From: Escherichia phage OliverMaurmann_Bas86
Sequence record: PQ850622.1
Direction: 5' to 3' (one strand)
Length of the DNA: 64,000 bases
Part shown: positions 1 through 64,000 of the stretch, piece by piece
Numbering within the stretch: the first letter of the stretch is position 1
Layout: the number at the start of each line of letters is the position of its first letter
The notes under the pieces: model-generated
The model's database searches: none
What the model was told of the DNA's origin: nothing
What the model saw: the letters and a program-made list of their open reading frames with translations, nothing else
Position numbers and translations under genes: made by a program

Positions 1-1542
1 ATGTCATTAGATAAAGAGATTTACGAAGCTCTAACTGGAGATAAATTGAGTGTAGAGGAAAAGAAAGCTTTGCTCAATATGTTAAAAGAAAGGGACCAGT
101 GGAGAAAATATAATAAGATGTTAGCTTTTAAAGCTTACGATTTTCAGAAGAAATTCTATGCAGCAGGGTTGAAGCATCGCTTTCGATTCCTGTGCGCAGC
201 TAACCGTGTTGGTAAATCATACAGCGAGGCATACGAGTTTGCTTGTCATGTCACAGGTCGCTATCCAACTTGGTGGACAGGTTACAGATTTAATCGACCC
301 ATATTGGCTTGGGCGGTAGGGATTACAGGGGACTCTACAAGAAAGGTATTGCAAAAGGAATTGTTTGGAACACCTATCGGAAAGGATATGAATCTAATAG
401 GAACAGGTGTTATTCCTCGTGATGCTATCGTATTGGACACGATAGAACGAGATGGGAACAAATTACAGATTGTACAGATCAAGCATCAAAACGCGAGAGG
501 CGAGTTTGACGGTTTAAGTACACTGGAGTTCCGTTCTACCCAACAGGGTGAACATACATTGATGGGTGCTACGGTTGATTACATTTGGCTGGACGAAGAA
601 GATCCATACGAATCTATGGCAATCTTCTCTCAGTGTGTAACACGTACACTTACAACTAAAGGTTTAGTTACTATTACAGCTACACCAGAAAACGGTTTAA
701 CAGAGCTGGTGGATAAGTTTATGAAAGGTGAAGGAGACGAGAACACAGGTTCTCTGTATTTCCAGAACGCTTCTTGGTGGGATGCTCACGTAGATTTAGG
801 TGGACACATCACTGACCAAGATATTAAAGATATGACTGAAGGTATTCCAGCATGGCAGTTAGAGATGCGTTCAAAAGGTATGCCGTTGCTTGGTTCTGGT
901 TTAATTTATGATGTATCAGATGACATGGTTAAGTGCGATCCTTTCGAAATACCTGATACGTGGAAACGTGTTTGTGCTATTGATATTGGTATTGATCACC
1001 CGACCGCTGCTGTTTGGACAGCATATGATGCTAACACTGATACGATTTATGTTTATGACTGCTATAAAGAAGGTGGGTTTACTCCAGTGTATCATGCACC
1101 AGCTATTAATGGTCGTGGTCAGTGGATTCCAGTTATTCTTCCTCATGATGCCGATAACATTGAGAAGGGAAGTGGTTCATCTGTTGCTCAATTCTACAAG
1201 AATGCAGGAGTTAACGTACAGAGTGAGACCTTCTACAACAAGATTGGAATGGATGGTAAGAAGAACTTCTTTGTAGAGCCGGGAATTACTGATATTCGTG
1301 AACGTATGATGTCAGGTCGTTTCAAAATCTTTAACATTGCTTCGTGTGCTAAGCTCTTTGAAGAGAAAGCTCGCTATCACCGTAAGGTTGGCAAGATTGT
1401 TAAGGAACATGATGACTTGATGGATGCTATGCGATATTCAGCTTGTTCTGTAACACATCGTGGACGTAGTAAGCATGATGCTAGTTATGGTAGTTCATCG
1501 CTTTATCAAGACAATATTAACAGATGGAATCAGACCTACTAA
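1..1542 (+). CDS. terL: Terminase large subunit
   Basis: 513 aa; Walker A-like LCAANRVGKS near N-terminus; immediately upstream of portal-sized gene. ORF begins at window position 1, so the true 5' end may lie upstream. Confidence 0.8.
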   Translation: MSLDKEIYEALTGDKLSVEEKKALLNMLKERDQWRKYNKMLAFKAYDFQKKFYAAGLKHRFRFLCAANRVGKSYSEAYEFACHVTGRYPTWWTGYRFNRPILAWAVGITGDSTRKVLQKELFGTPIGKDMNLIGTGVIPRDAIVLDTIERDGNKLQIVQIKHQNARGEFDGLSTLEFRSTQQGEHTLMGATVDYIWLDEEDPYESMAIFSQCVTRTLTTKGLVTITATPENGLTELVDKFMKGEGDENTGSLYFQNASWWDAHVDLGGHITDQDIKDMTEGIPAWQLEMRSKGMPLLGSGLIYDVSDDMVKCDPFEIPDTWKRVCAIDIGIDHPTAAVWTAYDANTDTIYVYDCYKEGGFTPVYHAPAINGRGQWIPVILPHDADNIEKGSGSSVAQFYKNAGVNVQSETFYNKIGMDGKKNFFVEPGITDIRERMMSGRFKIFNIASCAKLFEEKARYHRKVGKIVKEHDDLMDAMRYSACSVTHRGRSKHDASYGSSSLYQDNINRWNQTY

Positions 1543-1548
1543 AAATAG

Positions 1549-1569
1549 GGGAGGCTTTGTCCTCCCTTT
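1549..1569 (+). terminator. Hairpin (GGGAGG / CCTCCC, 6-nt loop) followed by TTT; possible attenuator between terL and portal
   Basis: Inverted repeat read directly in sequence just after terL stop. Confidence 0.35.
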
Positions 1570-1607
1570 AGTAGTTCCTTCCAAGCTATCACCGAGGGAG
1601 AGATTAG

Positions 1608-3851
1608 ATGGCTAAGAAGAAATTTAGTGAAGATGTTTTGGATGAATTACGCGTTGACCTTCAACGTCGATTCAACTATGCTCAAGGTTATGTAGACTTA
1701 GCTGTAAAAGGCTATGCTCGTGAAGCTTGGGAATACTTCTACGGGAACCTTCCTGCTCCAGTTACTGCTGGTAGCTCTAGTTGGGTAGACCGTACGGTAT
1801 GGGAATCAGTGAATGGTACGCTCCAAGATATCATTAACGTGTTCTGTTCTGGTGACGAAGCGGTAACTTTCGTAGCCGATAACCAAGAAGATAGTGATGC
1901 TGCTGATGTAGCCACTAAACTTGTCAATCAAATTTTGTTACGTGATAATCCGGGATACAATATTATCTCTTCAGCGGCACAAGAGTGTCTGGTTACACGT
2001 AACTCTTTTATTAAATACTATTGGGATGAACAGACTTCTACTCAAACAGAAGAAGCAGAGGGTGTTCCTCCGGAAGCTTTGGCTGCATATGTCCAAGGTT
2101 TAGAAGCTGGTGGGCTTCAAGATTTAGAAATTTTTACCACTGACAATGAAGATGGTACAGTGGACGTTAAAGTAACTTACAAACAAACAGTAAAACGTGT
2201 TAAAGTAGAATATGTTCCTTCAGAGCAGATATTTGTTGATGAACATGCTACCTCTTTTGCAGATGCTCAGTATTTCTGTCATCGCACACGTAAATCTAAA
2301 GAAGATTTGGTTGCTATGGGCTTCCCTAAAGATGAAATCGAAGCTTTTAACGACTGGACTGACACAATGGACACCACTCAGTCTACTGTTGCATGGTCAC
2401 GTACTGACTGGAGACAGGACACTGATGCTGATATCGGTGTTGATACTGATGATATTGCAAGTATGGTATGGGTTTATGAACACTATATCCGTACTGGTGT
2501 ACTTGATAAGAATAAAGAATCAAAACTCTACCAAGTCATTCAAGCAGGTGAGCATATTCTCTCTTGTGAGGAAGTAACTAGTATTCCTTTTGTAACTTTC
2601 TGCCCTTATCCTATTCCGGGTTCATTCTACGGACAGTCGGTTTATGATATTACTAAAGATATTCAGGATTTACGTACCGCTTTGGTCCGTGGTTACATTG
2701 ATAACGTAAATAACGCTAACTATGGTCGATACAAGGCGCTTGTAGGCGCGTATGACCGTCGTTCTTTGCTAGACAACCGTCCGGGTGGTGTAGTAGAAAT
2801 GGAGCGTCAGGATGCGATTGATCTCTTCCCATACCACAATTTACCTCAAGGTATCGATGGCTTGCTGGGAATGTCTGATGAGTTGAAAGAAACTCGTACT
2901 GGTGTTACTAAACTCGGTATGGGTATTAACCCTGATGTGTTTAAGAATGACAACGCGTATGCAACCGTTGGGTTGATGATGAATGCTGCTCAGAACCGTC
3001 TCCGTATGGTCTGTCGTAACATTGCTCACAACGGTATGGTTGAATTGATGCGTGGTATTTATAATTTAGTCCGAGAAAATGGTGAAGTTCCTTTACAGGT
3101 ACAAACCCCTCGTGGTATGGTTCAGGTTCACCCTAAACAATTACCTGCTCGTCATAACTTAGAAGTAGTTGTAGCCATCTCTCCTAGCGAGAAGTCAGAA
3201 CGTGCACAGAAACTCATTAGCCTGAAGCAATTGATTGCTGCTGATGCTCAGTTAGCACCTCTGTTTACTCTGGAACAGGATCGTTATATGACTGCACAGA
3301 TCTTCGAGTTGATGGGAATTAAAGATACTCACAAATACTTGATGCCTCTGGAACAGTATCAACCTCCAGAACCTTCTCCGATGGAAATCCTCCAGCTTGA
3401 GATGACTAAAGCACAGGTTGAGAACGTACAGGCTTCTTCTCAGAAGATGATTGCTGATGCATTCGACCAGCGTGAACGCACTACGTTTGAACAGCAGAAA
3501 GCTGCGGACGAGTTTAGCTTACGTCAAGAAGAACTGCAATTTAAGCAAGAGAATGCTGCTGATCAGATGACTCTGGAGAATCGTAAAGAAGATAACAGTG
3601 CTACACTTGAACAAGCTAAGCATAAGTTGGCTTTACTCCAGCAACAGGTCCGTCAGTATGAATCTGTACTTAAAGAATTGCAGATGACTCTTAATCATCA
3701 GGTCGATGTTGAGAAAGTTGCAAATCAGGCTAAAATTCAAGATAAGACTTTGGAACTCCAAAAGAAAGAAGCAAATGAAACTAAGAAAGAACAGCAAAGT
3801 TCAATCAAAGATTCACGGATTCCTAACCGTCGTCTTGGTAGTAGAAAATAA
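1608..3851 (+). CDS. Portal protein (putative)
   Basis: 747 aa ORF directly after terL and before scaffold/capsid; C-terminal Q/E/K-rich coiled-coil tail. Assignment by gene order and size. Confidence 0.65.
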   Translation: MAKKKFSEDVLDELRVDLQRRFNYAQGYVDLAVKGYAREAWEYFYGNLPAPVTAGSSSWVDRTVWESVNGTLQDIINVFCSGDEAVTFVADNQEDSDAADVATKLVNQILLRDNPGYNIISSAAQECLVTRNSFIKYYWDEQTSTQTEEAEGVPPEALAAYVQGLEAGGLQDLEIFTTDNEDGTVDVKVTYKQTVKRVKVEYVPSEQIFVDEHATSFADAQYFCHRTRKSKEDLVAMGFPKDEIEAFNDWTDTMDTTQSTVAWSRTDWRQDTDADIGVDTDDIASMVWVYEHYIRTGVLDKNKESKLYQVIQAGEHILSCEEVTSIPFVTFCPYPIPGSFYGQSVYDITKDIQDLRTALVRGYIDNVNNANYGRYKALVGAYDRRSLLDNRPGGVVEMERQDAIDLFPYHNLPQGIDGLLGMSDELKETRTGVTKLGMGINPDVFKNDNAYATVGLMMNAAQNRLRMVCRNIAHNGMVELMRGIYNLVRENGEVPLQVQTPRGMVQVHPKQLPARHNLEVVVAISPSEKSERAQKLISLKQLIAADAQLAPLFTLEQDRYMTAQIFELMGIKDTHKYLMPLEQYQPPEPSPMEILQLEMTKAQVENVQASSQKMIADAFDQRERTTFEQQKAADEFSLRQEELQFKQENAADQMTLENRKEDNSATLEQAKHKLALLQQQVRQYESVLKELQMTLNHQVDVEKVANQAKIQDKTLELQKKEANETKKEQQSSIKDSRIPNRRLGSRK

Positions 3852-3860
3852 GGATACTGA

Positions 3861-4097
3861 ATGAATACAAGACAGCAATTCAATAAAGAGCACGCCGCCG
3901 CTTTGGCGGCTCTCAATCACAACGGCATTCTTGACGCAGCATTAGAGGCATTGAAAGAAACCCTCATGAAAGATATCGTACTAACCGAGGCTCATGAGAA
4001 TAAGAAACGCGAAGAGTGTTATCAAAAGTATAAAATGGTTGGTAGCTTAAAAGAGGTCATAAAAGCTGCTATCAATAATGCAGGAGATAATTCCTAA
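3861..4097 (+). CDS. Small hypothetical head-module protein
   Basis: 78 aa ORF with RBS, between portal and scaffold. Confidence 0.4.
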   Translation: MNTRQQFNKEHAAALAALNHNGILDAALEALKETLMKDIVLTEAHENKKREECYQKYKMVGSLKEVIKAAINNAGDNS

Positions 4098-5179
4098 TGG
4101 CAAATGATTATATTGACCCGAACGATTTTAAATCTTTCCTCCAACTAGACGACTTAAAAGGTTCCTTCAAAGAAGAGCTTAGTCAATTAGAATCAGAACG
4201 TGAACCAGAAGTGAACATTGATGATGAATTCCCAGAACAGTCTGAGACTTTTGATCTTGATGCTTCCGACCTTCTCGGTGATGACGATACGTTAGCGTTC
4301 GAAGATGAAGATGGTTGGGAAGATCGTGAAGAGGAAGGCGAAGAAGAAGAGGAAGAGTCTGAGTTCTCTGATGAAGAAGATGAAGAAGATGATTCCGGTG
4401 AAGCAGGTCACGATGAAGCTGCTAACAGTGATGAAGATGGCGAAGAAGGCGAAGTCTTTGACGTAGATTACGAAACTGTTATCACCCTTCCTGATGGTCG
4501 TGAGATGACTATTGAAGAGTTGTCTAATGGCTATCTGACTGGTGCAGAAATGTCCGAACGTGAGACTACTTTGCAGCGTCATGTTGAAGCTTTTGAAGAA
4601 CGTGTTTCTGGTTTGGGTGATGTATTAGAACTAGCTGCCCTAGAAGCAGACCGAGTAATTGAAGATTACAACGGTTTTGATTGGGACAAACTCGCACAAG
4701 AAGATCCTCAAGCTTATGTAGAAAACAAACGTTTCTTAGAAAAGTATACAGCTCGTCGCCAACAGCTTGAACAAGCTCAGCTTAAAATCAAGCAGGAAGC
4801 ACAAGCAAAAGAACAACAGCTCTTCCAAGCTAAATGTACCGAATGTGTAAGCGTACTTAAACGTGAGATTCCTAATTGGGATGACAACTTGTATCAGAAC
4901 CTGATGCAGTATGCAATCGACTTAGGTGCTACAGAAGAAGAAGTGCTGAAAGAGAACCGTCCGTCAATTTTCCTAGCTCTGCACAAAGCATACCAATTTG
5001 ATAAAGGTAAGCAGCAAGTGATGGCTAAGATTAAACGTCCCGGCTCTCCACGCAAGGTTGTGAAGTCCGATGCTTCTAAGTCTCGTTCTTCCAATACGCC
5101 AGACAACGCTAAGGTTGCCAAGGCATTCTCAGAGGGTCGCATTCGTCACGAAGACGCATTTAAGTATCTCGTAGATTAA
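4097..5179 (+). CDS. Scaffolding protein (putative)
   Basis: 360 aa, strongly acidic (long E/D runs), helical/coiled-coil C-terminal half, immediately upstream of major capsid gene. Confidence 0.6.
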   Translation: MANDYIDPNDFKSFLQLDDLKGSFKEELSQLESEREPEVNIDDEFPEQSETFDLDASDLLGDDDTLAFEDEDGWEDREEEGEEEEEESEFSDEEDEEDDSGEAGHDEAANSDEDGEEGEVFDVDYETVITLPDGREMTIEELSNGYLTGAEMSERETTLQRHVEAFEERVSGLGDVLELAALEADRVIEDYNGFDWDKLAQEDPQAYVENKRFLEKYTARRQQLEQAQLKIKQEAQAKEQQLFQAKCTECVSVLKREIPNWDDNLYQNLMQYAIDLGATEEEVLKENRPSIFLALHKAYQFDKGKQQVMAKIKRPGSPRKVVKSDASKSRSSNTPDNAKVAKAFSEGRIRHEDAFKYLVD

Positions 5180-5219
5180 TCGACAAATTTATTTTTAATA
5201 GTATAGGAGCTAATATAAC

Positions 5220-6278
5220 ATGGCAAATCCAACTTTATTTGTATCGTACGACCAGAATGGTAAAAAACTTTCTTTTGCTAACTGGATTTCTGTCCTGTCT
5301 CCGCAAGACACTCCGTTTGTGTCTATGACTGGTAAAGAGTCTATTAACCAGACTATTTTCAGCTGGCAGACCGATGCTCTGGCGAGCGTAGATGCTAACA
5401 ACGCCCACGTCGAAGGCTCTCGTGCTGAAGACGGTGAAATGAAACCGACTGTAATCAAGTCCAACGTTACTCAGATTCTGCGTAAAGTTGTTCGTGTTTC
5501 TGATACTGCTAACACCACCGCTAACTACGGTCGTGGTCGTGAGCTGATGTATCAGCTGGAGAAGAAAGGTAAAGAGATTAAGCGTGACCTCGAGAAAATC
5601 TTGCTGTCCGGTCAGGCTCGTACCGACATTCTGGCAGACCAGTATCTGACTAACTCTGCAACTGATCCTGCTGTTGTAGGTCAGAACGATACTTCAGCTG
5701 CACGTAAGACTGGTGCTTTCCAGTTCCTGTGTGCACACAATGGTGTTGCTGGTGGTGTTGTTAAGAAAGAAGATGGTCCTGCTGACCCGGATACCGGTGC
5801 AGTAACTGTTAAAGTTGCACAGAATGCTTCTAACCCGACTTCTAACATCGGTTTTGATGAAGCTGACATCTTTGATATGACTCTGCAATTGTATACCGCT
5901 GGTTCTGAAGCAGACATCATCATGATTAACCCTGCTCACGCTAATATCTTTGCTAAGCTTCAGGAAAACTCTGTTGGTTCTCGTCAGCGTATCTTTGAGA
6001 ACACCAAACAGTTCATCTATGAAGTTAACAGCATCACTGACCCGCTGGGCCAGAGCTATAAAATCATCGTTAACCGTTGGATGCCTGCTGATGCAGTTTA
6101 CTTCTTCCGCAGCTCTGACTGGACTCAGATGGTTCTTCGTGCTCCGAAACGTACTGAACTGGCGAAAGATGGTTCTTACGAGAAATGGATGATCGAAATG
6201 GAAGTTGGTCTGCGTCACCGCAACCCGTATGCTTCCGGTGTACTGTTCACCGCTGCGGGAAAGGTGGAAGCGGCGTAA
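5220..6278 (+). CDS. Major capsid protein
   Basis: 352 aa ORF following scaffold; strong RBS (TAGGAGC); size and position typical of HK97-fold capsid protein. Confidence 0.8.
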   Translation: MANPTLFVSYDQNGKKLSFANWISVLSPQDTPFVSMTGKESINQTIFSWQTDALASVDANNAHVEGSRAEDGEMKPTVIKSNVTQILRKVVRVSDTANTTANYGRGRELMYQLEKKGKEIKRDLEKILLSGQARTDILADQYLTNSATDPAVVGQNDTSAARKTGAFQFLCAHNGVAGGVVKKEDGPADPDTGAVTVKVAQNASNPTSNIGFDEADIFDMTLQLYTAGSEADIIMINPAHANIFAKLQENSVGSRQRIFENTKQFIYEVNSITDPLGQSYKIIVNRWMPADAVYFFRSSDWTQMVLRAPKRTELAKDGSYEKWMIEMEVGLRHRNPYASGVLFTAAGKVEAA

Positions 6279-7642
6279 CAGTAGATTCCGTAACTGTTAG
6301 TCCTTCGTCGGTTGCAAGCCTTCCGACGGGGGCTACTCAGCAGTTTACAGCTACAGCAGAAATGAGCGACGGCTCCACAAGCACAACCGGATTTAATTGG
6401 TCCGTTGAAGGCGGTGGGGCTGTTTCTGTTTCTGGGCTATATACTGCACCGAGTGCGTCGCAAGAAACCCCAGCAACTATTACGGCAACTAAGGGCAGTA
6501 AAACAGGTACTGCTACAGTTCAATCTGTTTTTGAACCTGCTACTATCGAAGCTAAAGCCAACATCACAGGCAAGGTTGGTGGAAGCACTACAGCCTTTAC
6601 TACAATGTTCACATCAACTAATTCTTCGGCAGAAGATTATTCTTTTGTTGTGTCTCCAACATCAGCAGGAACTGTCAGTGCAGCAGGAGTTTTAACTTTG
6701 AGTAACAATGCAACAGGTACAGTTACTGTTAAAGCTACCCATAAAACTCAATCAGGAGTTGAAGCCACTGTAACCTTTACAGGTGTTGTTGCCAAAGCGG
6801 CTATTACTGGAAAAACAGTCACGGGTAAAATTGGGGGCGATACTGTTGCGTTTGCTGATCTATTTACAGCAACAAACTCTTCCGCAGCCAATTACAACTT
6901 CGTAGCTAACCCTTCTGGGATGACTACCTCTATCAACACTAACACTGGACTTGTTACTTTATCGGCTAATGCTACAGGTGATGTAACAATTACAGCTACC
7001 CACAAAACTCAAACCTCAGTTACTGCTACAGGGACCATCAGTGGTGTAGTCCCTAAAGCCACTATCACAGGTAAATCTCTTACCGGTAAAGTTGGTGGTG
7101 ATGTGATTCCTTTCGCGGACATGTTCACCAGTAACAAACCAGCATCAGAATTCAACTACGTGTTGACTCCGACTGGTGATGTAGGTGAAATTAACACTAC
7201 TACAGGTGCACTGACTCTCTTAGATGCTCCTACAGATGAGCTTATTAGTGTTAAAGCTACCCATAAAACTCAAACTTCTGTAACGGCAACCGCTACAATC
7301 ACAGCTACTCCGAAACTTACGGGCCTCGTTGCTTCTAGTGTTTCTAATACTGTGGTCGTAGGTGCTCCAGAGAACCCTCTTGCTACAGACTCCATCACAA
7401 TCACTGACTCTACTCAACCGGGTGTAGTTCGTTTTGATGGTGTACCTCAGGGTTCAGTAGTTGGTGCTCTGTCTTATGACGCAGAAGGTACTGATGTGGG
7501 TTTGATGGAAGTTGATTTAACAGGTCAGGTGTTGACAATCACTTTATCAGCTCCGATTACCAGTGAAGATACTAAAATCTCAATCAGAACTAACCCAGCC
7601 TCTACAATATTCCGTACTTATGTTGTCAAGTCTGGTGCTTAA
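5220..7642 (+). CDS. Capsid protein with C-terminal Ig-like (Big_2-type) extension, predicted product of -1 programmed ribosomal frameshift at GGGAAAG (6257-6263)
   Basis: Slippery heptamer G_GGA_AAG lies in the capsid frame 5 codons before its stop; the -1 frame is open to 7642 and encodes Ig-like repeats (VTVDSVTVSPSSV...TGATQQFTATAEMSDG...). Confidence 0.5.
6550..7320 (+). repeat. Three tandem coding repeats (~80-87 codons each) inside the Ig-like extension
   Basis: Protein repeats each ending ...ATHKTQ(S/T)(G/S)V(E/T)AT... and beginning (A/P)KA.ITGK...; in-frame, not CRISPR-like. Confidence 0.6.
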
Positions 7643-7647
7643 AACTA

Positions 7648-7675
7648 AGGCTGCCTTCGGGTGGCCTTTTCTCAT
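7648..7675 (+). terminator. Rho-independent terminator (UUCG tetraloop hairpin + T-run)
   Basis: AGGCTGCC-TTCG-GGTGGCCT followed by TTTTCTCATTTT, just after the Ig-extension stop. Confidence 0.55.
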
Positions 7676-7742
7676 TTTAAGACCCTTATAAGGAGATATG
7701 TAATGTATTCTCTTTGTCTATACACAACTAGGAGGACAAGTT

Positions 7743-8255
7743 ATGGCAATGCCTGACTTAAAGGGTGTTTTTACTTATAACCAAGACACTGGACACCTCT
7801 TTTGGTCTATGAGTAATGTTTATAATAAGAAGAAAGGACAGAGAGCTGGTTGCATTAATAACAAAGGCTACAGAGTTCTGACCTTTAAAAATAAATCTTA
7901 TTTAGAGCACAGAATCATTGCAGAGTTATTCTTACCTAAAGTGGAAGGAAAGAATCAGATTAATCATAAGAATGGGATTAAGGATGACAACCGCCTAGAA
8001 AACTTAGAATGGTGCACAGGTAGTGAGAACTGCTTACATGCTATTAGTATAGGTCTTAGAGAAGTGAAAAGTTTAGAGGAAAATCCAAACGCTAAACTTT
8101 CTAAAGAGGATGCTCTATTCTGTCTTCAGAACTATAAGCCTAGAAGCCGTCAGTTCGGAGCTAGAGCATTGGGTCGAAGATTTGGAGTATCTAAAAGTAC
8201 AATCAGCCTTCTTGTGAAAGGCGAAAACTGGAAGGAGTTATTATATGATGCCTGA
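7743..8255 (+). CDS. HNH homing endonuclease (HNH_3-type with N-terminal Y..DTG.L.W motif)
   Basis: 170 aa; motifs GYRVLTF...HRIIAELF...INHKNGIKDDNRLENLEW; preceded ~40 nt upstream by TAATGTATT. Confidence 0.8.
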   Translation: MAMPDLKGVFTYNQDTGHLFWSMSNVYNKKKGQRAGCINNKGYRVLTFKNKSYLEHRIIAELFLPKVEGKNQINHKNGIKDDNRLENLEWCTGSENCLHAISIGLREVKSLEENPNAKLSKEDALFCLQNYKPRSRQFGARALGRRFGVSKSTISLLVKGENWKELLYDA

Positions 8256-8988
8256 TGTTCAATATCCCATCAATACCTACGGATGGCTCAAGAAAGCTGT
8301 GTCCCTCTGGGCTGACAGGGATGATGATGAATTTGTTAATCAGATTCCAAACTTTATTAACTTTGCAGAGAAAGAAATCTATCGTAACTTACGAATTCCT
8401 CCTCTGGAAAAAGAAGTATATTTAGATATTAAAGATGGTGTGGCTTTTATTCCACCAGACTACTTAGAAGCTCAGTGGATGATGAGAGCAAGTAATGGAC
8501 ATATGTTCCGAGTAACTTCTCCAGAAGAGTTAGATTGGCTGAAAAGAAATAACTCAGTAAACCCAACTAACTGGAATCAGGGAGAAGTGAGTTTTACTAG
8601 GTTGGGAAGTCGGTTCCTGTTCTACCCAGCCATCAATGCTGATACTCCGGTCTACCCTGATGATGGAAGCCCTCTTATTCCAGCGGAGAATTCGGTAATT
8701 CTTAGCTATTATGCAGACCCTCCGGAGTTTCATGAGGATTCTGATACAAGTGCAATTTTAACAATAGCTCCAGAGCTTCTTCTATATTTCACATTACGTC
8801 ATGCAAGCTTATTTGTCCAAGATGATAATGGGGTTCAGAAGTGGTCTGCTTTAGGGAAAGCTATTCTAGATGAGGTAGTTGAGCAGAGTAAGAAAGCTGA
8901 ATACTCAGGCTCTCCTCTAGTTATTCCTAGAACTATTGACCGTCTTCACAGCTCTCGTGAGTTGTATGGAATCAAACACTACAGTTAA
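8245..8988 (+). CDS. Virion structural protein (function unassigned)
   Basis: 247 aa ORF with GAAGGAG RBS, between HNH insert and tail fiber genes. Confidence 0.45.
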   Translation: MMPDVQYPINTYGWLKKAVSLWADRDDDEFVNQIPNFINFAEKEIYRNLRIPPLEKEVYLDIKDGVAFIPPDYLEAQWMMRASNGHMFRVTSPEELDWLKRNNSVNPTNWNQGEVSFTRLGSRFLFYPAINADTPVYPDDGSPLIPAENSVILSYYADPPEFHEDSDTSAILTIAPELLLYFTLRHASLFVQDDNGVQKWSALGKAILDEVVEQSKKAEYSGSPLVIPRTIDRLHSSRELYGIKHYS

Positions 8989-8997
8989 GGAGAGATT

Positions 8998-11568
8998 ATG
9001 ATCGTTTATAACAACCAAGCACCAGCTAATCCTAATAATGTTGGTCAGTTTGGTGCTACAGAAGGCTCTATCGGAGCCTATAAACAAGCAGCGGAATATG
9101 CTGCTGATTCTAAATATTGGGCACTTTTAGCAGAATCTAAGTTTGGGACAATTGATGACCTGATTGCACAGGTAGAGCGTCTATACCAACAAGGTGTTTT
9201 ACTCCGAGAAGATATTGAAGATCTGAAGCAGGATTTTGCTGCTCAAGACGTTCGCTTAATGAACCTGATTGCTCAAACAAACGCTGCTGTTGCAGATGCC
9301 AATAACTCAGTTGCACTTATTGATCAAAAGATTGTAGAAGTCCAGAAGCAATTGGATATTCTAATGGATATGAAGGTTACTGTCACTACCCTGCCTCCGG
9401 GTTCTCAAGCTACTGGCTCTTTTGATAACCAAACTGGTGAGATTAAGCTGGGAATTCCTGAGGGTGAAAAAGGTGCAGATGGCTCTGTAACTGACTTATC
9501 AACAGTATCTTCTGGGGTTCCCGAGTTAGGGGATTTAGGTTTTTATGTAGACAAAGATAATAACACTGTACATAAAACCACTCTAGAAAACATTGCTAAC
9601 CTGATTCCTTCTGTTCGCTCTATCTCTGTCAATGGTGGAGAGGCTCAGGATGGTGACGTTGCTTTGGATATTAATAAAACCACAGTGGGTTTAGGTAATG
9701 TTCTTAACGTAGCTCAATACAGTCGTCAAGAGATTAATGATAAGTTTGACAAACCTGTTAAGATTTATCAATCCAAAGCAGAAGCAGATGCAAATGCCCA
9801 ATATCGTCAAGAGGGTGAATCTGTTTTAGTTTGGGAAGATACTCGGTATGTGTTCTACACTGTTGCTGCGAATAAAACCTTAACTCCGGTTAAGTCGGAA
9901 AGTCGTATCTTGACAGTAAACTCAAGATCACCTGACTCTACAGGTAATATTGATATTACAATACCTACAGGGAACCCTTCTCTATATTTGGGTGAAATGG
10001 TAATGTTTCCATATGATCCTAATAAAACTGTATCATACCCCGGTGTGTTACCTGCTGATGGTCGGTTGGTTTCTAAAGAAAACGCCTCTGATTTAGGTCC
10101 ATCTCTTGTCAGTGGACAATTACCAGTAGTTAGCGAGACTGAATGGCAAGCTGGTGCTAAGCAGTATTTCTCTTGGGGTAAATTAGCTGATGGCGTTACT
10201 GATGCGGATTCTACTAACTACATCAATATTCGACTTCCTGATTGGACTGGAGGGGAGGCAATAAGAGCACCAGATTCTGATAAAGATTCTCAGTACAATG
10301 GGGCTGTACAAGCTCAGAAACCTTATGTTGTCACGGTAAATAACCAAACTCCTGATGAGATTACAGGGAACGTAAACCTCTCCAGATCTATCTTAGGAGC
10401 GGCTTCTTCTGGTGCAAACTCCGACATTACATCTTTATCTGGACTCACAACGCCGTTATCCATCTCTCAAGGCGGGACTGGATCTACAACCGTAGACGGG
10501 ATTCGTAATGCTTTAAAAATAACCCCATTTACCAGTGAAAATAATCACGCATTTATCTTCTCACCGAACTTGTTAAACAGGGCTGTGTTGAGGGATGATG
10601 GGTACTTTATCATACAAGAGAGAAGCAGTACCTCATCTGATAGCTGGGAGCCTAATCCGATATCTATAGAAGCGGGTGGTACTGGAGCATCTACAGCCAG
10701 TGAGGCACTTGTTAATCTTGGTTTAGGTCCAACAGCTACTCTCAACGTCATACCGGTTGCCAATGGCGGTACTGGAGCAACTAATGCTGCTGGCGCTCGT
10801 TATAATTTAGGATTGGGGAGCGTTTCTACTCTTGATAATGTACCAATCGCCAGCGGTGGTACAGGTGCTGGGGATGCCGCTGGTGCCCTAGGCAACCTTG
10901 GAGCATTGAGTAACACTCCAGCAAATACAGGTACAGGTGGTACTGGTGCGCGAGTCCAACATGCCGCCGGAAGTGGCCTGTTTACTTTAGACATGTTTAA
11001 CTGCTACTGGTATATGCAGCCAGAGGATACTAACTTCTGGGTTGCCCACGGTGTGTCATATGCAGGAGCTGGTGGCGAAGCCTCAGGTTATGGTCGTATA
11101 TCTTACGCAATAAAGATTGCAGATGGAACAACAAAATATGTCCATTGTCTTACAAACAAAAACACTATTATTGATACAGGCGGGTTTATCAAAGCGGCAT
11201 CTCCGGTAGTTAATATTTATGCCAACGGTCAATATGAAACGAATGATGAATCTGAGGGGGTTAGTGTCATCCGGCAGGGTATTGGTGAATATCTGATTAC
11301 TGGTTGCCTCGGTCTTAACTCTGATGCAAGATGGGGTGGGGTGGATGGTGGGTTTGAAATCCCAACAGATCGCAATAAGCAGCCTAGGATTTGGCTGGAC
11401 TATGAGGTTAAAGAAGATGGTTCTATTTCAGTTAAAACCTATCACAGAACTCACCCAACCTCTCCAGTTTTTGCTAGAAATGAGATAGAAGGTTTTGCTG
11501 ATGGAGACCCTATTGATATTCCAAGTGATGCTTTTATCTCTGTTCGTGTAGAGATGCCATCCAAATAA
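8998..11568 (+). CDS. Tail fiber protein with Gly-rich phage-fiber repeats
   Basis: 856 aa; N-terminal coiled coil; repeated (A/S)xGGTGA..A....NLG(L)G motifs in residues ~470-640. Confidence 0.65.
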   Translation: MIVYNNQAPANPNNVGQFGATEGSIGAYKQAAEYAADSKYWALLAESKFGTIDDLIAQVERLYQQGVLLREDIEDLKQDFAAQDVRLMNLIAQTNAAVADANNSVALIDQKIVEVQKQLDILMDMKVTVTTLPPGSQATGSFDNQTGEIKLGIPEGEKGADGSVTDLSTVSSGVPELGDLGFYVDKDNNTVHKTTLENIANLIPSVRSISVNGGEAQDGDVALDINKTTVGLGNVLNVAQYSRQEINDKFDKPVKIYQSKAEADANAQYRQEGESVLVWEDTRYVFYTVAANKTLTPVKSESRILTVNSRSPDSTGNIDITIPTGNPSLYLGEMVMFPYDPNKTVSYPGVLPADGRLVSKENASDLGPSLVSGQLPVVSETEWQAGAKQYFSWGKLADGVTDADSTNYINIRLPDWTGGEAIRAPDSDKDSQYNGAVQAQKPYVVTVNNQTPDEITGNVNLSRSILGAASSGANSDITSLSGLTTPLSISQGGTGSTTVDGIRNALKITPFTSENNHAFIFSPNLLNRAVLRDDGYFIIQERSSTSSDSWEPNPISIEAGGTGASTASEALVNLGLGPTATLNVIPVANGGTGATNAAGARYNLGLGSVSTLDNVPIASGGTGAGDAAGALGNLGALSNTPANTGTGGTGARVQHAAGSGLFTLDMFNCYWYMQPEDTNFWVAHGVSYAGAGGEASGYGRISYAIKIADGTTKYVHCLTNKNTIIDTGGFIKAASPVVNIYANGQYETNDESEGVSVIRQGIGEYLITGCLGLNSDARWGGVDGGFEIPTDRNKQPRIWLDYEVKEDGSISVKTYHRTHPTSPVFARNEIEGFADGDPIDIPSDAFISVRVEMPSK

Positions 11569-11578
11569 ATTTAAGAAT

Positions 11579-11598
11579 GCCCTCTTCGGAGGGCTTTA
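11579..11598 (+). terminator. Hairpin GCCCTC-TTCG-GAGGGC followed by TTTAT
   Basis: Read directly; lies between tail fiber genes. Confidence 0.5.
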
Positions 11599-11611
11599 TG
11601 GAGGATTATAA

Positions 11612-13759
11612 ATGTCTAGAGAATTAATGCCCAAATCTGGGATAATGATGCCTCACGTGGTAGTTACTAGAGATGCCGCAGTAGTGGGTGTATCTACTGT
11701 AGATGGGGCCGCTGGTGCTATCAACTTAACAGAAAAATACCTTCAGAAATCTGACGCTGAAGCAACCTATCAAACGAAAGCAGAAGGGGCTACTAAGCAA
11801 TATGTAACCGATGCTATTAACCCCATTATGACGAATGCTCTTTTTAAAGATGACCCCTTTGTCAATAATGACACACCTATCCGCTCCGGTGGTGGTAATG
11901 GTGTTGAATCGGTAGATATGATTAAAGTCACCCCTGAGAACACCATCAAACTAGGGAGCTATGCTTCTTCTGTTCAGGGGGTTGAGATTCATTCTGCTGG
12001 TCGTCTTCAGGTTGTTGATCAGAACGATTCTGGAGTCGAAACTAAATATCCGGTATACTCCAAAAGATATCGCCCAGAAGTTGAGGATTTACCTTTCGCT
12101 TCAATCGGTTCCTACGTCAAAGATTCCAAAGGACGCACTATTGGTGTAACTCGTACTGGTATCAACTCTGATATCAAACAGTTTACGCAGAAGGTAACTT
12201 TCCAGCAACCTGTTACTGTTCCTGATGCTGTAGGTGATTATGATGCAGTTACACTGAGACAGCTTCGTAACAGTAGTGGAGGTTCTGGTGGTCCTACCAT
12301 GAGCGGTATCTCCAACTTTGGTATTGGCGATTTCCATCTTCGTGATAGTCGTGCTTTTATCCCAGCTTTTGAAGTTTTGTCTGACGGGCAGCTTCTGAAT
12401 CGTGCTGACTACCCAGATCTGTGGGCTTATGCACAATTATTGTCACCTATAGAGGATTCAGAGTGGGTAGATGACATTTACCAACGAGGTAAATACTCTA
12501 AAGGAGATGGCTCCACTACTTTCCGTGTTCCAGACCGAAATGGTATTCAGCTTAACTCCCTTCCGGCGCTTTATGGACGAGGTGATGGTGGAGCTTCGGC
12601 TGCTAATGGTCTAATATTTGATGCTGCTGCTCCTAATATTTATGGGGATATTGGTGGTGTTGTTGCTTATGGTCAGACTGGAGCTATCGCCAGAGGGCAG
12701 GAAGAAACGGCTCTCGCCCCTCAACCTAGCACTGGTAATGGTGTCTTGAGGGTTAGTTTAAATGCCTCACTAGTCAGTCCTGTTTATGGTCGTTCCACTG
12801 ATGAAATCCTAACCCGTAACTTTGTAGGCGTTTGGACTATTCGTGCGCATGGTGGTTTTACTGCTGCTAATACTTCTTGGTCAGTTATTAATAGTGATGC
12901 AAACCGTCCTGCTGGTGGAACTCGAGCAACTAGTGGTTCTATTATTGCTGAATATAAAATTGGTTCAGAAGTAGAGGCTTCTACTACGCTCCAAACTGAT
13001 GCTTATATCGACGGAGCTTACTATGGGGTTATCAATGTTTATAATAAAACCAAAGGAGTTACCAAGCAACTATCTTTTGACGATTCTGGAACCCTGAACT
13101 CTGATAGATATGCTGCTCGGTTTGGGACATTGATGACTTGGAGCGAAACAGGAAGTCGCAGAGGTACTTTTTCTATAGACAACCAAGGGATAGGGACTAA
13201 CTTCTCCTTCAACTCCATACTAAGTGCCTCTCAAGCAACTAGTGGGGGGTACAAAACTACCACCCATGTTGGCATGATTCACAACGATACTGGATCTTTT
13301 GCTGATTCCTGCTGGCATGTTGCAGGGGATGAAGACAACAAATACGGTTGTCGTTTAACCCTTAGACCAAGCAGGAATGAGATTTATTACTACACTTGGC
13401 AGCCCGGCTCCACTGGAACTTACACTCTTGCTATGAATCCTGTGTCAGATGAAAGGTTGAAACACAACATTCAAGACCTCTCGCCTGATGAAGCAATTCG
13501 TGCGATTAAAGGTTTGGACTTCAAATCGTTTGTGTACAACAATGATAATCAAGGAAGAACTCGTCGTGGTATCATTGCACAGCAGGCAGAGAAAGTTGAA
13601 CCTCTTTATGTTAAAACTCGTAAATTCCATGACAACGATGGGGTAGAGCAGGAACAGAAAGAGTTGGATGCAACTCCAATGCTTTTAGATACCATGCAGG
13701 TTGTTCAAGATCTGCTGAAGCGTATTGAAGTTCTAGAAGCGAAGTTAGCAGAGAAGTGA
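11612..13759 (+). CDS. Tail fiber/spike protein with C-terminal intramolecular chaperone (peptidase S74-like) domain
   Basis: 715 aa; C-terminal ...NPVSDERLKHNIQDL...GLDFKSFVYN...GIIAQQAEKVEPLYV... resembles the auto-cleaving chaperone domain of endosialidase-type fibers. Confidence 0.7.
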   Translation: MSRELMPKSGIMMPHVVVTRDAAVVGVSTVDGAAGAINLTEKYLQKSDAEATYQTKAEGATKQYVTDAINPIMTNALFKDDPFVNNDTPIRSGGGNGVESVDMIKVTPENTIKLGSYASSVQGVEIHSAGRLQVVDQNDSGVETKYPVYSKRYRPEVEDLPFASIGSYVKDSKGRTIGVTRTGINSDIKQFTQKVTFQQPVTVPDAVGDYDAVTLRQLRNSSGGSGGPTMSGISNFGIGDFHLRDSRAFIPAFEVLSDGQLLNRADYPDLWAYAQLLSPIEDSEWVDDIYQRGKYSKGDGSTTFRVPDRNGIQLNSLPALYGRGDGGASAANGLIFDAAAPNIYGDIGGVVAYGQTGAIARGQEETALAPQPSTGNGVLRVSLNASLVSPVYGRSTDEILTRNFVGVWTIRAHGGFTAANTSWSVINSDANRPAGGTRATSGSIIAEYKIGSEVEASTTLQTDAYIDGAYYGVINVYNKTKGVTKQLSFDDSGTLNSDRYAARFGTLMTWSETGSRRGTFSIDNQGIGTNFSFNSILSASQATSGGYKTTTHVGMIHNDTGSFADSCWHVAGDEDNKYGCRLTLRPSRNEIYYYTWQPGSTGTYTLAMNPVSDERLKHNIQDLSPDEAIRAIKGLDFKSFVYNNDNQGRTRRGIIAQQAEKVEPLYVKTRKFHDNDGVEQEQKELDATPMLLDTMQVVQDLLKRIEVLEAKLAEK

Positions 13760-13763
13760 GATA

Positions 13764-13783
13764 AGCCCCTTCGGGGGCTTTTA
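13764..13783 (+). terminator. Rho-independent terminator (GCCCC-TTCG-GGGGC + TTTT)
   Basis: Read directly after tail fiber stop. Confidence 0.6.
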
Positions 13784-13848
13784 GGAGTGAAACTGGTGAA
13801 TAAGTAATGAAACTACTATATCCAAAAGGAAAATGAAAGGAGAAGAAA

Positions 13849-14067
13849 ATGAAAATGATGAAACAGGTAACTTATGGTCTAGCTTGCTTAGGGACAGGTT
13901 TTGTGATTTCCACAGCAGTACCTGTAAATGCAGTAGGCTCTCATTCTATTATAGAAGCTCCTGTAGAGAAGCTTAGTTCTCAATGTAAACAAAGGACCAT
14001 TCAAAATAATTTGGTTGTTATTTGCCCAGACGCTCAATCTTCAGCTCTGAGAAAAATTCTTCCTTAA
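13849..14067 (+). CDS. Small protein with one N-terminal hydrophobic segment; holin candidate or secreted periplasmic protein
   Basis: 72 aa; MKMMKQ then ~20 hydrophobic residues, possible cleavage at VNA/VG; two Cys in C-terminal part; directly upstream of lysozyme gene. Confidence 0.4.
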   Translation: MKMMKQVTYGLACLGTGFVISTAVPVNAVGSHSIIEAPVEKLSSQCKQRTIQNNLVVICPDAQSSALRKILP

Positions 14068-14100
14068 TTGACCTAAAATAACAACAAAAGGAGGTCAAAG

Positions 14101-14592
14101 ATGGACGCTATCGCATTGCCGCCTGTACAGATGAGCCTAAGTCCGGCTGGTATGGAGTTTATCATGAAGCATGAAGGCATGAGAACTAAAGCCTATAAAG
14201 ACTCCGCTGGAATCTGGACTATATGTGTAGGGGCTACGCGCGATATGAATGGGTATCCAGTAAGACAAGGATTAACGTATTCTATAGAGGATTGTCTAGC
14301 TCTGCTAGATAGAGACACACAAGACTCTGTTCGTGCTACTCAGAAAAACATAAGAGTTCCTATGCTAGCTCATGAATTTGATGCTGTCACTTCTTTCAAC
14401 TTTAATGTTGGTGGTGGTGCTTTGTCAGCTTCAAAACTTAGGAAAGTGATCAACGGAGATGTGAAGGGTGATGTTTACTCAGAGTTCTTACGTTGGGATA
14501 AGATAACTGTTAAAGGTGTAAAGCAGCGGAGTCCGGGACTTCACAATCGCAGGGTTGCAGAAGCAAATCTATACACTACAGGAAAATATTAA
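14101..14592 (+). CDS. Endolysin, T4-type lysozyme (GH24-like)
   Basis: 163 aa; FIMKHEGMRTKAYKDSAGIWTICVG matches the E...G...Y.D..G..TIG.G lysozyme signature; no N-terminal hydrophobic segment. Confidence 0.85.
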   Translation: MDAIALPPVQMSLSPAGMEFIMKHEGMRTKAYKDSAGIWTICVGATRDMNGYPVRQGLTYSIEDCLALLDRDTQDSVRATQKNIRVPMLAHEFDAVTSFNFNVGGGALSASKLRKVINGDVKGDVYSEFLRWDKITVKGVKQRSPGLHNRRVAEANLYTTGKY

Positions 14593-14604
14593 TGGAGGTG
14601 CCTT

Positions 14605-15408
14605 TTGGCTATCGAAACAACTGCGGTAGTTACTACCGATTTAAACCCCCTATACCCACGGGACAGGGACTACCTTTATGAAGGGGCTGCCCAGATACGA
14701 CTGGTCAAACAAGTCTTAATTAACACTTTCCCTAACATCACAGAGCCGGTTCAACTTGACTCAGATTCTTTCAACATCCTAGCAAACAAGGTCTCTTTTA
14801 CTGGAGACTCTATGGACGTTGGTGGTTTGATGATTAAGAACCTAACTCCGGGAACTGGTGATAAAGATGCTGTAACCAAAGGTCAGATGGAAGCTTTCAT
14901 GTTGAATTGGATGCAAAATAAACTATACCGTATTGGTTCTTATTACATCACTGAGGAAGATATTAATCCGGGAGACTCCAGCTCTCTTGGCTTCGGTTCT
15001 TGGGCTAAAGTAACTGGTGTTGTTATGGGTACTGGTGTTGTTAACCCTGACGGTTCTGTTCCTAACGCCCAGCGTGTGGAATTCCAAGCAGGTGGTACAG
15101 GAGGTCGTGTATTCAACACAATCCGTGCTGATAATATGCCTCTTACTACAATCAATGGTTCTAGTTTCCAAGTCAGTTCTTATTCCCACTCGCACAACAT
15201 CACGATGGGTCGAGGTGATGCTAGTGGTCACAATAGCAGCCCTAATTGGTATAGTCCGGGTGGTGGTTACACTCAGGTAACTGACACCAACACTCACTCC
15301 CACTCAATCACAGGTTCTGTTAGTTTTGGGCGTGATGATGTATCAAGACAACCTATCAACACTTTGCCGCCTTTCAGAGCAGCGCATATTTGGAGACGTA
15401 TTAGCTAA
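14605..15408 (+). CDS. Tail fiber-like protein with HxH motifs (putative receptor-binding tip)
   Basis: 267 aa; apparent TTG start with GGAGG 7 nt upstream; two HSH motifs (SYSHSHNIT, THSHSITG). Confidence 0.45.
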   Translation: MAIETTAVVTTDLNPLYPRDRDYLYEGAAQIRLVKQVLINTFPNITEPVQLDSDSFNILANKVSFTGDSMDVGGLMIKNLTPGTGDKDAVTKGQMEAFMLNWMQNKLYRIGSYYITEEDINPGDSSSLGFGSWAKVTGVVMGTGVVNPDGSVPNAQRVEFQAGGTGGRVFNTIRADNMPLTTINGSSFQVSSYSHSHNITMGRGDASGHNSSPNWYSPGGGYTQVTDTNTHSHSITGSVSFGRDDVSRQPINTLPPFRAAHIWRRIS

Positions 15409-15417
15409 GGAGGAATC

Positions 15418-18400
15418 ATGGCGCTTTATCCAATAAAATCTTTAGGGGCTGTAGGGGTTATTGCTGACCAAGCTCCAACTGATTTAGCACCTAATGCTTT
15501 CACTAATGCTATCAATGCCCGCTTTGTAGAGCAAAGAGTTTTTAAGACGGGGGGCAATGCCCCTCTTTCTTATGTAGAAGAAGATAAAGAGATTACACCA
15601 CTCTCTTTTATCTCAATGCCTTTTGACTACTACAGTGCAGGTAATAGCTTTCTGGTTGTTGGTACAGACAAAAAGCTATATAAGTTGACAGATGAAAGCT
15701 TGACAGATATCAGCCGTAAGGTTGCCACTGTCACAAAAAGAGCTTCTGCTTCTATTAAGATTTATCCGGTTGTTTCTCAGATTGTTCCTAAAGAGACTTC
15801 CATTTCAATGAATTTCAACCAAACTAAAACTTTGGAAGTTTCTGTTCTTCCGGAAGATGCTAATAATACATCTCTGGTTTGGGAAGTCAGTAATTCCTCT
15901 TATGGTAAGGTAGAGGTTGATCCTAGTAATCCTAAAATTGCAACTCTAACTTCTTATGAAAGAGAGGGGAATTTAGTAGTCACTGTATCAACAGCCGATG
16001 AATCTATCAGCGCTCAGATTGCAGTAAACATTATAGATGGTGATTCTGGTATCTTCTTAAGCCAAGACACAATAACCGTTCGTAAAGGTGGTAACACTAC
16101 AATAACTGCTGTTACTGGAAAAACCCCTGTAACTTGGACTTCTAGTAACAATTCAATCCTCTCCATCACACCGAACACTAACACACTAACGGCATCCTTA
16201 TTTGCAAATGGAGAAGGCAGTGTTACTGTAACAGCGGATAATGGCGTGAAGAGTGCTTCGTGCCAAGTTAATGTTATACCACAGATTGACAGCATCACTC
16301 TAAGTCAGACTGATGTCCAAATGAGCAGAGGTACTCAGTACGTCCTGACTGCTACAGTTAATCCTTCAGATGCTCCTAATAAGACGATAACTTGGACTTC
16401 CTCTAACCCTAATATTGCTACAGTTTCCGGAAACAGTACAGAAGCAGTAATCACTGGACTACTTGCTGGGTTTACTGAAATCACAGCTGTTACCCAAGAA
16501 GGAAATAGAGCAGCAACTTGTACGGTAAGGGTAGACCTAGGTGGAAGAATGATGCGAACTTCTGCAATGTCTTTTTCGGAACCTATGGTTAAGGAGGTAC
16601 AGTCAGAGGTTGACAATACCTATGCCCCTGCTGAAACAGAAGAGGTTTTGTATTTTGTAAGTGAGCCTTCTGGTATAGACACTTCAGGTATGTACGAAGG
16701 GAACAACTTCTACGACTACTCAAACGTCAATGACATGGAAGGTTTTGCACGGGCTGCACTTTTGGCTAACGATGCTCCTTTACAGTCGCTCTCTTTAGAT
16801 ATTATTAATGCATCCCTTGATGTTGGAGAAGACATTGTAATCACAGCTAATGCTTTACCTGAGGGAGAGTATTTCTACCAGTGGACAGTAGACAAAGCAG
16901 GTTATGTTTCAACTACATCTACTACTGGAAAATCTCTAAAACTGACAGCTATTCGTAAAGGTGAGATCAAAGTTACTTGTACTGCTAGTCAAATGACTCA
17001 GAAAGATTATGATGCTTTTGACGACTATCCTTGGTATCACACCATAATCTCTAACTGTGCAGTGGCTACCACTCATTATGAAACACCACAGGTCAAAGAG
17101 TTTGAATCTGAGTATTTCGTAGATCTTCCGGGATGGGGTGAGCAAACAGTCGTTGATAATGATGGCAATCCTTCTGTTAAGAAATTTAACTGGAAGTGTG
17201 AGCGTATTCGTGCATTCAACAACAGACTTTTTGCTCTGAATATGAGGGAATCTAATGCATCTGGTGTAACTACTCACTACCCTCTAAGACTTCGGTGGTC
17301 GAATTTCGCTAACGAAAACAAAGCTCCATCTCTTTGGGATGATTATGCTTATGATCGTTTAACAACTTCAGACCTATCAGCAAACATTGTTGGTCAAACT
17401 GAGGCTTTGGAAAATGGGTACGCTGGGTATATAGATTTAGCAGATTCTAACGGAAGTTTGATTGATGTACTTCCTCTGAAAGATTACCTTTTTGTTTACA
17501 CGGAGTTCGAAACCTACATTGGTTCTCCAACCAATAACACATATCAGCCCCTTATGTTTAAGAAGCTGTTTAATGACTCTGGCATACTTGCTCCTGAGTG
17601 TGCAGTTGAAGTCGAAGGTGGACACTTCGTAGTAACTCAAAATGATGTGATCTTACATAATGGTGCATCTAAAAAATCTATAGCATCTAACCGAGTCAAG
17701 AATCTTCTCATTAATGAGATCTGTCTAGTAAACCCTCTAGCTACTAGAGTTCACCTACACCAAGACAAGAAAGAGGTTTGGGTTTTATATGTAGGTCCGG
17801 GAGAGCCTAAAGAGAGTTTTGCTTGTAATAAAGCCGCTGTTTGGAATTATGAGTTTGACACTTGGTCTTTCCGTACAATACCATATGCTCAGTGTATTGG
17901 GTTAGTCGATCCACCAGTTCTTGAGAGAGGTCCAATCTGGGCAGATTTTCAAGAGATCACTTGGGATGATCCCTCTATTAACCAATTAGTCTGGAGAAAG
18001 GATGCTAATAACTTCCGTCAAAGGATTACAATAGTTGGCTCTTTCCTGAAGGGATTCTATCAAGTGGATGTTGGTGCTCTGGACTACATCTATGATAGAA
18101 CCAATGATAGGATTATAGAAAAACCTTTAGAAATGAGGCTAGAAAGAACTGGTATTGATTTTGATAATGTCACTAATGAGTGGAATCAAAAACATATTAA
18201 TAGATTTAGACCTCAAGTTACTGGTACAGGTACTTATACTTTTGAAGTCGGTGGAAGTCAATTCTCAAACGAGTATGGACACAATCACTCAACTAAAGAG
18301 TTTAGGGTAGGCTCAGATCGTCATGTATCCGTGAGACTGAACCATCCATACCTATTCTATAATGTTATAGATAATGATGTTAACAGTAATGCTTCTATGA

Positions 18401-18441
18401 ATGGTTTAACCATAGAGTTTAGTGTTGGCGGTCGAAGATAA
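15418..18441 (+). CDS. Large tail structural protein with Ig-like (Big_2) domains
   Basis: 1007 aa; residues ~120-370 contain tandem Ig-like segments. Confidence 0.55.
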   Translation: MALYPIKSLGAVGVIADQAPTDLAPNAFTNAINARFVEQRVFKTGGNAPLSYVEEDKEITPLSFISMPFDYYSAGNSFLVVGTDKKLYKLTDESLTDISRKVATVTKRASASIKIYPVVSQIVPKETSISMNFNQTKTLEVSVLPEDANNTSLVWEVSNSSYGKVEVDPSNPKIATLTSYEREGNLVVTVSTADESISAQIAVNIIDGDSGIFLSQDTITVRKGGNTTITAVTGKTPVTWTSSNNSILSITPNTNTLTASLFANGEGSVTVTADNGVKSASCQVNVIPQIDSITLSQTDVQMSRGTQYVLTATVNPSDAPNKTITWTSSNPNIATVSGNSTEAVITGLLAGFTEITAVTQEGNRAATCTVRVDLGGRMMRTSAMSFSEPMVKEVQSEVDNTYAPAETEEVLYFVSEPSGIDTSGMYEGNNFYDYSNVNDMEGFARAALLANDAPLQSLSLDIINASLDVGEDIVITANALPEGEYFYQWTVDKAGYVSTTSTTGKSLKLTAIRKGEIKVTCTASQMTQKDYDAFDDYPWYHTIISNCAVATTHYETPQVKEFESEYFVDLPGWGEQTVVDNDGNPSVKKFNWKCERIRAFNNRLFALNMRESNASGVTTHYPLRLRWSNFANENKAPSLWDDYAYDRLTTSDLSANIVGQTEALENGYAGYIDLADSNGSLIDVLPLKDYLFVYTEFETYIGSPTNNTYQPLMFKKLFNDSGILAPECAVEVEGGHFVVTQNDVILHNGASKKSIASNRVKNLLINEICLVNPLATRVHLHQDKKEVWVLYVGPGEPKESFACNKAAVWNYEFDTWSFRTIPYAQCIGLVDPPVLERGPIWADFQEITWDDPSINQLVWRKDANNFRQRITIVGSFLKGFYQVDVGALDYIYDRTNDRIIEKPLEMRLERTGIDFDNVTNEWNQKHINRFRPQVTGTGTYTFEVGGSQFSNEYGHNHSTKEFRVGSDRHVSVRLNHPYLFYNVIDNDVNSNASMNGLTIEFSVGGRR

Positions 18442-18447
18442 CAAATA

Positions 18448-18475
18448 GGGGCTTCGGCCCCTTTTATTGTTTTTA
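18448..18475 (+). terminator. Rho-independent terminator (GGGGC-TTCG-GCCCC + TTTTATTGTTTTT)
   Basis: Read directly after 1007-aa gene stop. Confidence 0.6.
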
Positions 18476-18488
18476 ATTGGAGGTACTT

Positions 18489-19457
18489 ATGGGTGCTGGA
18501 GGTTTTCGAAAGAATACTGGTAGAAACAACACCACACTTCCGTACAATGTTGGTTTTCTAAACAATGTGCAGGATACAGAAACTTACAACGTTGCCGTCT
18601 ATGATGAACTACAAAAAGTTAGTACAGCAACTAATCAGATGTTTCAAGCCATTGATGAAATACATGAAGAAATTGATGTTAGGATTAAAGCTCTTAATGC
18701 AATGAATCTTCAATTTGATGAACTTGAAAACAGAATTACTACAGAGATCGAAACAGCTATTGCTGACATTCAAACACAGATGGGCAATCTGTCCACTGAA
18801 GATATTTGGGATAATTCAGTACAACCGCCAGTTAAGCTAGAAAGTTCTATGGCAGGGTTTAAAACTTCTATAGAAGGTAATGAGGTTAAGATACAGTCTG
18901 TTGAGGGAATCGTAAACCAGCAGGGAGAGGAAATTGGCTTAGTTCAAACAGAGATCTCCAACATTAACAGCAGTCTATCTTCTTATATGAAGCTATCTGA
19001 CTACGAAGCTACGTGGGGAATTAACTCAAACGTCAACGGCAGGTATGCTGGTGTCAAACTAACTAACAACGGCACGAATAGTCAGTTCCAAGTTACAGCT
19101 GATAAGTTTGTTGTAGGTGATGGTAACTCGGGTAATACACCTTTTGTGTTTGAAGGAGGTCGAGCTAAGATAGAGTTTGCTGATATTAAGAACGTCAATA
19201 TCACAACTGCTCAAATTGCTAATGCTCGTATTCAGTTTGCTCAAATAGATAACGTGTGGATTACTGATGGTCAGATTGCCAATCTTACAGCTAACAAGAT
19301 CACTGCTGGCTCTATGAGTGGTTCAAACTGGAGACTTACTGTTGGTGGGGATTTTGTGATGGGTGGCACAGGTGGGGCACAGCTCTGGATGAATGGTAAT
19401 AGAATTGATTTCTATGATGGGAGCGGTGCACTGAGAATCAGAATAGGGAGTTGGTAA
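18489..19457 (+). CDS. Virion structural protein (putative tail component)
   Basis: ORF track starts at TTG 18477; ATG at 18489 has GGAGG 5 nt upstream, so the ATG start is preferred; N-terminal coiled coil. Confidence 0.5.
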   Translation: MGAGGFRKNTGRNNTTLPYNVGFLNNVQDTETYNVAVYDELQKVSTATNQMFQAIDEIHEEIDVRIKALNAMNLQFDELENRITTEIETAIADIQTQMGNLSTEDIWDNSVQPPVKLESSMAGFKTSIEGNEVKIQSVEGIVNQQGEEIGLVQTEISNINSSLSSYMKLSDYEATWGINSNVNGRYAGVKLTNNGTNSQFQVTADKFVVGDGNSGNTPFVFEGGRAKIEFADIKNVNITTAQIANARIQFAQIDNVWITDGQIANLTANKITAGSMSGSNWRLTVGGDFVMGGTGGAQLWMNGNRIDFYDGSGALRIRIGSW

Positions 19458-19458
19458 T

Positions 19459-20490
19459 ATGGCTTATGGAATATGGTGTCAACCTGTAGGACCGGGACCA
19501 GCTTCCCCAGCTCCTCTCTTTATTGATAGCGGAAGCACTTTTCCTCAAATAAAAAATTCAATAAGTGGGAGTTTCAACTTTAACGGGGCTGGTAGATCTT
19601 TTCCTATTAGTGGGTGGGATGGGAGTGGTCAAATAGTGATTGTACCAACAGGCTCTCTTTGTTGGCAATGGGAGGTTCCTCCTAATTTAGTTCCTGATGT
19701 ATATTGTGTCAACAATATCTATGTAGAGAATAACACATCATTCAGGGTTACATTAAACCAAAACCCGGGAAGCAACCCTTTGTTTGACTGTGGTTTCAAT
19801 GTATATCAAATCTACCCAAGAGCTGATAGGAACTATGGAATAACCTTCTCTAATACAGCTGATTATTTCTCTATCTCAGATGCTGGGATTGTGGGTCAAT
19901 GCATCTGGGCTTGGCAAGGAACTATAAACAACGCTCTACAGATACCTGATATTGGTGGTTTCTATATGCCTAATGCTGTAGTTTTTGCTAACTGGTCTGA
20001 TGGTGGTGTTGGTTTATCTTATACATCAGGAGATAGGGTGATTCGAGTTTATCAAAACAGGTCTTATAACAATGGCAACACTAATGAAGGTGGTTCTGTG
20101 TTTGCTAGGGTTGCTGTATTTTGTAATGGTGCTGGGGTTCCTGAACACAACGGCGGTTTAAATATATACTCTCCCGGAACTACTCAGTGCGTATTCTCTA
20201 CTTATAGGTCTCCTTTTACAGTAGACACTTTCGTAGGCTCAGCAGGTGGAAATACTGGCTTAGCTTATCCTATGATTCCTCTGTCTTCTGGAGTTGGAGC
20301 TATCAGAGGAAGTGGGAGTGGTTGGTATTATCAACAAATGCGTTCTCATACCATGTCAGGGTCTTCAATAGGAACTGGATATGGTAGATATATGTTCCAA
20401 TGGTCTAATAGTTATGACTTAGGTTCTAATGCTGCTGTTAATATCTCCATCCCTGTAATCAACGCTGCTAAGATTTTTGCAGGTTTATGA
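19459..20490 (+). CDS. Virion structural protein, Gly/Ser/Asn-rich
   Basis: 343 aa ORF tightly packed after the previous gene. Confidence 0.45.
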   Translation: MAYGIWCQPVGPGPASPAPLFIDSGSTFPQIKNSISGSFNFNGAGRSFPISGWDGSGQIVIVPTGSLCWQWEVPPNLVPDVYCVNNIYVENNTSFRVTLNQNPGSNPLFDCGFNVYQIYPRADRNYGITFSNTADYFSISDAGIVGQCIWAWQGTINNALQIPDIGGFYMPNAVVFANWSDGGVGLSYTSGDRVIRVYQNRSYNNGNTNEGGSVFARVAVFCNGAGVPEHNGGLNIYSPGTTQCVFSTYRSPFTVDTFVGSAGGNTGLAYPMIPLSSGVGAIRGSGSGWYYQQMRSHTMSGSSIGTGYGRYMFQWSNSYDLGSNAAVNISIPVINAAKIFAGL

Positions 20491-20502
20491 TAAGGAGTTT
20501 TT

Positions 20503-21300
20503 ATGACAAAAATAATGGGAGTGTCAGAGCTTGACCCTTTGGTCCAACAAGCTTCTAAGAAATATGGCATTCCTGCTGCTCTTATACATGCAGTGATTCA
20601 GAGAGAGTCTAATGGAAGACCTTCTGTTGAATCTGGTACAGGACCAGTAGGTTTAATGCAAATCAGTAAGGGGTTGGCTAAAGATTATGGATATAAACTT
20701 GAAGATAGGTTAGACCCTGCAAAGAATATTGACATGGGTGCTAGATATTTAAGAGATAACCTGAAAGCTTTTGATGGTGATGTGAGGAAGGCTTTGGTGG
20801 GGTATTCAGAAGGAACTGGTGGTGCTAAGCAAATGTTTGCTGGTAAGAGAGGGTTTACACCTCAAGCTTTAGATTCAATGAATAATAAGCTGTTCCTACC
20901 ATTCTTTGATAAGAACACAGCAGCGGCACAAGTGGCTAATCCTGTAGGTGCTTTGAAAGCAGTTCAGCCTGTGGACCAGTTTGATTCTAATACGCTGACT
21001 AGAGAAGGTGCTGCAAACGCTCCTACTCAAGCAGAGATAGCTGCAAGCAAGGCTGGAGCTTTAGGTGGTCGTCCTGTAGAGTTTTACTCTGATGAACAAT
21101 CTACTGGGGAAAATCAAAAACCTCAACAGAACTTTGGAAATGCTGTATTGGCAGCTGCTTCTATGCTTGCAGGAAAACAGCCTAACTCTCAAACCGTACA
21201 GAGAGCACATGCCCCTACTCAAGCAGGTTCTCGATACAGTCCACAAACACAAGCCGTGCTGAGACGTTTGTCTAGCATAGGTACTGATATTTACAGATAA
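20503..21300 (+). CDS. Virion-associated lytic transglycosylase (SLT domain) protein
   Basis: 265 aa; RESNGRPSVESGTGPVGLMQI matches the SLT catalytic region (ES...G.MQ). Confidence 0.8.
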   Translation: MTKIMGVSELDPLVQQASKKYGIPAALIHAVIQRESNGRPSVESGTGPVGLMQISKGLAKDYGYKLEDRLDPAKNIDMGARYLRDNLKAFDGDVRKALVGYSEGTGGAKQMFAGKRGFTPQALDSMNNKLFLPFFDKNTAAAQVANPVGALKAVQPVDQFDSNTLTREGAANAPTQAEIAASKAGALGGRPVEFYSDEQSTGENQKPQQNFGNAVLAAASMLAGKQPNSQTVQRAHAPTQAGSRYSPQTQAVLRRLSSIGTDIYR

Positions 21301-21309
21301 GGAGGACGT

Positions 21310-22362
21310 ATGTCTCTTTTCGGTTCTGCTCCTAAATCTAAGACTACGGTAGCTCCGTCTTCTCAGGTTGATGCTCTTCTGAAACAGATTGTAGCAAATG
21401 CTCAGGCTATGAATCAAAACGATCAAGGTTTTATTGGTCGTAACGTAGCGGGTTTTAATGAAAACCAAACAGCAGCTCTTTCTAATTTAGCAAATTCTAA
21501 CACACTCAACCAACTCAGTCAGATGTACACCCCTAGAACTCAACAAGGGTTGGACCAGATGAATGAGTTGGCTCAGAAATATCAAAACCTAGTTAATAAA
21601 GGTGGTATCACTGCTCAGGATGTTAATAATTTTAGCTCTGGATTGAATAGCTCTGCTTTAGCTAAGTCTACAGGTAAAGCTGCTGCTAATGTATCTCTTG
21701 GTAATGGTTCTGATTCAGGTTCTCTTAGACGTGCTGCTGCTCAAGGTGCTGCTCTTTCTTCAGCGAACACTAATCTCTCTCGCTCTATTCAGGGTAAAAA
21801 TATGGGTGTTAACACTCTTCTGAATAACAACTCTTATCAGCAAGGTTTGCTAAACGCTCAATCTGGTTTAGCAGGTCAGAACTTGAATCTAGGTGCTGCT
21901 GGAGTACAAGCTGGTCAACAGGCAATACAGAATCAGCTTACTGCTGGTAATCTTCAACAACAGCAAGATCAACTCCAAGCTAACAACAATTGGGAGAATG
22001 CTATTGGCAATCAACAGTACGGTTGGAATCAGCTTAACAATCAGCTTAATGTATTAAACTCAGTAAGCCCTATGGCTGGATACACTATTACTAATAAAGG
22101 TGCTGCCCCTAGTGCTTCGCAACAAATCCTTGGTGCTGGCGTTACAGGTCTTGGTATTGCTGGTCGTTTAGGTGCTTTTACCCCTAACCAGCAAACTACT
22201 AATGCTTGGAACTCATACAATGCTTCTGGAGGTCAAGCCGGATTGGCTGGTCCTATGATTGGTGGCTCAAACCTGTCTCAACAGAATGGTCAGAGCAACT
22301 GGTTATCTACCGCAGGAAGTAATATCTTAGGTGGTGTTCTAGGAGCCTTTGGAGCAAATTAA
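21310..22362 (+). CDS. Gln/Asn-rich low-complexity virion protein
   Basis: 350 aa, very Q/N/G/S/A-rich; N-terminus MSLFGSAPKSKTT parallels the next gene. Confidence 0.5.
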   Translation: MSLFGSAPKSKTTVAPSSQVDALLKQIVANAQAMNQNDQGFIGRNVAGFNENQTAALSNLANSNTLNQLSQMYTPRTQQGLDQMNELAQKYQNLVNKGGITAQDVNNFSSGLNSSALAKSTGKAAANVSLGNGSDSGSLRRAAAQGAALSSANTNLSRSIQGKNMGVNTLLNNNSYQQGLLNAQSGLAGQNLNLGAAGVQAGQQAIQNQLTAGNLQQQQDQLQANNNWENAIGNQQYGWNQLNNQLNVLNSVSPMAGYTITNKGAAPSASQQILGAGVTGLGIAGRLGAFTPNQQTTNAWNSYNASGGQAGLAGPMIGGSNLSQQNGQSNWLSTAGSNILGGVLGAFGAN

Positions 22363-22371
22363 GGAGGAGCT

Positions 22372-23340
22372 ATGGCTTTATTCGGTGGTGGGAGTAGCAA
22401 GACTACTTCTAAAATGACAAGACCTGACTACATTCAGTCCTATATTGATCAGTTGGTCAATCAGGTTAATAACACTAGTTCAGGCGATTATGTGTATCGA
22501 GAAAATGTTGGACTTAATCAAAACCAGCAAGAAGCTCTGAACAATCTATCACAATCTGGTGCATTAGGTGCACTTTCTTCTCAGTATATGGATGCTGCTC
22601 AATCTGGCTTAGGTTATCTAGATAATGCATACTCTGGATATAACAACCTGTCTAACTCTGGTCAAATCACTGGGGAACAGATTGGTGCTCTTGCAGGCCA
22701 GCTCTATGACGATGAGGCTGTGCAAGCAGCTATTGCAGCGAATAATGAACAAACCCAACAGAGTTTGGCTAGGAATGCACTTCCTCAAATCTCTCAGCAG
22801 TTTGCTGGTCAGCAAGGTTCTGGTGCACGTATGGCTAAATCTTTTGCTCAAGGTGATGCTCTGAACCAGATGCAGAACACAGCAACCAATATTACTAATA
22901 GTGCTTATGACTCCGCTCTAACTCAAGCACAGAACATTCTTTCTGGTAATAGACAAACACAAGCATCTGCTTTGGGTGGTTTATCTAACATTGGCTCCAA
23001 TCTTGCTAATCTAGGAAACCAAGCTGGTCAGTTATCACAACAGCAAATGATGAATCAGTGGAATGCAGGACTGCAACAGCAGCAACAACAGCAGTCTGAT
23101 TTGAACAATGCTTATGAGAATGCTCAGAATGCCGCTAATTGGGGTTGGCAGGATATTAACAATCAACTAGGTGCTGCTGGGGTTCTTAATGGAGCTTTAG
23201 GGACAACCACAACTACTAAAACATCTGGTGGTAGTGGAGGCTTCCTAGGTGGTGCTGCTAGCGGTGCTGCTGCTGGCTCAGCTTTTGGCCCTTGGGGTGC
23301 TTTAGCTGGCGGTGTTATCGGTGGCTTAGCTAGCTCTTAA
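22372..23340 (+). CDS. Gln/Asn-rich low-complexity virion protein (paralog of 21310-22362)
   Basis: 322 aa; N-terminus MALFGGGSSKTTS; Q-rich with a poly-Q stretch; Gly-rich C-terminus. Confidence 0.5.
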   Translation: MALFGGGSSKTTSKMTRPDYIQSYIDQLVNQVNNTSSGDYVYRENVGLNQNQQEALNNLSQSGALGALSSQYMDAAQSGLGYLDNAYSGYNNLSNSGQITGEQIGALAGQLYDDEAVQAAIAANNEQTQQSLARNALPQISQQFAGQQGSGARMAKSFAQGDALNQMQNTATNITNSAYDSALTQAQNILSGNRQTQASALGGLSNIGSNLANLGNQAGQLSQQQMMNQWNAGLQQQQQQQSDLNNAYENAQNAANWGWQDINNQLGAAGVLNGALGTTTTTKTSGGSGGFLGGAASGAAAGSAFGPWGALAGGVIGGLASS

Positions 23341-23354
23341 TTAGGAGAATAATT

Positions 23355-25022
23355 ATGCAACAAACTTCTTATGCGTATCTTCGCAGTCAAGACCCAAGAA
23401 ATCAGATTTATGGTGTTAAACAAGGGGCCGCTTCGGCCTCTCCATACATGGCAAGACCTGCTTACCCAGCTGCTGATGTTTCAATGTATAGTCAGAGACC
23501 TCCTGCCTCTCCTGTAGGTTTATCCTCTCTTGTTGCTACTGCTCAAGAAGACCAAGAAGCTATGTTAAATCCGGGATTTAGGCAGCGCCTTATGGAAGCA
23601 GAGAATCAAGGGACTCCTACAAGCCTTCAGGGTATTGATATTGGCGAACCAGCTCCTGCTATGAATAACCCAGATCTATCCTCTGATGAGGGTCTACAAG
23701 CTGCTGGGTTGATGCCTAGTGACCCACTTCCTGTTACTCCTCCTCGTAAACCTCTGGAAGAAACAGATAAAGAGTTCTCTCCAGTTCAGGTGGAACAGGC
23801 TCAGAATGTTATTAACACTTTAGCTAATAGTAATCCAGCTCCTGAAGGTATGGCTGGTGCAACTCGTGCTAAAGACCAAGAACGTATTAATAATGATATT
23901 ATGGAAGTAGCTAAAGCTAAAGATCCAGCACAAGCTTGGAATGAGCTTCAGAAGCAACCGTTCTACCAGAAGTCTAGTTTCTATACTGGCTTAATGGGTG
24001 TTGGTCTTTCTATCATGTCAGGTAAATCCCCTATTGAAGCTTTCCAGATTGGTTCTGGCTTAGCTGCTCAGGATGAAACTAAACAACAACTAGAAGCCAA
24101 CCGTGATGCTCTGTTAGAACAAGGCTATTCTCAAGATTCAGTTGCTGCTGCAATTGCTTCGGGAGATCCCTCCCTTCTCAAAATGCGTCAGATTAGTCCT
24201 CAGGAGAAGATGGCTCTTGCTGCTCAGGATGAAGAACGTGCTAATCGTGAGTGGGATAGACGTCAACAGATTCAAGAGAATTCGATGCGGGAACGTGCTG
24301 CTGAAACTCGTCGTGCTGCTGAAGAACGTGCTAATGCTCAGTTCGAGAAACAGAAAGAACTTATTGGATATCGTGATCAAGTTAAAGCAGAGCGTGCAGA
24401 GAAGGCTGCTCAGAGCTTTACTTTCAACCCTAAAGAAGTTCGTCTGGCTCAGAACACAGCAGAAGGTACAGTTGCTAAGCAGTGGGCAGAGAAAGCAGGT
24501 CTGTTCAACCAGTCTCATAAGGACTTGGATTTAGCAGACAAAGCTGTTAAGGATAAGGATTACCAAACTGCTCGTTCTGCTTACATGCAGGCTATTATGA
24601 ACTCCGCAAGGGCAGAAATTGGTGCTAACCGTTCTCTCCAAGCTGATGACTTGGCTCACTTTGCAGAAGACCCGTCAATCTTCGTTAAGGTTGGTAATAC
24701 TTGGTCCCTTAAAGCAGGCTATCGTCCTTCTGATGCTGCTCTGTCATATGCTCGTAAGCAGGCAACTGTTGGTGCTACTTCCGCTGAGAAAGGTGTGAAG
24801 GATGCTAAGAAAGCAACAATTGAGGCATATATCGGTTCTGGTATGGATAAGAAAAGAGCTACAGCTCTTGTCAACCGTGCTATCCCATCTGCTGGTTTCT
24901 ATGACCCATTCGGTACGTTTGAGAGTGAAGCTGAAGCAGCTGTTGGTGGAGATACTACAAATCCTCGCTTAACAGGTGCTCTTTCTTCTTCAGCGGCAGA
25001 TACGAGTTGGATGTTCCAGTAA
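23355..25022 (+). CDS. Internal virion protein (putative)
   Basis: 555 aa ORF in late block; Pro/Ala-rich N-terminus, charged helical middle. Confidence 0.45.
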   Translation: MQQTSYAYLRSQDPRNQIYGVKQGAASASPYMARPAYPAADVSMYSQRPPASPVGLSSLVATAQEDQEAMLNPGFRQRLMEAENQGTPTSLQGIDIGEPAPAMNNPDLSSDEGLQAAGLMPSDPLPVTPPRKPLEETDKEFSPVQVEQAQNVINTLANSNPAPEGMAGATRAKDQERINNDIMEVAKAKDPAQAWNELQKQPFYQKSSFYTGLMGVGLSIMSGKSPIEAFQIGSGLAAQDETKQQLEANRDALLEQGYSQDSVAAAIASGDPSLLKMRQISPQEKMALAAQDEERANREWDRRQQIQENSMRERAAETRRAAEERANAQFEKQKELIGYRDQVKAERAEKAAQSFTFNPKEVRLAQNTAEGTVAKQWAEKAGLFNQSHKDLDLADKAVKDKDYQTARSAYMQAIMNSARAEIGANRSLQADDLAHFAEDPSIFVKVGNTWSLKAGYRPSDAALSYARKQATVGATSAEKGVKDAKKATIEAYIGSGMDKKRATALVNRAIPSAGFYDPFGTFESEAEAAVGGDTTNPRLTGALSSSAADTSWMFQ

Positions 25023-25047
25023 TCTAAGACCTAAGTCCTATCTCTTA

Positions 25048-25056
25048 TAATGTATA
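25048..25056 (+). promoter_or_regulatory. TAATGTATA motif, candidate phage sigma-dependent promoter element
   Basis: Exact 9-mer ~37 nt upstream of the 25093 ATG; reverse complement also found upstream of the SSB gene. Confidence 0.35.
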
Positions 25057-25092
25057 TAGGAGGTAGGACATTTTTATTTATAAGGAGACGTT

Positions 25093-28000
25093 ATGGCTAA
25101 TTTAAAATCGTGGGAAGAAGCTTCCAAAGCTCCTGCGTATCTGAATGCCTCTCCAGAGCAACAGGCTCAAATGAGAGAACAATACAAGGCAGCAGGGGGC
25201 ACTATTCCTGAGACTCAACCACAAGAGCAACCACAACAAGAAGAACGAGGTGTTATTGGGGAGTTTGCTCAAGGTGTGTCTAACGCTCTTCAATCAGGTG
25301 GTGCTAACATTGCAGCTAGTGCTGCTAAAGGTTTAGGTGGGCTGGTAGAGATTGGTGAAAACCTAACTGGTTCGGAAACAAGCTATGGTAAGCGCATTCA
25401 AGAGAACTCTAAGCAATTGCTGGAAGAACGCTTATCCAAGATAGAAGATGGTTTTGGTAAAACAGCTGGTCAGTATGCTGGTGTTGCTGCTGATATTGGT
25501 TTGACAGTTGCAAACCCTGCTGTTGCTGCTGCTGTTATCGCAGCTCGTGAAACAGGTCGTGCTTATGCTGATCAAACTCCTAAAGAAGATGAAGATAAGT
25601 CAATCTTAGATGCTGCTCTTGTTGGTGGTGCTAACTACGCTGCTCAGAAGATACTTCCGGGCATGACTGGTACAGCTTCTACTACTCTAGGTCGTGTAGG
25701 ACAAAGCGTAGCCTCTAACGCGGTTGCTGGTGCTAAGGGTGGTGCTATTGTTGGTGCTGCTGAAGCTCAGAACAAATATGGAGATGATACTACTCTAGCT
25801 AATGTCTTAGAAGGGGCTATTGAAGAAGGTGCACTCGGTGCCGCTTATGGTGGGGCGATTGGTGGGGTTCATGGGTTAATAAGTCGTCCTAGTCCTCAAG
25901 TGTTTGATCGTACTCCTGAGCATGTTAAGACTGACATTGCTGCTGAAGATGAGGCTATTCGTAAAGCTGCTAACGCTGATGAACTTCGTGAAGCCTATGC
26001 TAAAGCTGAGAATGCTAATGCTGCCTCTGCTTTAAACCTTCTGGATGAAAATGGTTTCCGAATCACAGATGCAGTTGCTATGGACTCTCCTGCTGTTCAA
26101 CGTATATTAAATACAGATCAAAATCGTGCAGAGAAGGCTGCTACGGTTCAGAAAGATAGTTCTAACGTTCCCGGTCTTAATCCTTTAGCTTCTCCTAAGA
26201 AGACTCAAGGTAAAGCTTTTGCTGACAATGAGTACAACCAGAAACAAGCTGTGGCAATGAAAGATGCAATGGCTGACTACACTAAAGATAACACCAAAGC
26301 CCTTACTGATGTTCTAGACAATCTAGACCGAGAGTTAGTAGCTCTGAGAGCAAGTGGTGATTTTACTGGTAGTGCTATTGACATTAAAAACCGTACTCAA
26401 GCTGATCGTGATTTTATTGATGCTTATAAAACTTTTTACAGTGAAGCTAATCGTTTCAAAGCTCGTGATGGTGAAGACCTAAACAACTTCATTGATAAAG
26501 CTACTCAGTTGCAGAAGCTCTCTGAAAATGTTTCTCCAGAAATGAAGAAGGCCATTGGTGGATTAAAGAAACTAAAAGGTATGCCTGAAGGTTTTAACCC
26601 TATCCAAGATGCTTTCACTCTGAATAATACAGCTAAGTTCATGAGTAACCAAGACCGTGGTTGGACCTCTCTGACTGATGACGGTTTTCGTGAAGCTCCG
26701 GCTCCTGTGTTAGTTAAGAATCCTCTCGGTGCAGCCAAGTATGTACTTAACCGCTTTACTTCCGATCGTGCTCGTGCTCAACGTGAGAAGCAACAGTCAG
26801 CTAATAGCGAAGCTATCCGCTCTTTGGCTAGGGCTGATTTAGAAGTACAACGAGCTAGGACTCAGGCTGAAGAAGCAAGAGCAAAAATGGAAGAAGAACC
26901 AACCACAGAAGACATCAAATTCCGTACTCAAAATGATGCACCTTCCGAACCGGTTCGTGAGGAGCCTTCTGCTACTACTGTGACAGAAGAAATTCCTTCC
27001 TCTCCAGCTCCAACTGAAACACCTCTTACTGCGAGGGATCTAGTTGCTCAAAGACGTGCTCTCCAACAAGCAGAGCTTAGACGTCAAGAAACTGAAGCTG
27101 CTCAGGCTCAAGAAAGTGCTACACCAGAACCTGAACCACAGCAAGAAGCTCTTACAGCTAGAGAATTAGTAGCTCAGCGTAGGGCTGTAGCAGAGGCTAA
27201 GAAACGTCAAGAGGCAGAGGAAGCAGAACGTGCTAAAGAAGCTCCTGAGGAGGCCGTAGAAGAGCCTAAAGAGAAACCTGAGCCATTACCTGCTCGTGCT
27301 CCTAAAGCTCCTGAGAAGGCTCCTGAGCCTGTTAAACCATCACTCGGTGTAGAGCGTCTGGCTTCTATGTCAACTGCTGCCCGTCAGGCAACAAAAGATC
27401 GTGCTGACCGATTTGCTCGTTCTTTGTATTCGGCTGCTGCTAAAGCTAAAGCTACTGCGGAAAACTTCCTTTCTTATAAAGGAGACCCTAAAGAGCTTAT
27501 GCGTCGTATCCGTCAGGAAGACCAAGCAAACAACACACAGCGTCATGAAGAGATGGCTAGAAATCAACTGGCTTCCCAGCAAGGCATTGCTTCTGCTAAA
27601 TCTCAACATGTTCGTGCCTCTTTTGCTGATTGGGTAAAAGAACGTGGGTTGCCTTCTGATATCGCTACTAAAGCCTTACGGGCTGAAGAGAAAGGTTTAG
27701 GTGGGAACGTCACAAGCCTAGATTCACTGAAACGAAGAGCTGAACGTTTATATCAGAAACAGAGAGATGATGAATTTGACCGTCTCTATCGAGAGGCTCT
27801 GGAAGAGAATAAAGCGTTTGACAAGAAAGATGCTCCTAAACTGGTAGATCAGAAGAAAGAACTTCAGGATGAAATTGGTACACTGCTTGATGCAGAACCT
27901 TTACGTCCTGCTCAGAAAGATGCTATGCGTAAGATCATGGAAGACTTTGTGGAGAGTAAGTTTAAATCTTCAGAGAAAGCTGGAAGGGTTGAGGCTTTGG

Positions 28001-29538
28001 AAGTTGGTCAAATGAAGGATGTGTGGGATGGGTTTATTAATACCTATAACCGAGAAGTTAACATGTTCAACAAGGCTAACAAGAACTCTCAATACGAAGC
28101 AGCGGCTAAACACTTGCAAGCACGTCAAGAACGTCTTGAGACGCTCCGTAACAGAGCTAAGGCTCGTAATGATGCCAAGGCAGCTATGGAAGCTGAAAAG
28201 CAGTCATTGGAAGCTATAGCGGCTCAGAAATCCGAGATGGAGAAGATGTTCAAAGAGTTGCCTGAAAGTGTCAGAGAAGCTCAGGAAGGTCGTACTTTGA
28301 AACAGCTTGCTGCTCACCACGATAAAAACTCTCCAGTACCACCAGAGCGTTTCCGTAGTATTATTGAACGTATTCACAACGCTGAGAGTGATTACCTCGA
28401 TCGCAAACGTCGTTTGACCGAAGCAGAGGAAGATGCTCGTGAGGCTAAGTGGAATAGGATGTATGAACAGGCTGAGGAAATGAACCGTAGGTTTGATATT
28501 GATTCTAGAGTGAAGAGAGACAAGGCTCTGAAAGAAGCTCAGGAACGAGAGAATGACCTAATGGCAGTTCAACGTCAACGTGATGACATTCATAAACGTT
28601 TAGTCAACACTCTGGAAGAGAAGGGGGTTTCTAGAGAGGATGCTGAAGCGTATGCTGGTTCTTATATGGACAATCGGTATGCTTTGTTAGAGAAACCTAT
28701 GACTCCAGTGGAACATCAGAATGCTCGTGCTCGTATCGAATCTGACGTAGAGAAGTTTGTTAAGAAGTATGAAACAGCTACTCCAATCGAAAGAGAGATT
28801 GCTAAGGCAACTGGTGATGCAGATGGGAAAGCTTCTGACCTTGATGCAGAAACAGCAAAAGCTATCGAAGATGCTCGTAAAGTTGATTCTGATTTTAAGA
28901 AACTTTTAGATGAAGAGAAAGAAATGGAGAAGATTCGTTCGGCTCTACCTGAGGATGAAAGATCTCAGGCTAACTCTGATATTCTTGAAAGTATTAAGAA
29001 GCAGGAAGATGACTTTGCTAACAAAGCAGAGAAAGCTTTTATTGAAGGGAAAGACTTGCAGGAGTTGGCGAGTGTTGCAGAGGTTCTAGATAGGGTTCAT
29101 GGTGCAGATAAGGCTGGTAACAACCGTCGATTTGTACGTGCTCTACAGACTGCTGCTGAGAACAAGAAACGTTATGGAGATAATCCAGTGGCTTGGTTTA
29201 GTGCTGATGATTATTCTGCTATTGCGAAACTTGGTGCTGCTTCGGCAGGTGGTAACAAATCTCGAGCACTTGAGAAAATCTTTGGTTCTACAGCAGAACA
29301 AGCTAAAGGGAAACTTTTAGGGAGGGATGATGTAGCTAAGATTAGACGTGTGATTGAAGCGAATCCTAATGCTAAGATTCCTTCTTACAAGACAACTACT
29401 CGACAAGAGTATTTACAGTTCTTGGAGAAGTATAATGATGAGGGAGAGTTGAAAGTCAAACGTGGTTCTCTGTCTGACAAGTTAGAAAGGGGTAAGCGTC
29501 AAGCTAAACTTCGTGTTAGAGTTCGAGCTAAGGAGTAA
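25093..29538 (+). CDS. Large internal virion/ejection protein (putative)
   Basis: 1481 aa; Gly/Ala-rich N-terminal region, long E/K/A/R-rich coiled-coil middle; last gene of + strand block. Confidence 0.5.
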   Translation: MANLKSWEEASKAPAYLNASPEQQAQMREQYKAAGGTIPETQPQEQPQQEERGVIGEFAQGVSNALQSGGANIAASAAKGLGGLVEIGENLTGSETSYGKRIQENSKQLLEERLSKIEDGFGKTAGQYAGVAADIGLTVANPAVAAAVIAARETGRAYADQTPKEDEDKSILDAALVGGANYAAQKILPGMTGTASTTLGRVGQSVASNAVAGAKGGAIVGAAEAQNKYGDDTTLANVLEGAIEEGALGAAYGGAIGGVHGLISRPSPQVFDRTPEHVKTDIAAEDEAIRKAANADELREAYAKAENANAASALNLLDENGFRITDAVAMDSPAVQRILNTDQNRAEKAATVQKDSSNVPGLNPLASPKKTQGKAFADNEYNQKQAVAMKDAMADYTKDNTKALTDVLDNLDRELVALRASGDFTGSAIDIKNRTQADRDFIDAYKTFYSEANRFKARDGEDLNNFIDKATQLQKLSENVSPEMKKAIGGLKKLKGMPEGFNPIQDAFTLNNTAKFMSNQDRGWTSLTDDGFREAPAPVLVKNPLGAAKYVLNRFTSDRARAQREKQQSANSEAIRSLARADLEVQRARTQAEEARAKMEEEPTTEDIKFRTQNDAPSEPVREEPSATTVTEEIPSSPAPTETPLTARDLVAQRRALQQAELRRQETEAAQAQESATPEPEPQQEALTARELVAQRRAVAEAKKRQEAEEAERAKEAPEEAVEEPKEKPEPLPARAPKAPEKAPEPVKPSLGVERLASMSTAARQATKDRADRFARSLYSAAAKAKATAENFLSYKGDPKELMRRIRQEDQANNTQRHEEMARNQLASQQGIASAKSQHVRASFADWVKERGLPSDIATKALRAEEKGLGGNVTSLDSLKRRAERLYQKQRDDEFDRLYREALEENKAFDKKDAPKLVDQKKELQDEIGTLLDAEPLRPAQKDAMRKIMEDFVESKFKSSEKAGRVEALEVGQMKDVWDGFINTYNREVNMFNKANKNSQYEAAAKHLQARQERLETLRNRAKARNDAKAAMEAEKQSLEAIAAQKSEMEKMFKELPESVREAQEGRTLKQLAAHHDKNSPVPPERFRSIIERIHNAESDYLDRKRRLTEAEEDAREAKWNRMYEQAEEMNRRFDIDSRVKRDKALKEAQERENDLMAVQRQRDDIHKRLVNTLEEKGVSREDAEAYAGSYMDNRYALLEKPMTPVEHQNARARIESDVEKFVKKYETATPIEREIAKATGDADGKASDLDAETAKAIEDARKVDSDFKKLLDEEKEMEKIRSALPEDERSQANSDILESIKKQEDDFANKAEKAFIEGKDLQELASVAEVLDRVHGADKAGNNRRFVRALQTAAENKKRYGDNPVAWFSADDYSAIAKLGAASAGGNKSRALEKIFGSTAEQAKGKLLGRDDVAKIRRVIEANPNAKIPSYKTTTRQEYLQFLEKYNDEGELKVKRGSLSDKLERGKRQAKLRVRVRAKE

Positions 29539-29546
29539 ACAAGAAA

Positions 29547-29584
29547 AGCCCCCAACCTGAAAAGGAAGGGGGCTTCTTTATTTC
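29547..29584. terminator. Candidate bidirectional terminator between convergent + and - gene blocks
   Basis: GCCCCC ... GGGGGC inverted repeat with T-rich tracts on both strands. Confidence 0.4.
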
Positions 29585-29635
29585 TAGATGTTAGAATCCA
29601 TCGAATTCATCATACATCCCAATTTTCTTCTTCAA

Positions 29636-29902
29636 TCACAAGACCTCCCAATCATCTGCAAACAAATCACCCTGAGATGGAACCCATCCGGGTTGCATAA
29701 TACCCTGAGCATTCTTTAAGTCTAAATGAGGGGCGATGACGAATCGACCAGTGATGCCAGCTTTTTCATAATCAGAACCCGGTCGAGCTTCTTCTACTTC
29801 ATATCCACCTTCTTTGATGATGAACTGATTTGCACCATTCCAACCAGAGCGAGCAATCCTCTTCCCTTCTTTTACTTTAATAAGCGCTGAACTGAAATCC
29901 AT
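29636..29902 (-). CDS. DUF2829-like small protein (possible Tad2-type anti-defense sponge)
   Basis: 88 aa; N-terminal FSSALIKVKEGKRIARSGWNG and C-terminal DWEVL resemble the family as recalled from memory. Confidence 0.4.
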   Translation of the reverse strand: MDFSSALIKVKEGKRIARSGWNGANQFIIKEGGYEVEEARPGSDYEKAGITGRFVIAPHLDLKNAQGIMQPGWVPSQGDLFADDWEVL

Positions 29903-29910
29903 TTGTTCTC

Positions 29911-30213
29911 CTAGATTAAATCGTAATACTTAATAATATCAGAGAGCTTAAACTCTCGAATGTCATTCTTATCATTGTCCCAAGCGGTCATTATCCAACA
30001 AGGTTTGCCCCCATTATGATAACGGGAAGAAGCAACTGAGGTTCGTAAAGGAATAACGGAGCGGTCTGCAATCTCGCCTCTCCAATTACGATAGCTAAAG
30101 CGAAGAACTTGTTTCGTAGATACTTGATCATGTGTGTTTTCCTTGTTCATAGATTCAAAGATTTCCCTTTCTTCAGGAGTCTCTAGATTTTTTAAATTCG
30201 CGTCTTGCATCAT
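29911..30213 (-). CDS. Hypothetical protein
   Basis: 100 aa ORF; no recognised motif. Confidence 0.4.
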   Translation of the reverse strand: MMQDANLKNLETPEEREIFESMNKENTHDQVSTKQVLRFSYRNWRGEIADRSVIPLRTSVASSRYHNGGKPCWIMTAWDNDKNDIREFKLSDIIKYYDLI

Positions 30214-30577
30214 TCTCTTCCTTAGTTTTTATCTTATGGCAAGGCTCTTTGCATAAGACTTGAAAACCATCTTTCTCAACTAAAGCCCTCTCGATGATTT
30301 CATCCCAAGTAGCTTCATGGTCCACTGGGACAATAGGCTCTATATGGTCTACTGCTACGTCTTTAAGAGGAGAATCATTACCACACATAGCACACTTATA
30401 GTGCATTGCCAGTTTGCCAGTTTTAGGGTTGATTTTACGTTCTGTCTGAGCCTCTTTGAGAGAATCAAACATAGGTTTCCATTTCCTAGTCAGAGAACGA
30501 ATCCCTGACTTAATGAAGGAGTTATAACGTGCTTCAGTCCACTGACCAGAGCATCTTGTCTTCTCAGCTTTCGCCAT
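30173..30577 (-). CDS. HNH endonuclease
   Basis: 134 aa; CAMCGN...VDHIEPIVPVDHEATWD...LCKEPCHKIKT. Confidence 0.7.
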   Translation of the reverse strand: MAKAEKTRCSGQWTEARYNSFIKSGIRSLTRKWKPMFDSLKEAQTERKINPKTGKLAMHYKCAMCGNDSPLKDVAVDHIEPIVPVDHEATWDEIIERALVEKDGFQVLCKEPCHKIKTKEENDARREFKKSRDS

Positions 30578-30755
30578 AACCTACATCCATATCAGCGTCT
30601 TCCCAAATGCGTTTATTGACTCGGTGTGATTCTTTATCAGCACGAGGGATACGACCTGTGCGACGATCAAATGCTTGGTGCTTAATCTTTTGATCTTTAC
30701 GAGATTCACGAGTAGAGGAGTTTTCATCATACGAACGATAGTCAAATTTACCCAT
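30564..30755 (-). CDS. Small basic hypothetical protein
   Basis: 63 aa, Arg/Lys-rich. Confidence 0.3.
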   Translation of the reverse strand: MGKFDYRSYDENSSTRESRKDQKIKHQAFDRRTGRIPRADKESHRVNKRIWEDADMDVGYGES

Positions 30756-30768
30756 TATAATATCCTTA

Positions 30769-31587
30769 TTACCAAGTTTTATCTAACCATGACCAATCAA
30801 AGAGGTCACCTTCAGCTTGTCCAACGAAGAGCAATCGAGCATTTTCTAACATCTTAGCTTCTGCTTCTTCCTCGAACCTTTTATAGTATTCCATTCGTAT
30901 AATATGATAAAGAGTCCACTTATCGAATACCTTCTCAATAAGTTTGATTGCAGCCTTACTACCAATGCCTTTACGACGCATTACTAGATTGCCACCCCAC
31001 ATCATTTCAACCTTCTCACCGCATCCGGGAATGTTATCTGTGCTATCCCCGATCAGCATCTGGTAGAAGAAGTTCTGCCATGCTACTTCTTCTGATACAT
31101 AGTGAGGAGGTACTTCTTTCTGTCTCTCCCCGCAAGCCCAACGGTAATGCCATCCGGGAGTGATTAACAAGTCTTTATCACGGGTGCAAATGATAGTGTT
31201 CTTATCACGTCTCTGTCTTTCAGCTAGGGCATCATCCGCCTCTCTCCCAAAAACTTCTACGTATTCGTAATTCTCTTTAATGTAATCACTGACATTTTGC
31301 CAGTGGTGAGGTCTTTCTCCCGGTGGTCGATTAGCTTTATAACCTTGCTGCTTAGCAATATCAAACCGAAAATTACCACCTTCGCTGAAGTAAAAGATTG
31401 TTTTCTCACAACCAGACCTTGCAATGATTACATCTATTTTATGTTGAAGTCGTTCAATCAAGAATCCATAATCAACTGGAACACGACCTGTGTCTAGAAA
31501 AGGATGCTCTTGTGTAAGAGCACCGACTTCATATCGCAGAACATCTGCATCCACAATTGCTACTTCAGGATAGATTACATCAGACAT
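30769..31587 (-). CDS. 5'-3' exonuclease / flap endonuclease
   Basis: H3TH-type motif LIGDSTDNIPG; ORF track begins at TTG 31611, but ATG 31587 (MSDVIYPEVAIVDADVL) has a GGAGAG RBS and is preferred. Confidence 0.8.
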   Translation of the reverse strand: MSDVIYPEVAIVDADVLRYEVGALTQEHPFLDTGRVPVDYGFLIERLQHKIDVIIARSGCEKTIFYFSEGGNFRFDIAKQQGYKANRPPGERPHHWQNVSDYIKENYEYVEVFGREADDALAERQRRDKNTIICTRDKDLLITPGWHYRWACGERQKEVPPHYVSEEVAWQNFFYQMLIGDSTDNIPGCGEKVEMMWGGNLVMRRKGIGSKAAIKLIEKVFDKWTLYHIIRMEYYKRFEEEAEAKMLENARLLFVGQAEGDLFDWSWLDKTW

Positions 31588-32176
31588 AGAGATCTCTCCG
31601 TGTCTCTTCAATAATCCACTCTAAATCATCAACTGCCTCTTCTACAGAACGGTCATTAAAGAGGAGGTAGGTTGGTAGGTTTGTTCCTTCAATATAAGAA
31701 CGGGAGTCCCCTTCAAAGGAGCAGCCATCTCGGAGAATCTGAACTACTCGAACATAGAAGTGTTTCTCTAGTTCTTCAACTTCAGCTTTGAACCCACCAT
31801 CAGAGAAGACGATAACATCATTCTGTGATGGGATACGTTGTTGAATACTGCTAACAGCAAGTTTACCCATGCAGGTCTCACCAAACATAGGTTTCAGATA
31901 ATCCTCACTAGTTGCAATCATCAAGTCTCGAACTGACTTACCGCCCCATTCAGGACGGATATGTTCTTTCCACTCACGGTCGTTGTACAGCTCCATGAAC
32001 TTATAAAGAGGGAGACCTAATGCAGCAGCAGCCACCCGATACATAGGCTCCTTAAAAGCCTTTACATGCGGTCTAAACTCAGTGTTACCAGCGGTCTTCT
32101 CTAACCAAGCATTAGCGATTGTATCTTTACCACAACCCGGAGGTCCATTTAGAATTACTACTAATGGTTTACTCAT
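31580..32176 (-). CDS. P-loop nucleotide kinase (dNMP kinase-like)
   Basis: 198 aa; Walker A VVILNGPPGCGKDT near N-terminus, resembling phage dNMP kinases. Confidence 0.55.
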   Translation of the reverse strand: MSKPLVVILNGPPGCGKDTIANAWLEKTAGNTEFRPHVKAFKEPMYRVAAAALGLPLYKFMELYNDREWKEHIRPEWGGKSVRDLMIATSEDYLKPMFGETCMGKLAVSSIQQRIPSQNDVIVFSDGGFKAEVEELEKHFYVRVVQILRDGCSFEGDSRSYIEGTNLPTYLLFNDRSVEEAVDDLEWIIEETRRDLYV

Positions 32177-32826
32177 TATTGAATCATCCCTTGAAGATCT
32201 TCTTTATCAAAGTGCTTCTCTACTACCGCTTCATACAGATCACGATTCTCCGAATAACGGCGATAGAAGGTTCCGTGTGAAATTCCCAGCTCTTGTTGGA
32301 TGTGATCATGAGGAATACCGAGGAAGAGCATTGAGAACATACTTGCCATCTTGCGGTTTTCCATAATATCACTTAGGTCTTGGAAGAAGAAAAAGATTCT
32401 AGATTCCAAGAATGGGTCTCCAGTAGAATCATGCTTATCCATAGCAATCTCTAAAGGACTTTCCCATGAATTCATCTCGGGAGGTCTAAACATATCAGCC
32501 TCTGGAATAGAATAGATACGTCTGTCTCCAACTGTCTGACGATTAGAACGAATCGACCAGATGATATTCTTCACACGATAAGTCATGTGTTCAATATCTT
32601 TTTCATCGGTAAGCAGTAGTTCTTCTTGCTTTGCAAATACAAAACGCCAAGAGTTCAGTAACACTTCCTGAGCAACATCCTCTGCTTCGTGATAATCTTT
32701 AATGTCGTACATAAAATACTTATGCACAACTTTCCAATTCTCTCGATAGAATTCATCGAAGGTTGGGTAGTACTTAATAGGTATGCCATGAATACGATAG
32801 CGTGTGGGTGTTGTCTTTTTCTTCAT
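32176..32826 (-). CDS. Phage-encoded sigma-70-family sigma factor
   Basis: 216 aa; region-2-like [12 protein letters not shown] and C-terminal HTH-like [16 protein letters not shown]. Confidence 0.7.
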
Positions 32827-32850
32827 AAGTCATCCTTAACTTACTTTACA

Positions 32851-33075
32851 TTAAACTACACAGAATAAATACATTGCTGTTTCAGGGGAAGGTATGTGGT
32901 CACTAGGATATCTAACCCTAATCCACTCATCATCTTCTGCTACATAATAAGCCCAATAAGACCCATTTTCATTAATAAAGAACTTGAAGGTACAACCAAA
33001 GATTTGGTTATTGTGTTCCCATACTGCATGAAACTGAGTAACACCTTCTGGTATTGTAAGTTCCGCTCTGATCAT
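32851..33075 (-). CDS. Hypothetical protein
   Basis: 74 aa ORF. Confidence 0.35.
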   Translation of the reverse strand: MIRAELTIPEGVTQFHAVWEHNNQIFGCTFKFFINENGSYWAYYVAEDDEWIRVRYPSDHIPSPETAMYLFCVV

Positions 33076-33371
33076 TGTATTCCTCTCTCCTTTAGAGCTT
33101 TAAGCAAACCGTTGTGGTTAGCGGCACAGGTTGTATAATTGTCCTGATACCACTCGAGTGTTGTTGCAAGTGCTACTCCCTGTCCACTCTGAAGTAAAGG
33201 GAGGTCTACATCACATTCAGCTTTTAGGTTTGTTGGTAAGGGCATTAGCTGCCTGCTGTTGTCGCTCGTTGAACAAGCCATCAAACTAGAAGCGAGCAAA
33301 ATCACCAAACAACTCTTTTGCTTTTTCTTTGTAAGCATTTTCTGCACCTTCTTGAGTGCTATGATAACCAA
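33072..33371 (-). CDS. Lipoprotein (o-spanin candidate); true start probably the internal Met (MLTKKKQK...)
   Basis: Signal peptide with lipobox L-M-A-C (KKKQKSCLVILLASSLMAC); small mature domain with 3 Cys. Confidence 0.4.
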   Translation of the reverse strand: MVIIALKKVQKMLTKKKQKSCLVILLASSLMACSTSDNSRQLMPLPTNLKAECDVDLPLLQSGQGVALATTLEWYQDNYTTCAANHNGLLKALKERGIQ

Positions 33372-33780
33372 GCCAAATTACTTTGTTTTGATATCCGATA
33401 CGAGCACTCCATTTATTAATATCTGACCTGTATCCTACACCTTTTATTCCAGTTAAAGAGTTCTTTTGAACTATTTTATTGGCATTGTTGAGGACAGGTG
33501 TTGCTTTTCTTAGATTGCTCCAAGAGTTATTAGACTTATCTAAATCTTTATGGTCTATTTGGAAATCGGGAATTTCTCCAGTTTTTATATACCAAGCAAC
33601 TCGGTGAGCTTTGTATGTCTTTCTCTGAAAATTCAATGTTACATAACCAGCTTTTGTTTTACACCCTGCAACCTTTCCTGCGAGTCTTGAGTTCCACTGA
33701 GCGCTCTTATCTTTAGAATGTTTCCAGTACAGAAGACCGGAAGCCTCGTCATAAGACAGATATTTAATTAATTCTTTAAT
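33286..33780 (-). CDS. HNH homing endonuclease (HNH_3 + AP2-like), predicted ATT start
   Basis: ORF track starts at TTG 33636, but the frame stays open upstream and encodes the conserved N-terminal YLSYDEASGLLYW module; only candidate initiator is ATT 33780-33778, 7 nt after GGAGG. Confidence 0.55.
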   Translation of the reverse strand: MKELIKYLSYDEASGLLYWKHSKDKSAQWNSRLAGKVAGCKTKAGYVTLNFQRKTYKAHRVAWYIKTGEIPDFQIDHKDLDKSNNSWSNLRKATPVLNNANKIVQKNSLTGIKGVGYRSDINKWSARIGYQNKVIWLGYHSTQEGAENAYKEKAKELFGDFARF

Positions 33781-34109
33781 TTCAGTGCCTCCGCTGCTTG
33801 TTGTTGTCGTTCATTGAAAAGTCCTACATACTCATCACTAGCACACACATTGTAAAAAACTGGCTTAGTCTTTTCATAATGCATCTCTTTGTAAATAGTT
33901 TCCGTGTTCTTCTTCCAGTTAGATAAACCAGTCAGAACTTTCTGAGCCACTTCATCAGCAGCCTTAGCTCTCTCAACCTCAATCTCTTGCTGTTTCTTCT
34001 CTTGGTCAAGAGCATTACTATCACTTCTGTATTGCTCAAACTTGACACCACCAAAGAAAACCAGAGCTGTGAAGATTAAAAAACCTATATTGTTTTGAAG
34101 CTTTTCCAT
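33768..34109 (-). CDS. Membrane-anchored coiled-coil protein (i-spanin candidate)
   Basis: N-terminal TM segment IGFLIFTALVFFGG then charged coiled coil; ATG 34109 with GGAG RBS preferred over the GTG 34133 of the ORF track, which lies inside a terminator hairpin. Confidence 0.45.
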   Translation of the reverse strand: MEKLQNNIGFLIFTALVFFGGVKFEQYRSDSNALDQEKKQQEIEVERAKAADEVAQKVLTGLSNWKKNTETIYKEMHYEKTKPVFYNVCASDEYVGLFNERQQQAAEALKLKN

Positions 34110-34122
34110 TTTAACTCCAACG

Positions 34123-34145
34123 AAAAAAGCCACCCGAAGGTGGCT
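34123..34145 (-). terminator. Rho-independent terminator after SSB gene (AGCCACC-UUCG-GGUGGCU + U6 on - strand)
   Basis: Read directly; near-identical hairpin recurs at 37031-37054. Confidence 0.6.
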
Positions 34146-34167
34146 AAGCTATTACAAGGAGAGATTC

Positions 34168-34908
34168 TTAGAATGGGCTATCATCTTCTTCAAAGGTTGA
34201 TTGCGGCTCTTCGTTAATGGTAGGAATACTTGGAGTAGCATCTTTCTGTTCAGTGTCAGAAGCTTTAGTAACTTCACGACCAGCCAGAGGGATATTCTTA
34301 GCATCGTTAGCTTGAGTCAAGAGGTTACGTTGGAATGGGAAGATTGCTTGATAAGCAGCTAAGTTAGCGTCAGTCTCAGCATACGGTTCGAAGAAGATCA
34401 ACTCACTACGAGGAGCACCTACCGCGTCACGATATTTAGTCGGGATTGGAGTGATGCTTTTAATGGAGTTTTTCTTCTCACCAGCTTTATTGGTGTAAGA
34501 GTTAACCAGAATGTTAACAGGCTGACCTAACAGCATATCTTTAAACCAACCCAAATCACCTTTCAGTGCTTGAACACTTGGGTCGATCATTTTAATCAGA
34601 TTTAGAATACCAGAGTTCTTAGCTCGTGGGTTTACATCAAAAGATTTAAACTGGCAAGCAGGACGAGGGTCCAGAGGTTTGCCTTCATTATCAGTCCCTG
34701 TTGCATCTACGCCAATCAGCTCAAAAGCTAAGTCCATACGGAAAGCTGGGTTCTTAGGAGTAACTGCTTTGGTTTTAGGGTCAATCCAAGGGTCACGATT
34801 GTGAACACCCAAACCTACAACACGAACAATACGTGCTTCGTACTCACCATCAGGGATTACATCGTAGTTGGATTTACGGGATACAGACAGTTCAGGGATC
34901 ATAGACAT
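34168..34908 (-). CDS. ssb: Single-stranded DNA-binding protein
   Basis: 246 aa; acidic C-terminal tail ending EEDDSPF, like the SSB C-terminal DDDIPF-type interaction tail. Confidence 0.65.
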   Translation of the reverse strand: MSMIPELSVSRKSNYDVIPDGEYEARIVRVVGLGVHNRDPWIDPKTKAVTPKNPAFRMDLAFELIGVDATGTDNEGKPLDPRPACQFKSFDVNPRAKNSGILNLIKMIDPSVQALKGDLGWFKDMLLGQPVNILVNSYTNKAGEKKNSIKSITPIPTKYRDAVGAPRSELIFFEPYAETDANLAAYQAIFPFQRNLLTQANDAKNIPLAGREVTKASDTEQKDATPSIPTINEEPQSTFEEDDSPF

Positions 34909-34967
34909 ATTAATATTTCCTTATATAGATTTAAGATTGTTGCTCTCTTTGAGCGGTTTGTATACTA

Positions 34968-34976
34968 TATACATTA
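34968..34976 (-). promoter_or_regulatory. TAATGTATA motif (on - strand), candidate promoter element for SSB
   Basis: Exact 9-mer in coding orientation ~60 nt upstream of SSB ATG. Confidence 0.35.
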
Positions 34977-35243
34977 CACTTATACAGATAAGGTTCTATT
35001 ATACTATAACCTTTTTGGTAGTAGATAATGACAAGTAGTAATGTATATATGGTATAGCTAGTAAAGCTATTGCAGGCTTGTATATTGGGCAATCATTGTA
35101 ACCCTTGCAAGTACCGAAGGGCAGGAGACACCTGCGAGATAAAAATAGAGAATTAAGGAATCCTTGATTTAGGTTGTGGGGACTCCTAGGGACTTTGATT
35201 CTCTATTAAAATCAAAAGAAAACTTAACTTAAAACAATAACTT

Positions 35244-35882
35244 CTACCATTCTAAAAGACCTTTAAAACTAGTTTGTTCTACTGTTCTCTGATAAGGTAA
35301 GTTAGATTCTGCTTGTTTGCTTAGCATCTCTTGTACTTTATCAGTAATTGGATAATCTTTTTGTAATAAAGAAGCTACCCACTCTTTCCTACTTTCCAGC
35401 TCTTTTCTAATTTCTTGCAGAGACACAGCTCTGTAATCAATTTGTTCCATAGAGGTACAAAAATATCTCCAATCTTTGATAGTAGAATTATGAGTATGAG
35501 CATAGATATTATACTTTCCTCTCATTTCATCAGAGTGAATAGGGATATGAGTTACCCAAAATTCTTTGTATTTATAATCACCACTGATGTGTCTAAAGAC
35601 TTTCATCATATCAGGTAGAAGTTCTAATCTATCATGGTTCCCTAAGACAAGATGTTTCTCTCCCTTTATTTCAGCGATAATATCAAGTGCATACTTCTCA
35701 AACACCCAGTCACCTGTAAAGAAAGTTTTATCACGTTTAGTAACATGATCAAACGCTGCTAAGATAGCTTTATCATGTTCTTCAATACTACTAAACTTCT
35801 TCCTAAAGTTACAGATATTACGATGGCCTAGGTGACCATCACCTGCAAAATAAACTTCAGCCACTTTCGTATGTGTCCTCAT
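35244..35882 (-). CDS. Calcineurin-like metallophosphoesterase
   Basis: 212 aa; motifs GDGHLGH, TGDWV, LGNHD, HTHN. Confidence 0.8.
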   Translation of the reverse strand: MRTHTKVAEVYFAGDGHLGHRNICNFRKKFSSIEEHDKAILAAFDHVTKRDKTFFTGDWVFEKYALDIIAEIKGEKHLVLGNHDRLELLPDMMKVFRHISGDYKYKEFWVTHIPIHSDEMRGKYNIYAHTHNSTIKDWRYFCTSMEQIDYRAVSLQEIRKELESRKEWVASLLQKDYPITDKVQEMLSKQAESNLPYQRTVEQTSFKGLLEW

Positions 35883-36007
35883 AATATGAGTAGTTGAAGG
35901 ATTCAGCTTTCGTTTCAGCCTCCTCCATATCGTCTGTTTCCAGAATCACTCTCCAGCCAGAGCCGTTAGGGTATTCAGCTCCCTCATCTAGCCAGACTTT
36001 GTATCGT

Positions 36008-36211
36008 TTAGATTGTGCAACCATCGCAGATGTAATCTCCACTGAGAGACTCTTGTAGGAGTCGAGATTGCTCATCGGCATACAGAGCATCAATTTCTTC
36101 CTTGAGCTTTGCAAGTTCTACGAAGTTTATCAATTGACCATAATCCGTCGCATCAGTGACGAATTGAAACAAACCTTTACCTTCAGCTTTAATAATATAC
36201 TCTTTAGACAT
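36008..36211 (-). CDS. Hypothetical protein
   Basis: 67 aa ORF. Confidence 0.3.
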   Translation of the reverse strand: MSKEYIIKAEGKGLFQFVTDATDYGQLINFVELAKLKEEIDALYADEQSRLLQESLSGDYICDGCTI

Positions 36212-36435
36212 TATAAGATCTCCCTTTGTTTGCTGTTAATGACTGTCATCGCTGTGACTGGATTGTTTGTTCCAAGATATTCTAGAACAGGGACACCCTT
36301 AGTCGGTTTATCAGCCTCTATGTAATTCTTAACCTTGCCACCAAGAACCGCTAGAGAAGCCTGAGCTTCCGCTTCATCATAATGAATTCGGTCAACTGTT
36401 TTCTTTCCAATCTTATAAGTGTGAACGTAAATCAT
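36211..36435 (-). CDS. Hypothetical protein
   Basis: Start refined to the internal ATG (MIYVHTYKIGKK...) with AAGGA RBS; the longer ORF-track start overlaps the upstream small ORF. Confidence 0.4.
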   Translation of the reverse strand: MIYVHTYKIGKKTVDRIHYDEAEAQASLAVLGGKVKNYIEADKPTKGVPVLEYLGTNNPVTAMTVINSKQREIL

Positions 36436-36446
36436 TTTAATCCTTA

Positions 36447-36626
36447 TTAACGAGTTGTAGTACGACTCCAACCTTCAACATAGCAATGACCGCCTACAAA
36501 CTTAGTAGGTGCATTAAATTCTTTTGATATTCGTGTCTCACAATCTTCTTTGCTGAAGTCTCCAAAAATATCTATTACCCAAAGAAACAAAGCAAAAGCG
36601 ACAGCCCAGCATATAAACTTCTTCAT
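36447..36626 (-). CDS. Small membrane protein (59 aa), absent from ORF track
   Basis: MKKFICWAVAFALFLWVIDIFG... ; start overlaps the stop of the upstream gene in an ATGA arrangement. Confidence 0.35.
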   Translation of the reverse strand: MKKFICWAVAFALFLWVIDIFGDFSKEDCETRISKEFNAPTKFVGGHCYVEGWSRTTTR

Positions 36627-37015
36627 CGTATCACCAGAGGCTCTTCAGAGTACACAGGAGAGGCTATTTCTACCGGAGGTGCTGCTCTAAGGTCATTAAG
36701 CCTTACGCCCTTCAGCATACCATCTAGGTGGTCCATTTTAGGGATACCGACAGGGAAGTCATCAATCCAAACATCCACAAAGAAACCCAAGCTCTGAGTG
36801 ACAGAATCCTTCTGAACACCGTTGCAAAAGATAACAGGAATATCTAGACTTGCTGCATCTGCTAGAAGCTCTTCATTTGAATACCCATTGGGCTGAGCAA
36901 AACGATAAGTGACAATACGAACATCGTGTCCACGAGATTTCATAAGACCTACAATGTGGGTCCACATCTCCTTGTCCACTGTAAAAGTGTCATCATAATC
37001 TAAACCAATATTCAT
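36623..37015 (-). CDS. HAD-like phosphatase (putative)
   Basis: 130 aa; N-terminal IGLDYDDTF (DxDxT-like) and later VWIDDFP. Confidence 0.45.
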   Translation of the reverse strand: MNIGLDYDDTFTVDKEMWTHIVGLMKSRGHDVRIVTYRFAQPNGYSNEELLADAASLDIPVIFCNGVQKDSVTQSLGFFVDVWIDDFPVGIPKMDHLDGMLKGVRLNDLRAAPPVEIASPVYSEEPLVIR

Positions 37016-37030
37016 ACTAGCCTCTTAGAC

Positions 37031-37054
37031 AAGAAAAGCCACCCGAAGGTAGCT
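37031..37054 (-). terminator. Rho-independent terminator (AGCUACC-UUCG-GGUGGCU + U-run on - strand)
   Basis: Read directly. Confidence 0.5.
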
Positions 37055-37296
37055 TATTTATTCTGTGTTTCCAGTTCACTGATACGAACTTTCAAACCAT
37101 TAATTTCAGCCTGAGCGGCTTCTAGCTTAATTAGGGCTTCTTCAGCGTCAGCTTCTGTTTGAAGAACCACAGTAGTTAGTTCATACAAAGCCTGACGTAG
37201 TGAATCTTTGCCCATAGAATGAATCTGTGCAACAAAGAATTGCTTACCTTCAGTTGTTTCTAGAGTCTCTTTCAATTCTTTAGATGTTAAAGTCAT
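37054..37296 (-). CDS. Coiled-coil hypothetical protein
   Basis: 80 aa, helical heptad-like sequence. Confidence 0.4.
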   Translation of the reverse strand: MTLTSKELKETLETTEGKQFFVAQIHSMGKDSLRQALYELTTVVLQTEADAEEALIKLEAAQAEINGLKVRISELETQNK

Positions 37297-37654
37297 TATT
37301 ACTCCCTTTCATAAATTTTGAGAACTGTACCACCATCCGCTTTAATCTGAGCAGCGACTTCATCGCGTTCTTCATTAGAATAAACCAGTTGGTTGTGAAA
37401 TTTTCCTGTAGCATCTTGGAAATATACATTCCATTTTGGAGCAGGTTTACGAATCAAATCCATCATTGATCTTTCTCCTCTCGTTCAACCCATGTATGAA
37501 AAAGCTCCCCATACACTTTGGCATCATCAAAACGTCCTTCTTCCTGTGCGAGTTTTTGTTGCTTCAAGCACCATTCAGAACTTTTTACTTCTTCCACTTC
37601 CTTGTCTCCTTAAAAAGAACTAATCAATAAGACTAGTTCATTTCGTAATACGAT

Positions 37655-37846
37655 TCAGCTCTTCCACGGGAGGTTGATGGTTAAATTCTTAATAGAGAAA
37701 TCTTTATCAGGAAACTCTTCCATTAACTCAGCCGCTTCTTGAATAGCTTTTCTTTCTGTGTTATAGATGCAGAAATGTCCATTACAGCAAACAATTGCAT
37801 CTTTTGCTCCCGTAATGGCCCATGTTTCATGTACATGTCTAGTCAT
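37655..37846 (-). CDS. Hypothetical protein
   Basis: 63 aa ORF immediately upstream of DNA polymerase gene. Confidence 0.4.
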   Translation of the reverse strand: MTRHVHETWAITGAKDAIVCCNGHFCIYNTERKAIQEAAELMEEFPDKDFSIKNLTINLPWKS

Positions 37847-37863
37847 TATTCCTCCACTACAAA

Positions 37864-39708
37864 TTAGTGAGTGTGATTCCAGTTTAACCCAATCTTACAA
37901 TCAGATGCAAGAGGACATTCCATTTTGAGGTATTCACCTGCTTTACGAACACACTCTTCAGTGAGGGTACGAAGTTTGTTAACATCGTCACGATGTACAG
38001 TGAACTGGCCTTCATCATGCATGTCAATAACCTTCGCACAACGAACACCATCACGCTCAATCCATTTATTAAGGAATAGCATTGCATACTTCATAACAAT
38101 CGCCCCAGCGCTCTGTAAGAGAGTGTTTAAGGCTTTATGAACCATAACCTTTCCAGTTGCATCTCTTCTCATTGTAATACGACGTCCATCCACACCGTAG
38201 ATGTATCCACTTTGTGCTTTCTCTGTCATACGTTCAATAAGAATTGCAATACAAGGATTCTCTGCTAAGAATCTTGCCCTCATGACAGCCCCTTCATCAG
38301 AGCCACCACCTACGATGCTTCCTAACTTAGCGTCACCAGCTCCGTAGTTGAATGCATAGATAAACGTTTTAGCATTATCACGAGTAGGAAGGCCAGCAAG
38401 TTTTTGGTTATGTGAGTGAATATCTCCTTCTAAAAGAATATCTCTGTACATAACAGCAGAAGCTAGACCGCGTTCAGCTTCTCGTTTCTTAGCTGGGTTG
38501 TTTTCCTGCTCTGCTTCAGCGAGCATCTCACGACATTCTTTGATAAGGTAATGAGCAAGCATCCTCAGCTCAAGACCAGAGCCATCGTAACCTAAGAAGA
38601 TTTCACGACCAGCAGGTACATAAAATTTATAAGCACCTATTGGTTTGTCTTTCTTGCCCGGTTTTCCCATTTCGTAGATAATGTTAGTACCCTTTCGTAC
38701 GTAACACCCATCAGGGATATGGTTGGTAATGATGAAAGGATGGTTATGACTATCGTCTGAGGAATAGTCAGATTGAAAAAGACTGCGGCACTCGTGACCA
38801 AACAAACCGCGAGAAGGAATATTAACAACAATGCGATGTTTAAAACGAAATGTCGGAGTAGCGCAGCTATTAGCTTCGGCGGACAACTTACCATCTTTAC
38901 GTTCCTTGTCGATAAGCCCGCTAATCAAACCTAGCCTGTGAGCCGCTACAACGCGTCTCTTAAGCAAACTTCCTACACCCCCTAGCTCACCCCCAAGCCC
39001 CTCTTCAAGAGTCTCCTCAAGGTTTGTAGGGGCTGTAGGCCACTTGTTTGATGTAGCCAAAGCTTTTTTGATTTCATCAAAGGTTACAGGCTTCTTCCTA
39101 TTAGGGTTGAGACCTAAACCGCTGACATAGGCTTTCATATAATTGACAGTGTGATAACGGAAGTGCTTATCCAAAAACCTTCGGATATCAGCATCTATCA
39201 TCTCTGCTGTCTGTTTCTCTTTAGCGTTACCTCGAATCCAAGCAGAATACCATGCAGAGTATGTACCATACTTCTTCATAGCTTTACGAATTTCAAAAGT
39301 ATTCCAAGGTTTCTTAGAATAATTCCACTCTGGAGGTATAAAACCTTCATCCATCAAGGCTTCTTTGATACGTGCATCTTTTGATGGGTCAAAGTCTACA
39401 TACTCAACGCAAGTAAACGCCCCACCGATATCTTCTCTTTTAAGACCAACCCTATCACAATAGAGTTGAGGCCACTTCTGCAAAGCACCGGACTTCTTAA
39501 AAGGTTTAGAATAAGTTGAACCATCCACCCGCATTTTGGGGAGGAGAGGAATCAGTTCTTTATCAATATTGACAATAATCTCTTTGAGAAGATGAACAAA
39601 CCACCGAGCGTTTCTTCTGTTGAAGTTGACTCCATGCTTCGCCTGTTTTGAGATTATATCAGCGACTGTCATCTCCGTTATGAAAGGTAACTTATCAGGG
39701 TTATCCAT
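37864..39708 (-). CDS. DNA polymerase, family A
   Basis: Motif A DGSGLELRMLAH, motif B RDNAKTFIYAFNYGAG, motif C MHDEGQF; ATG 39708 with GGAG RBS preferred over the GTG 39711 of the ORF track. Confidence 0.9.
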   Translation of the reverse strand: MDNPDKLPFITEMTVADIISKQAKHGVNFNRRNARWFVHLLKEIIVNIDKELIPLLPKMRVDGSTYSKPFKKSGALQKWPQLYCDRVGLKREDIGGAFTCVEYVDFDPSKDARIKEALMDEGFIPPEWNYSKKPWNTFEIRKAMKKYGTYSAWYSAWIRGNAKEKQTAEMIDADIRRFLDKHFRYHTVNYMKAYVSGLGLNPNRKKPVTFDEIKKALATSNKWPTAPTNLEETLEEGLGGELGGVGSLLKRRVVAAHRLGLISGLIDKERKDGKLSAEANSCATPTFRFKHRIVVNIPSRGLFGHECRSLFQSDYSSDDSHNHPFIITNHIPDGCYVRKGTNIIYEMGKPGKKDKPIGAYKFYVPAGREIFLGYDGSGLELRMLAHYLIKECREMLAEAEQENNPAKKREAERGLASAVMYRDILLEGDIHSHNQKLAGLPTRDNAKTFIYAFNYGAGDAKLGSIVGGGSDEGAVMRARFLAENPCIAILIERMTEKAQSGYIYGVDGRRITMRRDATGKVMVHKALNTLLQSAGAIVMKYAMLFLNKWIERDGVRCAKVIDMHDEGQFTVHRDDVNKLRTLTEECVRKAGEYLKMECPLASDCKIGLNWNHTH

Positions 39709-39724
39709 CACCCACTCCTTATAG

Positions 39725-40078
39725 TTATTGGTATATTAAATCTGTGAATGCTTGGTTGTCTTCAACAATATCTAAAGCTTCATATGAATCAGCCAATTCA
39801 TCCACATAAAAGACTGCTGGAACATCTTCTGCTCGCTGTCTACGAGCTTCTCTCTGTTCATTACTATCCCTCTGAACCTGTGCTAGTTTCATCCCCCACA
39901 CCTGCTCATACAGCTCTGGATACTTATCGCTAACCACCACAAAGTTTCGAGCTGGTTGGTTTCGGTTAATCTTCGCTGTCAATTCGATAAACTGACGAAA
40001 CTCTTGAATAGAGAGGTTATCATGGATATTGTCCCACTTGAGAACGCAGTGTCGTTCTAGGCGTTGAGGTACTGGCAT
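39725..40078 (-). CDS. Hypothetical protein
   Basis: 117 aa ORF. Confidence 0.45.
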   Translation of the reverse strand: MPVPQRLERHCVLKWDNIHDNLSIQEFRQFIELTAKINRNQPARNFVVVSDKYPELYEQVWGMKLAQVQRDSNEQREARRQRAEDVPAVFYVDELADSYEALDIVEDNQAFTDLIYQ

Positions 40079-40081
40079 AAC

Positions 40082-40351
40082 TTACTCCACTGTCGGGAAA
40101 GGTTTCAAATTATTCATAGCTGTACGAACAATAGCACAGATTTCAGGGTCACGATAAGAGAGGAATTTTCCATCCTTGCCACGAATCATTACATTAGTTC
40201 GCGCTGTTTTGTTAGGTAATAAAGAGATCCCTCCAAGCAGGTGGTTGGTAGGATGTTGTCCTTGATTAACTTTGTAATCATGAGTGTGAGCCTCACCATT
40301 AAAGAGATGATCACGGATTTGAATTAAACTGATTTTCATATTATGCACCAA
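40082..40351 (-). CDS. Small protein, paralog pair member (shared TARTNV..RG..GKF.S.RD...NLKPFP)
   Basis: 89 aa; clear similarity to the adjacent 83-aa ORF. Confidence 0.5.
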   Translation of the reverse strand: MVHNMKISLIQIRDHLFNGEAHTHDYKVNQGQHPTNHLLGGISLLPNKTARTNVMIRGKDGKFLSYRDPEICAIVRTAMNNLKPFPTVE

Positions 40352-40592
40352 AGTTAGGGAAAGGTTTCAGGTTTTCAATGGACTTAGCGATACGCTTAGG
40401 GACACTCTTATCGCGGAAGGAGATGAATTTGCCATTAGCACCACGAAGGGCTACGTTAGTACGAGCTGTTGTTGGATTAAACTGAATCATCTCAACAGAG
40501 CCTGTAATGTTTTCTACAGGGAAAGTGTAGCTCTCAGTTGCATTCATAGAAGGAAGGAAATCAGTTACAGTGATATAAGTTACTTTAGACAT
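40341..40592 (-). CDS. Small protein, paralog pair member
   Basis: 83 aa; see 40082-40351. Confidence 0.5.
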   Translation of the reverse strand: MSKVTYITVTDFLPSMNATESYTFPVENITGSVEMIQFNPTTARTNVALRGANGKFISFRDKSVPKRIAKSIENLKPFPNFGA

Positions 40593-40612
40593 ATTTATTA
40601 CCTTAGATTATA

Positions 40613-40643
40613 TAAAAGAAAAGGCCACCCGAAATGGGTAGCC
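40613..40643 (-). terminator. Rho-independent terminator (8-bp stem + UUUUCUUUU on - strand)
   Basis: Read directly. Confidence 0.5.
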
Positions 40644-40648
40644 TTATA

Positions 40649-40963
40649 TTAACTAGAGCTTAAAGCTCCTTTGCGACCGCCTGCTGATTTTCCAGCACGA
40701 TCTCCACTTTTGCCGCCGTTCGAGCGATTTCGAGAGACTGATTCAACACGTAAGTTACTTGACGCATTAGAACCTCCCGACTTGATTGATCGTTTATGTC
40801 CAACGTCTTTACCTCGGACAGCAGCTTTTCCATCGCGCTTTTCAACGATGCGACGTGCACGGTGGCGCTGAGCATCTCCGCTCTTGCTACCAACACCTGT
40901 CTCCCCACGTTTGATTGCGGTACGTCTTTCTTGCTCATAATCTCTTTTCGCCTTATCCGTCAT
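40649..40963 (-). CDS. Highly basic Gly/Ser/Lys/Arg-rich small protein
   Basis: 104 aa; GAGGA RBS 9 nt upstream of ATG. A 92-aa helical ORF (40660-40938) overlaps on the same strand in another frame. Confidence 0.4.
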   Translation of the reverse strand: MTDKAKRDYEQERRTAIKRGETGVGSKSGDAQRHRARRIVEKRDGKAAVRGKDVGHKRSIKSGGSNASSNLRVESVSRNRSNGGKSGDRAGKSAGGRKGALSSS

Positions 40964-41333
40964 TGTTAGTTATCCTCTGATTGAAAGTGTGAATTGCGTG
41001 GCAGTTAGCGCAGAGGATTCTGCACTTCTTCATCTCTGCCTTCACTTGAGAAATTGATCTCGTGTGACCTTGAGATAGCTCAAAGGATTTTTCAGAGGGG
41101 TTAATATGGTCAAACTGGAGAGCAGAAGCGTGTTCTTTATAGCCACACAGAGAGCATCCGTAAAAGGTTTTAACTCTTCTGATGAATACTAATTGTCGAT
41201 TTCTTCTCTCTTCATTGTAAAGCCTACGCTTCTCCCTATTAGCTGGGTCCGCGTACCTGCACCTGTCTGAACAGTATTTTTGAAATACAAACCTCTTCTC
41301 AAATACTTCTTGACAAGTAGGACAAACATCCAT
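40953..41333 (-). CDS. HNH endonuclease (zinc-binding)
   Basis: 126 aa; CPTC...C..C, then FDHINPSEK...CANCHAIH; preceded ~45 nt upstream by TAATGTACT. Confidence 0.7.
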   Translation of the reverse strand: MDVCPTCQEVFEKRFVFQKYCSDRCRYADPANREKRRLYNEERRNRQLVFIRRVKTFYGCSLCGYKEHASALQFDHINPSEKSFELSQGHTRSISQVKAEMKKCRILCANCHAIHTFNQRITNNDG

Positions 41334-41408
41334 GTTACTAACTCCTCCTTAAAATCCTTATAGGTAAGTACATTACATAGCATCAAGCACAGCTATCATA
41401 TGCTACTT

Positions 41409-42146
41409 TCATGATTTTTCAGATTCCATTGCTTTAACAATAGCTTTACAGAAACCTGAACGAACAATATCGTCTGATTCACCATCTACTAGAGCGGCAA
41501 ATTCAAATAAATTGTGACGGTATATGAAATCAGTAGCCCAATCTAGACCACTCTCACCACGCATGTCGTGCTGATTAGTGTCCCCCATACAGAACATCTG
41601 AGAGGTTTCACCAAGACGTGTCATGATTGAATATGCTTCATCAGGAGTAGTATTCTGGAACTCATCAACAATTACAATAGAATCGTTGAATGAGCGACCA
41701 CGGAGATATTCCAGAGGTACGAACTCAATGTTACCGTTGCCAATTTGACACTCATAGAAGCCTTTACCATAACGCTGAGTGATAACATCAACAATAGGCA
41801 TTAAGTATGGTTCAAACTTCTCACGAAGCCCACCGGGAAGTAATCCAAGACTGTTACCCATACCAACAGCAGGTCGGCTTAGGATAATCTTCTCAATCTT
41901 CCCACTTTTCAGAGCATCAATAACAGTTGTTGTGATAACATAAGTCTTACCACAGCCAGCAGGAGCATCTGTGAATACAACCTGTTTGGTTTTAATTGCA
42001 TCAAGCAGCTCACTCTGGAATTGGTTCTGAGGTACTACCGGCTTAGCAAGAACTACTTCTTCAAATTCCCGCTTTCCTTTCTTGGTGACGAGAGCTTCAC
42101 GACGTAATTCTCTCCGTGATGCTTTCCGAGATTCTCTACGACTCAT
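41409..42146 (-). CDS. phoH: PhoH-like ATPase
   Basis: 245 aa; Walker A FTDAPAGCGKTYV; strong GGAGG RBS. Confidence 0.85.
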   Translation of the reverse strand: MSRRESRKASRRELRREALVTKKGKREFEEVVLAKPVVPQNQFQSELLDAIKTKQVVFTDAPAGCGKTYVITTTVIDALKSGKIEKIILSRPAVGMGNSLGLLPGGLREKFEPYLMPIVDVITQRYGKGFYECQIGNGNIEFVPLEYLRGRSFNDSIVIVDEFQNTTPDEAYSIMTRLGETSQMFCMGDTNQHDMRGESGLDWATDFIYRHNLFEFAALVDGESDDIVRSGFCKAIVKAMESEKS

Positions 42147-42324
42147 TTCCTACCTCCGTGTTCTTCATATAAGAAGCTACAGGATTTACACTCTGAGCAA
42201 TGGATACCTATAACCTTAATTTCGACAAACTTCTTATTCTTCCCTTTAGTCGGGGAGCCTTTGGCAAGCTCCCGTATTACTTTCGAGTCCAAATGGAGAA
42301 GAGTTGATTCACATTTAAAACATT

Positions 42325-42645
42325 TCAGATTGATTTGTCCTTATGTAAACGGTATACTTCAGTAGTCATACAAGCTATACGCTCGTCATGTGGGAGATGC
42401 ATACCAGTAGAGCCGTTCCATCCTTCGAACTCTGAATCAAAGAATCCAATAGGCTCGGGATACATCTCTTGCAAGGTGGTTAAGTCATCAGCCACTTGTT
42501 GCCACTTATCGTCAGACCAGATTGGGTCATCCAACCAATAATACAAATAGGAGTGGATAAGCATCTGTGTTCTGTGTCGTTTAATCACTTCAGCAGGACT
42601 GATTTCATTTCCGTTACCAGTCCTAAATGTACTATCGTTGATCAT
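42325..42645 (-). CDS. Small protein resembling the N-terminal Ia domain of NAD-dependent DNA ligase
   Basis: 106 aa; HSYLYYWLDDPIWSDDKWQQVADDLTTLQEMYPE parallels E. coli LigA [35 protein letters not shown] (from memory). Confidence 0.4.
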   Translation of the reverse strand: MINDSTFRTGNGNEISPAEVIKRHRTQMLIHSYLYYWLDDPIWSDDKWQQVADDLTTLQEMYPEPIGFFDSEFEGWNGSTGMHLPHDERIACMTTEVYRLHKDKSI

Positions 42646-42831
42646 TTAGATAACCTTGTGCTCGTAGATGCTGGGGTTGAAATAATGCAACCAGTTTATA
42701 TATTGTTTCTGTTCAAGGTAGTGTCTGCAATCATGACAAAAAGCATGACCCAAACCTGTTTCCTCGTTCAGCTTGAAGTTGATAAGAAGCTTCTGCTTTT
42801 GACAGAAGCTACATGTTTTGTATAAGTCCAC
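42646..42831 (-). CDS. Small zinc-ribbon protein
   Basis: 61 aa; CSFC ... CHDC. Confidence 0.4.
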   Translation of the reverse strand: MDLYKTCSFCQKQKLLINFKLNEETGLGHAFCHDCRHYLEQKQYINWLHYFNPSIYEHKVI

Positions 42832-42976
42832 AGTTTTACCTATTCATCTGAATTGTGACTACAACAATACTCACAAACTCCGCAGCAAGGACAAATCTCT
42901 ACTGTAGGGTCGTAAGCATCATCAACTGTCATACCGCACCGTGTACAGAAAACATCATCATCGTTTTCTTCCAAAA

Positions 42977-43624
42977 TTAACTCTCCAAAGTTTTCTTCAA
43001 AGCTGCCCATGAGATTGGATAGAGTTTAGCCATCTCTTCATCTAATGACTGAGCAAATAGTCGAACTTCATATTGAGCATGGGATGATAGTCGTTGACGA
43101 CACAATTCAAACCAGCCATACAAGCTACCAGTCCAGTACCAAGTAGTTACCATACCTTGAGGTAAAACAAATCTAGCTTGTTCAGGAGCTACGAACTTAA
43201 TCAATTCGTCATAACTAGCAAGAGATGCCTCGTACGCAGAGTTAAACAAAGCTAAAGCTTTTGCCTCTTCCTCCCCTTCAAGAAGTATTCCAGAACCAGA
43301 ATGTAGATCATCTGGACGGGAGAAGATTTCTTTAGGTATGAAAATATCCACTGCTCCATCTTTATATCTACGACTCATCTCGTTCCAAGAAAAACCAACT
43401 TGATGCTTCTGTAACTGTCGTGCAATTGCTATAGGAGCTTCGCATCTGAAGCTCGCTTGTGGGTGACGAAAAGGACTTACGTGTCGTTCCCGAGCTAGAA
43501 AATTTATTAGACGAGTGTCACTTTCTTTTAATTCTTCCCTTTCTACCCCCATAGTTACACGAGCAGCATTGACTACTGTAAGATCTGAACCGAAGTTATC
43601 AATTAATGAAGCTTTGATTGTCAT
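42977..43624 (-). CDS. thyX: Flavin-dependent thymidylate synthase (ThyX)-like protein, divergent signature
   Basis: 215 aa; collinear with ThyX but the RHR....S motif reads KHQVGFSWNEMSRRY. Confidence 0.7.
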   Translation of the reverse strand: MTIKASLIDNFGSDLTVVNAARVTMGVEREELKESDTRLINFLARERHVSPFRHPQASFRCEAPIAIARQLQKHQVGFSWNEMSRRYKDGAVDIFIPKEIFSRPDDLHSGSGILLEGEEEAKALALFNSAYEASLASYDELIKFVAPEQARFVLPQGMVTTWYWTGSLYGWFELCRQRLSSHAQYEVRLFAQSLDEEMAKLYPISWAALKKTLES

Positions 43625-44090
43625 TTATGTAAGTCTCCTTGACTTTATTATATTCCCTAGAGGCTTCTTCTATGGTTGAGAAGAGTCCTATGTGCTTAGA
43701 TTTAAATACCGCCCGGTAAGCAATAGAGCCACTTTTCCTTCTATGGACAGTCACTCCAATCACTCCGGTTGATAAATTATTACTCTGAGCTACTTTGTTT
43801 AGGCCATTTCCTGATCTAGTAGTCCCCCTAAGATTCTCTCTTTTGTTGTTTATCCTGTTGCGGTCTATGTGATCTACTTCTTCAGGAAGCAATCCAGTGT
43901 CCCACCAGTAAGCAAGTCGATGAGCGTAGTATCTAGCACCTTTATAAACGATTCTCAAATACCCATTGGTATTTACAGAACCAGCTATAGACCCTTTGTG
44001 TCCTTTTCCATAAGTTTTAACCCATCGGAAATCTCCAGTCAAAGGGTCGTAATCAAGAGCTTCTTTTATTGACGGGTCAATATCATTCAT
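43599..44090 (-). CDS. HNH homing endonuclease (HNH_3 + AP2-like)
   Basis: 163 aa; YDPLTGDFRW, GYLRIVYKGARYYAHRLAYWW...VDHIDRNRINN. Confidence 0.75.
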   Translation of the reverse strand: MNDIDPSIKEALDYDPLTGDFRWVKTYGKGHKGSIAGSVNTNGYLRIVYKGARYYAHRLAYWWDTGLLPEEVDHIDRNRINNKRENLRGTTRSGNGLNKVAQSNNLSTGVIGVTVHRRKSGSIAYRAVFKSKHIGLFSTIEEASREYNKVKETYINDNQSFIN

Positions 44091-44105
44091 CCGTGAATAC
44101 CCTTA

Positions 44106-44381
44106 TTATTTATTGCCTAGAGCTGTATCCAAAAATGCTTTCAGGTTTGCTTCAGTCTGCATACCGGAGAGGCTGTAGTGTGCACCACTGTTACGGTCAG
44201 GCACAACGAAAGCAGGGATACTTCGTACACCATACTTAACAGCTTGTTCACGACCATCACCTTCAAGGATGTTAATCTCTTCCACTTCTACATCAAACTC
44301 CTTAACAACCTTCTCAAAGGTAGGAGCCATTGCTTTACATGGAGCACATGAATTACTATAAAATTTAATTACTTTACTCAT
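44106..44381 (-). CDS. Thioredoxin/glutaredoxin-like protein (CAPC active site)
   Basis: Start refined to the internal ATG (MSKVIKFYSNSCAPCK) with AAGGA RBS; CxxC in thioredoxin-fold context. Confidence 0.65.
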   Translation of the reverse strand: MSKVIKFYSNSCAPCKAMAPTFEKVVKEFDVEVEEINILEGDGREQAVKYGVRSIPAFVVPDRNSGAHYSLSGMQTEANLKAFLDTALGNK

Positions 44382-44571
44382 TCTATTCCTTGTTAATAAA
44401 CAGATTGATATGGCGCTGAGTAGCAGGGACAACAATAAAAGATTTATACTGCCCTTTTGCTAAATCATGAGCAATCTTCTTTGTCTGACCAAGACCCATT
44501 ACACAGCCACTAACAATAATGGCATGTGCTTGTAATTCTTCAGGGAGGTTTAATTTCACTCTTTGGATTCC

Positions 44572-44757
44572 TTACAGCATAACAAGAACGATAATAAGAG
44601 GTAGTGTTATAGCAAAATGTACCAGAACAACACTACCTAGCTTGATAGCTTTAACATCCTCTTCTGCTGGGTTTTCTTTAATTGCTAAATTTCGAGCTTT
44701 ATAGATAATAGTACCAACTATTAACGACCACACGGCCCACACAACCAATGAAATCAT
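44572..44757 (-). CDS. Small two-TM membrane protein
   Basis: 61 aa; two hydrophobic segments separated by a charged loop. Confidence 0.45.
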   Translation of the reverse strand: MISLVVWAVWSLIVGTIIYKARNLAIKENPAEEDVKAIKLGSVVLVHFAITLPLIIVLVML

Positions 44758-44766
44758 ATCAAACCC

Positions 44767-44946
44767 TTATGCAGTCAGAAGGTGAAGCAGGAATGGGATA
44801 ACAACAGCTACGACAACCATGATGGTTGATGCTGTTTGAATCTCACCTTTCTTGTCAGGGGTTTCTTCAATAAGCTTACCAGAAGCCCAATAGATACCAC
44901 CGCCAATAAAGATAGCCCAAATACCCCATACGATTGCTGATAACAT
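44767..44946 (-). CDS. Small two-TM membrane protein (59 aa), paralog of 44572-44757; absent from ORF track
   Basis: MLSAIVWGIWAIFIGGGIYWASGK... parallels MISLVVWAVWSLIVGTIIYKARN... Confidence 0.4.
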   Translation of the reverse strand: MLSAIVWGIWAIFIGGGIYWASGKLIEETPDKKGEIQTASTIMVVVAVVIPFLLHLLTA

Positions 44947-45007
44947 ATATCTATATCCTTATAAATGAGTTCGCCCCACCTCGGGTTAGGAGACAGGGCG
45001 GAGGTTT

Positions 45008-45583
45008 TTAGTAAGACACATCACCACTTGAGTGGGACATGTTGCTCTTGACGAAGTAACAGAACTTGCCAAGACCTTCATTAATTTCTTGAAGCATACT
45101 CTGGTCCACTGGATAGGTGCACAAGTCTGAATCAAACTCATCCATCTTCTCAATGATACACATAAGAGTCATGCACATGTCGGAAAGCATACCGTCCATG
45201 TCGAGATCAGCGTTACCTTCTCGGAACCAAGCATGGCCTAAATAATTACTAGCAGTAGCATCCACTTTAACACAATGAAAGCGCATACGCTCTGCTATTC
45301 GGTCGCCTGCCTCACGAGCATAATCTTCTAGTTCATCGAACATACCATGAACACCTTGGAAACCAGCTCCAGAGACGTTCCAGTGGTAGTTCTTTGCTTT
45401 GATGTGTAGAAGTTCAAGGTTAGCTTGCACACCACACAAGATGTGTTCTAAGCTGTTACCGCTAATCAGTTTATTCATTCCCTCAAGACGAGAGATAGAA
45501 GAGTCAGTAGTAGAGAATGGGTTGCTAGAACCCACTCGTGTTAGTTCTGGTAAGTCGAAGACATTATTATGCATTAGGTGCAT
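45008..45583 (-). CDS. Dps/ferritin-like protein
   Basis: 191 aa; KNYHWNVSGAGFQGVHGMFDELEDYAREAGDRIAERM matches the Dps ferroxidase-region pattern. Confidence 0.5.
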   Translation of the reverse strand: MHLMHNNVFDLPELTRVGSSNPFSTTDSSISRLEGMNKLISGNSLEHILCGVQANLELLHIKAKNYHWNVSGAGFQGVHGMFDELEDYAREAGDRIAERMRFHCVKVDATASNYLGHAWFREGNADLDMDGMLSDMCMTLMCIIEKMDEFDSDLCTYPVDQSMLQEINEGLGKFCYFVKSNMSHSSGDVSY

Positions 45584-45914
45584 CCCCTTCTAAGTTAGTT
45601 GAATTAGCTACATTACGAGCAATGTTATCCATGACCTGCTGGGTAATAACAATGCAATTCTGTGGGTCTACAGACTTAGAACGCCCCATTTCAGGGTCAT
45701 AAACCTTAACACGCTTGGCTGTTGAGCCAGTAACTTGCAACACTTTGAGAAGATAACCTTGGTTTCCAATAGACCATGCAACAACATCACGATTCTTGAT
45801 ATAACGACCAAGCATATCACGATGATAGAACTGCTGCATAACTTTAGCTTTGCTAATCTCTTCAGATGGCGGGGCCACTTTACTCAAATCTAACATAACT
45901 CTCTCCTGTTTCAT
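45567..45914 (-). CDS. Hypothetical protein
   Basis: 115 aa ORF. Confidence 0.4.
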   Translation of the reverse strand: MKQERVMLDLSKVAPPSEEISKAKVMQQFYHRDMLGRYIKNRDVVAWSIGNQGYLLKVLQVTGSTAKRVKVYDPEMGRSKSVDPQNCIVITQQVMDNIARNVANSTNLEGDAPNA

Positions 45915-45966
45915 ACAATATTCTTATACTGTATATACATTTGAGAGTTATCATATCTACTACCAA

Positions 45967-46173
45967 CTAGTAGTGGACCTTGCTAGTCAAGGACCCAGCA
46001 CTGTTATTATCATTTTGAAACCAGCGATGAATCTCCACTTTTTCAGCGAGTCCTAAAGCTTTTGTAGCTTTCTTAGCAAGACGAGCTTCTTGTCGTGTGT
46101 CGAATAATTTAAGACAGTCACCACCGAGATCTTTGTTAGCCCATTTAACACGAACTGCCCATAATTTAACCAT
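45967..46173 (-). CDS. Small protein, paralog pair member (W.VRV.W...TRQEAR..KK...KVHY)
   Basis: 68 aa; similar to the adjacent 71-aa ORF. Confidence 0.45.
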   Translation of the reverse strand: MVKLWAVRVKWANKDLGGDCLKLFDTRQEARLAKKATKALGLAEKVEIHRWFQNDNNSAGSLTSKVHY

Positions 46174-46388
46174 TAGTAATGTACCTTTCCGCTGATATAG
46201 AAACGACCTGATTTAAAGTCCTGAGCTTTGTGGATAGTGATCTTGTCAATAGTACTTTCGCAGCTTAATAAGAACTTCTTATGAGCGCGAGCTTCTTGAC
46301 GAGTGTTTCTGATACCCATTGACTCTGTACCACTGCTCCAGTGAACGCGGACTACCCAACGTCTTTTCATTGTTCCAAACTCCATCAA
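46173..46388 (-). CDS. Small protein, paralog pair member
   Basis: 71 aa; see 45967-46173. Confidence 0.45.
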   Translation of the reverse strand: MMEFGTMKRRWVVRVHWSSGTESMGIRNTRQEARAHKKFLLSCESTIDKITIHKAQDFKSGRFYISGKVHY

Positions 46389-46922
46389 TTATACGCCTTT
46401 AGAAGCAACAACCCCATCAGAGTTATTGTAACGACCCTTCACTGCATAGGAATCATCACCAGCGTGAGAGTGTTCAAACATAACCATTTGACCAACACGC
46501 ATCCCAGCACGAACTCGTAAGCTGTGATTGTGGGTAACGTTATGGAACTCAAAGGTTAGCTTACTGCTGTTAAACCCTGCATCAGCCCACCCAGCATGTA
46601 AGTGGTTCAAACCACAACGAGCCATTGAGGAGCGAAGTACAAACAGACTTGAGATGTTATCTGGAAGGTTAAACTCTTCCATTGAGTGCGCTAAGAAGAA
46701 TTGTCCCGGAGTGATGACAATACCATCTTCAGGGATTTTCACCTCTTTCCACTTGAGGTTTTCTTTAGCATCAATGTCAACAATGCCGTCAGCCTGTTCT
46801 TCAACAAGGATAGTATCACCAATACGGATATCCACACTAGCAGCGTTAACATATTTATGCTCCGCATCTAAAAAGCCATTATCAATAACACTGTGTAATT
46901 CTTGAGAACCTAAAAGACTCAT
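46389..46922 (-). CDS. dcd: dCTP deaminase family protein
   Basis: 177 aa; AGWADAGFNSSKLTFEFHN resembles the Dcd/dUTPase-fold GW.D.GF.G....E motif. Confidence 0.75.
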   Translation of the reverse strand: MSLLGSQELHSVIDNGFLDAEHKYVNAASVDIRIGDTILVEEQADGIVDIDAKENLKWKEVKIPEDGIVITPGQFFLAHSMEEFNLPDNISSLFVLRSSMARCGLNHLHAGWADAGFNSSKLTFEFHNVTHNHSLRVRAGMRVGQMVMFEHSHAGDDSYAVKGRYNNSDGVVASKGV

Positions 46923-48367
46923 GAGTTTCTGTTTCCTTGTACAGATGATGCCAAATTGTTAATCATGTTACGAGCTGTTTCACGAGTCAGCGTAACACCT
47001 GCTAAGTTACTATCAAGTTCACCAACTAATTCACGAGCTGTTGCTCGGAGTTCTGCACCAAGTGTAGTGTTAGAATGAGCCAGACCATTACGACGACCGA
47101 CAGGTCGAGGAGTATTGTTAGCATCATTAGCTAAAGATGCAAAACCAATACGAGCAGCTTCACGAGCGGCTATAGCTGCTACCCGATCTTCCGTAGGGGT
47201 TGGCAAATCACCAACTTCTACACGTTCTATATCACTAGAACGTAGACCCTGAACAACAGAGCTAACTGTTTCCCATGAACGACGGGAGCGCTGCAAATCA
47301 CCCATAGATGGAGAAGAAGCAGGTCGAACAGTTACTCCACCTGTATCATGAGTGACGTGCCATGTACGAGTACCCATTCCAGAAGAACGGGCACTACCAA
47401 AACTACCAGTGAAAGTATCACGAGGTGCCTCTGTAGCAGGTGCTGCGAATCTTGTCTGTTGCCAAGAGTCACGTCTGTCAGTTCCCGGAGTCCAAGGCTG
47501 CGTAATTGCTTCAGCACCTATAGTGGTTAATCCGCTAGACCATTCTGTCTGTAGATTAACTTCCTCGTCCAGATAACTACGACCCCTTTCCTGAGGAATG
47601 TTTAATATAGTTTCCATCATCTTCAGGGTATAATGATGACGCTGATTCTGATATAAATTTACACCAGCCATAGGTCCAACTAAATCACTAATCAGGTGAA
47701 CTTCTGGCTCACCGAAAGCTCCCATTGCAAGGTGCATGTATTCAGTAGAACTGCTATAAACTGCAACAGTTGCTTCAGGCCACTTCTTGTGAACATACTT
47801 CATTTCACGACTAGATACCACAGGAATGTCACGAGTGTATGACATTGCAAACAAACCTTCGTTTGACACATACAGATTACCAAGAGTCATAAACCCTTGA
47901 CAGATCATAGGAAAGCGACGGCTTAAAGTATCCATATCCAAAGGTAGATTAATCATCATCTGGATTTTAACTTGATCAATCTCAATTTCCAGAATCTCTT
48001 GGAAAGTGAAAAGCGCTTCAGCATAGGTTGTCCCGTTAACAGGCTGAATTAGTCGAGATGTAACCTGAAGCCCCTTACTTTCTGTCCAAGATAAGAAGTT
48101 GTCAAGGAATAGTGCAGCATTACCTACGTTAGCAGGGCTGTTTTCTTGACGAGTGTTCCAACGAAGCCCTCCTTGAACTAGGAAGATATCAACATCATTC
48201 GGAGTTCTATTTTGAAAGAACGTATCACGGATAGCACCACCTGCAATAACAGGATAGATGCCATCAGGGACTACGTTATCTCTGATCAAATTACGAATCA
48301 GGTCAAGCCCTACACTGAGGGCTTCTCCTTCTTGAAGGTTCAATTCAGATAGTGGAATCTTAATCAT
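46919..48367 (-). CDS. Pol-beta superfamily nucleotidyltransferase (CCA-adding/poly(A) polymerase-like head motif) with Arg/Ser/Thr-rich C-terminal tail
   Basis: 482 aa; VIAGGAIRDTFFQNRTPNDVDIF matches the GG.(V/I)RD...D.D motif; last ~200 aa low-complexity. Confidence 0.55.
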   Translation of the reverse strand: MIKIPLSELNLQEGEALSVGLDLIRNLIRDNVVPDGIYPVIAGGAIRDTFFQNRTPNDVDIFLVQGGLRWNTRQENSPANVGNAALFLDNFLSWTESKGLQVTSRLIQPVNGTTYAEALFTFQEILEIEIDQVKIQMMINLPLDMDTLSRRFPMICQGFMTLGNLYVSNEGLFAMSYTRDIPVVSSREMKYVHKKWPEATVAVYSSSTEYMHLAMGAFGEPEVHLISDLVGPMAGVNLYQNQRHHYTLKMMETILNIPQERGRSYLDEEVNLQTEWSSGLTTIGAEAITQPWTPGTDRRDSWQQTRFAAPATEAPRDTFTGSFGSARSSGMGTRTWHVTHDTGGVTVRPASSPSMGDLQRSRRSWETVSSVVQGLRSSDIERVEVGDLPTPTEDRVAAIAAREAARIGFASLANDANNTPRPVGRRNGLAHSNTTLGAELRATARELVGELDSNLAGVTLTRETARNMINNLASSVQGNRNS

Positions 48368-48369
48368 TT

Positions 48370-48918
48370 CTACATTTTCCAGTTGAGAGATGGGGGATTC
48401 TTATAATCAAATCCAGCCATTTGGCAAAGACACATGTAAACCTTAACTGTCAAGTTAACGTCTTGTTCACAATACGTGAACATGTCTTCAGTGAAAGCAT
48501 CCCATGCTTCTTCCTGTTCACCATAGTCACCCTTCAGCTCTCCCAGAAATTCGCCCCATTGCTTGAGGCCATGACCGCGAGGTCCGTGTCTAGGGTCGCC
48601 TTTGGGATATTCTGGACTGTCACCAATACGGTCAGGCTTGAGGTATCGACTCAGGCACAGGGTATCAAAGACATTAAAACGAAAAGGTATCACATGAGAG
48701 TAGAATTTAAACAAAGCAGGAAGGTCAAAATCAATAATATTGTGACCTATTACTACATCAGCTTCTTTCAGTTTGTGTAGTGCTTCTTCAATTTGGTGAG
48801 GGCGATACCCCCACCGTTCTCCAGACAGTACATCAAATATCCATATACACCAGACATTCTGAATACCATCATAGAGGTTATCACCTTCAATATCAAACGC
48901 ATACAGTTTCTTTACCAC
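48370..48918 (-). CDS. DnaQ-like 3'-5' exonuclease (stand-alone)
   Basis: 182 aa; Exo I FDIEGDN, Exo II HNIIDFD, Exo III YCEQDV; GTG start with AAGGGGAGG RBS. Confidence 0.75.
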
Positions 48919-50702
48919 GGACGTGCCTCCCCTTCTTGTGAAAGTAAGGAAGCTGCATCTTCTCCGTTGGTGACTGTAAACGGATTATCTTCATCAACTT
49001 CATGATCTTCTCGTTCCACAAGACGACCTGTTTCGTTAATGTATTTGGTATAGCAAACCCCTGTCTGTCCATAGTTACGCTCTTTGAGCAGACGTATGAT
49101 TGACAAGTTTTTACCTAACCCATCCGCTTGTTTATTACGTTCGAAACCGATAATACATTGACACCAGCGCATTAATGAACGTGAGCCAGTAAACTGTACT
49201 TCTTTAACCTGACCACCTTCTTCGTGAGGGGCACCGCCCGCCGGAGCATTCAAGTGAGATAACACAAAAGCAGTGAAGTCTAATTCCTTACACATACCAG
49301 CAAGCTCTGAAGCAATCTTACTGATTTCTGTATTCACTTCGGATGGAGTTAAGTGAGATACCAATGCAGTGATGTTATCAAGAATGATAAATTTACACTG
49401 ATTCTCAACTACCCAAAAGCGAATACACTGCTTAATGTCTTCCCATTCGTTCTGCCCAAAGTTGTCATACAAGAAAAACTTATCAGCGTATCGAAGTGCT
49501 TCATCTCGTAGCTGGCTTTCTTCGTACTCAACATCTGGTCGGTGGAAAGGTACAGATGCTGACTTACCTGCAATGTTCTTAACAGACATGCCTACCTTCT
49601 CTTCCAAGAAGAAGCCACCACCATTAAAACCATGCTCAAGGCAAAGCCATGCTACCAGTTCGTGTGCGATTAAGGTTTTACCTGAACCAACACCACCGCC
49701 GATTGCAACCATCTCTCCCCAACGAATACCGAAAGTCATGTCGTTAAGAGTTTTCCACGGATAAGGGATACCCCACTCCGCTTTCTTCAGAGCATCTTCA
49801 AGGCAATCAAAAACTGTAACAGCGCCGGCAGGAGATTCCCGCTTAGCTGAATATTTCAGATTGTTGAAAAGCTCTTGACCTCTCCCTGCAAGTAACATGT
49901 CGTTTGCATCTTTGATTTCCTTTTCTTGTCCGTTATAAGTGAACGTACCTTTTGGAATTCTTGCAAACTTGACATGTGGGTACAGAGAACGACCTTTAGT
50001 CAATGCAATCTCTCCTGCATCATCATTGTCCATGCAGAGTACAATCTCCTCGAAACCATTAATAAAATCACGATTTCTTGACAACACAGAAGAGATTGAA
50101 CCTGCACCGAACGGAAGAGAGACACAAGCAGGTTTGATATTAGTTGCGTTTGTGAACGCAGTAAGTACGTGGAATCCAGACATACAAGAGAGTGGGTCTT
50201 CGAAGATGAAGAGCTTCTTATTGTAAACATCGCCACGTTGTGCTTGAGCCATACCAAATAAGTCGGCTTCTTTCACATTACCTACATAATAGAACTTCTT
50301 GCTGTCTAGAAGTTTTACTTCATATCCAACAATATTCCCATCACGTTCACGAGGGAAGAAGTAGCTGTCAGGAGTTTGACCGTCTGTTTGACTTAAACCA
50401 ATACGGCATCCATAACGTTCAGATACAGCTTTAGGAATTAAGCGACGAGTCAATTCTCCCTGAGGAAGCTCTAAGCAATCGTCTAAGACTTCTCGGAGTT
50501 CTTCAGGGGACAGCTCTTTCTTTTCATTAGGGGTGGGCGTCGTTCCTTTCTCGAAGATTTCATACGCACCACATCTGTTACATGAACCCCACTCCTCACC
50601 GGACTCTTCATTTCGGAAGAGAATCATGTGATTGCGGGTCTTATCACGACCATGAGAGATACACTCTTTACAGCCCGTGTCTCCCAAAATGATCTTTGAC
50701 AT
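48912..50702 (-). CDS. Primase-helicase (zinc-finger + TOPRIM primase + DnaB-like helicase)
   Basis: 596 aa; N-terminal Cys4 finger, C-terminal Walker [10 protein letters not shown]; GGAGG RBS. Confidence 0.9.
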
Positions 50703-50737
50703 GCTCTATCCTCCTTGGAATTCCTTGAGCAATCTTC

Positions 50738-50944
50738 TTAGTAAAACGATCGTATTTCTTCCCACACATCATCTTGCAAGTTTCTAAAACCCTGCAAGGT
50801 TTGCTTTGTTCTGTGAATAAATTCTTCAGAGTGCTTATCAGGTGTGAGCATACTGACAAACTTTTCATAGCGATTAATCTTCCACCGCATCTTCAAGTAG
50901 TCAGATTCCAGCTTTCTTAACTTCTGCCTGTCAGTTACTGTCAT
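50738..50944 (-). CDS. Hypothetical small protein
   Basis: Start refined to the internal ATG (MTVTDRQ...) just after the upstream stop. Confidence 0.3.
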   Translation of the reverse strand: MTVTDRQKLRKLESDYLKMRWKINRYEKFVSMLTPDKHSEEFIHRTKQTLQGFRNLQDDVWEEIRSFY

Positions 50945-51362
50945 CCTTCTCACCTGCCAGATATGCTGTCCAGTCACCAGATTCAACCAGAACATCTTGT
51001 TCTTCGTCGATGTGATAAATCCACGCTTCCACAGTTTCACCGCTGTCCAATAATACTGGAATCAGCGTACGCTTATAAAAGGTGTATGGGTTATCATTGC
51101 CACGGTGACCTTCCAGACCGTCATATGGGCCTTCCAGACCAGCTTGGGTTGTTTCAAAGACTTCTACACGAACAGGCTTACCATTGCTGTCATGCTCCAA
51201 AGATACACTTGGGAAGTATGCTGTGCAATACTGATACAGGTTACAGTTGTTTACTGTCCACCCTTCACCAATAGACACACCACCTGCACGAGCATTGATA
51301 GCATGGTTGTGTTGACCTTTTCTCAAGCTTCCGTAAGTTGCAACTAGTACTTTATCAGACAT
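50931..51362 (-). CDS. Gamma-glutamyl cyclotransferase-like (AIG2/GGCT fold) protein
   Basis: 143 aa; N-terminal VATYGSLRKG (YGSL hallmark) and later acidic residues. Confidence 0.65.
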   Translation of the reverse strand: MSDKVLVATYGSLRKGQHNHAINARAGGVSIGEGWTVNNCNLYQYCTAYFPSVSLEHDSNGKPVRVEVFETTQAGLEGPYDGLEGHRGNDNPYTFYKRTLIPVLLDSGETVEAWIYHIDEEQDVLVESGDWTAYLAGEKDDSN

Positions 51363-51428
51363 TATATTACCTTTTAGTGTTTCAGTTAAATTCGAACTAG
51401 CCTCCTCTTTCGAAGAGGCTAAAGCAAA

Positions 51429-51614
51429 TTATTCTACTTCGAAGTGTTTGATCACACCAGTCAACACATCAGATTGGAATGTACCCACTAGCTCTGTACC
51501 TCGGAAGAAGTTAACACTTGTTCCAAGTGATTCAAAGCGATCTGCTTGAATGTCCAGAGATTGAATATTTCCTTCTGCTGACATTGTACGAAACATGATT
51601 GTGTATTTATTCAC
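51429..51614 (-). CDS. Hypothetical small protein
   Basis: 61 aa ORF. Confidence 0.3.
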   Translation of the reverse strand: MNKYTIMFRTMSAEGNIQSLDIQADRFESLGTSVNFFRGTELVGTFQSDVLTGVIKHFEVE

Positions 51615-51853
51615 AGACTTGTTACTCCCTTATCTGCTTGTGCAATTGCGATGATACGCTCAGCACATTCCATTGAATATTTATCACCTCGTTTGAGGAA
51701 GGTGATGATTGCAGAGAACTGATTACCAATCATTCTCTTATTTGTGATACCGAACTCTTCACAGAGTTGGTTGATAGCTTTACGAGAGCCTACAATCAGA
51801 GGCTCTTTTTCTTCGGTCATTCCACGGCTGATCAAATCTTCGATAGACAACAT
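51611..51853 (-). CDS. Hypothetical protein
   Basis: 80 aa ORF. Confidence 0.4.
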   Translation of the reverse strand: MLSIEDLISRGMTEEKEPLIVGSRKAINQLCEEFGITNKRMIGNQFSAIITFLKRGDKYSMECAERIIAIAQADKGVTSL

Positions 51854-51879
51854 TACAAATTCCTTTTTGTTTAATTTAA

Positions 51880-53115
51880 TTACAGAGTTACTGCTACTTC
51901 GCTACCTTCAACATTGACAGACTCTAACTTGCGAGGGTTATGAATCTGTACCGGATTAACCGGAACGTTCCAACCACTACGGTAGAAGTTACGACCATCA
52001 CAGAACAAAATGACATTGGCAGACATTGCATTCGGTTGCAGGTTGTTATGGACATGACGGATATCTGCAATCCAATAACCACGAGACAAAGTGTAACCAG
52101 TAGGTGCATTACGAATAGTTTGAGTATTCATCTGACCTTCCAGTTGCATCTCTTCAGGAACTACATCTACCGAATCAACTGGCTGTGCTACCTGATCTTC
52201 CAGTGCAAAGTTTTCATCATTAGCGCTTTCGCTGTCATCTACCAACTCACCGTCTCCATCTTCAATCGGAGTCTGGTAAACCACTTTATACTGAGGAGTA
52301 TAGAGAGGGTTCTGAGCTTTAACAAACTCAAGGATGTTATGGCGGTAGGTATCCAGAGTTGTACCAGTCAGGCCCGGTGCTGTATTAACTTCCAGTACCC
52401 ACGCTTCTTGACCTTTGGTGATAATATCAACTGCACCGAAATCCAGACCCATTGATTCAACAGCTTTCACCGCATTGATCAGAGAGGCGTCATTCGGAGC
52501 ATCTGTGAAGGAGCTTGAGTAAACCCAGCCAGTGTGGTGATTACGAATATCTTCACGATAGTTAGGGTCTTCGCGATAACCATTGCGACGAATCTTCTTC
52601 TGAACATAGGTGATTACACCTTTGAACACATGAACACGCCACTCACGACGTGGGCCTTGAATGCCTTTAGTGTACAGTTCAGCTCGACCAAGACCATCAC
52701 CCGGTTCTACAACAACAATACCCGAACCAGAGTGACCAGTCAGCTCATGGCGCTCATACACAATATTACCAGTGTTTGACCACTCCTGAGCAGTCTCTTG
52801 AACATCTGTGTATTCCACAGTTTTAACACCTGCTTGGTCCATCACACTGAAAGCACGACGTTTGTTCGCTGCCATATATAAGGCTGCGGTACGGTTAAGG
52901 ACGGTTGCAGAACCAAAGAATGATTCAGGATAGCGACGGTTCCCGTAGTTAACAACCACATCACCTTCACGAGAACGCCAGCGGCTATTCTCTGAAAGAA
53001 GACCCATCACGTTAGCATTGATGCGTTCATCACGGATAGTATCACTGATAGCAGATACTAGAGCGTTAACAGAATCAGACGGGCCATACGGAAGAACACG
53101 GATACGAGTAGTCAT
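51880..53115 (-). CDS. ATP-grasp enzyme (RimK-like ligase) with extra C-terminal domain
   Basis: 411 aa; ELTGHSGSGIVVV, EWRVHVFKG, WVLEVNTAPGL; acidic linker then ~120-aa C-terminal region. Confidence 0.85.
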   Translation of the reverse strand: MTTRIRVLPYGPSDSVNALVSAISDTIRDERINANVMGLLSENSRWRSREGDVVVNYGNRRYPESFFGSATVLNRTAALYMAANKRRAFSVMDQAGVKTVEYTDVQETAQEWSNTGNIVYERHELTGHSGSGIVVVEPGDGLGRAELYTKGIQGPRREWRVHVFKGVITYVQKKIRRNGYREDPNYREDIRNHHTGWVYSSSFTDAPNDASLINAVKAVESMGLDFGAVDIITKGQEAWVLEVNTAPGLTGTTLDTYRHNILEFVKAQNPLYTPQYKVVYQTPIEDGDGELVDDSESANDENFALEDQVAQPVDSVDVVPEEMQLEGQMNTQTIRNAPTGYTLSRGYWIADIRHVHNNLQPNAMSANVILFCDGRNFYRSGWNVPVNPVQIHNPRKLESVNVEGSEVAVTL

Positions 53116-53117
53116 TT

Positions 53118-53348
53118 TTAGATACCTTTTAGTTTAAGAATTTCGTTACGACAGGATTGAATTTTAGCTTCGATTGCCCAATACTCAGCGAACATTTCGT
53201 CTTCTTGGGCATCGCTTGGAGAGTCAATTAAGTTAAAAGCAAACGGATACAGCTTTCGCTGCTCCGTTACCAGTTGTTGAAGTCGGAGTTGTTGATACTC
53301 CAGCATTGTCAGGTGAGGCTTAGCTCCCTTGCTTGACATGAGGCTCAA
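53118..53348 (-). CDS. Hypothetical small protein
   Basis: 76 aa ORF. Confidence 0.35.
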   Translation of the reverse strand: MSLMSSKGAKPHLTMLEYQQLRLQQLVTEQRKLYPFAFNLIDSPSDAQEDEMFAEYWAIEAKIQSCRNEILKLKGI

Positions 53349-53553
53349 CTTTAATCCCCTTCATTTTAACATAGTCAGCCAACACGTTATTGATAACGGT
53401 TGGAAAAGGGATTTCTACTGGAGAGTCAACCAGCTTCCCAATACCTTCTTGCATCCACTTCTGGATTGCTCGGAGGTTATCACATCCTGTGCTTGTCATC
53501 GGAATACGGCGGGTAGTTACCACGTTATCCAACATCAGTTTACGAACTTCCAT
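53320..53553 (-). CDS. Hypothetical small protein
   Basis: 77 aa ORF. Confidence 0.35.
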   Translation of the reverse strand: MEVRKLMLDNVVTTRRIPMTSTGCDNLRAIQKWMQEGIGKLVDSPVEIPFPTVINNVLADYVKMKGIKVEPHVKQGS

Positions 53554-53564
53554 AACTATACCTC

Positions 53565-55598
53565 TTAGTGTTTACCTTTACAGTAATCTGAATTACAGAT
53601 CACCCTGTTTTCTTTGTTCAGTGAGCAAGTTTCTGCATCACGCCACGGAATTTGTTTATAACAGACTGCACAAAACCCAATTGAAGTCCAGAGGGCTTTT
53701 GTAAACTCAGCTGTTCGTTGTCCATCGTAACTGACAACTGTTTTTCGGAGAGAGGTTGACTTTTCTGGAAATGTCTCCGCTTTCTCAGCGGGTACCTCCT
53801 TTGGGGCATTCTTTGGACCATAAACAGAGATGGCATAAGTATCACCACCACGTTTTTCCAAATACGAATTAGGAACATCTGCAAGTGTGATGTCCCCTGA
53901 ACGTTTTGCTGAGCTGACCATTACAATCATACGGCTAAGCATACGTTCATCAACACGAACAGCTACTTCAGGACGACGTGGGTTGGTTGTGTCTACTGCT
54001 TTAGTCCAAATATAACCTTCAGATAGAGTAACATTCTTTACTTTATCTTTGATTTCTTTGGAGCAGATATAACAAACGTCTTCACCACGAAGTTTACTCA
54101 TTTCGTTGTCAAACTCGAAATCAGTCTTGACTTCACCACAGATAGCACATACACCCAAAGGCACATCTTCTTCCTCTTCAGAGGTTTTAGATAACGCTTC
54201 GAAGCATTCTGGATGCCAGTATGCCTGATAAGCAAACACAGCCTTACGAGCATCTTTCCAGTCAATGTGCTTATCACAACCACCACAGTCACCATGAGAG
54301 TGAGATTCCCAGAACTTACGAGTGACTTCTACACCATTCTTAGTGATGAAGGAGTCCTCTGCATCAAAAGGGATATCATCATCAAAATCAGCAGTAGTGC
54401 TTTGAGGCTCCTTATCTGTAGCATCAACAAACAGCCCTGAAGTTAGTACGAGGCGAATCATACTGTCCACTTCGGAGATACAAGCGATTGTCCCGCGATA
54501 TACTACCTTTGGGTTTTCAAGAGCCTTAAGATATTCATCTTTGGCTACGTTGTGAACATCCCCTTCGACATACTCTTGGGCTTTATCATCGTAGATGTAA
54601 CCAACCATCTTACCACGATCTGTGTTGTTATAAGCATGGAACTCGTGAGGAGTAATATCCACACGACCATCACGACGATAAGGAAGACCACGATCGGCAG
54701 CCAGTTTGTTCTGGTCTTCAATCGCTTTACGACGACGAATGTCTCCGCTTGTCACGCCGGGCTTGTCGTCTTTGTTTCCGTAAATGTCGCTTGTGCTGCT
54801 GCTTGGTTTGTTTGTCTGTTGGTTCTGATAAAGAGAGGAGTTCGAGTAATAGCCGCCCCAGCGACTCGTTACCGTAAAAACCGGAAGCTTGTGCTCCACC
54901 TCTTGAACCAGAGTCATACGACTGTTAGACACATCAAAGATATACTCAGTTCCCACTTTACACTCGAAGTGGTCATTGATACGGTTCTTGTGGGATTTAG
55001 AACGCTCTAAAATCCACATAAGCATAGCTTCTTCAGAAGCCCCAAACCAATCCAAACCACAGCGGGCTAGGTGGAAAGGACGCTCATCATTACGGATAAT
55101 GTGAAGCGTGTTGTCTTTAGCATCATGCCAAATCAAAGTGAATGCACCATCCAGTTTTTGGATAGTCTCTGCTGCTCCAATGGTGTTAATTGAGTGGCAG
55201 ATGTTTTCACTATCAACTTCGAAACGCTTACTGTCAGGAAGGAGATCTTGATCTAACAGGGTTCCATTATGAACCAGAGTAATATCCCCGTGAGTAAATG
55301 GGTGAGCATTTCGAGCATTGACAGCCCCACGAGTGGCATGTCGGCTGTGACCAACAATCCACGAAGGAGGAACTACGTAGTTCGTAAGCCCTTTGGTAAT
55401 ATTTGTATATTCTGTCTGGAGCATAAAAGCATAAGAAGGAAGAGCTTCTTTATAAGAGAAGACTTGCTTTTCACCTTTACGCTGACCAAACACACCAGTT
55501 GAGTGCTGTCCACGGAAAACACCAGCATACAGAAGTTGGTTGAAAATGTCCAAATCTGCTGAGGTCATGTTGCCGCCAGCTAATACGATACCACAAAT
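53565..55598 (-). CDS. Class-II (Ntn-type) glutamine amidotransferase domain protein with Cys-rich C-terminal region; predicted ATT start
   Basis: IVGHSRHATRGAVNARNAHPF resembles the GlmS-type motif. Frame is open 10 codons upstream of the ATG, encoding (start)-CGIVLAGGN; ATT at 55598-55596 sits 7 nt after AGGTGGA. Confidence 0.75.
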   Translation of the reverse strand: MCGIVLAGGNMTSADLDIFNQLLYAGVFRGQHSTGVFGQRKGEKQVFSYKEALPSYAFMLQTEYTNITKGLTNYVVPPSWIVGHSRHATRGAVNARNAHPFTHGDITLVHNGTLLDQDLLPDSKRFEVDSENICHSINTIGAAETIQKLDGAFTLIWHDAKDNTLHIIRNDERPFHLARCGLDWFGASEEAMLMWILERSKSHKNRINDHFECKVGTEYIFDVSNSRMTLVQEVEHKLPVFTVTSRWGGYYSNSSLYQNQQTNKPSSSTSDIYGNKDDKPGVTSGDIRRRKAIEDQNKLAADRGLPYRRDGRVDITPHEFHAYNNTDRGKMVGYIYDDKAQEYVEGDVHNVAKDEYLKALENPKVVYRGTIACISEVDSMIRLVLTSGLFVDATDKEPQSTTADFDDDIPFDAEDSFITKNGVEVTRKFWESHSHGDCGGCDKHIDWKDARKAVFAYQAYWHPECFEALSKTSEEEEDVPLGVCAICGEVKTDFEFDNEMSKLRGEDVCYICSKEIKDKVKNVTLSEGYIWTKAVDTTNPRRPEVAVRVDERMLSRMIVMVSSAKRSGDITLADVPNSYLEKRGGDTYAISVYGPKNAPKEVPAEKAETFPEKSTSLRKTVVSYDGQRTAEFTKALWTSIGFCAVCYKQIPWRDAETCSLNKENRVICNSDYCKGKH

Positions 55599-55675
55599 TT
55601 TCTAATCCACCTGAAGGGTAAACCCTTTCATCTAATTAACCTTTAAATGCGCCCTGTATAAGAGCGCCCGTTGTG

Positions 55676-56776
55676 TTACAGCAGTCGTTCTAATTGCATT
55701 TCCAGAAGGTCTGGAATATAACCAGTGACGTTATCATCACTGCTACCTGATTCACGCATCAATGCAAACATGTGACGAATTTCACGAACCGTTGCGATTC
55801 GAGTGCTTTCAATCTGAGGGGTGTAGTAGGTCATGATCTCTTCGTAGACACTGTTGGCATTACCGCGCACATATCCCAAGAAACCATAGAAGTCATTCAT
55901 ATCACGTAAGTTGATAAGGACTTCACCATCAGGGCCAGTCTGTTGCACACGAACACGACCAACCAAAGTCACAGATTGCTCACGACAGAAGAGAATATCA
56001 CGAGCAAGACGATACCCTTCAGTGAGATCACTGTCTCTTGGAGTATAGTCTAGGGGTAGATGTTGAATCATAGGAGCGAAGCGCAGCTCATTCAACTTCT
56101 CAACATAAGCTTCATTGTCTAAATCTGCATATTCAACAGCCAGTTTCTTGAGAACCAAGAAGCGGTTGACCAGATTCAGAAGTTGGCTCTTTTTCCACTT
56201 CGGCTCTGAGATACGGAACTCAACAGAACCAAATTGAGATAGAGGCAAAAGATTAAGGGAGGTATATTTATCCCAGCTATTAACAAGAGAGTGGAAGAAA
56301 GCTTCCCCGTCTCGGTTGAACGCTGACGAAGCATTCATAACTTGTGCTTGAACGACAGCAAAAGCTGGACAGAAGTTGCTACGATAGCGATGGTATCCAG
56401 AACATTTGAACATCATCTTTTCATAGAACGTCCATCCAAGAATAACTTTCTTAAGGATGTTACTATCAGCGTCACGCATATCCATATGAACATGAGTGGA
56501 GCAGCGCCAAGTTCCCTCGGCTCCAGAATCCTGTACTGCTTCACTCAGATTGTTAATAGCACGAAGTAATTCTTCACCGTTGTAAGGTCGTGCACATACT
56601 AATTCACAACCATCACGAAGAGAGCCATCTTCAGTACAAACCCACATATCAGCGTCAATGTCAGTTGTACCTTCGACTTCTAACTCAATACCAACACCAC
56701 ACTGAAAAGCAATACTTGGATGCGGTTCAGATAAGCGAGGGTTACGGTATCCAAAAACTTGTGCTACGGTTGTCAT
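55676..56776 (-). CDS. Glutamine synthetase-like amidoligase (carboxylate-amine ligase)
   Basis: 366 aa; GIELEVEG, STHVHMDM, GSVEFRISEP. Confidence 0.55.
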   Translation of the reverse strand: MTTVAQVFGYRNPRLSEPHPSIAFQCGVGIELEVEGTTDIDADMWVCTEDGSLRDGCELVCARPYNGEELLRAINNLSEAVQDSGAEGTWRCSTHVHMDMRDADSNILKKVILGWTFYEKMMFKCSGYHRYRSNFCPAFAVVQAQVMNASSAFNRDGEAFFHSLVNSWDKYTSLNLLPLSQFGSVEFRISEPKWKKSQLLNLVNRFLVLKKLAVEYADLDNEAYVEKLNELRFAPMIQHLPLDYTPRDSDLTEGYRLARDILFCREQSVTLVGRVRVQQTGPDGEVLINLRDMNDFYGFLGYVRGNANSVYEEIMTYYTPQIESTRIATVREIRHMFALMRESGSSDDNVTGYIPDLLEMQLERLL

Positions 56777-57399
56777 AATGATTCCACCAACTCTACATTA
56801 TATGATGACAGGTCTGAAGAAATATGCTTGAACTTCTCCAGAAGGTTTAAAGATTGACGACCATTGTCGCCATAACCAGCTTCAAGAAGCACGTTTCCAA
56901 CGTAAGCCCCTTTGTAATAAACTTTTCCATCGACAGGATTGATATAGATGAAACGAGTAACCAACCCTTCAAACTCTGGATTAAACAGGTTGTACACCAA
57001 TTCACCCGGAATCGAACGACCGAGAGAAGGAGGTGCACCGCGAAGTTTGTTTCCCATCAAACCTTTAGCTCTCTGACGAACAGGGTTGATATGGGTCCAG
57101 CTCACCATGTTATTGCCATGCTGAAGGTATCCTACATCTGGAGATTCCAGAATAAGGCTGTGATCAAACACTGGTATATTGCTAACAATCTGACGTTCAA
57201 ACTGACCTTCAGAGTTTTTAGTCCAACGTTCTGCCTCAAACACTAAAGACATTTCAGCGTCGTGTGAGTAGTCGTCGATATCAAAGTTACCTTGCTGACG
57301 AACATCAAGCACATATAGAGGGAGGTTTTTACCATCAGGTGATCGCTGAGCAATCCATGTTCCACAATAATAGTGTTGAAAATCTCTTAACAAGCTCAC
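56773..57399 (-). CDS. Hypothetical protein within amidoligase cluster
   Basis: 208 aa; GTG start with AAGGTGA RBS. Confidence 0.45.
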   Translation of the reverse strand: MSLLRDFQHYYCGTWIAQRSPDGKNLPLYVLDVRQQGNFDIDDYSHDAEMSLVFEAERWTKNSEGQFERQIVSNIPVFDHSLILESPDVGYLQHGNNMVSWTHINPVRQRAKGLMGNKLRGAPPSLGRSIPGELVYNLFNPEFEGLVTRFIYINPVDGKVYYKGAYVGNVLLEAGYGDNGRQSLNLLEKFKHISSDLSSYNVELVESL

Positions 57400-57408
57400 A
57401 ATATCACC

Positions 57409-58218
57409 TTATACAATCTGGAGTTTAGAGGAGAATTTATCCGCTTCTTTAACATCGTTGCTGTTGATGATGTTATGAAGCTTTTCGATTGGAAGACGAG
57501 AGTGAAGTGACATCAACACTTCCATATCACAGCCTTGAACAACCTTATCCACTTGCTCATAAACAAACTTGCGGGTTGACTTCTCACCAATCCAGAAGTT
57601 AGAAAGAGAACGATATTCAATACCGTAGTCCTTGTAACGAATAGCAGAAGCCTTTCCGTACAACTCTTTACGACGAGTGTCTTTATCCATGATTACAGCT
57701 GGCAAGGACAGGAAGTAATCACACAGCACACCCAACATCATTTGAGTTTGTCGATTGATCTCCAAAGTTCCAGAGACACCGAGGTGCACATGGCCCCCAG
57801 CAGTACGCAAACCTTTATCGGTTGCGACTGGTGAAGGGTTCTTTTGTCCAGTGAAGGCGTTGAAATCAGGAGTACAGCCAAATACAAAAGCTGACGGATG
57901 GAATGATTCAAGCTCTTCTGAAGTGAACACATGAGAGCTAATCCCAAGCGCTGCTTCCAGACCACGATCATTCAGGATTTTGTTAGTCAGATCAATACCG
58001 CGCTGAATATTATCATCAAACGCTTCAAACCCTTTCTGTGGGTTAATATCAAACTCAGCCAGAACGTTGTCTTCTTGAAGACGAACATCAGGAGCCAGAT
58101 CAATTTTGTTATCTTTAGAACATCCCAGCTTACCAGCCACAGAGGTGATAATACCGGAAGCAGTACGAACAAACATTTCCGGATCCGACCCTATTAAGAA
58201 TTTACGTTTAGTAGTCAT
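57409..58218 (-). CDS. Second GS-like COOH-NH2 ligase (phage amidoligase type)
   Basis: 269 aa; GSDPEMF and GGHVHLG. Confidence 0.5.
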   Translation of the reverse strand: MTTKRKFLIGSDPEMFVRTASGIITSVAGKLGCSKDNKIDLAPDVRLQEDNVLAEFDINPQKGFEAFDDNIQRGIDLTNKILNDRGLEAALGISSHVFTSEELESFHPSAFVFGCTPDFNAFTGQKNPSPVATDKGLRTAGGHVHLGVSGTLEINRQTQMMLGVLCDYFLSLPAVIMDKDTRRKELYGKASAIRYKDYGIEYRSLSNFWIGEKSTRKFVYEQVDKVVQGCDMEVLMSLHSRLPIEKLHNIINSNDVKEADKFSSKLQIV

Positions 58219-58685
58219 GCTTTAGTCCAACCTTTATGAGATAGATAGTTTTTAAATCTGCCACTGTGCACAGCGCCCATGTGGCCTTGATGTAAGTCGT
58301 TGCTTCTACAGAAGTCTCTAAGATTGTATATTGTTACAACCTCGCCATCTGGAGATCTAAACTTCCAAAATCTAGCATTCCCTTTCACAGCGTTTTCTTC
58401 ACTGGTCAGAAGTTGGAAATTACTTGGGTGGTTATTAAGTTTATCGCCATCGATGTGATCAACAGTCATACCATCCGGAATAGGCCCAATAAACAATTCA
58501 TACATAAGTCTATGTAATAAAAAGTTCCTTGTTATCTTTTCAGGAGCCTGAACTGTTGTAAACTTAAGATAACCATCTTTATCAGGAAACAGTTTCCTCT
58601 GTTTCCCTGTTCTTGCATGGAATATACTACCGTCTTCGAACACCAAGAAGGTAGCAACTCCGACTACTAACTCCCTAAATTCCAT
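58215..58685 (-). CDS. HNH homing endonuclease inserted in amidoligase cluster
   Basis: 156 aa; HRLMYELFIGPIPDGMTVDHIDGDKLNNHPSNFQLLTSEEN. Confidence 0.75.
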   Translation of the reverse strand: MEFRELVVGVATFLVFEDGSIFHARTGKQRKLFPDKDGYLKFTTVQAPEKITRNFLLHRLMYELFIGPIPDGMTVDHIDGDKLNNHPSNFQLLTSEENAVKGNARFWKFRSPDGEVVTIYNLRDFCRSNDLHQGHMGAVHSGRFKNYLSHKGWTKA

Positions 58686-58709
58686 AGAGAGCCAATAAGG
58701 AAAGCACGC

Positions 58710-59660
58710 TTAGTCATTGTAATACTCCACGAGTTCATCAAAAAGGGAAACAACACGAGCACCAGCTTCTTCTGGTGTCATTGAGGAAGGTACTGCTTGC
58801 ATCAGTCGTTCGATAAAACTGCGAACAGTGATTCTGTCCATACGCTGATCTAATACTTCTCGCTTGTGACCTGCACAAGTTGACCAGAGACGCAACCACT
58901 CACTCATACTTTCATAATGGTCAGGGTCTTGGTCACGACGGCGTGCCATACGACGGAGAACTCCATCATTATGGTTTCGTACATAACCATCTCGGTTATC
59001 ATCAACACCGAACACATTCTGAACCCATACGTTTTCAGAAAATTCATCAGTGGTGCAAATTAGTGGCAGAAATGCAATTGCACTCATGTCACCATCAAAA
59101 TAAGTCGCTGCTGACTCATCGGTTGAGTCTACGTCATTACTATAACACCAGCGACCAAAGAAGTTACGACTTAAACCAGCTAAGCGTAGAGCTAAACCGA
59201 TTCGTTGTCGCTTAAGCAACTCTTCCTTGTCTTGTACGCCTTCCTGAAGGAACTCCATTCCATTAAAATCACCATCCAAATAGCTACGGATGGTCATTAG
59301 TCCAGTAAACACCTTGTCTGCTGGATGGTTTCGAAGGTTCACGGCAATGGAGTTCACCGAAGTGACAGAGAACATATCTTTATAGCAAGACATTGAGTTA
59401 AAAATGTCTGTTGCTTCAACTAAAGCTCTTTCGATATCTTTAGCCGGCACGCCATAAAAATTGTGAGGCCAGAAGTTAATAACTTCAATTTCTGAAGTTC
59501 TGTCACGAAGGCTTGTTCGGTTACGACTTTCACCGTTAATGTCTGTAACAGAATACATGTGCATACAGTTAAAAGTACCAAAGCAAGCTCTTCCTTTGAA
59601 CACTGACTCACCGAAATCCTCTGCCGGTGTTACCGGAGCAATCGATGCGGAGATTGACAT
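58710..59660 (-). CDS. Hypothetical protein within amidoligase cluster
   Basis: 316 aa ORF. Confidence 0.45.
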   Translation of the reverse strand: MSISASIAPVTPAEDFGESVFKGRACFGTFNCMHMYSVTDINGESRNRTSLRDRTSEIEVINFWPHNFYGVPAKDIERALVEATDIFNSMSCYKDMFSVTSVNSIAVNLRNHPADKVFTGLMTIRSYLDGDFNGMEFLQEGVQDKEELLKRQRIGLALRLAGLSRNFFGRWCYSNDVDSTDESAATYFDGDMSAIAFLPLICTTDEFSENVWVQNVFGVDDNRDGYVRNHNDGVLRRMARRRDQDPDHYESMSEWLRLWSTCAGHKREVLDQRMDRITVRSFIERLMQAVPSSMTPEEAGARVVSLFDELVEYYND

Positions 59661-59668
59661 ATTCGCCT

Positions 59669-60886
59669 CTATTTATTAAAGAATAATTTTTCCATAATGG
59701 TTTCCCACTCTTCTGAGGGGAGGGTTGAGAACCCGTTTCCGTGAAGCCTGTTTGTCATGCAACTAATAATATTGTACATGTTGTAGCTTCGGGTGGATTC
59801 TGTTCCATTGTTCCAGTTATAACCGAAAACAATTTTATCGAAGGAGGTTTTATCCGTAGTTACTTCTCGGATGAACTCAACCAAGAGCGATTTCTCTGTG
59901 ATGACCGCACGTTCACCATCTGGCAGATTACAATACTGAGGAAGAAGGATTGGTAAGAACATCGAATTGTTCACTCGACAATCGCGCACACCTTCACTGC
60001 GATAGATTAGGCTTGAGAAGTCTTCATCACGCAGGTGTCCTTCACCTTCAGTGTATTCACACTGTCGCCATTTGGTCTGGCGAGGTTCAACCATTGTACT
60101 ACCAACGCCTACTGTATACAGAGACGCTTGGAAGATACATGAATCGTAATCATTCCCTGTTAAAGCAACTTGCTCATTGCCGAACACATCCACTGAAGAG
60201 TTGATCAGTCGGCTGAATGCAAGAGAGGCTAAAGGGGACCAACCTTTCTTATACATCTTGTTCAACATTTCATACACAGCAGATTTTTCATCATCTGTAT
60301 AGAATGTACGATTCAGCATCAGATAGAACAGAGCGCGATCAGCAGGACAACCATCAGTACAAACACCCATGAATCCTACTTCATGCCATACCAGACATGA
60401 GTCAGAATCCTTATCCATGAATGCTTCAAAGGCTTCCATTACAGCCCTGTCAGTAACATCAGGACGGTTGTTTTCTTCTGCCCATGTTTCTACATGAGAA
60501 GGAGGACGAGGGTCTCCATTCTCCACCCCTTCGCGGAAATATTGAGTGGTAATAGGCTTTTTATCACCATAACGTTTTACACCATAAGCGGGAAGGTGTG
60601 TACCAGAGTTCCAGATGTACTTAATTTCGGACATAGGCATCATGTTTTCAAGAACGTTCTCTTCAGCAGTGCCTTGACGAACCATCATATTTTCACTCCA
60701 CACCTTAATGCGGATATTCCAGCCGTAGTTGCTGTCATACGTGTTATAATAATCAGGATCACCATCTTCATCTTCATCATAATCACCACCCTGATAGTAA
60801 CCTGCTTTCAGGAAACCATAACAAGGAGGCCAGATGGTTACAACATCATCTGATTCTTTCCAGCTTTGAAGTGTTACAGGGAACAT
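59669..60886 (-). CDS. Hypothetical protein within amidoligase cluster
   Basis: 405 aa; acidic DYDEDEDGDPDYY stretch near N-terminus. Confidence 0.45.
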   Translation of the reverse strand: MFPVTLQSWKESDDVVTIWPPCYGFLKAGYYQGGDYDEDEDGDPDYYNTYDSNYGWNIRIKVWSENMMVRQGTAEENVLENMMPMSEIKYIWNSGTHLPAYGVKRYGDKKPITTQYFREGVENGDPRPPSHVETWAEENNRPDVTDRAVMEAFEAFMDKDSDSCLVWHEVGFMGVCTDGCPADRALFYLMLNRTFYTDDEKSAVYEMLNKMYKKGWSPLASLAFSRLINSSVDVFGNEQVALTGNDYDSCIFQASLYTVGVGSTMVEPRQTKWRQCEYTEGEGHLRDEDFSSLIYRSEGVRDCRVNNSMFLPILLPQYCNLPDGERAVITEKSLLVEFIREVTTDKTSFDKIVFGYNWNNGTESTRSYNMYNIISCMTNRLHGNGFSTLPSEEWETIMEKLFFNK

Positions 60887-60897
60887 CTTTTACCTCT

Positions 60898-61260
60898 TTA
60901 CTCTGCTACCAAAAGGCTCAGAGATTTGCGAATGTAGTCAATACTACGGAAGTTTCGATAGTTCTCTTGGAAGCGCATTTTTTCAAACTCTGCTTCCTGA
61001 AGCTCTACCTCTGCTGCTTTATATCCTGATAAAGCTAAACTTACCACATCCTGAGGTAAGGTATTACGACGGCGAATAAGATATTTATTCGCTTTTAGTT
61101 TACCTTGTGCACGAGCCATTTTGGCCTTTGCCGCCTTGATACCATGAGAAATCCAAAGCAGTTGCTGTTTCAGATCTTCCTCATCCATACCACCTAAATC
61201 ATTTGCTACTTTATGAAGCGTAGACAGGTTCACATGGCCTTTAATGGGGCGTAGGTTCAT
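60898..61260 (-). CDS. Hypothetical protein
   Basis: 120 aa, helical/basic. Confidence 0.45.
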   Translation of the reverse strand: MNLRPIKGHVNLSTLHKVANDLGGMDEEDLKQQLLWISHGIKAAKAKMARAQGKLKANKYLIRRRNTLPQDVVSLALSGYKAAEVELQEAEFEKMRFQENYRNFRSIDYIRKSLSLLVAE

Positions 61261-61424
61261 AACTTCTCCTGTTTGTCACATTGATTGGTTAGCCAGTTGT
61301 AAGACCCTCTGTTATTCTTGCTTAACTCGCAAGATGCAAAAGAGTACATCCTGACAAACCCCACAGTGGCTAAGCAAATAAAGATTGCTGCCAATAAGAA
61401 TTTAGCTTTCAACTTATTATCCAT
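61257..61424 (-). CDS. Small membrane/lipoprotein-like protein (55 aa), absent from ORF track
   Basis: MDNKLKAKFLLAAIFICLATVGF...; stop overlaps the next gene's ATG (ATGA); GAAGAGG RBS. Confidence 0.3.
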   Translation of the reverse strand: MDNKLKAKFLLAAIFICLATVGFVRMYSFASCELSKNNRGSYNWLTNQCDKQEKL

Positions 61425-61448
61425 ACAACCTCTTCTTTGAACTTAAAA

Positions 61449-61472
61449 AAGGACTCTCATAAGAGAGCCAAG
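61449..61472 (-). terminator. Hairpin + U6 on - strand (early-region terminator); shares a 16-nt motif with 63535-63555
   Basis: Read directly. Confidence 0.45.
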
Positions 61473-61665
61473 CTTTAAGGCCAATTAAATAGATATCACC
61501 CAATATCTGTGGATAACCTGCTCTTAAAATATTCTATCCGACGGATGTTCGAGGATTATTCCTCTCCCTAGCATCGGCCCCATACGGGAAAGATTAAATT
61601 AAGATTAGGTTAGTTGAGCCAGAATAGCTCACATAGCCCTCTGATACTCACGAGGGCTATAGATG

Positions 61666-61917
61666 TTACTCTGTATCTCCGTCGAAGCGGAGGATTGCTG
61701 TCGGAACAGGAATAACTGCCATGTCAATCTCTAAACGGAAGAGATGACCTGTGCTCAACTGAACTGCTGTTACCGGCTTAGCGATACCAGCAACAGAGGC
61801 AGAAGGGATTCGGATAAAGAATTCCCCCGGATATTCAACCGAACGAAACACATCTCCCGGTGTCATATCTTTTACTTGAACAGTAGGCTCAGGAGGTGTT
61901 TTATTGGAAATTTGCAT
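61666..61917 (-). CDS. Small early hypothetical protein
   Basis: 83 aa ORF; loosely resembles the ORFs at 62770 and 63037. Confidence 0.4.
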   Translation of the reverse strand: MQISNKTPPEPTVQVKDMTPGDVFRSVEYPGEFFIRIPSASVAGIAKPVTAVQLSTGHLFRLEIDMAVIPVPTAILRFDGDTE

Positions 61918-62150
61918 TACAAACCTTTCTTAGCACGATCTTTGGCAGTCTTGCCAGTGCGAATACGGTGGGAAACATTAACCAGTTCGCCGCCTTCGAC
62001 GATGGTTACGCTTTTATTTTTCGCAATATCGAATACAGTCTTCTCTGTACCGCCCAGACGAATCTGTTTAGGTTCGCTGTGGGTCTGAGTTGATTTAGAC
62101 TGGAACTGGAACGGCTGACGGATGGCATCAATTGCGCTAACTTTAGACAT
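61917..62150 (-). CDS. Small basic early hypothetical protein
   Basis: 77 aa ORF. Confidence 0.4.
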   Translation of the reverse strand: MSKVSAIDAIRQPFQFQSKSTQTHSEPKQIRLGGTEKTVFDIAKNKSVTIVEGGELVNVSHRIRTGKTAKDRAKKGL

Positions 62151-62177
62151 GCTTTATTACCTTACATTAAAGAGAGA

Positions 62178-62606
62178 TTAAACAACAAATTGGAACGCTT
62201 CGTATCCAAACTTGTATGAGAAGTCATGCTTGAATTTCACTACACGACCACGATCACGGAAAGATTTCAGACGACTAATAAAGCCAGCCATCGGCTCAGG
62301 GTCAATAGGGCTACGAATCTTCATAGCTACAGAGTGCAGCTTGAAGCGTTTACCAGTGCTACAGGCCATCATCACATACTCCATACGAGTAGTCCAGATG
62401 TTGAGCACCATGCTTGTTTTCTCCGCTGACCAACCAGTCTTGCGGGCGATTTCTTTATGGACATTAAGCTCCAAAGGAAGAGGGAATTGCTTGTTGAATG
62501 AAGCCGGATATAGCTTGACCAGAAGGTCAATGTTTTCTTTATACGTTAAGTAAGCCAATTTCTTGCTTACGTTAGGGAATTTCCCAGACATTTTTTGAAG
62601 CTCCAA
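62178..62606 (-). CDS. ProQ/FinO-domain-like protein (possible RNA chaperone)
   Basis: 142 aa; LVKLYPASFNKQFPLPLEL...GWS...VLNIWT...GKRFKL loosely follows the ProQ N-terminal pattern as recalled. Confidence 0.35.
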   Translation of the reverse strand: MELQKMSGKFPNVSKKLAYLTYKENIDLLVKLYPASFNKQFPLPLELNVHKEIARKTGWSAEKTSMVLNIWTTRMEYVMMACSTGKRFKLHSVAMKIRSPIDPEPMAGFISRLKSFRDRGRVVKFKHDFSYKFGYEAFQFVV

Positions 62607-62769
62607 AACAGCGCCGAAAAGAGAGGCGTCATAGTAGCTAAAGGGAGGAGAGAAGAGGGCTTATTTACTTGCCTTTTTCTGTCCGTTAATGTACCAGAGA
62701 ACTGAGCCATCAGGCTGTCGCTGACCGAAGCCTTTCAGGTTAACCATTTCTTCTTCAGAGTAGGCACGT

Positions 62770-63033
62770 TTATTCACTGATCTTCTCCACTAAATCCAGA
62801 GTTGCCGATTCAAACACAACACCAACTGGCATACTAGGTGCCATATTACGAACGTATCCACTCTGCATAGACACGGCTCGAGAGTATTCAGAACCGTTAG
62901 AGCTTTTGTTTACCTTCATGTAAAGGGTTTGTTCTTTATCTTCTTTCAGAGTAAAGAAAGAGCCGGGAAGAAGCCCCTGAACAGTCAGAGGGATATCTGC
63001 AACATGAGTCTTATTGATAGTAAGAACTGTCAT
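62770..63033 (-). CDS. Small early hypothetical protein
   Basis: 87 aa ORF. Confidence 0.4.
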   Translation of the reverse strand: MTVLTINKTHVADIPLTVQGLLPGSFFTLKEDKEQTLYMKVNKSSNGSEYSRAVSMQSGYVRNMAPSMPVGVVFESATLDLVEKISE

Positions 63034-63036
63034 TGC

Positions 63037-63291
63037 TTATTCCTTAATAGTTGCTTCAGCTTTAATAGGAATAACAGCAACATCTTTACGAGGTGCTGTC
63101 GCTCGGCCCGTATTAAGACAGGCTACAAGTCTGTGCTCATCCGCACCCTTAATACAGAGTCGAGTAGAGAACTCGGTAGACAATAAGATGTACAAATCAT
63201 CATCTTCACTATTAGGGAACATGAAGCAATCCCCGAGTCGTAAAGCACTGAGAGGTATTGCATTCTTACCTGCTGGTTTGTTAACTTTCAT
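63037..63291 (-). CDS. Small early hypothetical protein
   Basis: 84 aa; AAGGTGG RBS. Confidence 0.4.
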   Translation of the reverse strand: MKVNKPAGKNAIPLSALRLGDCFMFPNSEDDDLYILLSTEFSTRLCIKGADEHRLVACLNTGRATAPRKDVAVIPIKAEATIKE

Positions 63292-63534
63292 TTAACCACC
63301 TTTAGTTATGGACCGATTTATGAGAGAACTCTTGGAAGAATGCTTTCATAAATAGGGGGAGGGGACGAATCCTCCCATATCCTATTAATTAATATTGCAT
63401 GTAAGATCTAACAATTCGATGCTGTAGTGGATAGCGTAAAACGCTTACCGGCATTAAACCCAGCCCATGAGGGGCTTATGTGAATAAAATGCTCAACATT
63501 GAGCGGTTAGTTGATAGGAGATCTGAAGTCCTAT

Positions 63535-63555
63535 CTCAAAGGACTCTCGTAAGAA
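63535..63555 (-). terminator. Hairpin (7-bp stem, 4-nt loop) + UUU on - strand
   Basis: Read directly; shares AAGGACTCTC(G/A)TAAGA with 61449-61465. Confidence 0.35.
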
Positions 63556-63567
63556 TCCTTCACGATA

Positions 63568-63834
63568 TTACTTAGTAACAAAGACTGTCACCTTATCCAT
63601 TACCCAGCCTATCAACATAAGTAAAGGTAAGAAGAGGATAAAGATCAGCATAAAAGGCCAGAAGAATATCACCGTCCAAATAGAGTATTCATCAGGCTTA
63701 CCACTCCACGAGGAATGGAAGAAGTTGTAGAGTGTATTGGTTTTGAAGCACCACTTAACTACAATGGCTGCCAACCACCAACCAATAACATAAATCAGGA
63801 GGACATACGCTGCTGTAACCATTGACCGTTCCAT
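63568..63834 (-). CDS. Small two-TM membrane protein
   Basis: 88 aa with two long hydrophobic segments. Confidence 0.4.
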   Translation of the reverse strand: MERSMVTAAYVLLIYVIGWWLAAIVVKWCFKTNTLYNFFHSSWSGKPDEYSIWTVIFFWPFMLIFILFLPLLMLIGWVMDKVTVFVTK

Positions 63835-64000
63835 TGATAGTTGCGAGTGACCACGTTTCCGTGGATAAGAAAGTGCTGTCGACGAAGGGTATCTTTAACG
63901 TTGTAATAGGCAGCGTTTCCAAGATGGCCTTCTTTGATAAGCCAACGCAGGTTGCGAATACCAACTAACAACATAAGTACTTGTTGCTTGTATGAAGTTT

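Follow-up and report, generated by a model that had tools for sequence, protein, structure and literature searches.

The window, meaning the whole 64,000-nt stretch of DNA that was analysed (Escherichia phage OliverMaurmann_Bas86, sequence record PQ850622.1), comes from a phiEco32-like coliphage of the Gordonclarkvirinae. On its minus strand an HNH endonuclease gene lies between an i-spanin gene and an o-spanin gene (Table 1). It shares 13 nt with the upstream gene, which encodes a transmembrane and coiled-coil protein (34109-33768), and 53 nt with the lipoprotein gene downstream (33338-33072); the earlier note on this DNA had described both overlaps. That note also suggested that a homing endonuclease had entered between the two halves of a spanin-like pair. 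Alignment with relatives bore this out and refined it to a 547-bp cassette located inside the i-spanin/o-spanin overlap: in phage UKE3, which lacks the HNH gene, and in most other relatives, the cassette is replaced by 'CA', the cassette-free junction reads ...GATGAGTATGTCAGCTTGTTCAACGAGCG..., and the i-spanin and o-spanin genes overlap each other directly. The cassette was exactly 547 nt long in all eight phages compared, with approximately 52 nt lying outside the HNH open reading frame. A search for promoters and terminators found none within the cassette above shuffle expectation. One good terminator was found upstream of the i-spanin gene.

Table 1. Features of the HNH cassette and the surrounding spanin genes (positions in the window)
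Feature	Position	Strand	Basis or remark
i-spanin gene, 113 aa, N-terminal TM segment	33768..34109	-	phrog_1152 Rz-like spanin, E 2.6e-33
Relic of original o-spanin start (MKRLSQFFTMCVLVMSM, then stop)	33824..33877	-	closed by TAG created at left junction
Mobile cassette, 547 bp	33279..33825	-	junctions GAGTATGT and GCTTGTTC, from alignment with HNH-less phage UKE3
HNH open frame	33810 to 33286	-	after stop TGA 33813-33811, up to stop TAG 33288-33286
Shine-Dalgarno GGAGG, 7 nt ahead of ATT, within last i-spanin codons	33788..33792	-	pairing energy
Spacer CACTGAA between Shine-Dalgarno and ATT	33787-33781	-	
Proposed initiation codon ATT	33778..33780	-	sole near-cognate codon with Shine-Dalgarno in 10 open codons before conserved module
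HNH homing endonuclease gene, 164 codons + stop, proposed ATT start	33286..33780	-	phrog_99, tblastn
N-terminal module, residues 1-48	33637..33780	-	dN/dS, AF2 model
HNH_3 catalytic motif, residues 56-94 (...AHR...IDHKD...NLR)	33499..33615	-	Pfam PF13392, E 6.5e-14
AP2 DNA-binding domain (predicted), residues 110-159	33304..33453	-	Pfam below cutoff + model superposition
o-spanin gene, 88-aa lipoprotein	33072..33338	-	phrog_2425; same ORF annotated O-spanin in SU7
Original i-spanin tail frame (LFNERQQQAANALTNKPKS, then stop), now read only in o-spanin frame	33217..33278	-	identical to HNH-less UKE3

The spanin genes around and under the cassette carry the marks of this insertion. The last ~19 i-spanin codons are the cassette's own recoded copy of the original tail, ending in its own stop. 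The copied segment LFNERQQQAA differs from the original tail by synonymous changes only, and the i-spanin has 113 aa with the cassette compared to 115 aa in HNH-less UKE3. The original o-spanin start survives as a relic whose frame runs on in UKE3 as MKRLSQFFTMCVLVMSMSAC..., and the signal peptide of the present o-spanin (MLTKKKQKSCLVILLASSLMAC; ...LLASSLMAC, lipobox Cys present) is read from the 3' end of the HNH gene in a different frame. Between the window and phage SU7 no synonymous change was seen over the final 19 codons of the HNH gene, compared to pS values of 0.38-0.44 elsewhere in it. The pair has the characteristics of two-component spanins, namely a transmembrane i-spanin, a lipobox o-spanin and, in cassette-free UKE3, overlapping genes. 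On the alignments, the cassette is inserted within the i-spanin/o-spanin gene overlap and appears to have kept both host genes intact.

The HNH protein was characterised by profile searches and an AF2 model. Pfam HNH_3 (PF13392) scored 51.7 bits, well over its cutoff of 24.8. The ββα-Me residues (His...Asn...Asn) are present, and H59, R60, H77, N85, N89 and N98 were invariant among the aligned homologs. The match to phrog_99 spanned residues 2-163 (E 3.7e-58). The Pfam AP2 profile reached 28 bits, under its cutoff of 33.3, and the corresponding region of the model superposed on the plant AP2/ERF domains of AtERF1 and TEM1 with an rmsd of 1.1-1.4 Å (probability 1.00). Foldseek matches of the HNH model in the PDB were restricted to this AP2 half, and the N-terminal/HNH half showed no more than weak similarity in sequence to I-HmuI (1U3E; E 0.011). 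These results identify the gene product as an HNH_3 + AP2 free-standing homing endonuclease with a predicted nuclease function. Its 164 residues are collinear with two ATG-started HNH paralogs of the window (7743-8255, plus strand; 43599-44090, minus strand), in agreement with the earlier note, and the N-termini of both paralogs lie 3-5 residues ahead of the ATT position.

The 5' end of the HNH frame has no ordinary start. The claim that no ATG, GTG or TTG occurs in this frame ahead of TTG 33636-33634 (codon 49 counted from ATT) held at these coordinates, and ATT remained the only plausible initiator, since no other near-cognate codon in the stretch from the upstream stop to the conserved module is preceded by a Shine-Dalgarno sequence. 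Pairing with the anti-Shine-Dalgarno ahead of ATT was calculated at -9.5 kcal/mol, which is better than that of 80% of 51 long window genes and is attained at just 0.6% of random positions. The same arrangement, in which a Shine-Dalgarno sequence (GGAGG or GAGGG) and 7 nt precede an aligned ATT or ATC codon and the i-spanin stop follows at +11 to +13, was present in ten related versions, with ATT in the window, Bas87, SU7, PAS59 and L066 and ATC in L067, E20-1, EK010, KM01 and L011. Its occurrence in independent genomes rules out the sequencing error that had been considered as a refutation. The GAGG core was retained despite different overlapped i-spanin residues (AEA, TEV, AEV or KRV), and the neighbouring bases differ too. 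Unlike the distant homologs, of which all 24 examined have an upstream ATG, and unlike both window paralogs, which also start with ATG, the versions at the spanin site are start-less. The predicted N-terminus under the ATT start is (M)KELIKYLSYDEASGLLYWK. The earlier note had counted this gene as the second ATT-initiated gene; the other one was not located, as a scan of the window for long start-less ORFs found only this gene on a coding strand.

No relative examined has a canonical start ahead of the module, so weak translation from ATT/ATC is most likely. Since ATT and ATC normally encode Ile, their conservation alone cannot tell a start codon from an internal one. In clade A, an ATG at the ATT position would remove the last 3 residues of the i-spanin, and in clade B an ATG at the aligned start position would change an i-spanin Ser to Trp; neither would be lethal for the overlapping i-spanin frame, so that the lack of an ATG is not imposed by that frame. 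An eleventh version, L009 (metagenomic, ERZ22233142), carries one additional T within a T7 run, so that the conserved ATC falls out of frame; this implies that a different ATT is needed (AAGGA, 7 nt, ATT), or that a frameshift occurred recently, or that the assembly is in error. Folds of 121 nt of RNA at the start were no more stable than shuffled sequences (z +0.39 in the window, +1.30 in E20-1), and the predicted pairing of the Shine-Dalgarno sequence in the window fold was not kept in SU7.

A first alternative is that the region upstream of the internal canonical starts is dispensable and that translation yields a truncated protein alone, starting at TTG 33636 in the window, at a GTG in SU7 and PAS59, or at the GTG or ATG that clade B has at codon 13. 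Such a protein would retain the DH...N...N motif and the AP2 domain, and database annotations are of this kind (116 aa in Bas87; 128 aa in SU7 and PAS59; 152 aa in E20-1, EK010 and KM01; 100 aa in L066). The substitution pattern ahead of these starts argues against it. For codons 5-48 (44 codons), the window and SU7 showed pS of 0.44, pN of 0.11 and dN/dS of 0.18 in the HNH frame, whereas the same codons read in other frames gave dN/dS of about 1.1-1.3; between clades, pS was 0.93 and pN 0.28 over these codons. The segment LSYDE, which lies ahead of the first canonical start of clade B, carried 4 synonymous and 0 replacement changes between clades. This contrast between the HNH frame (dN/dS 0.18) and the control frames (~1.2) leads us to infer that the region ahead of the first canonical start is translated.

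The structural model and the homologs point the same way. Residues 1-20 were modelled with pLDDT of 91-93 and form a β-hairpin (strands 8-11 and 16-19), and a TTG-started product would begin inside the modelled strand 47-51, thereby cutting a confidently modelled β-sheet of which the upstream region makes up half. The tblastn homologs align from residues 1-4, which supports the N-terminal extent, and the earlier claim that the module belongs to the protein was upheld by purifying selection in the HNH frame only, by family-wide conservation and by pLDDT >90. Residues 1-48 occupy the position of the I-HmuI segment before its residue 49, a segment that reportedly contacts DNA in the 1U3E structure. 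The internal starts, by contrast, are not conserved in position and lack a Shine-Dalgarno sequence (-4.2 kcal/mol for TTG 33636). All seven public annotations inspected, together with metagenomic gene calls, shorten the protein to 100-152 aa by using four different internal starts. These results indicate that the full-length protein is 164 aa and that the annotated internal starts are probably arbitrary; production of the truncated form alone is unlikely.

We compared the cassette and its flanks among related phages. The cassette is present in about 8 of 98 records of related phages and missing from about 90. Between the window and Bas87 the cassette was identical at 547 of 547 positions, while the flanks were 92.4% and 89.1% identical. 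The reverse was seen between the window and SU7 (cassette 91.3%; flanks 97.3% and 99.8%), and E20-1 and KM01 shared 95.8% of the cassette with flanks of 82% and 77%. SU7, with the cassette, and UKE3, without it, had flanks 99.7% and 100% identical. This discordance between cassette and flank identity indicates recent horizontal transfer, and the HNH gene would evidently be active as a mobile element. A protein scan of IMG/VR for more versions returned distant homologs only, and two exact DNA-pattern scans of the same resource returned either nothing or 14 unrelated chance matches.

These comparisons bear on a second alternative, namely that the gene is a decaying, unexpressed homing endonuclease that has lost its ATG, in which case the Shine-Dalgarno sequence and ATT would be incidental. 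In theory, homing endonuclease genes degenerate once they are fixed, and L009 does show a 1-nt frame disruption close to the start. However, all versions except L009 have an uninterrupted ORF of 164 codons, and dN/dS has remained at 0.09-0.23 across divergences up to synonymous saturation since the ATT/ATC state arose. The cassette is also polymorphic rather than fixed, and a 100% identical copy within flanks that have diverged by 8-11% points to recent transfer. Decay is thus quite improbable.

A third alternative is synthesis as an i-spanin-HNH fusion, either by -1 frameshifting from the i-spanin gene, which the earlier note had raised, or by stop readthrough where the frames coincide. The HNH frame does lie at -1 to that of the i-spanin, whose last codons it overlaps, and in clade B (E20-1, EK010, KM01 and L011) a canonical T_TTA_AAA heptamer lies exactly at the overlap and in the correct register. 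Frameshifting of this type can be stimulated by a Shine-Dalgarno-like sequence farther upstream, dnaX being an example. Against this, no X_XXY_YYZ heptamer was present in the overlap of the window, SU7, L066 and L067 (clade A), and these four versions without a slippery heptamer led us to disfavour frameshifting; no significant downstream RNA structure was detected either (z scores as given above for the window and E20-1). In L009 the two frames coincide with a TAG between them, and a fusion there would need a third recoding mechanism. I-spanins have an N-terminal membrane anchor and a C-terminus facing the periplasm, and a fusion would hold the endonuclease on that anchor, with its C-terminus periplasmic and away from DNA. 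We regard a fusion as very unlikely. Splicing of an intron-like cassette from the i-spanin mRNA, which would fit the annotation of the Bas87 Rz-like spanin CDS as a 'join' of two pieces flanking the HNH gene and the original i-spanin tail frame that stays open downstream of the cassette, is scarcely credible, given that an Rfam scan of 32800-34400 gave only noise (no group I/II intron or other family even at E ≤ 10), that the ~52 nt outside the HNH ORF are too few for an intron core, that the i-spanin copy on the upstream side ends at an in-frame stop of its own and encodes a complete 113-aa protein, and that splicing would also delete the o-spanin signal peptide.

Considering the sequence evidence as a whole, we think it likely that the HNH enzyme is made as a separate 164-aa protein through AUU/AUC initiation, from a mobile cassette in the spanin overlap. 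The strong Shine-Dalgarno sequence 7 nt upstream would direct initiation at AUU (AUC in other versions), and termination at the i-spanin stop 10 nt farther on may supply additional ribosomes for HNH initiation. Because AUU and AUC initiate in E. coli at roughly 0.02-3% of the level of AUG (bioRxiv 10.1101/063800), low HNH output would be expected, as would suit a nuclease that may be toxic. In cells infected by phages with and without the cassette, the HNH enzyme would cleave or nick the cassette-free genome at the spanin junction, and repair of the cut or nicked junction would copy the cassette in. The layout of the locus, the patchy occurrence of the cassette, its discordance with the flanks, purifying selection on the start-less N-terminal region and the conserved Shine-Dalgarno, 7 nt and ATT/ATC arrangement are observed in the sequences; AUU initiation, the low expression level, the cleavage site and homing are what we infer. 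A bolder proposal, which we offer tentatively as possible rather than probable, is that the HNH gene has evolved dependence on an AUU/AUC start 10 nt before the i-spanin stop, so that its synthesis runs at ~1% of normal and is tied to translation of the lysis gene (or to late IF3 fidelity) as a control of dosage and timing, and that the cassette additionally serves as a self-contained repair kit with which a selfish element colonises a gene overlap without cost.

If initiation at AUU/AUC is true, a conserved and evidently functional case from an E. coli phage would join the very short confirmed list (infC, pcnB), and the arrangement would then suggest that selfish nucleases can use weak start codons as a throttle. 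The cassette also illustrates a route by which a mobile element can enter a pair of overlapping genes while both go on working, and the o-spanin signal peptide has an apparent de novo origin by overprinting. The system is tractable, since Bas87 (with the cassette) and close relatives without it (e.g. Bas88) are in a public collection and grow on E. coli K-12. Our literature search found no paper on the insertion at the spanin site, on the Bas87 'join' or on the start codon of the HNH gene, and no experimental data on initiation there. For the Gordonclarkvirinae the BASEL paper goes no further than 'homing endonuclease insertions', and the SU7 paper mentions neither spanins nor HNH.

The cassette enzyme resembles the free-standing HNH enzymes of phages (phrog_99; T5 hegI / P-TflIX, with I-HmuI as reference) in its domain order, an N-terminal β-hairpin module followed by the ββα-Me HNH motif (AHR...DHKD...NLR) and a C-terminal AP2 domain, and it shares 40-43% identity with the enzymes of T5-like phages. 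Its sporadic presence, single fixed site and history discordant with the flanks are likewise those of phage homing endonucleases. Unlike phage HNH genes located between genes or in introns, it lies inside an overlapping gene pair. In phage Aeh1, mobE is reported to be inserted in nrdA ('genes in pieces'), where the endonuclease insertion splits the gene and function is kept. As with mobE/nrdA, a free-standing endonuclease sits here inside essential or useful coding sequence, and the build of the insertion preserves host function; the spanin cassette differs in hitting two genes in different frames, in un-overlapping them by duplicating and recoding ~35 nt, and in swapping the o-spanin signal peptide for one overprinted on the 3' end of the endonuclease gene. 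The o-spanin gene of cassette-free relatives starts within the i-spanin 3' end in another frame, as in the lambda Rz/Rz1 spanins, whereas the spanin genes of the window no longer overlap mutually and each overlaps the HNH gene instead.

The closest parallels for the start codon are infC and pcnB of E. coli, which are AUU-initiated genes. The cassette HNH gene shares with them a near-cognate AUU after a good Shine-Dalgarno sequence, conservation in orthologs and an expected low output. Unlike these host housekeeping genes, it belongs to a phage selfish element, its codon alternates between AUU and AUC, and no IF3 feedback is known for it. It also differs in that its start lies 10 nt upstream of the stop of the preceding gene, where termination-coupled reinitiation may contribute.

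The HNH frame of the window holds no ATG, GTG or TTG on the minus strand ahead of TTG 33636, as the earlier note had stated, and the GGAGG, the seven nucleotides and the ATT that would give a 164-aa protein lie where that note placed them. The frame overlaps the i-spanin gene (described earlier as a TM and coiled-coil gene) by 13 nt and the o-spanin gene (described as a lipoprotein gene, and called 'O-spanin' in the SU7 annotation) by 53 nt. Because coordinates, frames and overlaps all hold, the observation is confirmed as correct in every element, and its interpretation is supported. A strong terminator-like hairpin (AGCCACC TTCG GGTGGCT, then a T run) was also seen at window 34128-34145 (-), ~20 nt ahead of the ATG of the i-spanin gene, so expression of the spanin/HNH block may require read-through or a promoter of its own.

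Features of the spanin/HNH locus and the two HNH paralogs in the window
Feature	Position	Strand	Remarks
i-spanin gene	ATG 34109 to TAA 33768	-	N-terminal hydrophobic segment; phrog_1152 'Rz-like spanin', E 2.6e-33
Relic of original o-spanin start	33877-33824	-	17 codons, inside i-spanin gene; closed by TAG made exactly at left junction
Cassette	33825-33279	-	547 nt
HNH open frame	33810 to 33288-33286 (TAG)	-	preceded by TGA at 33813-33811
Shine-Dalgarno GGAGG	33792-33788	-	then 7-nt spacer CACTGAA
Putative ATT start codon	33780-33778	-	3' of GGAGG + CACTGAA; product 164 aa
o-spanin signal peptide	33286-33338	-	alternative frame of last ~18 HNH codons
o-spanin gene	ATG 33338 to 33072	-	N-terminus MLTKKKQKSCLVILLASSLMAC, lipoprotein signal with lipobox Cys
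HNH_3 endonuclease gene, 170 aa	7743-8255	+	ATG start; HTH-like C-terminus in place of AP2
HNH_3 endonuclease gene, 163 aa	43599-44090	-	ATG start

Matches to the region came from phiEco32-like coliphages (subfamily Gordonclarkvirinae), with SU7, Bas87 and PAS59 as nearest relatives (94-95% identity). The HNH gene was present at the spanin site in 8 of 98 matching records, representing six phages (SU7, Bas87, PAS59, E20-1, KM01 and EK010), and the remaining records aligned in two pieces with ~545 nt absent. In UKE3, a relative lacking the HNH gene, the i-spanin gene (115 aa, C-terminus ...YVSLFNERQQQAANALTNKPKS) and the o-spanin gene (product beginning MKRLSQFFTMCVLVMSMSAC) overlap directly in two frames; the flanking genes are thus adjacent in an HNH-less genome, bearing out the proposed insertion between a spanin-like pair. 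By alignment, the cassette replaces 'CA' of UKE3, and its length was identical in 8/8 phages compared.

At its 5' end the cassette repeats the i-spanin tail as (G)LFNERQQQAA, with only synonymous changes compared to the original, followed by a new ending (EALKLKN + stop), so the i-spanin is complete without downstream DNA. At the other end, the family-typical HNH C-terminus (...NAYKEKAKELFGDFARF) encodes in another frame the new o-spanin signal peptide MLTKKKQKSCLVILLASSLMAC, which stands in for the MKRLSQFFTMCVLVMSMSAC of cassette-free relatives and meets the original lipobox Ala-Cys two codons past the right junction. Comparisons of the window with SU7 and of E20-1 with KM01 revealed zero synonymous change in the last 19 HNH codons, compared to a pS of 0.23-0.44 outside this dual-coding end. 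The signal peptide looks like a de novo product of overprinting on the HNH 3' end. The un-overlapping of the spanin gene pair by the cassette, which also provides this overprinted peptide, is one of two unusual features of the locus. The Bas87 record (PQ850594.1, 492-1384) annotates the Rz-like spanin as a two-piece join flanking the HNH gene, as if spliced. Intron-like RNA was looked for around the HNH gene and none was detected, and the HNH ORF takes up all but ~52 nt of the cassette; the join is therefore unsupported as splicing and, since the upstream i-spanin copy also has its own stop, looks like an annotation artefact.

The cassette was identical in the window and Bas87 (547/547, 100%; flanks 92.4% and 89.1%) and 95.8% identical between E20-1 and KM01 (flanks 82% and 77%), whereas the window and SU7 shared 91.3% in the cassette and 97.3% and 99.8% in the flanks. 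UKE3 lacks the cassette, with flanks 99.7% and 100% identical to those of SU7. Such discordance of cassette and flanks, combined with the presence/absence polymorphism, is the mark of a recently moved homing element and implies a working endonuclease.

The protein scored 51.7 bits against Pfam HNH_3 (cutoff 24.8) and 28 bits against AP2, under its cutoff; phrog_99 ('HNH endonuclease') spans residues 2-163 (E 3.7e-58), and the closest solved sequence is I-HmuI (1U3E; E 0.011, over residues 52-104). In the AlphaFold model (mean pLDDT 84), strands at residues 8-11, 16-19, 47-51 and 54-57 precede the HNH helix, residues 1-20 have a pLDDT of 91-93, and the C-terminal domain fits plant AP2 domains with an rmsd of 1.1-1.4 Å. 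A product from TTG 33636 would start at residue 49, within the third strand. The window paralogs share 26-32% identity with this enzyme, and by family the spanin-site gene encodes an unremarkable phage homing endonuclease.

We compared codons 5-48 of the window and SU7. The HNH frame gave pS 0.44 and pN 0.11 (dN/dS 0.18), compared to dN/dS of 1.27 and 1.14 for the same bases in the other two frames, both of which are interrupted by stops. A comparison of the two main clades (A, including the window and SU7; B, comprising E20-1, EK010, KM01 and L011) gave pS 0.93 and pN 0.28 in the N-terminal region, and the LSYDE codons, which precede the first canonical start in clade B, showed four synonymous changes and no replacements. 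The homolog alignment, proposed earlier as a check on N-terminal extent, extended to residues 1-4 for homologs in T5-like phages and in many others, and both window paralogs and seven metagenomic homologs start at an ATG 3-8 residues ahead of the ATT position. Judged by substitution pattern, the region upstream of the first canonical start is coding and constrained as protein; the dN/dS of 0.18 and the homologs covering the module uphold its earlier assignment to the protein.

The window, Bas87, SU7 and PAS59 share GGAGG CACTGAA ATT; the divergent metagenomic phage L066 has GGAGG TGCTGAA ATT, L067 GGAGG TACTGAA ATC, and clade B (66% amino acid identity to the window) GAGGG TTTTAAA ATC. In all of these, the i-spanin stop occupies +11 to +13, counted from the first base of ATT/ATC, and the GAGG core is retained despite differing overlapping i-spanin residues (AEA, TEV, AEV, KRV). 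Anti-SD pairing was -9.5 kcal/mol in the window (surpassing 80% of the 51 long genes compared, and met at 0.6% of random positions), -10.8 kcal/mol in L066 and L067, and -6.3 kcal/mol in clade B, which is close to the median of the window's genes. An in-frame stop just four codons upstream of the clade B ATC confines the start of translation to the few codons next to it. Since 24/24 distant homologs from metagenomes and IMG/VR have an upstream ATG, the absent canonical start is specific to this insertion lineage. The retention of SD, 7 nt and ATT/ATC across versions favors the ATT put forward earlier as initiator, and the gene probably starts at ATT/ATC. Most economically, SD-directed initiation at AUU/AUC would yield the HNH protein, perhaps helped by ribosomes that have just terminated on the i-spanin stop close by, and the outcome would be a low dose of nuclease. 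In the metagenomic version L009 (ENA ERZ22233142 NODE_35; 71% identical to the window protein), a T7 run (GATTTTTTTATC, at 1080-1130) one base longer than in clade B moves the conserved GAGGG + 7 nt + ATC out of frame; the HNH frame comes directly after the i-spanin TAG, and an in-frame ATT after AAGGA + 7 nt is present. This deviation may be a real, recent frameshift, use of another ATT, or an assembly error.

A -1 frameshift from the i-spanin, the alternative named in the earlier note, would need a slippery site, and no comparable site was found in four clade-A versions to match the T_TTA_AAA heptamer that clade B (L004, L006, L007 and L011) has in the i-spanin frame, in the start region of the HNH gene and ~6 nt ahead of the ATC. 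That heptamer may be coincidental because the sequence is AT-rich. No stimulatory structure is predicted, and the nuclease part of a fusion would be membrane-anchored and face the periplasm; frameshifting is disfavored. Every annotation assumes a truncated product from internal starts (116, 128, 152 and 100 aa), but these starts are unconserved, lack SD sites and leave the constrained N-terminal module unaccounted for. A pseudogene is at odds with ORFs that remain intact, with the low dN/dS and with the recent transfer.

Apparent dependence on a putative ATT/ATC start, conserved across the gene's versions, is the second unusual feature. With an ATG at this position, the clade A i-spanin would lose no more than its three C-terminal residues and the clade B i-spanin would exchange a Ser for a Trp, so the overlap does not force the unusual codon; ATT/ATC could be kept by selection for low expression or merely tolerated. 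The genome announcement of Salmonella phage f18SE (PMC4599075) reports AUU starts for 10/53 CDSs, a share so high as to be implausible and more probably a quirk of annotation than a biological fact. The codons AUU, AUC, AUA and CUG support initiation at ~0.02-3% of the AUG level in E. coli, where infC and pcnB are the only confirmed AUU genes (bioRxiv 10.1101/063800).

Follow-up and report, generated by a model that had tools for sequence, protein, structure and literature searches.

A candidate small non-coding RNA gene behind a putative antisense gp36 promoter, back to back with the published promoter P40 of a Kuravirus

The region upstream of the SSB-like gene 40 in Escherichia phage OliverMaurmann_Bas86 (PQ850622.1), a Kuravirus (phiEco32-like coliphage), is best read as a back-to-back pair of promoters for the phage sigma factor gp36 together with a small non-coding RNA gene, a reading to which, judging from the sequence and its relatives, we give a probability of roughly 65%. 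The leftward promoter, P40, transcribes gene 40 and the genes that follow, including the sigma gene itself; the rightward one, which we name Pas, would fire on the plus strand, antisense to every neighbouring gene. As inferred from its sequence, Pas would be read from mid-infection by E. coli core RNA polymerase with gp36, assisted by gp79, and a start at A35054 would give an RNA of ~155 nt (~183–187 nt in relatives with a larger arm). From 5' to 3', this RNA is predicted to form the hairpin H1, the replaceable arm H2, the short hairpin H3 and the long hairpin H4. The outermost hairpins, H1 and H4, would shield its ends, and the working part would be the near-invariant H3–H4 core, most likely by offering a surface to which a protein or another nucleic acid binds and not through a short antisense seed. 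Read on the minus strand, H4 and the U run that follows it most likely terminate the upstream operon, in which case gene 40 would depend on P40. P40 is already known; what appears to be new, on our best reading, is the unannotated Pas and the conserved, structured RNA candidate.

The locus and its flanking genes

An initial annotation of the window (the whole analysed stretch of 64,000 nucleotides) had described a 335-bp non-coding gap upstream of SSB. The description stands in so far as the gap (34909–35243), which lies between the SSB-like gene and the phosphoesterase gene, is ORF-free apart from a mechanical 53-aa ORF with a TTG start (34931..35092, minus strand) that relatives do not keep. 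That it is the largest non-coding gap of the window, as had been stated, is doubtful: several gaps are as large or larger when ORFs of at least 100 aa are counted. The corresponding position in the phiEco32 genome is at ~36.7 of 77.5 kb, near the middle. The features of the region are collected in Table 1.

Table 1. Coordinates of genes, promoters and predicted RNA elements in and around the gap
Feature	Position	Strand	Evidence or remark
Phage sigma gene	32176..32826	-	downstream of gene 40, same strand
Gene 40 homolog (phi32_40 / SU10_37), SSB-like	34168..34908	-	ORF list, homology to phi32_40
Predicted 5' UTR of gene 40 mRNA, 53 nt	34909..34960	-	sequence
P40, published gp36-dependent middle promoter	34961..34977	-	TAATGTATA at 34976..34968
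AT-rich variable spacer between the divergent promoters	34978..35014		28% GC
Pas, putative unannotated antisense promoter, P68 type	35015..35053	+	sequence, geometry, conservation
H1, predicted 5' hairpin AUAGCU-AGUAA-AGCUAU	35054..35070	+	starts at predicted +1 (A35054)
H2, variable arm	35075..35115	+	preceded by invariant UUGCA (35070-35074)
GAAGG linker, H3 hairpin GCAGG-AGACA-CCUGC (35121-35135), A-rich linker GAGAUAAA	35116..35143	+	
H4, long irregular hairpin holding the inverted repeat of the initial annotation	35144..35207	both	
Phosphoesterase gene (Metallophos), upstream neighbour	35244..35882	-	ORF list, domain match; transcript would enter H4
DNA polymerase gene	37864..39711		replication gene near the element

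The gene 40 product has no match in Pfam and no sequence match in the PDB, and its PHROG is of unknown function. Its AF2 model (pLDDT 83) gave weak Foldseek matches (E 1e-3 to 0.1, TM 0.13–0.27), nearly all of them to SSB, RPA or PriB (SSB/OB-fold). The C-terminal consensus of the family is DDDxPF, which we take to resemble the tip of E. coli SSB. The 'SSB' label is plausible but weakly supported.

The published P40 and a putative divergent promoter of the gp36 type

P40, in front of gene 40, is a published middle promoter of the gp36 sigma factor (PMC8948821 Table S3; SU10 Table S2), and it is found at the same position before gene 40 and with the same sequence in phiEco32, SU10, NJ01, ECBP2, KBNP1711 and 172-1. 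Its motif, which had been noted in the SSB orientation, is indeed present on the minus strand and is unchanged in all aligned relatives; the start predicted from the -14..-9 numbering in PMC12276001 is A34961. P40 has no TTGGTA -35 box (T at -37, A at -34), and it stands, as is typical of gp36 promoters, upstream of a middle/late gene, gene 40 being the first transcribed. In the predicted gene 40 leader we find the Shine–Dalgarno sequence AAGGA (34922..34918) and a small invariant hairpin, GCUC-AAAGA-GAGC (34954..34942), with 38/52 columns invariant among 21 genomes.

The DNA upstream of P40 is the least conserved part of the region: the spacer between the promoters has 3 invariant columns out of 37 and a mean identity of 57%, and ES17-type relatives carry ~205 bp in its place, including a 47-aa ORF. 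The distance between P40 and the antisense promoter, 60 bp here, varies by 145 bp among relatives. The direct repeat TATACTATA singled out in the initial annotation is present (34961–34969 and 35000–35008) but carries no meaning, since a 9-nt direct repeat arises in 37% of 1000 dinucleotide shuffles and this one is not conserved. That annotation had also passed over the occurrence of the promoter motif on both strands, the place of its inverted repeat as the 3' hairpin of a larger block, and the fact that P40 was known.

The plus strand carries an exact 12-nt inverted copy of the P40 motif, GTAATGTATATA, at 35038–35049; an inverted repeat of this kind occurs in 0.4% of shuffles (P=0.004; 1000 dinucleotide shuffles of the 335 nt). 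The -10-type element within it is an exact TAATGTATA (35039–35047), and it is preceded by a -35 box, TTGGTAGTAGAT, at 35015–35026, with -37G at G35017, -34A at A35020 and an 18-nt spacer after TTGGTA. The published -10-type consensus of gp36 promoters is tAATGTAtA, with AATGTA at -14..-9, and transcription from gp36-dependent promoters starts 6–8 nt 3' of the element as determined by primer extension; the predicted start of Pas is A35054. The suggestion of a 'promoter hub' was right, in that P40 is accompanied, 60 bp away, by what we read as a divergent promoter of the same sigma factor.

The closest counterpart of Pas is P68, which is transcribed by the gp36 holoenzyme and activated by gp79. 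The sole other exact TTGGTAGTAGAT in the 64 kb belongs to the P68 equivalent, with identical 18-nt spacing, and the -10 elements of both promoters (TAATGTATA in Pas, AAATGTATA in P68) are of the tAATGTAtA class. Pas carries all six determinants defined by cryo-EM and mutagenesis (-14A, -13A, -12T, -11G, -37G and -34A), and every one of these gp36-contacted bases is shared with P68. Unlike P68, Pas is antisense to the whole early/middle gene cluster, has no ORF downstream and has never been listed. It faces away from gene 40, so it does not stand before a middle or late gene. In the papers that cite the original phiEco32 work, the gp36 promoters number six, all located before protein genes, and Pas is not among them; those six came from a hunt confined to the DNA in front of genes, with the direct strand alone scanned by bioinformatics.

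Across 22 distinct sequences, TAATGTATATA and TGGTAGTA.AT of Pas are invariant, the motif and the box being kept despite a flanking spacer of 57% identity or a 145-bp insertion. A similar antisense site is retained in relatives with an SSB-like protein 65–79% identical, with AATGAA instead of AATGTA as the -10 element in the 72–74% relatives. Since three relatives (L075, L071 and L076) have a similar antisense promoter without the H3–H4 core, Pas may have a role of its own.

A conserved, structured block downstream of Pas

A conserved block of 158 nt (35054–35211) begins exactly at the predicted +1 of Pas and ends 4 nt past H4. Its core (35118–35207) is the most conserved 90-nt window out of ~3000 in 4.8 kb, with 97.8–100% identity to four relatives vs 74–76% overall in the same 4.8 kb. 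Conservation across relatives had been proposed as a check in the initial annotation: the core is present in all 98 Gordonclarkvirinae records at 94–99% identity, never annotated, and is 94–98% identical in contigs where the SSB-like protein is only 72–74% identical. BLAST with the core found no homologs outside Gordonclarkvirinae. Grimontviridae relatives (7-11, GAP52, P59, Vp_R1 and others) and the Aeromonas phage LAh_8 for the most part have only a short gap before the gene 40 homolog and lack the core. The predicted transcript region has ~40% GC and is followed by a stretch (35208–35243) of 17% GC; only the end of conservation at 35211 and H4 place the 3' end of the putative RNA.

The base pairs of H1 and the closing pair of H2 are maintained by compensatory substitutions. 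In H1, two of the six pairs show double compensatory changes (pair 2/18, UA in 19 sequences and GC in 3; pair 5/15, CG in 16, UA in 4 and AU in 2) and one alternates between G-C and G-U (pair 4/16, GC in 13 and GU in 9). Pairing is found in 99.4% of H1 cells, vs 34–53% when the partners are slid, and the covariation score is 0.060 vs 0.028 in shuffles, with 0/500 shuffles reaching the H1 value, although the sequences compared are related, so that few independent events lie behind the covariation. In relatives of 72–74% identity H1 gives way to a different hairpin, ACAUC-AAAY-GAUGU, and replacement by an unrelated hairpin at this position is seen in L066 and L072–74; in both versions the hairpin starts exactly at the predicted +1. 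All these hairpins are weak (-0.8 to -4.6 kcal/mol). H2 comes in at least four module forms among relatives (forms A and B and others; the closing pair was compared across five), and its first and last nucleotides always pair (G-C in 15, C-G in 8 and U-A in 3 sequences); the sole difference between L066 and L072 is a double change at this closing pair.

The 3' half of the block hardly changes, with 26/27 columns invariant in the H3 segment and 57/64 in H4; conservation stops at 35211. Since H3 and H4 never vary, covariation is uninformative on whether they fold as RNA, and their invariance could equally reflect a DNA-level site. H4 contains the 10-bp inverted repeat reported earlier, AATAGAGAAT (35144–35153) and ATTCTCTATT (35198–35207), which extends to 13 nt at 92%. 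A 10-nt inverted repeat is weak evidence alone (found in 10% of shuffles), yet this one is real, being invariant in relatives. The segment between its arms is 44 nt, not the ~48 nt given before, and the duplicated GGGACT is found at 35179–35184 and 35189–35194. Folded as plus-strand RNA (deltaG -23.6), H4 would have a lower stem of 15 bp, 3 of them G·U.

Pairing favours the plus strand. We counted 54 G·U cells on it vs 2 on the minus strand, and more cells are paired on plus than on minus both in H1 (130/132 vs 121/132) and in H4 (482/484 vs 439/484). In three lineages the block folds better on the plus strand each time (plus/minus: -47.0/-40.9, -45.8/-35.3 and -49.1/-43.4 kcal/mol). The regulatory RNA candidate of the initial annotation is supported by comparative evidence: the geometry of the promoter, the covariation, G·U pairs that favour one strand, and an extreme degree of conservation.

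A protein-coding block was rejected: comparison of variants reveals stop codons in every frame and indels of 1–3 nt that do not respect triplets, and the 53-aa ORF is not conserved. In phiEco32, the ~350 nt downstream hold no plus-strand ORF of 25 aa or more. Searches for RNA genes were negative, with no tRNA or tmRNA genes by ARAGORN and no Rfam match at gathering score in the 64 kb; for the region itself, searched at E up to 10, the best E was at least 1 and the matches implausible. An antisense target in trans within the phage was likewise rejected, since complementary stretches elsewhere in the 64 kb do not exceed 12 nt (2 matches, both on the non-transcribed strand, about what chance predicts by a rough estimate of ~1 expected). 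As for mimicry of the host, the block resembles nothing in 5,426 E. coli genomes. In the literature covered, which includes papers citing the original phiEco32 work, we found no report of a Kuravirus or phiEco32 small RNA or transcriptome.

It is possible, if more doubtful than the promoter pair and RNA gene as such, that 35054–35211 encodes an ultraconserved RNA family, so far unrecognised and restricted to Gordonclarkvirinae, which the phage sigma factor would transcribe and whose core would act through a specific partner. During takeover, such an RNA could tie up or attract a protein of the host or of the phage; alternatively, it could serve as primer or activator of a replication origin.

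A probable terminator, a possible origin and the relation to known systems

On the minus strand H4 is probably the terminator of the upstream operon, as suggested by the UUUUUAU (TTTTTAT in DNA; 35143..35137) that follows its 10-bp stem (deltaG -17.3). The A run encoding this U run is invariant, and H4 in phiEco32 comes 10 nt after gene 41 stops, where terminators are usually found. As a terminator it would be atypical, however, because the stem on the side of the U run is AU-rich (2 G-C in 10 bp) and encloses a 44-nt insert. No canonical terminator was found on the plus strand, where H4 has no U run in the window and UUUU follows only in L066-type relatives. A scan with sigma-70 promoter and terminator consensus did not exceed the number of sites in shuffled sequence and picked out none of the features studied, H4 being uncalled on both strands. 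Bidirectional intrinsic terminators likewise consist of one palindrome between convergent promoters, and, as in these, the 3' arm of H4 reads AUUCUCUAUU on both strands, with an A run on one side. Unlike in these, the H4 stem is AU-rich and encloses a conserved, structured insert, and there is a true U run on the minus strand only.

These terminator features, invariant A run included, also underlie an unlikely alternative with no functional RNA at all, namely that H4 merely ends the upstream operon and the rest of the block regulates P40 at the DNA level or acts as an insulator, the plus-strand promoter copy being silent or just occupying polymerase and opposing read-through. The lack of covariation in H3 and H4 agrees with it, as does the absence of a seventh promoter from the published work covered. 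However, a terminator leaves the near-invariance of H3, which on the minus strand is downstream of H4, unexplained, as well as that of the H4 interior, and H4 is an atypical one by stem composition and insert length. Nor does this account explain why changes within H1, and those at the base of H2, compensate for one another, or why G·U pairs function only on the plus strand, and the promoter copy is invariant and fits every experimentally defined determinant.

Somewhat less credible still is a transcription-activated origin, in which the Pas transcript would act as primer or activator and replication proteins would load at invariant H3–H4 DNA, the loading site comprising the two GGGACT copies, 10 bp apart, and the adjacent AT-rich DNA. 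The appeal of this idea is that a phage-specific promoter is directed against all transcription around it, with no ORF to serve, that AT-rich DNA flanks the element on both sides (between the promoters and at 35208–35243), and that H3–H4 is conserved in primary sequence, as a protein-binding DNA site would be. The element also adjoins replication genes (SSB-like and DNA polymerase) near the middle of the phiEco32 genome, and L075 keeps the antisense promoter followed by very AT-rich DNA in place of the core. We nevertheless found no positive evidence for the origin proposed in the initial annotation. GC skew, which is uninformative in such phages, turns only with gene orientation, near 29.5 kb; repeats are limited to two short copies, without an iteron array; and the distance between the promoters is not conserved, differing by the 145 bp given above. 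Neither a DNA site nor an unstructured R-loop primer would be expected to show the RNA-type covariation and G·U bias of H1 or the covarying base of H2, and the literature covered locates no origin in these phages.

Coincidence in AT-rich spacer DNA, or a small protein gene that escaped annotation, might account for the 9-nt direct and 10-nt inverted repeats, which are within chance expectation, and for the mechanical 53-aa ORF, but this is effectively refuted by the conservation data, the core being the most conserved stretch of its neighbourhood, present in all 98 relatives and with stops in all frames, the 12-nt inverted promoter copy having P=0.004, and the ORF spanning the variable spacer and both promoters, where insertions and module swaps in relatives break it.

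The reading as a promoter pair with an RNA gene matters, if true, in several ways. For few phages is the structural basis known on which a sigma factor of their own and its co-activator work; phiEco32, with gp36 and gp79, is one of them, and a seventh, antisense gp36 promoter would add an RNA player to this model system. A non-coding RNA would explain why no DNA in this genome section is better conserved. Kuraviruses, which are often considered for therapy, can now be had for E. coli K-12 from the BASEL collection, so the prediction is directly testable. Were the element linked to the initiation of replication, it would locate the origin of this phage group.

No known RNA is related to the candidate, either by sequence or through Rfam. 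The lambda OOP RNA, 77 nt long, has its own promoter, is convergent with the cII operon and was once proposed as a replication primer. Like it, the candidate would be a short untranslated transcript with its own promoter that ends at a hairpin and opposes the neighbouring operon, at an operon boundary beside replication genes. Unlike it, the candidate would be twice as long, multi-domain and driven by a phage sigma factor, without overlap with the upstream coding sequence, and its ultraconservation over ~90 nt goes beyond what an RNA acting only as an antisense in cis would require. The primary origin of T7 and oriF and oriG of T4 are transcription-primed, those of T4 combining a middle-mode promoter with an unwinding element. 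The region studied here resembles them in placing what appears to be a phage-specific, middle-class promoter beside AT-rich DNA near replication genes; unlike in those origins, the predicted transcript region is structured, with ~40% GC and RNA covariation, and is not an AT-rich unwinding element.

Genomic setting of the gap upstream of gene 40

The 335-nt gap at 34909-35243 of Escherichia phage OliverMaurmann_Bas86 lies between an SSB-like gene and a phosphoesterase gene, and the minus strand carries every gene between ~29.9 and 62.6 kb. A 2-kb query around the region matches, at 80-97% identity, ~100 genomes of Escherichia/Shigella phages from the Gordonclarkvirinae (Kuravirus, Suseptimavirus); the top matches are Phage NC-B and BASEL phage Bas87. 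The SSB assignment is plausible, if weakly supported: the protein has no Pfam match, no PDB sequence match and a PHROG of unknown function, and Foldseek matches to its AlphaFold model (pLDDT 83) are weak, almost all of them SSB, RPA or PriB OB folds. Its C-terminus is EEDDSPF (family consensus DDDxPF, terminal PF invariant), similar to the tip by which E. coli SSB binds its partners.

Features of the region (positions in the window)
Feature	Coordinates	Strand	Description
Sigma factor gene (gp36 homolog)	32176..32826	minus	downstream of gene 40, same strand
SSB-like ORF	34168..34908	minus	homolog of phiEco32 gene 40
H1	35054-35070	plus	5' hairpin, from predicted +1
UUGCA	35070-35074	plus	invariant linker
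H2	35075-35115	plus	variable arm
GAAGG	35116-35120	plus	linker
H3	35121-35135	plus	hairpin GCAGG-AGACA-CCUGC
A-rich linker GAGAUAAA	35136-35143	plus	
H4	35144-35207	plus	long irregular hairpin
Metallophos phosphoesterase ORF	35244..35882	minus	upstream of gap

The sequence features listed in the initial annotation are all present, with small corrections only. That the gap is the largest non-coding one in the window was not confirmed: counting ORFs of at least 100 aa, several gaps match or exceed it in size. The 10-nt arms of the inverted repeat, AATAGAGAAT (35144-35153) and ATTCTCTATT (35198-35207), enclose 44 nt, not ~48, and GGGACT is indeed duplicated (35179-35184 and 35189-35194). In 1000 dinucleotide shuffles of the 335 nt, a 9-nt direct repeat was reached in 37%, a 10-nt inverted repeat in 10% and a 12-nt inverted repeat in 0.4%. 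The TATACTATA direct repeat is without meaning, because 9-nt repeats arise this often by chance, and it is not kept in relatives. Missed initially was the 12-nt GTAATGTATATA, found on the minus strand at 34977..34966 and as an exact plus-strand copy at 35038-35049, the two copies pointing apart with 60 bp between them.

Divergent gp36-type promoters, one published and one predicted

Promoters of gp36, the sigma factor of phiEco32, have one element in common, tAATGTAtA, and start transcription 6-8 nt downstream of it; six are published, upstream of genes 6, 13, 26, 40, 58 and 68 (PMC8948821; PMC4331800; SU10 Table S2). The minus-strand motif of the window occupies the same site as 'aagcgtaatgtatactatacataaccgctcaaagagagcaa, between CDS37 and CDS38' in SU10 Table S2. 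The TAATGTATA motif reported initially in SSB orientation is thus the published middle promoter P40, and the promoter part of the original proposal was already known. Cryo-EM numbering, with AATGTA at -14..-9 (PMC12276001), predicts a P40 start at 34961 and hence a 53-nt leader with the SD AAGGA for gene 40. This predicted leader is well conserved (38/52 columns invariant); it contains a small invariant hairpin, GCUC-AAAGA-GAGC (34942-34954, minus-strand RNA), 8-20 nt past the predicted P40 start.

The plus-strand motif copy has an upstream box, TTGGTAGTAGAT (35015-35026), and is hence more than a bare 9-mer. Only two exact occurrences of this 12-mer exist in 64 kb, the second (45966..45955, minus) falling within TTGGTAGTAGATATGATAACTCTCAAATGTATATA (45934-45966, minus), the equivalent of the phiEco32 middle promoter P68; at both sites TTGGTA is spaced 18 nt from the -10 element. 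The equivalents of P58 and P26 are without the TTGGTAGTAGAT box. Cryo-EM and mutagenesis of the open complex of gp36 with its co-activator gp79 showed -14A, -13A, -12T and -11G to be important for activity, which mutation of -37G or -34A abolishes (PMC12276001); with +1 set at A35054, the plus-strand site has six of these six key bases (G35017, A35020, A35040, A35041, T35042, G35043). When 22 genomes and contigs are aligned, TAATGTATATA and TGGTAGTA.AT never vary, whereas the inter-promoter spacer is just 57% identical, with 3/37 columns invariant, and ES17-type phages have ~205 bp with a small ORF in its place. The ~145 extra bp, including the annotated 47-aa ORF ES17_37, lie between the divergent promoters of ES17 (L019 700-843), L018, L020 and L006, and the same insertion occurs in metagenome loci L041, L045, L053 and L055, so the distance from one promoter to the other is not conserved.

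The predicted plus-strand promoter is missing from the published gp36 promoter lists; the published bioinformatic search was confined to the strand carrying the downstream gene (PMC4331800). Three annotated records with promoter features hold generic predictions only, at other positions. Among contigs with 65-79% SSB identity, L075 (360-656), L071 (1-199) and L076 (1-203) retain a promoter-like site in antisense orientation, TTGGWAGTA-(17-18 nt)-AATGNA. The sequence after it is unrelated, being very AT-rich in L075 and comprising a short hairpin and U run in L071. Two contigs of this set stop there.

A conserved block predicted to fold on the plus strand

The regulatory-RNA proposal can now be made specific: we predict a seventh, antisense, P68-type gp36 promoter that would produce a structured ~155-nt RNA with an ultraconserved core, and put the probability of a functional plus-strand RNA gene at roughly two in three (0.65). 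Conservation begins at the plus-strand promoter and ends at 35211, 4 nt past the inverted repeat, beyond which relatives have unrelated sequence. The inverted repeat itself is part of the H4 lower stem, which G·U pairs extend to 15 bp.

Among 22 distinct sequences, H1 has double compensatory changes at two pairs (UA:19/GC:3 and CG:16/UA:4/AU:2), and a third pair varies as G-C:13/G-U:9. Its covariation score, 0.060 as against 0.028 in shuffles, was reached by 0/500 of these, and its pairing of 99.4% falls to 34-53% once partners are slid. More divergent contigs, retrieved via the SSB-like protein (72-74% amino-acid identity), have an unrelated hairpin, ACAUC-AAAY-GAUGU, in place of H1 at equal distance from the promoter. 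At least four versions of the H2 arm, unrelated or truncated, occur, and in each of them the first and last nucleotides pair (G-C in 15 sequences, C-G in 8, U-A in 3); a double change at this closing pair is all that separates the arms of L066 and L072. In the model, G·U cells total 54 on the plus strand versus 2 on the minus; paired cells number 130/132 versus 121/132 for H1 and 482/484 versus 439/484 for H4, and folding is better on the plus strand in three lineages.

Conservation across relatives, one of the checks proposed initially, is borne out: the core (35118-35207, H3-H4) is 94-99% identical in 98/98 Gordonclarkvirinae records, none of which has an annotation under it. It is the most conserved 90-nt window of ~3000 in 4.8 kb (97.8-100% versus 74-76% overall, against phiEco32, NJ01, KBNP1711 and an ES17-like contig), with 26/27 columns invariant in H3 and 57/64 in H4, and stays 94-98% identical even in the contigs with an SSB-like protein at 72-74% identity. 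A protein-coding block was rejected: all frames contain stops, variants differ by 1-3-nt indels, and phiEco32 is without a plus-strand ORF downstream.

The H2 arm (columns 22-91 of alignment A3), the type of H1 hairpin, the apical variant of H4 (GUUGURGGGACUCCUAGGGACU or GUUGAGGACUCCUAGGACU) and the sequence past H4 assort independently among phages, which indicates mosaic recombination within the 160-nt element. The block could also adopt another fold, in which the invariant UUGCA forms a helix with UGCGA (35133-35137); the latter overlaps the H3 3' strand, so this helix and H3 would be mutually exclusive. In L072-L074 a G to A change in UGCGA turns U·G into U-A.

Roles of H4, function and distribution

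On the minus strand, the H4 stem is 10 bp long and AU-rich, with UUUUUAU (35143..35137) after it, and in phiEco32 the hairpin lies 10 nt past the gene 41 stop codon; this U run and position make H4 a probable terminator of the upstream operon as well, which would leave gene 40 and the following genes dependent on P40. We infer this role rather than assign it, because with its AU-rich stem and 44-nt insert H4 does not satisfy the usual criteria for a terminator, and the terminator scanner did not call it. No U run follows H4 on the plus strand in the window, but L066-type relatives have UCUCUUUU there, so weak termination, or trimming as far back as H4, may generate the RNA 3' end.

A search of the phage sequence gave no target with extended complementarity to the block, which also has no similarity to E. 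coli and no Rfam family. Invariance over 90 nt exceeds the needs of a base-pairing seed, which suggests either that the partner is a protein or complex or that the same DNA serves a purpose on each strand. The RNA is not described in the literature searched, though the two primary phiEco32 papers may mention it.

The initial annotation had also offered a replication origin, with which a phage promoter without an ORF, AT-rich flanks, conservation at the sequence level, the mid-genome position and adjacent replication genes would fit, as would the fact that L075, L071 and L076 retain a similar antisense promoter but not the core. However, GC skew gives no signal, an iteron array is absent, promoter spacing varies, and the behaviour of H1 and H2 is RNA-like. 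An origin is as yet unsupported, and the RNA reading is substantially strengthened by promoter geometry, H1/H2 covariation, plus-strand G·U pairs and conservation.

The element is confined to the Gordonclarkvirinae and their nearest uncultured relatives. The core was not found in the Grimontviridae relatives 7-11, GAP52, P59, Vp_R1 and PKM.Lu.22.1 or in Aeromonas phage LAh_8, where the gap upstream of the homologous gene is mostly short. In uncultured relatives with 61-65% SSB identity, a 145-bp gap (L067 1355-1500, L068 1356-1500, L069 1356-1500) holds another conserved hairpin-rich element of ~70 nt (GGAAGCATCTAGCAAAGCTAGCATATCAAAGCTAAGCTAAGCTATATGCTT) replacing the RNA block. Downstream of gene 40, amid the spanin genes that precede the sigma gene, a 116-aa ORF (33286-33636, minus) corresponds to a CDS annotated as HNH endonuclease in Bas87; in L067 and L074 an HNH_3 gene directly follows the SSB-like gene instead.

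Follow-up and report, generated by a model that had tools for sequence, protein, structure and literature searches.

The Nlig-Ia locus of phage Bas86

The 64,000-nucleotide stretch of Escherichia phage OliverMaurmann_Bas86 analysed here (PQ850622.1; hereafter the window) contains, on the minus strand at 42325..42645, an ATG-start open reading frame (ORF) that encodes 106 aa and ends in a stop codon at 42325-42327. Its product is a member of the phage-specific solo Nlig-Ia family, a helical protein of ~100 residues. Pfam model PF22745, titled 'Nlig-Ia, DNA ligase-like N-terminal NAD+-binding domain', matches it with E=3.7e-33 and 114.5 bits (cutoff 27), and the match spans residues 16-103 on model positions 1-91 of 92, thus covering nearly the whole model. 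PHROG 6466 matches as well (E=3.9e-38). The protein contains both family motifs, HSYLYY..D....D..WQ and F..WxGSTGMHLP, which are invariant or near-invariant in alignments of 42 and 237 members, and it shares 96.2% identity with ECBP2_0056.

The gene belongs to a well-populated phage group. A 3.5-kb query around it is 98% identical to Escherichia phage vB_EcoP_PAS59 and 82-93% identical to ~95 other phiEco32-like podophages, including the Gordonclarkvirinae SU7 and ECBP2; by sequence similarity, the window is assigned to an E. coli podophage of the Gordonclarkvirinae. Searching with the protein itself (tblastn) retrieved 87 Escherichia and 3 Shigella phage records, essentially the whole group. 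The orthologues of phiEco32 and of the BASEL phage Bas92 are 74-75% identical to it.

Nlig-Ia sits in a minus-strand run that reads HNH endonuclease (43599-44090), ThyX, two small ORFs, Nlig-Ia, a 49-aa ORF, PhoH, a second HNH endonuclease and a 104-aa basic protein. Directly upstream is a 61-aa Cys-rich, zinc-ribbon-like ORF (42646..42831, minus strand; PHROG 15951, E=3e-22). The stop codon of this ORF directly adjoins the start codon of Nlig-Ia, so that co-translation of the pair is probable. The flavin-dependent thymidylate synthase ThyX occupies 42977..43624 (minus strand; Pfam Thy1, E=4.7e-43), and the PhoH-like ATPase lies two genes downstream of Nlig-Ia at 41409..42146 (minus strand; Pfam PhoH, E=2.9e-56). 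A scan for minus-strand terminator-like sites returned just two, of which that at 41552-41532, within phoH, is weak and that at 40645-40621 strong; there is none between ThyX and Nlig-Ia. These two genes are predicted to lie in one transcription unit, and the order ThyX..Nlig-Ia..PhoH recurs in ECBP2 and SU7.

Homology to domain Ia of NAD+-dependent DNA ligase

The original prediction described a stand-alone protein resembling domain Ia of the bacterial NAD+-dependent DNA ligase LigA, and quoted a peptide that we find at residues 31-64. Since PF22745 appears to depict the solo family itself, we examined the link to LigA separately, with a profile built from 42 family members and searched against PDB sequences. 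The profile retrieved ~20 different LigA chains, all at their N-termini and all in one register (best E=0.0026), among them those of E. coli, Thermus, Mycobacterium, Staphylococcus, Enterococcus and Haemophilus. Aligning the family profile with E. coli LigA (MG1655) by hhalign gave a probability of 91% and E=9.3e-7 over LigA residues 4-50.

Structure prediction agrees. The AlphaFold2 (AF2) model of the Bas86 protein (pLDDT 91, pTM 0.82) contains helices at residues 17-36, 45-61 and 88-103, with an ordered loop between. In a Foldseek search of the PDB, LigA structures take the top 17 places, and 1dgs and 7k72, for example, superpose on the model over 47 columns at 0.7 A. The first two helices, a hairpin spanning residues 17-61 (42463..42597, minus strand), form the part homologous to LigA's domain Ia, which in the bacterial ligase secures the NMN half of NAD+. 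Pfam model, family profile, hhalign and fold search thus all agree with the proposed resemblance.

Two other candidate relatives were set aside as chance matches. STN1 scored E ~0.1 in a single-sequence phmmer search against the PDB, just above LigA, but the family profile lifts LigA to the top. The SNF2 remodeller 5hzr, a profile match at E=0.008, is hit within its helicase core and is absent from the fold searches; the helicase fusion described below is a separate observation and does not alter this judgement.

Absence of a ligase

The solo protein cannot ligate DNA, because it has no nucleotidyltransferase, OB, zinc-finger, HhH or BRCT domain. Nlig-Ia is its sole Pfam match, and the chain ends at residue 106 without a nucleotidyltransferase domain or its KxDG lysine. 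The missing parts are not encoded elsewhere in the window: tblastn with full-length E. coli LigA matches only the Nlig-Ia ORF, over LigA residues 12-53, and finds no match in the 64 kb to any residue beyond 53. Pfam and PHROG scans of the large minus-strand ORFs in the window likewise found no ligase adenylyltransferase; they identified a family-A polymerase that is split, a primase/helicase of the DnaB type, an exonuclease, a dCTP deaminase, ThyX, PhoH and a phiEco32-type amidoligase/ATP-grasp cluster. The earlier remark that no other ligase domain lies nearby holds across the full 64 kb by tblastn and, for the large minus-strand ORFs, by Pfam and PHROG. Beyond Bas86, the complete annotated SU7 genome lists no ligase except a 109-aa orthologue mislabelled 'NAD-dependent DNA ligase'; the complete genome annotation of Arthrobacter phage Pumpkins is likewise without one.

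It follows that many GenBank records are wrong in labelling ~100-aa orthologues 'DNA ligase' or 'NAD-dependent DNA ligase'. A 2023 genomic description of the phage group also names the gene NAD-dependent DNA ligase, and one record, O18-011, gives 'baseplate hub assembly protein' under the Nlig-Ia match. Repeated through hundreds of phage records, the ligase label masks these phages' lack of a ligase and hence their dependence on that of the host. Those many records are also what could be cited for a split ligase with its catalytic part encoded elsewhere, or for a remnant of a lost ligase gene, readings that we regard as barely credible. No catalytic module was found in the window or in the annotation of the complete SU7 genome; a decaying remnant is ruled out because the family is large, ancient and strongly constrained, with conserved elements of its own that LigA lacks.

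Absence of a ligase also bears on the earlier suggestion that the protein inhibits host LigA. A free domain Ia could in principle compete with the domain that LigA carries in cis and block the NAD+ step, crippling host repair and replication, and homology is the one point in favour of this dominant-negative scheme. We consider it very unlikely, because carriers without a ligase should need host LigA and would block sealing of their own lagging strands. Moreover, the genes with which it shares its transcription unit serve replication and nucleotide metabolism, not early host shutoff or takeover. The inhibition proposal thus finds no support here and is disfavoured by inference.

One further gene in the window had to be considered as a ligase. 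The only 'nucleotidyltransferase' of the window, at 46919-48367 (minus strand; 482 aa; PHROG 12715, E=7e-169), was rejected, since its N-terminal GGAIRD...DVDIF is a motif of the Pol-beta/CCA-adding type and not KxDG. The C-terminal half of the protein is long, of low complexity and rich in Ser, Arg and Thr, and the protein as a whole has no Pfam or PDB sequence match. The gene lies between the dCTP deaminase and the exonuclease subunit of the polymerase. The family-A polymerase itself is split into separate genes for the polymerase domain (37864-39711) and the 3'-5' exonuclease subunit (48370-48918; both minus strand); the two lie ~9 kb from each other, an arrangement already described in these phages.

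A predicted nicotinamide-nucleotide pocket

Alignments with LigA place a predicted nicotinamide-nucleotide pocket at residues Y35, Y36, D45, W48 and Q49 (42499..42543, minus strand). Relative to domain Ia of E. coli LigA (residues 1-69), with which the solo protein shares the two-helix hairpin and a common register of pocket residues, Y22 and D32 persist as Y35 and D45, H23 becomes Y36, as in Thermus LigA, and Y35 and D36 become W48 and Q49. The last two replacements are found in most members of the solo family. Sriskanda and Shuman reportedly showed in 2002 that the E. coli LigA residues needed for the NAD+ step are Y22, H23, D32, Y35 and D36. Two of these five (Y22 and D32) are retained in the Bas86 protein, and the others are changed to Y, W (still aromatic) and Q, respectively.

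Across 237 family members, Y35, Y36 and D45 are each conserved in 236. At position 48, 217 members have W, 17 have F and 3 have Y; at position 49, 181 have Q and 32 have D. The pocket positions are therefore kept in 76-99.6% of members, Q49 being the lowest (181/237) and all others reaching at least 92%. In LigA, the nicotinamide is stacked between a pair of domain Ia tyrosines and the catalytic domain completes the pocket (PMC7470946); the stacking tyrosines correspond to Y35 and W48 of the Bas86 protein.

Judged from these alignments, the solo family keeps the predicted NMN pocket, with typical Y-to-W and D-to-Q changes. No positions of the family are more conserved than those of the pocket, which makes binding of NAD+, NMN or a close nicotinamide nucleotide seem most likely. 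Two considerations temper this prediction. First, the W and Q replacements extend through the family, and the ligand could differ from NAD+ or NMN. Second, since the LigA pocket needs both domain Ia and the catalytic domain, an isolated Ia might bind only weakly.

A family-specific loop and C-terminal helix

Two conserved elements distinguish the solo protein from domain Ia of LigA. The first is a loop, F-x-x-W-x-G-S-T-G-M-H-L-P, at residues 73-85 (42391..42429, minus strand), in which F73, W76, G78, T80, G81, L84 and P85 are invariant or near-invariant and H83 is kept in 181 of 235 members. The AF2 model renders it as an ordered non-helical segment (pLDDT 85-95). No LigA counterpart of residues 73-85 was detectable, the LigA alignments ending before the loop. 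The second is the C-terminal helix at residues 88-103 (42337..42384, minus strand), which AF2 predicts and which is common to solo members, not LigA. In keeping with this division, the fold aligns over 87-108 columns with solo relatives in BFVD (TMq 0.74-0.89) and over only 45-72 with phage LigAs.

We infer that loop and helix may either replace the missing catalytic-domain wall of the pocket or form an interface with a partner. Whatever they do, the solo protein cannot perform the role of domain Ia in LigA, which orients the NMN leaving group so that the lysine can be adenylylated in cis: it has no nucleotidyltransferase domain attached, its pocket is altered, and it carries these extra elements.

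A large phage family

Solo Nlig-Ia proteins form a large family. Exhaustive HMMER searches, clustered at 50% identity, yielded 1040 clusters at E<=1e-3 and 589 at E<=1e-10, nearly all of them solo proteins of 60-190 aa. Isolates that carry the gene include phages of Escherichia, Arthrobacter, Clostridium, Rhodococcus and Enterococcus, the Erwinia, Salmonella and Proteus jumbo phages, and others. The size of the family and the conserved pocket positions indicate strong purifying selection, which points to a real function.

Cellular genomes contribute almost nothing. One genome for each of 185,579 bacterial and archaeal species gave only 8 loci, about half of which resemble true LigA N-termini. 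Solo ORFs do occur in the assemblies of a Massilia sp. (L009 5980-6426) and a Paenibacillus sp. (L012 5929-6276); one adjoins a DNA cytosine methyltransferase gene, and the other lies in an AT-rich island with an integrase-like gene. Although each probably belongs to a prophage or a mobile island, they put a qualification on the published claim that solo Nlig-Ia is exclusive to viruses.

The family itself is not new. Iyer, Burroughs, Anantharaman and Aravind (Viruses 2022; PMC9503650) reported in section 3.5.1 that Nlig-Ia occurs 'as a solo protein in 81 phages', noted that its ligand-binding residues are conserved, and gave ECBP2_0056 as the example. Their protein is effectively the same as that of Bas86, alike in gene order, subfamily, length of ~100 aa, absence of a ligase and pocket, with nothing substantive that differs. 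The family, its solo nature and the hypothesis of a sensor have thus been known since 2022, through a 96%-identical protein, and the family is curated as PF22745. Relative to section 3.5.1, our analysis adds the replication-module context, the loop and C-terminal helix, the W and Q frequencies, a helicase fusion and the size of the family. We found no experimental study of the solo family in the literature.

Replication-module context and a helicase fusion

In every lineage examined, at least seven unrelated phage lineages in all, Nlig-Ia lies within a replication or nucleotide-metabolism module. Its neighbours are PolI and a primase/helicase in Arthrobacter phage Pumpkins; a beta clamp, resolvases and a clamp loader in Clostridium phage phiCTP1; and Tmk and ThyA in the Erwinia jumbo phage Phobos. 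Clostridium phage CS32 has the gene between NrdD and NrdG/primase, together with DnaB. T4-like metagenomic phages encode gp45, gp44/62 and RegA upstream of it and gp33, gp59 and gp32 downstream, and metagenomic contigs with the family member P0087 carry ThyX, RNR, dCMP deaminase and Rnl1/kinase. When we clustered the ORFs of 80 viral loci, no single partner gene was conserved across lineages; only the type of module was common. Module membership is circumstantial evidence for a role in replication.

A fusion protein offers a further hint. Gp102 of Rhodococcus phage ReqiPoco6 (541 aa; L007 4959-6584, equal to NC_023694.1 71433-73058) is labelled 'DNA ligase', and we found no ligase domain in it. 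Instead, gp102 joins an entire Nlig-Ia domain of the solo type (PF22745, E=1.2e-32) to an SF2 helicase with the Walker A sequence GVGTGKT, a DEQ box and a match to PHROG 62 'DNA helicase' (E=9e-66). Gordonia, Arthrobacter and Streptomyces phages encode helicases of the gp102 type without the Nlig-Ia domain. The fusion, which section 3.5.1 of PMC9503650 does not mention, is a possible Rosetta-stone link between Nlig-Ia and replication or recombination helicases. Together, module location and helicase fusion point toward replication rather than defence.

The helicase does not appear to be a split partner of the solo protein more widely: the Pumpkins-type Arthrobacter phage Warda and others have no homologue of the ReqiPoco6 helicase. 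Nor did the best 150 representatives of the family reveal a recurrent enzymatic fusion partner; apart from tails without annotation, they showed one protein with tandem repeats and two in which the domain is fused to a region resembling PHROG 13900. The tandem-repeat protein is metagenomic P0179 (321 aa), with two to three Nlig-Ia-like repeats. In metagenomic P0170 and P0189, the domain is followed by a C-terminal region of ~180 aa that matches PHROG 13900 'minor head protein'.

A proposed role in phage DNA replication

Combining these observations, our best reading of the sequence is that the Bas86 protein would serve phage replication as an accessory that binds a nicotinamide nucleotide; it is no ligase, and it probably does not inhibit LigA. 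In its general form, we favour with modest confidence the proposal that it binds NAD+, NMN or a close relative and hands on information, or the ligand itself, to a partner protein linked to phage DNA replication. Expressed within the replication and nucleotide-metabolism operon, the protein would have its ligand, NAD+, NMN or a near relative, sandwiched by Y35 and W48, and its D45 and Q49 would contact ribose and amide. The WxGSTGMHLP loop and C-terminal helix might supply the wall that the catalytic domain gives in LigA. It would most likely report nicotinamide-nucleotide availability to a protein partner, or buffer it. That the protein has no output domain of its own counts against this role.

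A more specific version is that solo Nlig-Ia is a replisome accessory of ligase-less phages, not an immune sensor, and couples nicotinamide-nucleotide binding to lagging-strand synthesis. For example, host NAD+-dependent ligase could be loaded or recruited, or a replication helicase could be gated by NAD+ or NMN. We offer this version as a speculation and consider it rather unlikely. If true, the Rhodococcus-phage fusion of Nlig-Ia to an SF2 helicase would be a covalent version of the partnership.

Host LigA is one conceivable partner. The protein could bind NAD+ and dock on LigA, activating the ligase or tethering it at phage forks, so that sealing of Okazaki fragments could continue when NAD+ is scarce. 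The carriers examined have their own polymerase and primase/helicase and no ligase, the gene lies inside replisome clusters, and a helicase fusion exists, all of which suit such a helper. Section 3.5.1 of PMC9503650 states that all but one of the 81 carrier phages (80 of 81) lack any ligase, but reads this as independence from ligase. LigA, moreover, has its own domain Ia in cis, which a copy in trans must out-compete, and no part in binding LigA is known for the conserved loop and helix at the C-terminal end. We rate a helper or recruiter of LigA as improbable.

The remaining alternative separates the protein from replication altogether. The same section proposes that solo proteins 'likely function as NAD+ sensors... 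or shield NAD+', that is, they would detect the collapse of NAD+ caused by NADase effectors or protect the NAD+ pool. The NAD-sensing idea of the original prediction matches this published one, is consistent with the conserved pocket residues, and overlaps with the role that we favour. NAD+ depletion is a common defence that phages counter via NARP1-3, which lends an immune function some plausibility. NAD+ is, however, a millimolar metabolite in E. coli, and at the levels generally known for this host, stoichiometric shielding by a small protein is implausible. Further, no NAD+-salvage, NADase, Macro, Nudix or known anti-defence gene lies beside Nlig-Ia in the neighbourhoods examined, and there is no output domain through which a sensor would act. 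An immune sensor or shield apart from replication seems unlikely to us, more so than a LigA helper.

NARP1, NARP2, NARP3 and the Tad1/Tad2 sponges resemble solo Nlig-Ia in that it, too, is a phage protein predicted to handle an NAD+-related small molecule. In contrast to it, the functions of those systems are experimentally supported: NARP1-3 are enzymes that rebuild NAD+, and Tad1/Tad2 are sponges for ADPR-derived signals. Solo Nlig-Ia has no catalytic domain, has an unrelated fold and does not lie beside such genes; the recently described NARP3 pathway is unrelated to it.

Much of the conflict between bacteria and phages turns on NAD+, and LigA is the one enzyme essential to replication that uses it up; for these reasons, a widespread, conserved, phage-only protein with a ligase-type pocket is a good candidate for a link between NAD+ status and phage DNA replication. 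At ~100 residues, it makes binding and structural work straightforward.

Other features of the window

The downstream end of the Nlig-Ia run has features of its own. The 104-aa protein encoded at 40649-40963 (minus strand) is extremely basic and rich in Gly, Ser, Arg and Lys. Directly after its gene lies the hairpin at 40645-40621, the strongest terminator-like site of the region, which marks the end of the Nlig-Ia transcription unit. The HNH gene between PhoH and the basic protein (40953-41333, minus strand) is absent from all close relatives, and megablast matches of relatives, including the 98%-identical PAS59, start only at ~41407; the gene has the look of a homing endonuclease that was inserted recently. 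The window contains at least two more HNH genes (43599-44090 and 58215-58685).

Beyond the hairpin are two adjacent small paralogous ORFs (40082-40351 and 40341-40592, minus strand; 89 and 83 aa) with the common motif TARTNV-x-[IL]RG-x(1,2)-GKF[LI]S[YF]RD ... NLKPFP. Finally, the minus-strand cluster at 51880-58218 encodes an ATP-grasp enzyme, a class-II glutamine amidotransferase, an amidoligase and a phiEco32-type COOH-NH2 ligase. It is the known peptide/metabolite-modification cassette of phiEco32-like phages, near which SU7 encodes a gamma-glutamyl cyclotransferase.

Follow-up and report, generated by a model that had tools for sequence, protein, structure and literature searches.

A phage thymidylate synthase ThyX with a variant K-H-Q motif belongs to a large, essentially virus-restricted subfamily and is probably functional

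The flavin-dependent thymidylate synthase ThyX (EC 2.1.1.148), a target for antibacterial drugs, is an FAD-containing homotetramer that oxidises NAD(P)H and has active sites to which three subunits contribute. Its known homologues include PolB (4P5A), the polyoxin UMP/dUMP C5-methylase, in which the substrate preference has changed. The string R-H-R-X7-S was given as the ThyX motif (Myllykallio, 2002, quoted in PMC2826268), and an evolutionary study dropped sequences that lay more than two residues off it (PMC2826268). The RHR motif forms hydrogen bonds with the AMP phosphate, the ribityl chain and the FMN phosphate of FAD; its first arginine alone also contacts the isoalloxazine ring and helps to hold dUMP, and the remaining dUMP ligands lie outside the motif (PMC6514825). 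ThyA and ThyX anticorrelate across genomes (PMC7824862). An older paper refers, in its title, to "distinctive ThyX motifs" in Trichodesmium. Phage enzymes that keep the canonical motif are those of Thermus phage phiYS40, Pseudomonas phage BL5, a Bxz1-type mycobacteriophage and cyanopodovirus S-B28, all of which combine R-H-R with S-G/Q-R-Y. They are encoded in replication and nucleotide modules, as is the enzyme described here, and are ~27-32% identical to it, whereas by its motif the present enzyme groups with those of Chaseviridae, N4-like, Barbavirus and HMO-2011-type phages.

The DNA analysed was a 64-kb stretch, hereafter the window, of the 79-kb genome of a Kuravirus-type Escherichia coli podophage (Gordonclarkvirinae). 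Its thyX gene is an ATG-started open reading frame of 215 codons on the minus strand (42977..43624), preceded by a Shine-Dalgarno sequence AAGGAG that was recognised by inspection 10 nt upstream of the start codon (43635..43640, minus strand) and lies within the 3' end of the upstream gene. That gene encodes an HNH homing-type endonuclease (ORF at 43599..44090, minus strand; Pfam HNH_3, E 2.9e-10), overlaps the start of thyX by 26 nt and separates it from a gene for a thioredoxin-fold protein (44106..44435, minus strand). In GenBank, the gene already carries the annotation ThyX. Escherichia phage vB_EcoP_PAS59 (OQ921332.1) encodes the same protein at 100% identity, under the name "thymidylate synthase"; identity is 97-99% with the proteins of SU7, O18-011 and XT18/XT32, and ~80% with those of SU10, NJ01 and other kuraviruses.

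An earlier note on this DNA had described the protein as a ThyX-like enzyme collinear with flavin-dependent thymidylate synthase, and profile and structure comparisons bear this out. Pfam Thy1 (PF02511) matches residues 7-203 over positions 2-190 of its 191 (E 4.7e-43; 147.6 bits against a cut-off of 24.8), and the NCBIfam thyX equivalog TIGR02170 is passed with 126.1 bits against a cut-off of 87.9. HMMER alignment to solved enzymes gave E 3e-30 for Thermus thermophilus Thy1 (6J61) and E 3e-22 for Thermotoga maritima ThyX (TM0449; 1O26), which are like the query in domain, length and fold at 28-33% identity. The AF2 model, a monomer without ligands built from an input of 30 subfamily sequences, reached a pLDDT of 94.6 and a pTM of 0.87. 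In a Foldseek search of the PDB, its top 50 matches were all ThyX chains; T. maritima ThyX was matched over its full length with TM 0.86, and the value for 6J61 was 0.76. PolB shares the ThyX fold (E 4e-20) and is more distant than bona fide ThyX; its context is an antibiotic gene cluster, in contrast to the phage DNA replication setting of the query, in which there is no sign of ribonucleotide use. Fold and family membership are thus those of ThyX, and the literal RHRX7S string is the sole defining feature that fails. The best solved relative, 6J61, is a canonical RHR enzyme.

The deviation lies in the segment K73-H74-Q75-V-G-F-S-W-N-E-M-S84-R85-R86-Y87, the codons of which occupy 43364..43408 on the minus strand. 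HMMER alignments to T. maritima ThyX and 6J61 place K73-H74-Q75 opposite R78-H79-R80 of the Thermotoga (Tm) enzyme, and S84-R85-R86-Y87 corresponds to Tm S88-G89-R90-Y91. The replacement of R-H-R by K-H-Q, which the earlier note had read from the sequence, is confirmed by this alignment, and no RHR occurs elsewhere in the 215-residue protein. The seven-residue spacer that the note implied has to be corrected, because VGFSWNEMS is one residue longer than the Thermotoga IASYNELS and leaves eight residues before the conserved serine. The query consequently reads K-H-Q-X8-S, with the histidine and the serine kept of the four residues that the motif specifies; an eight-residue spacer is also found in one canonical R-H-R mycobacteriophage enzyme. 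Outside this segment and within it, H53, Q75, E86, S88, R90, Y91, E144, R147, R174 and Q180 (Tm numbering) are common to the query, T. maritima ThyX and 6J61, and the query also carries Tm R74. It differs from the Thermotoga enzyme in K-H-Q for R78-H79-R80, in the additional loop residue, in S-R-R-Y for S-G-R-Y and in lacking Tm E58, N163, R165 and N169.

This signature is widespread among viruses. In a set of the 120 closest representatives of 90%-identity clusters, in which identity falls as low as 53% and which covers Salmonella phage SeKF_80 and Aeromonas phage 4L372D, all but one (119 of 120) carry the identical K-H-Q signature, with the pattern K-H-Q-x-G-F-x-W-N-E-x-S-[R/M]-R-Y. When 1.84 billion 50%-identity representatives were searched exhaustively with HMMER, 6846 ThyX-like clusters were found, and in the best 150 of these nearly all recognisable motifs consist of [K/R]-H-x, an eight-residue spacer and S-R-R-Y, the third motif position being Q, K, T, V, M, N, E or, rarely, R. 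Together with S-R-R-Y, K-H-Q was found in Chaseviridae (Bp7) and Vibrio phage KIT05, K-H-K in N4-like Schitoviridae (phiA41, pYD6-A) and Barbavirus, and K-H-E in the HMO-2011-type roseophage CRP-1. A close signature is present on at least 600 IMG/VR contigs. A cellular organism with a K-H-x ThyX as its sole thymidylate synthase was sought in 185,579 species genomes, one genome per bacterial or archaeal species, and the scan returned one 526-bp scaffold, probably phage contamination. The near-empty cellular scan, the 119 of 120 representatives, the best 150 clusters, the named phages and the IMG/VR contigs together mark K-H-x / S-R-R-Y as the signature of a large, essentially virus-restricted ThyX subfamily, and not as an oddity of one phage. 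Since the subfamily is absent from cellular genomes, nature offers no example of it as an organism's only thymidylate synthase, and a literature search found no published case of a K-H-x / S-R-R-Y member that had been assayed, shown to complement thyA or crystallised.

The pattern of conservation was examined in 356 distinct subfamily sequences, which were aligned to the subfamily profile with the Thermotoga and Thermus enzymes (Tm numbering throughout). E144, R147, R174 and Q180 are each present in 356/356 sequences, S88 in 355, R90 in 354, Y91 and E86 in 353 each, Q75 in 349, H53 and H59 in 344 each and R74 in 332. These catalytic and substrate residues are conserved despite only ~40% identity among the subfamily proteins, and H53, S88, R90, Y91, E144 and R174 are residues that crystallographers mutated to study the mechanism, according to PDB entry titles. 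Within the motif, position 78 is K in 315 and R in 40 of the 356 sequences, and position 79 is H in 334 and S in 19. Position 80 is unconstrained (Q 250, K 36, T 27, R 12, H 10, V 7), and position 89 is R in 314, M in 29 and G in 8. Of the flavin-phosphate contacts of the Thermotoga enzyme, two or three (R80, R165, N169) are not conserved in the subfamily, and given this, cofactor handling may differ from that of the canonical enzymes. Altered substrate or chemistry, which the substitutions had suggested to the earlier note, is not supported: the variant is the norm in a huge phage subfamily, and the other dUMP-contacting and mechanistic residues are present.

The same note had regarded the substituted arginines as contacts of the dUMP phosphate. 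This is right insofar as the first arginine touches dUMP, but the RHR motif mainly hydrogen-bonds FAD (PMC6514825). As only that first arginine contacts dUMP, the substrate-touching residue of the motif has been replaced conservatively, by lysine, and K73 would preserve the positive charge of Tm R78, which alone in the motif reaches the flavin ring as well as dUMP. The contact of R80 with the flavin phosphate, where the query has Gln, is evidently dispensable in the subfamily to judge from the alignment, and the subfamily-specific R85, at the position of Tm G89, probably compensates for its loss. R89 occurs without R80 in 309 sequences, and R80 without R89 in 7; in the sample examined, canonical RHR sequences pair with S-G/Q-R-Y and K/R-H-x sequences with S-R-R-Y. 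Within a sample that holds few canonical sequences and is uncorrected for kinship, this suggests that the loss of R80 and the gain of R89 amount to a relocated arginine. That the R-to-K and R-to-Q changes can be tolerated is indicated by natural variation only.

Selection on the segment is visible at the codon level. Across 56 virome loci, K73, Q75 and R85 are encoded by synonymous codons of all kinds, and Ser84 by codons from both the AGY and the TCN families, so K73, Q75, S84 and R85 are held by selection on the amino acids. With the K-H-Q identity of 119 of the 120 closest representatives, this codon diversity shows that the departure from the motif is not due to chance or decay. In several relatives, an HNH intein has inserted into G-F-S/C-W-N-E, between the equivalents of F78 and S79, which is the behaviour expected where a segment is functionally critical. 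In our reading, the protein is likely to work as a flavin-dependent thymidylate synthase, and the large virus-restricted subfamily to which it belongs has rebuilt the part of the motif that binds the flavin phosphates; its activity we infer from the conservation described above and from the genomic context.

The earlier note had placed the gene in a nucleotide-metabolism module, and the partners that it named were all recovered, a dCTP deaminase, a dNMP kinase and the thioredoxin-fold protein, all on the minus strand. The dCTP deaminase (46389..46922, minus strand) matches Pfam DCD with E 1.5e-34 and the NCBIfam equivalog TIGR02274 with 106.6 bits against a cut-off of 92.8, and its R-S-S..R..G and catalytic Glu segments align. 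Its closest solved chains, ahead of E. coli Dcd (1xs1), are 4xjc and 2qxx/2qlp, which we take to be dUMP-forming bifunctional enzymes, the tool output naming them as dCTP deaminases only. The dNMP kinase (31580..32176, minus strand) matches PHROG 139, deoxynucleoside monophosphate kinase (E 4e-41), and bears the same annotation in OQ921332.1; it shares a transcription block with thyX, as does the deaminase. The window also encodes a split family-A DNA polymerase, a primase-helicase, a PhoH-like protein, a protein with an NAD-ligase Ia domain and a 5'-3' exonuclease. No dUTPase was found in the 64-kb window, and tblastn with E. coli ThyA gave no match there or in any of 80 related viral loci. 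Over a 40.6-kb stretch, one thymidylate synthase alone is annotated in the GenBank record, and ThyX is the sole one in the 64 kb analysed of the 79-kb genome. When neighbours were clustered in the 80 related loci, DNA polymerase A was found in 44/80, class II ribonucleotide reductase in 37/80 and primase-helicase in 36/80, and endonuclease I and MazG were recurrent as well. The recurrent neighbours of related thyX genes are dNTP-supply and replication functions.

From these genes, a pathway dCTP to dUTP/dUMP to dTMP to dTDP to dTTP appears probable. The phage dCTP deaminase would convert dCTP to dUTP or dUMP. ThyX, as an FAD-containing homotetramer reduced by NAD(P)H, would transfer the methylene group of CH2-H4folate to N5 of the flavin and from there to C5 of dUMP, and reduction would then give dTMP. 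The phage dNMP kinase would phosphorylate dTMP to dTDP, and host NDP kinase would complete dTTP. The net effect would be a shift of the pyrimidine pool from C to T, without ThyA or DHFR, for a phage genome whose G+C content in the window is 42%; that of the E. coli host is ~51%.

The rebuilt motif leaves room for a dTMP synthase that handles its cofactor differently. With the loss of the arginines that hold the ADP moiety of FAD, the enzyme could have turned to FMN, to a flavin that is loosely bound and exchangeable, or to another reductant than NADPH, a reading that we consider unlikely. R80 is non-basic in most members, R165 and N169 are not conserved, and the groups bound by RHR are precisely the AMP phosphate, the FMN phosphate and the ribityl chain (PMC6514825). 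However, the canonical T. thermophilus Thy1 itself has H and H at R165 and N169, so these positions are not diagnostic, and the new conserved R85 in the same loop could restore phosphate binding. The idea of a thioredoxin partner arose from the upstream thioredoxin gene of this phage and an upstream glutaredoxin gene in Barbavirus. A redoxin as the alternative reductant was rejected, since a nearby redoxin was present in only 2/80 viral loci by a low-sensitivity tblastn search and is not a recurrent neighbour.

Gordonclarkvirinae reportedly show striking resistance to restriction-modification (RM) systems, no modification pathway or anti-restriction gene is known for them, and the authors of that work suspect covalent DNA modification; they speculate on dU-DNA in view of the dCTP deaminase and a nucleotidyltransferase and do not mention the thyX gene (PMC11990801). 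Site avoidance was rejected as the cause of this resistance: sites for the tested enzymes EcoRI, EcoRV, EcoKI and EcoP1 occur in the window at the expected frequency, so that these phages have some other protection of their DNA. The possibility of a non-canonical pyrimidine, raised in the earlier note, gains interest from outside through this resistance (PMC11990801), but the ThyX sequence provides no argument for it. In its specific form, the proposal is that the product of the enzyme is not dTMP but another pyrimidine nucleotide, such as 5-hydroxymethyl-dUMP, formed through capture of the exocyclic-methylene intermediate by water in place of the flavin-mediated reduction, and that the base enters the DNA and adds to RM resistance. 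The changed contacts do lie on the flavin side, the reductive half-reaction is flavin-dependent, and the encoded dNMP kinase could phosphorylate a modified dNMP. Even so, we regard such a product as very unlikely. Equally doubtful is the extended version, in which the rebuilt flavin site of this virus-only subfamily would alter the redox half-reaction and feed a Gordonclarkvirinae DNA modification that explains resistance to type I, II and III RM systems.

The distribution of the signature speaks against it, as hundreds of unrelated phage lineages carry K-H-x / S-R-R-Y in plain replication and ribonucleotide reductase modules, without hypermodification partners, and there is little or no variation at E144, at Y91 and at the residues that bind the uracil and the phosphate. 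Hypermodification requires a pyrimidine hydroxymethylase together with a 5-hmdU DNA kinase, aGPT-Pplase and glycosyltransferases, and the 5-hmdU pathway begins with a classical ThyA-type enzyme (PMC8989533). In the present phage, a ThyA homologue is absent from the window and the larger open reading frames scanned contain none of those families. Most open reading frames with 110 aa or more in the 30-61 kb block were scanned against Pfam and PHROG, which gave replication, lysis, HNH and amidoligase-type matches, or nothing. No known base-modification enzyme was found in this block or near thyX in the 80 related viral loci, and the scanned open reading frames included no recognisable gene that would exclude dTTP. 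If a product other than dTMP were made, the functional analogues would be the dCMP hydroxymethylase gp42 of T4 and the dUMP hydroxymethylases of SPO1, M6 and ViI; these belong to the ThyA family and are not homologous to ThyX. To our knowledge, all known phage hydroxymethylases are of the ThyA type.

The DNA itself appears to be open to restriction. CCWGG is found 0 times in the window against ~86 expected, and PstI, SacI, NcoI and SphI sites are extremely avoided, which implies that ordinary type II enzymes are able to cleave the DNA. Restriction profiling and subcloning served to map the termini of phiEco32 (PMC9965538), which likewise counts against a protective base, and a literature search found no nucleoside analysis of Kuravirus DNA. 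N4 has also been described as well protected (PMC11990801), and a connection between RM resistance and ThyX type through the N4-like phages was considered and rejected. Members of the K-H-K clade include N4-like phages of Klebsiella, Pectobacterium, Vibrio and Pseudomonas; no Escherichia phage, and hence not N4, was seen in the top organism counts or among the matches listed at E <= 1e-30, and no correlation emerged. The conservation of a thymidylate synthase speaks directly against dU-DNA, and the placement of this apparently functional enzyme downstream of dCTP deaminase counts against the BASEL-2 suggestion that dU may replace dT in Gordonclarkvirinae, the cause of whose restriction resistance is to be looked for elsewhere. 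The odd motif is real, but alone it is no pointer to an exotic DNA base.

A ThyX-like protein that has lost catalysis or that moonlights, for example in nucleotide binding or regulation, is a scarcely credible reading, as the broken literal motif that would fit this is outweighed by substrate-binding and catalytic residues kept near-absolutely at ~40% identity, purifying selection at the codon level, a score above the curated equivalog threshold and intein homing into the motif.

A branch of viral ThyX that systematically lacks the canonical motif and has K/R-H-x ... S-R-R-Y in its stead appears to be undescribed in the searchable literature. If these proteins are functional thymidylate synthases, as we consider likely, RHRX7S as a family definition or filter would miss a large share of viral ThyX. 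The viral motif would keep the histidine, the serine and a basic first residue, with a second arginine two positions before the conserved tyrosine. The essential contacts would then be the first basic residue, S88, R90 and Y91, and the R80 clamp could be lost, so that phage ThyX enzymes may serve as a natural mutational scan of a drug target. The relevance of this to ThyX enzymologists and annotators is modest and would be greater only if the chemistry were altered. Within the kuraviruses, thyX is retained even in the reduced genomes of 67-69 kb.

Counter-selection of restriction sites in the window is strong and selective. The Dcm/EcoRII site CCWGG does not occur at all in positions 1-64000, against about 86 occurrences expected from dinucleotide-preserving shuffles, and PstI, SacI, NcoI and SphI sites are likewise absent where the shuffles predicted 8-20 of each. 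A single EcoO109 site was found (17 expected), whereas the frequencies of EcoRI, EcoRV, EcoKI, EcoP1 and GATC sites were as expected.

With regard to the published restriction-modification resistance of the Gordonclarkvirinae, a phiEco32-type gamma-glutamyl/amidoligase cluster merits consideration beside it. This cluster occupies 50931-60886 on the minus strand, with replication genes directly downstream, and comprises, all on the same strand, a GGACT-like gamma-glutamyl cyclotransferase (50931-51362), a RimK-like ATP-grasp protein (51880-53115), a class II glutamine amidotransferase (53565-55568), an amidoligase (55676-56776), a protein without a named function (56773-57399), a COOH-NH2 ligase (57409-58218) and two large proteins without named functions (58710-59660 and 59669-60886).

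The gene at 46919-48367 (minus strand), flanked by the DNA polymerase exonuclease subunit and dCTP deaminase genes, encodes a 482-aa "nucleotidyltransferase" (PHROG 12715). Its N-terminal sequence, GGAIRD...NDVDIF, resembles the head motif found in CCA-adding enzymes and in poly(A) polymerases. No Pfam match and, by sequence, no solved relative was found for this protein. The BASEL-2 paper marked the nucleotidyltransferase as a possible DNA-modification enzyme (PMC11990801).

Closer to thyX, the gene for flavin-dependent thymidylate synthase, the minus-strand gene at 45008-45583 encodes a ferritin/Dps-like protein (Pfam Ferritin, E = 7e-8; PHROG 3636, "DNA binding protein"); its annotation as an integrase in GenBank looks wrong. 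A stand-alone 106-aa protein (42325-42645, minus strand; Pfam Nlig-Ia, E = 3.7e-33) is made up solely of the NAD+-binding Ia domain of NAD-dependent DNA ligase and lacks the enzyme's catalytic domains.

The early/middle block of the window contains three dispersed genes for HNH homing-type endonucleases on the minus strand, at 33286-33636, at 43599-44090, between the thioredoxin gene and thyX with a 26-nt overlap with the thyX start, and at 58215-58685, as an insertion inside the amidoligase cluster. Among metagenomic ThyX relatives, the signature itself is split by HNH-containing inteins in P0121, P0151 and P0264, exactly within the motif (...K-H-x-x-G-F/T/A | S/C-W-N-E...S-R-R-Y), and a fourth relative, P0124, has the same junction (HN|SWNE) as read from the sequence alone. 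A LAGLIDADG-type insertion lies further upstream than the signature in P0187, and P0198 carries an N-terminal extension of about the same length with no domain match. Still more divergent is the ThyX-like signature of Streptomyces phage LukeCage (L008, 241-954), of an actinophage group without the motif histidine, which reads K-Y-A, a 7-residue extra insertion and then W-N-E-S-S-R-R-Y.
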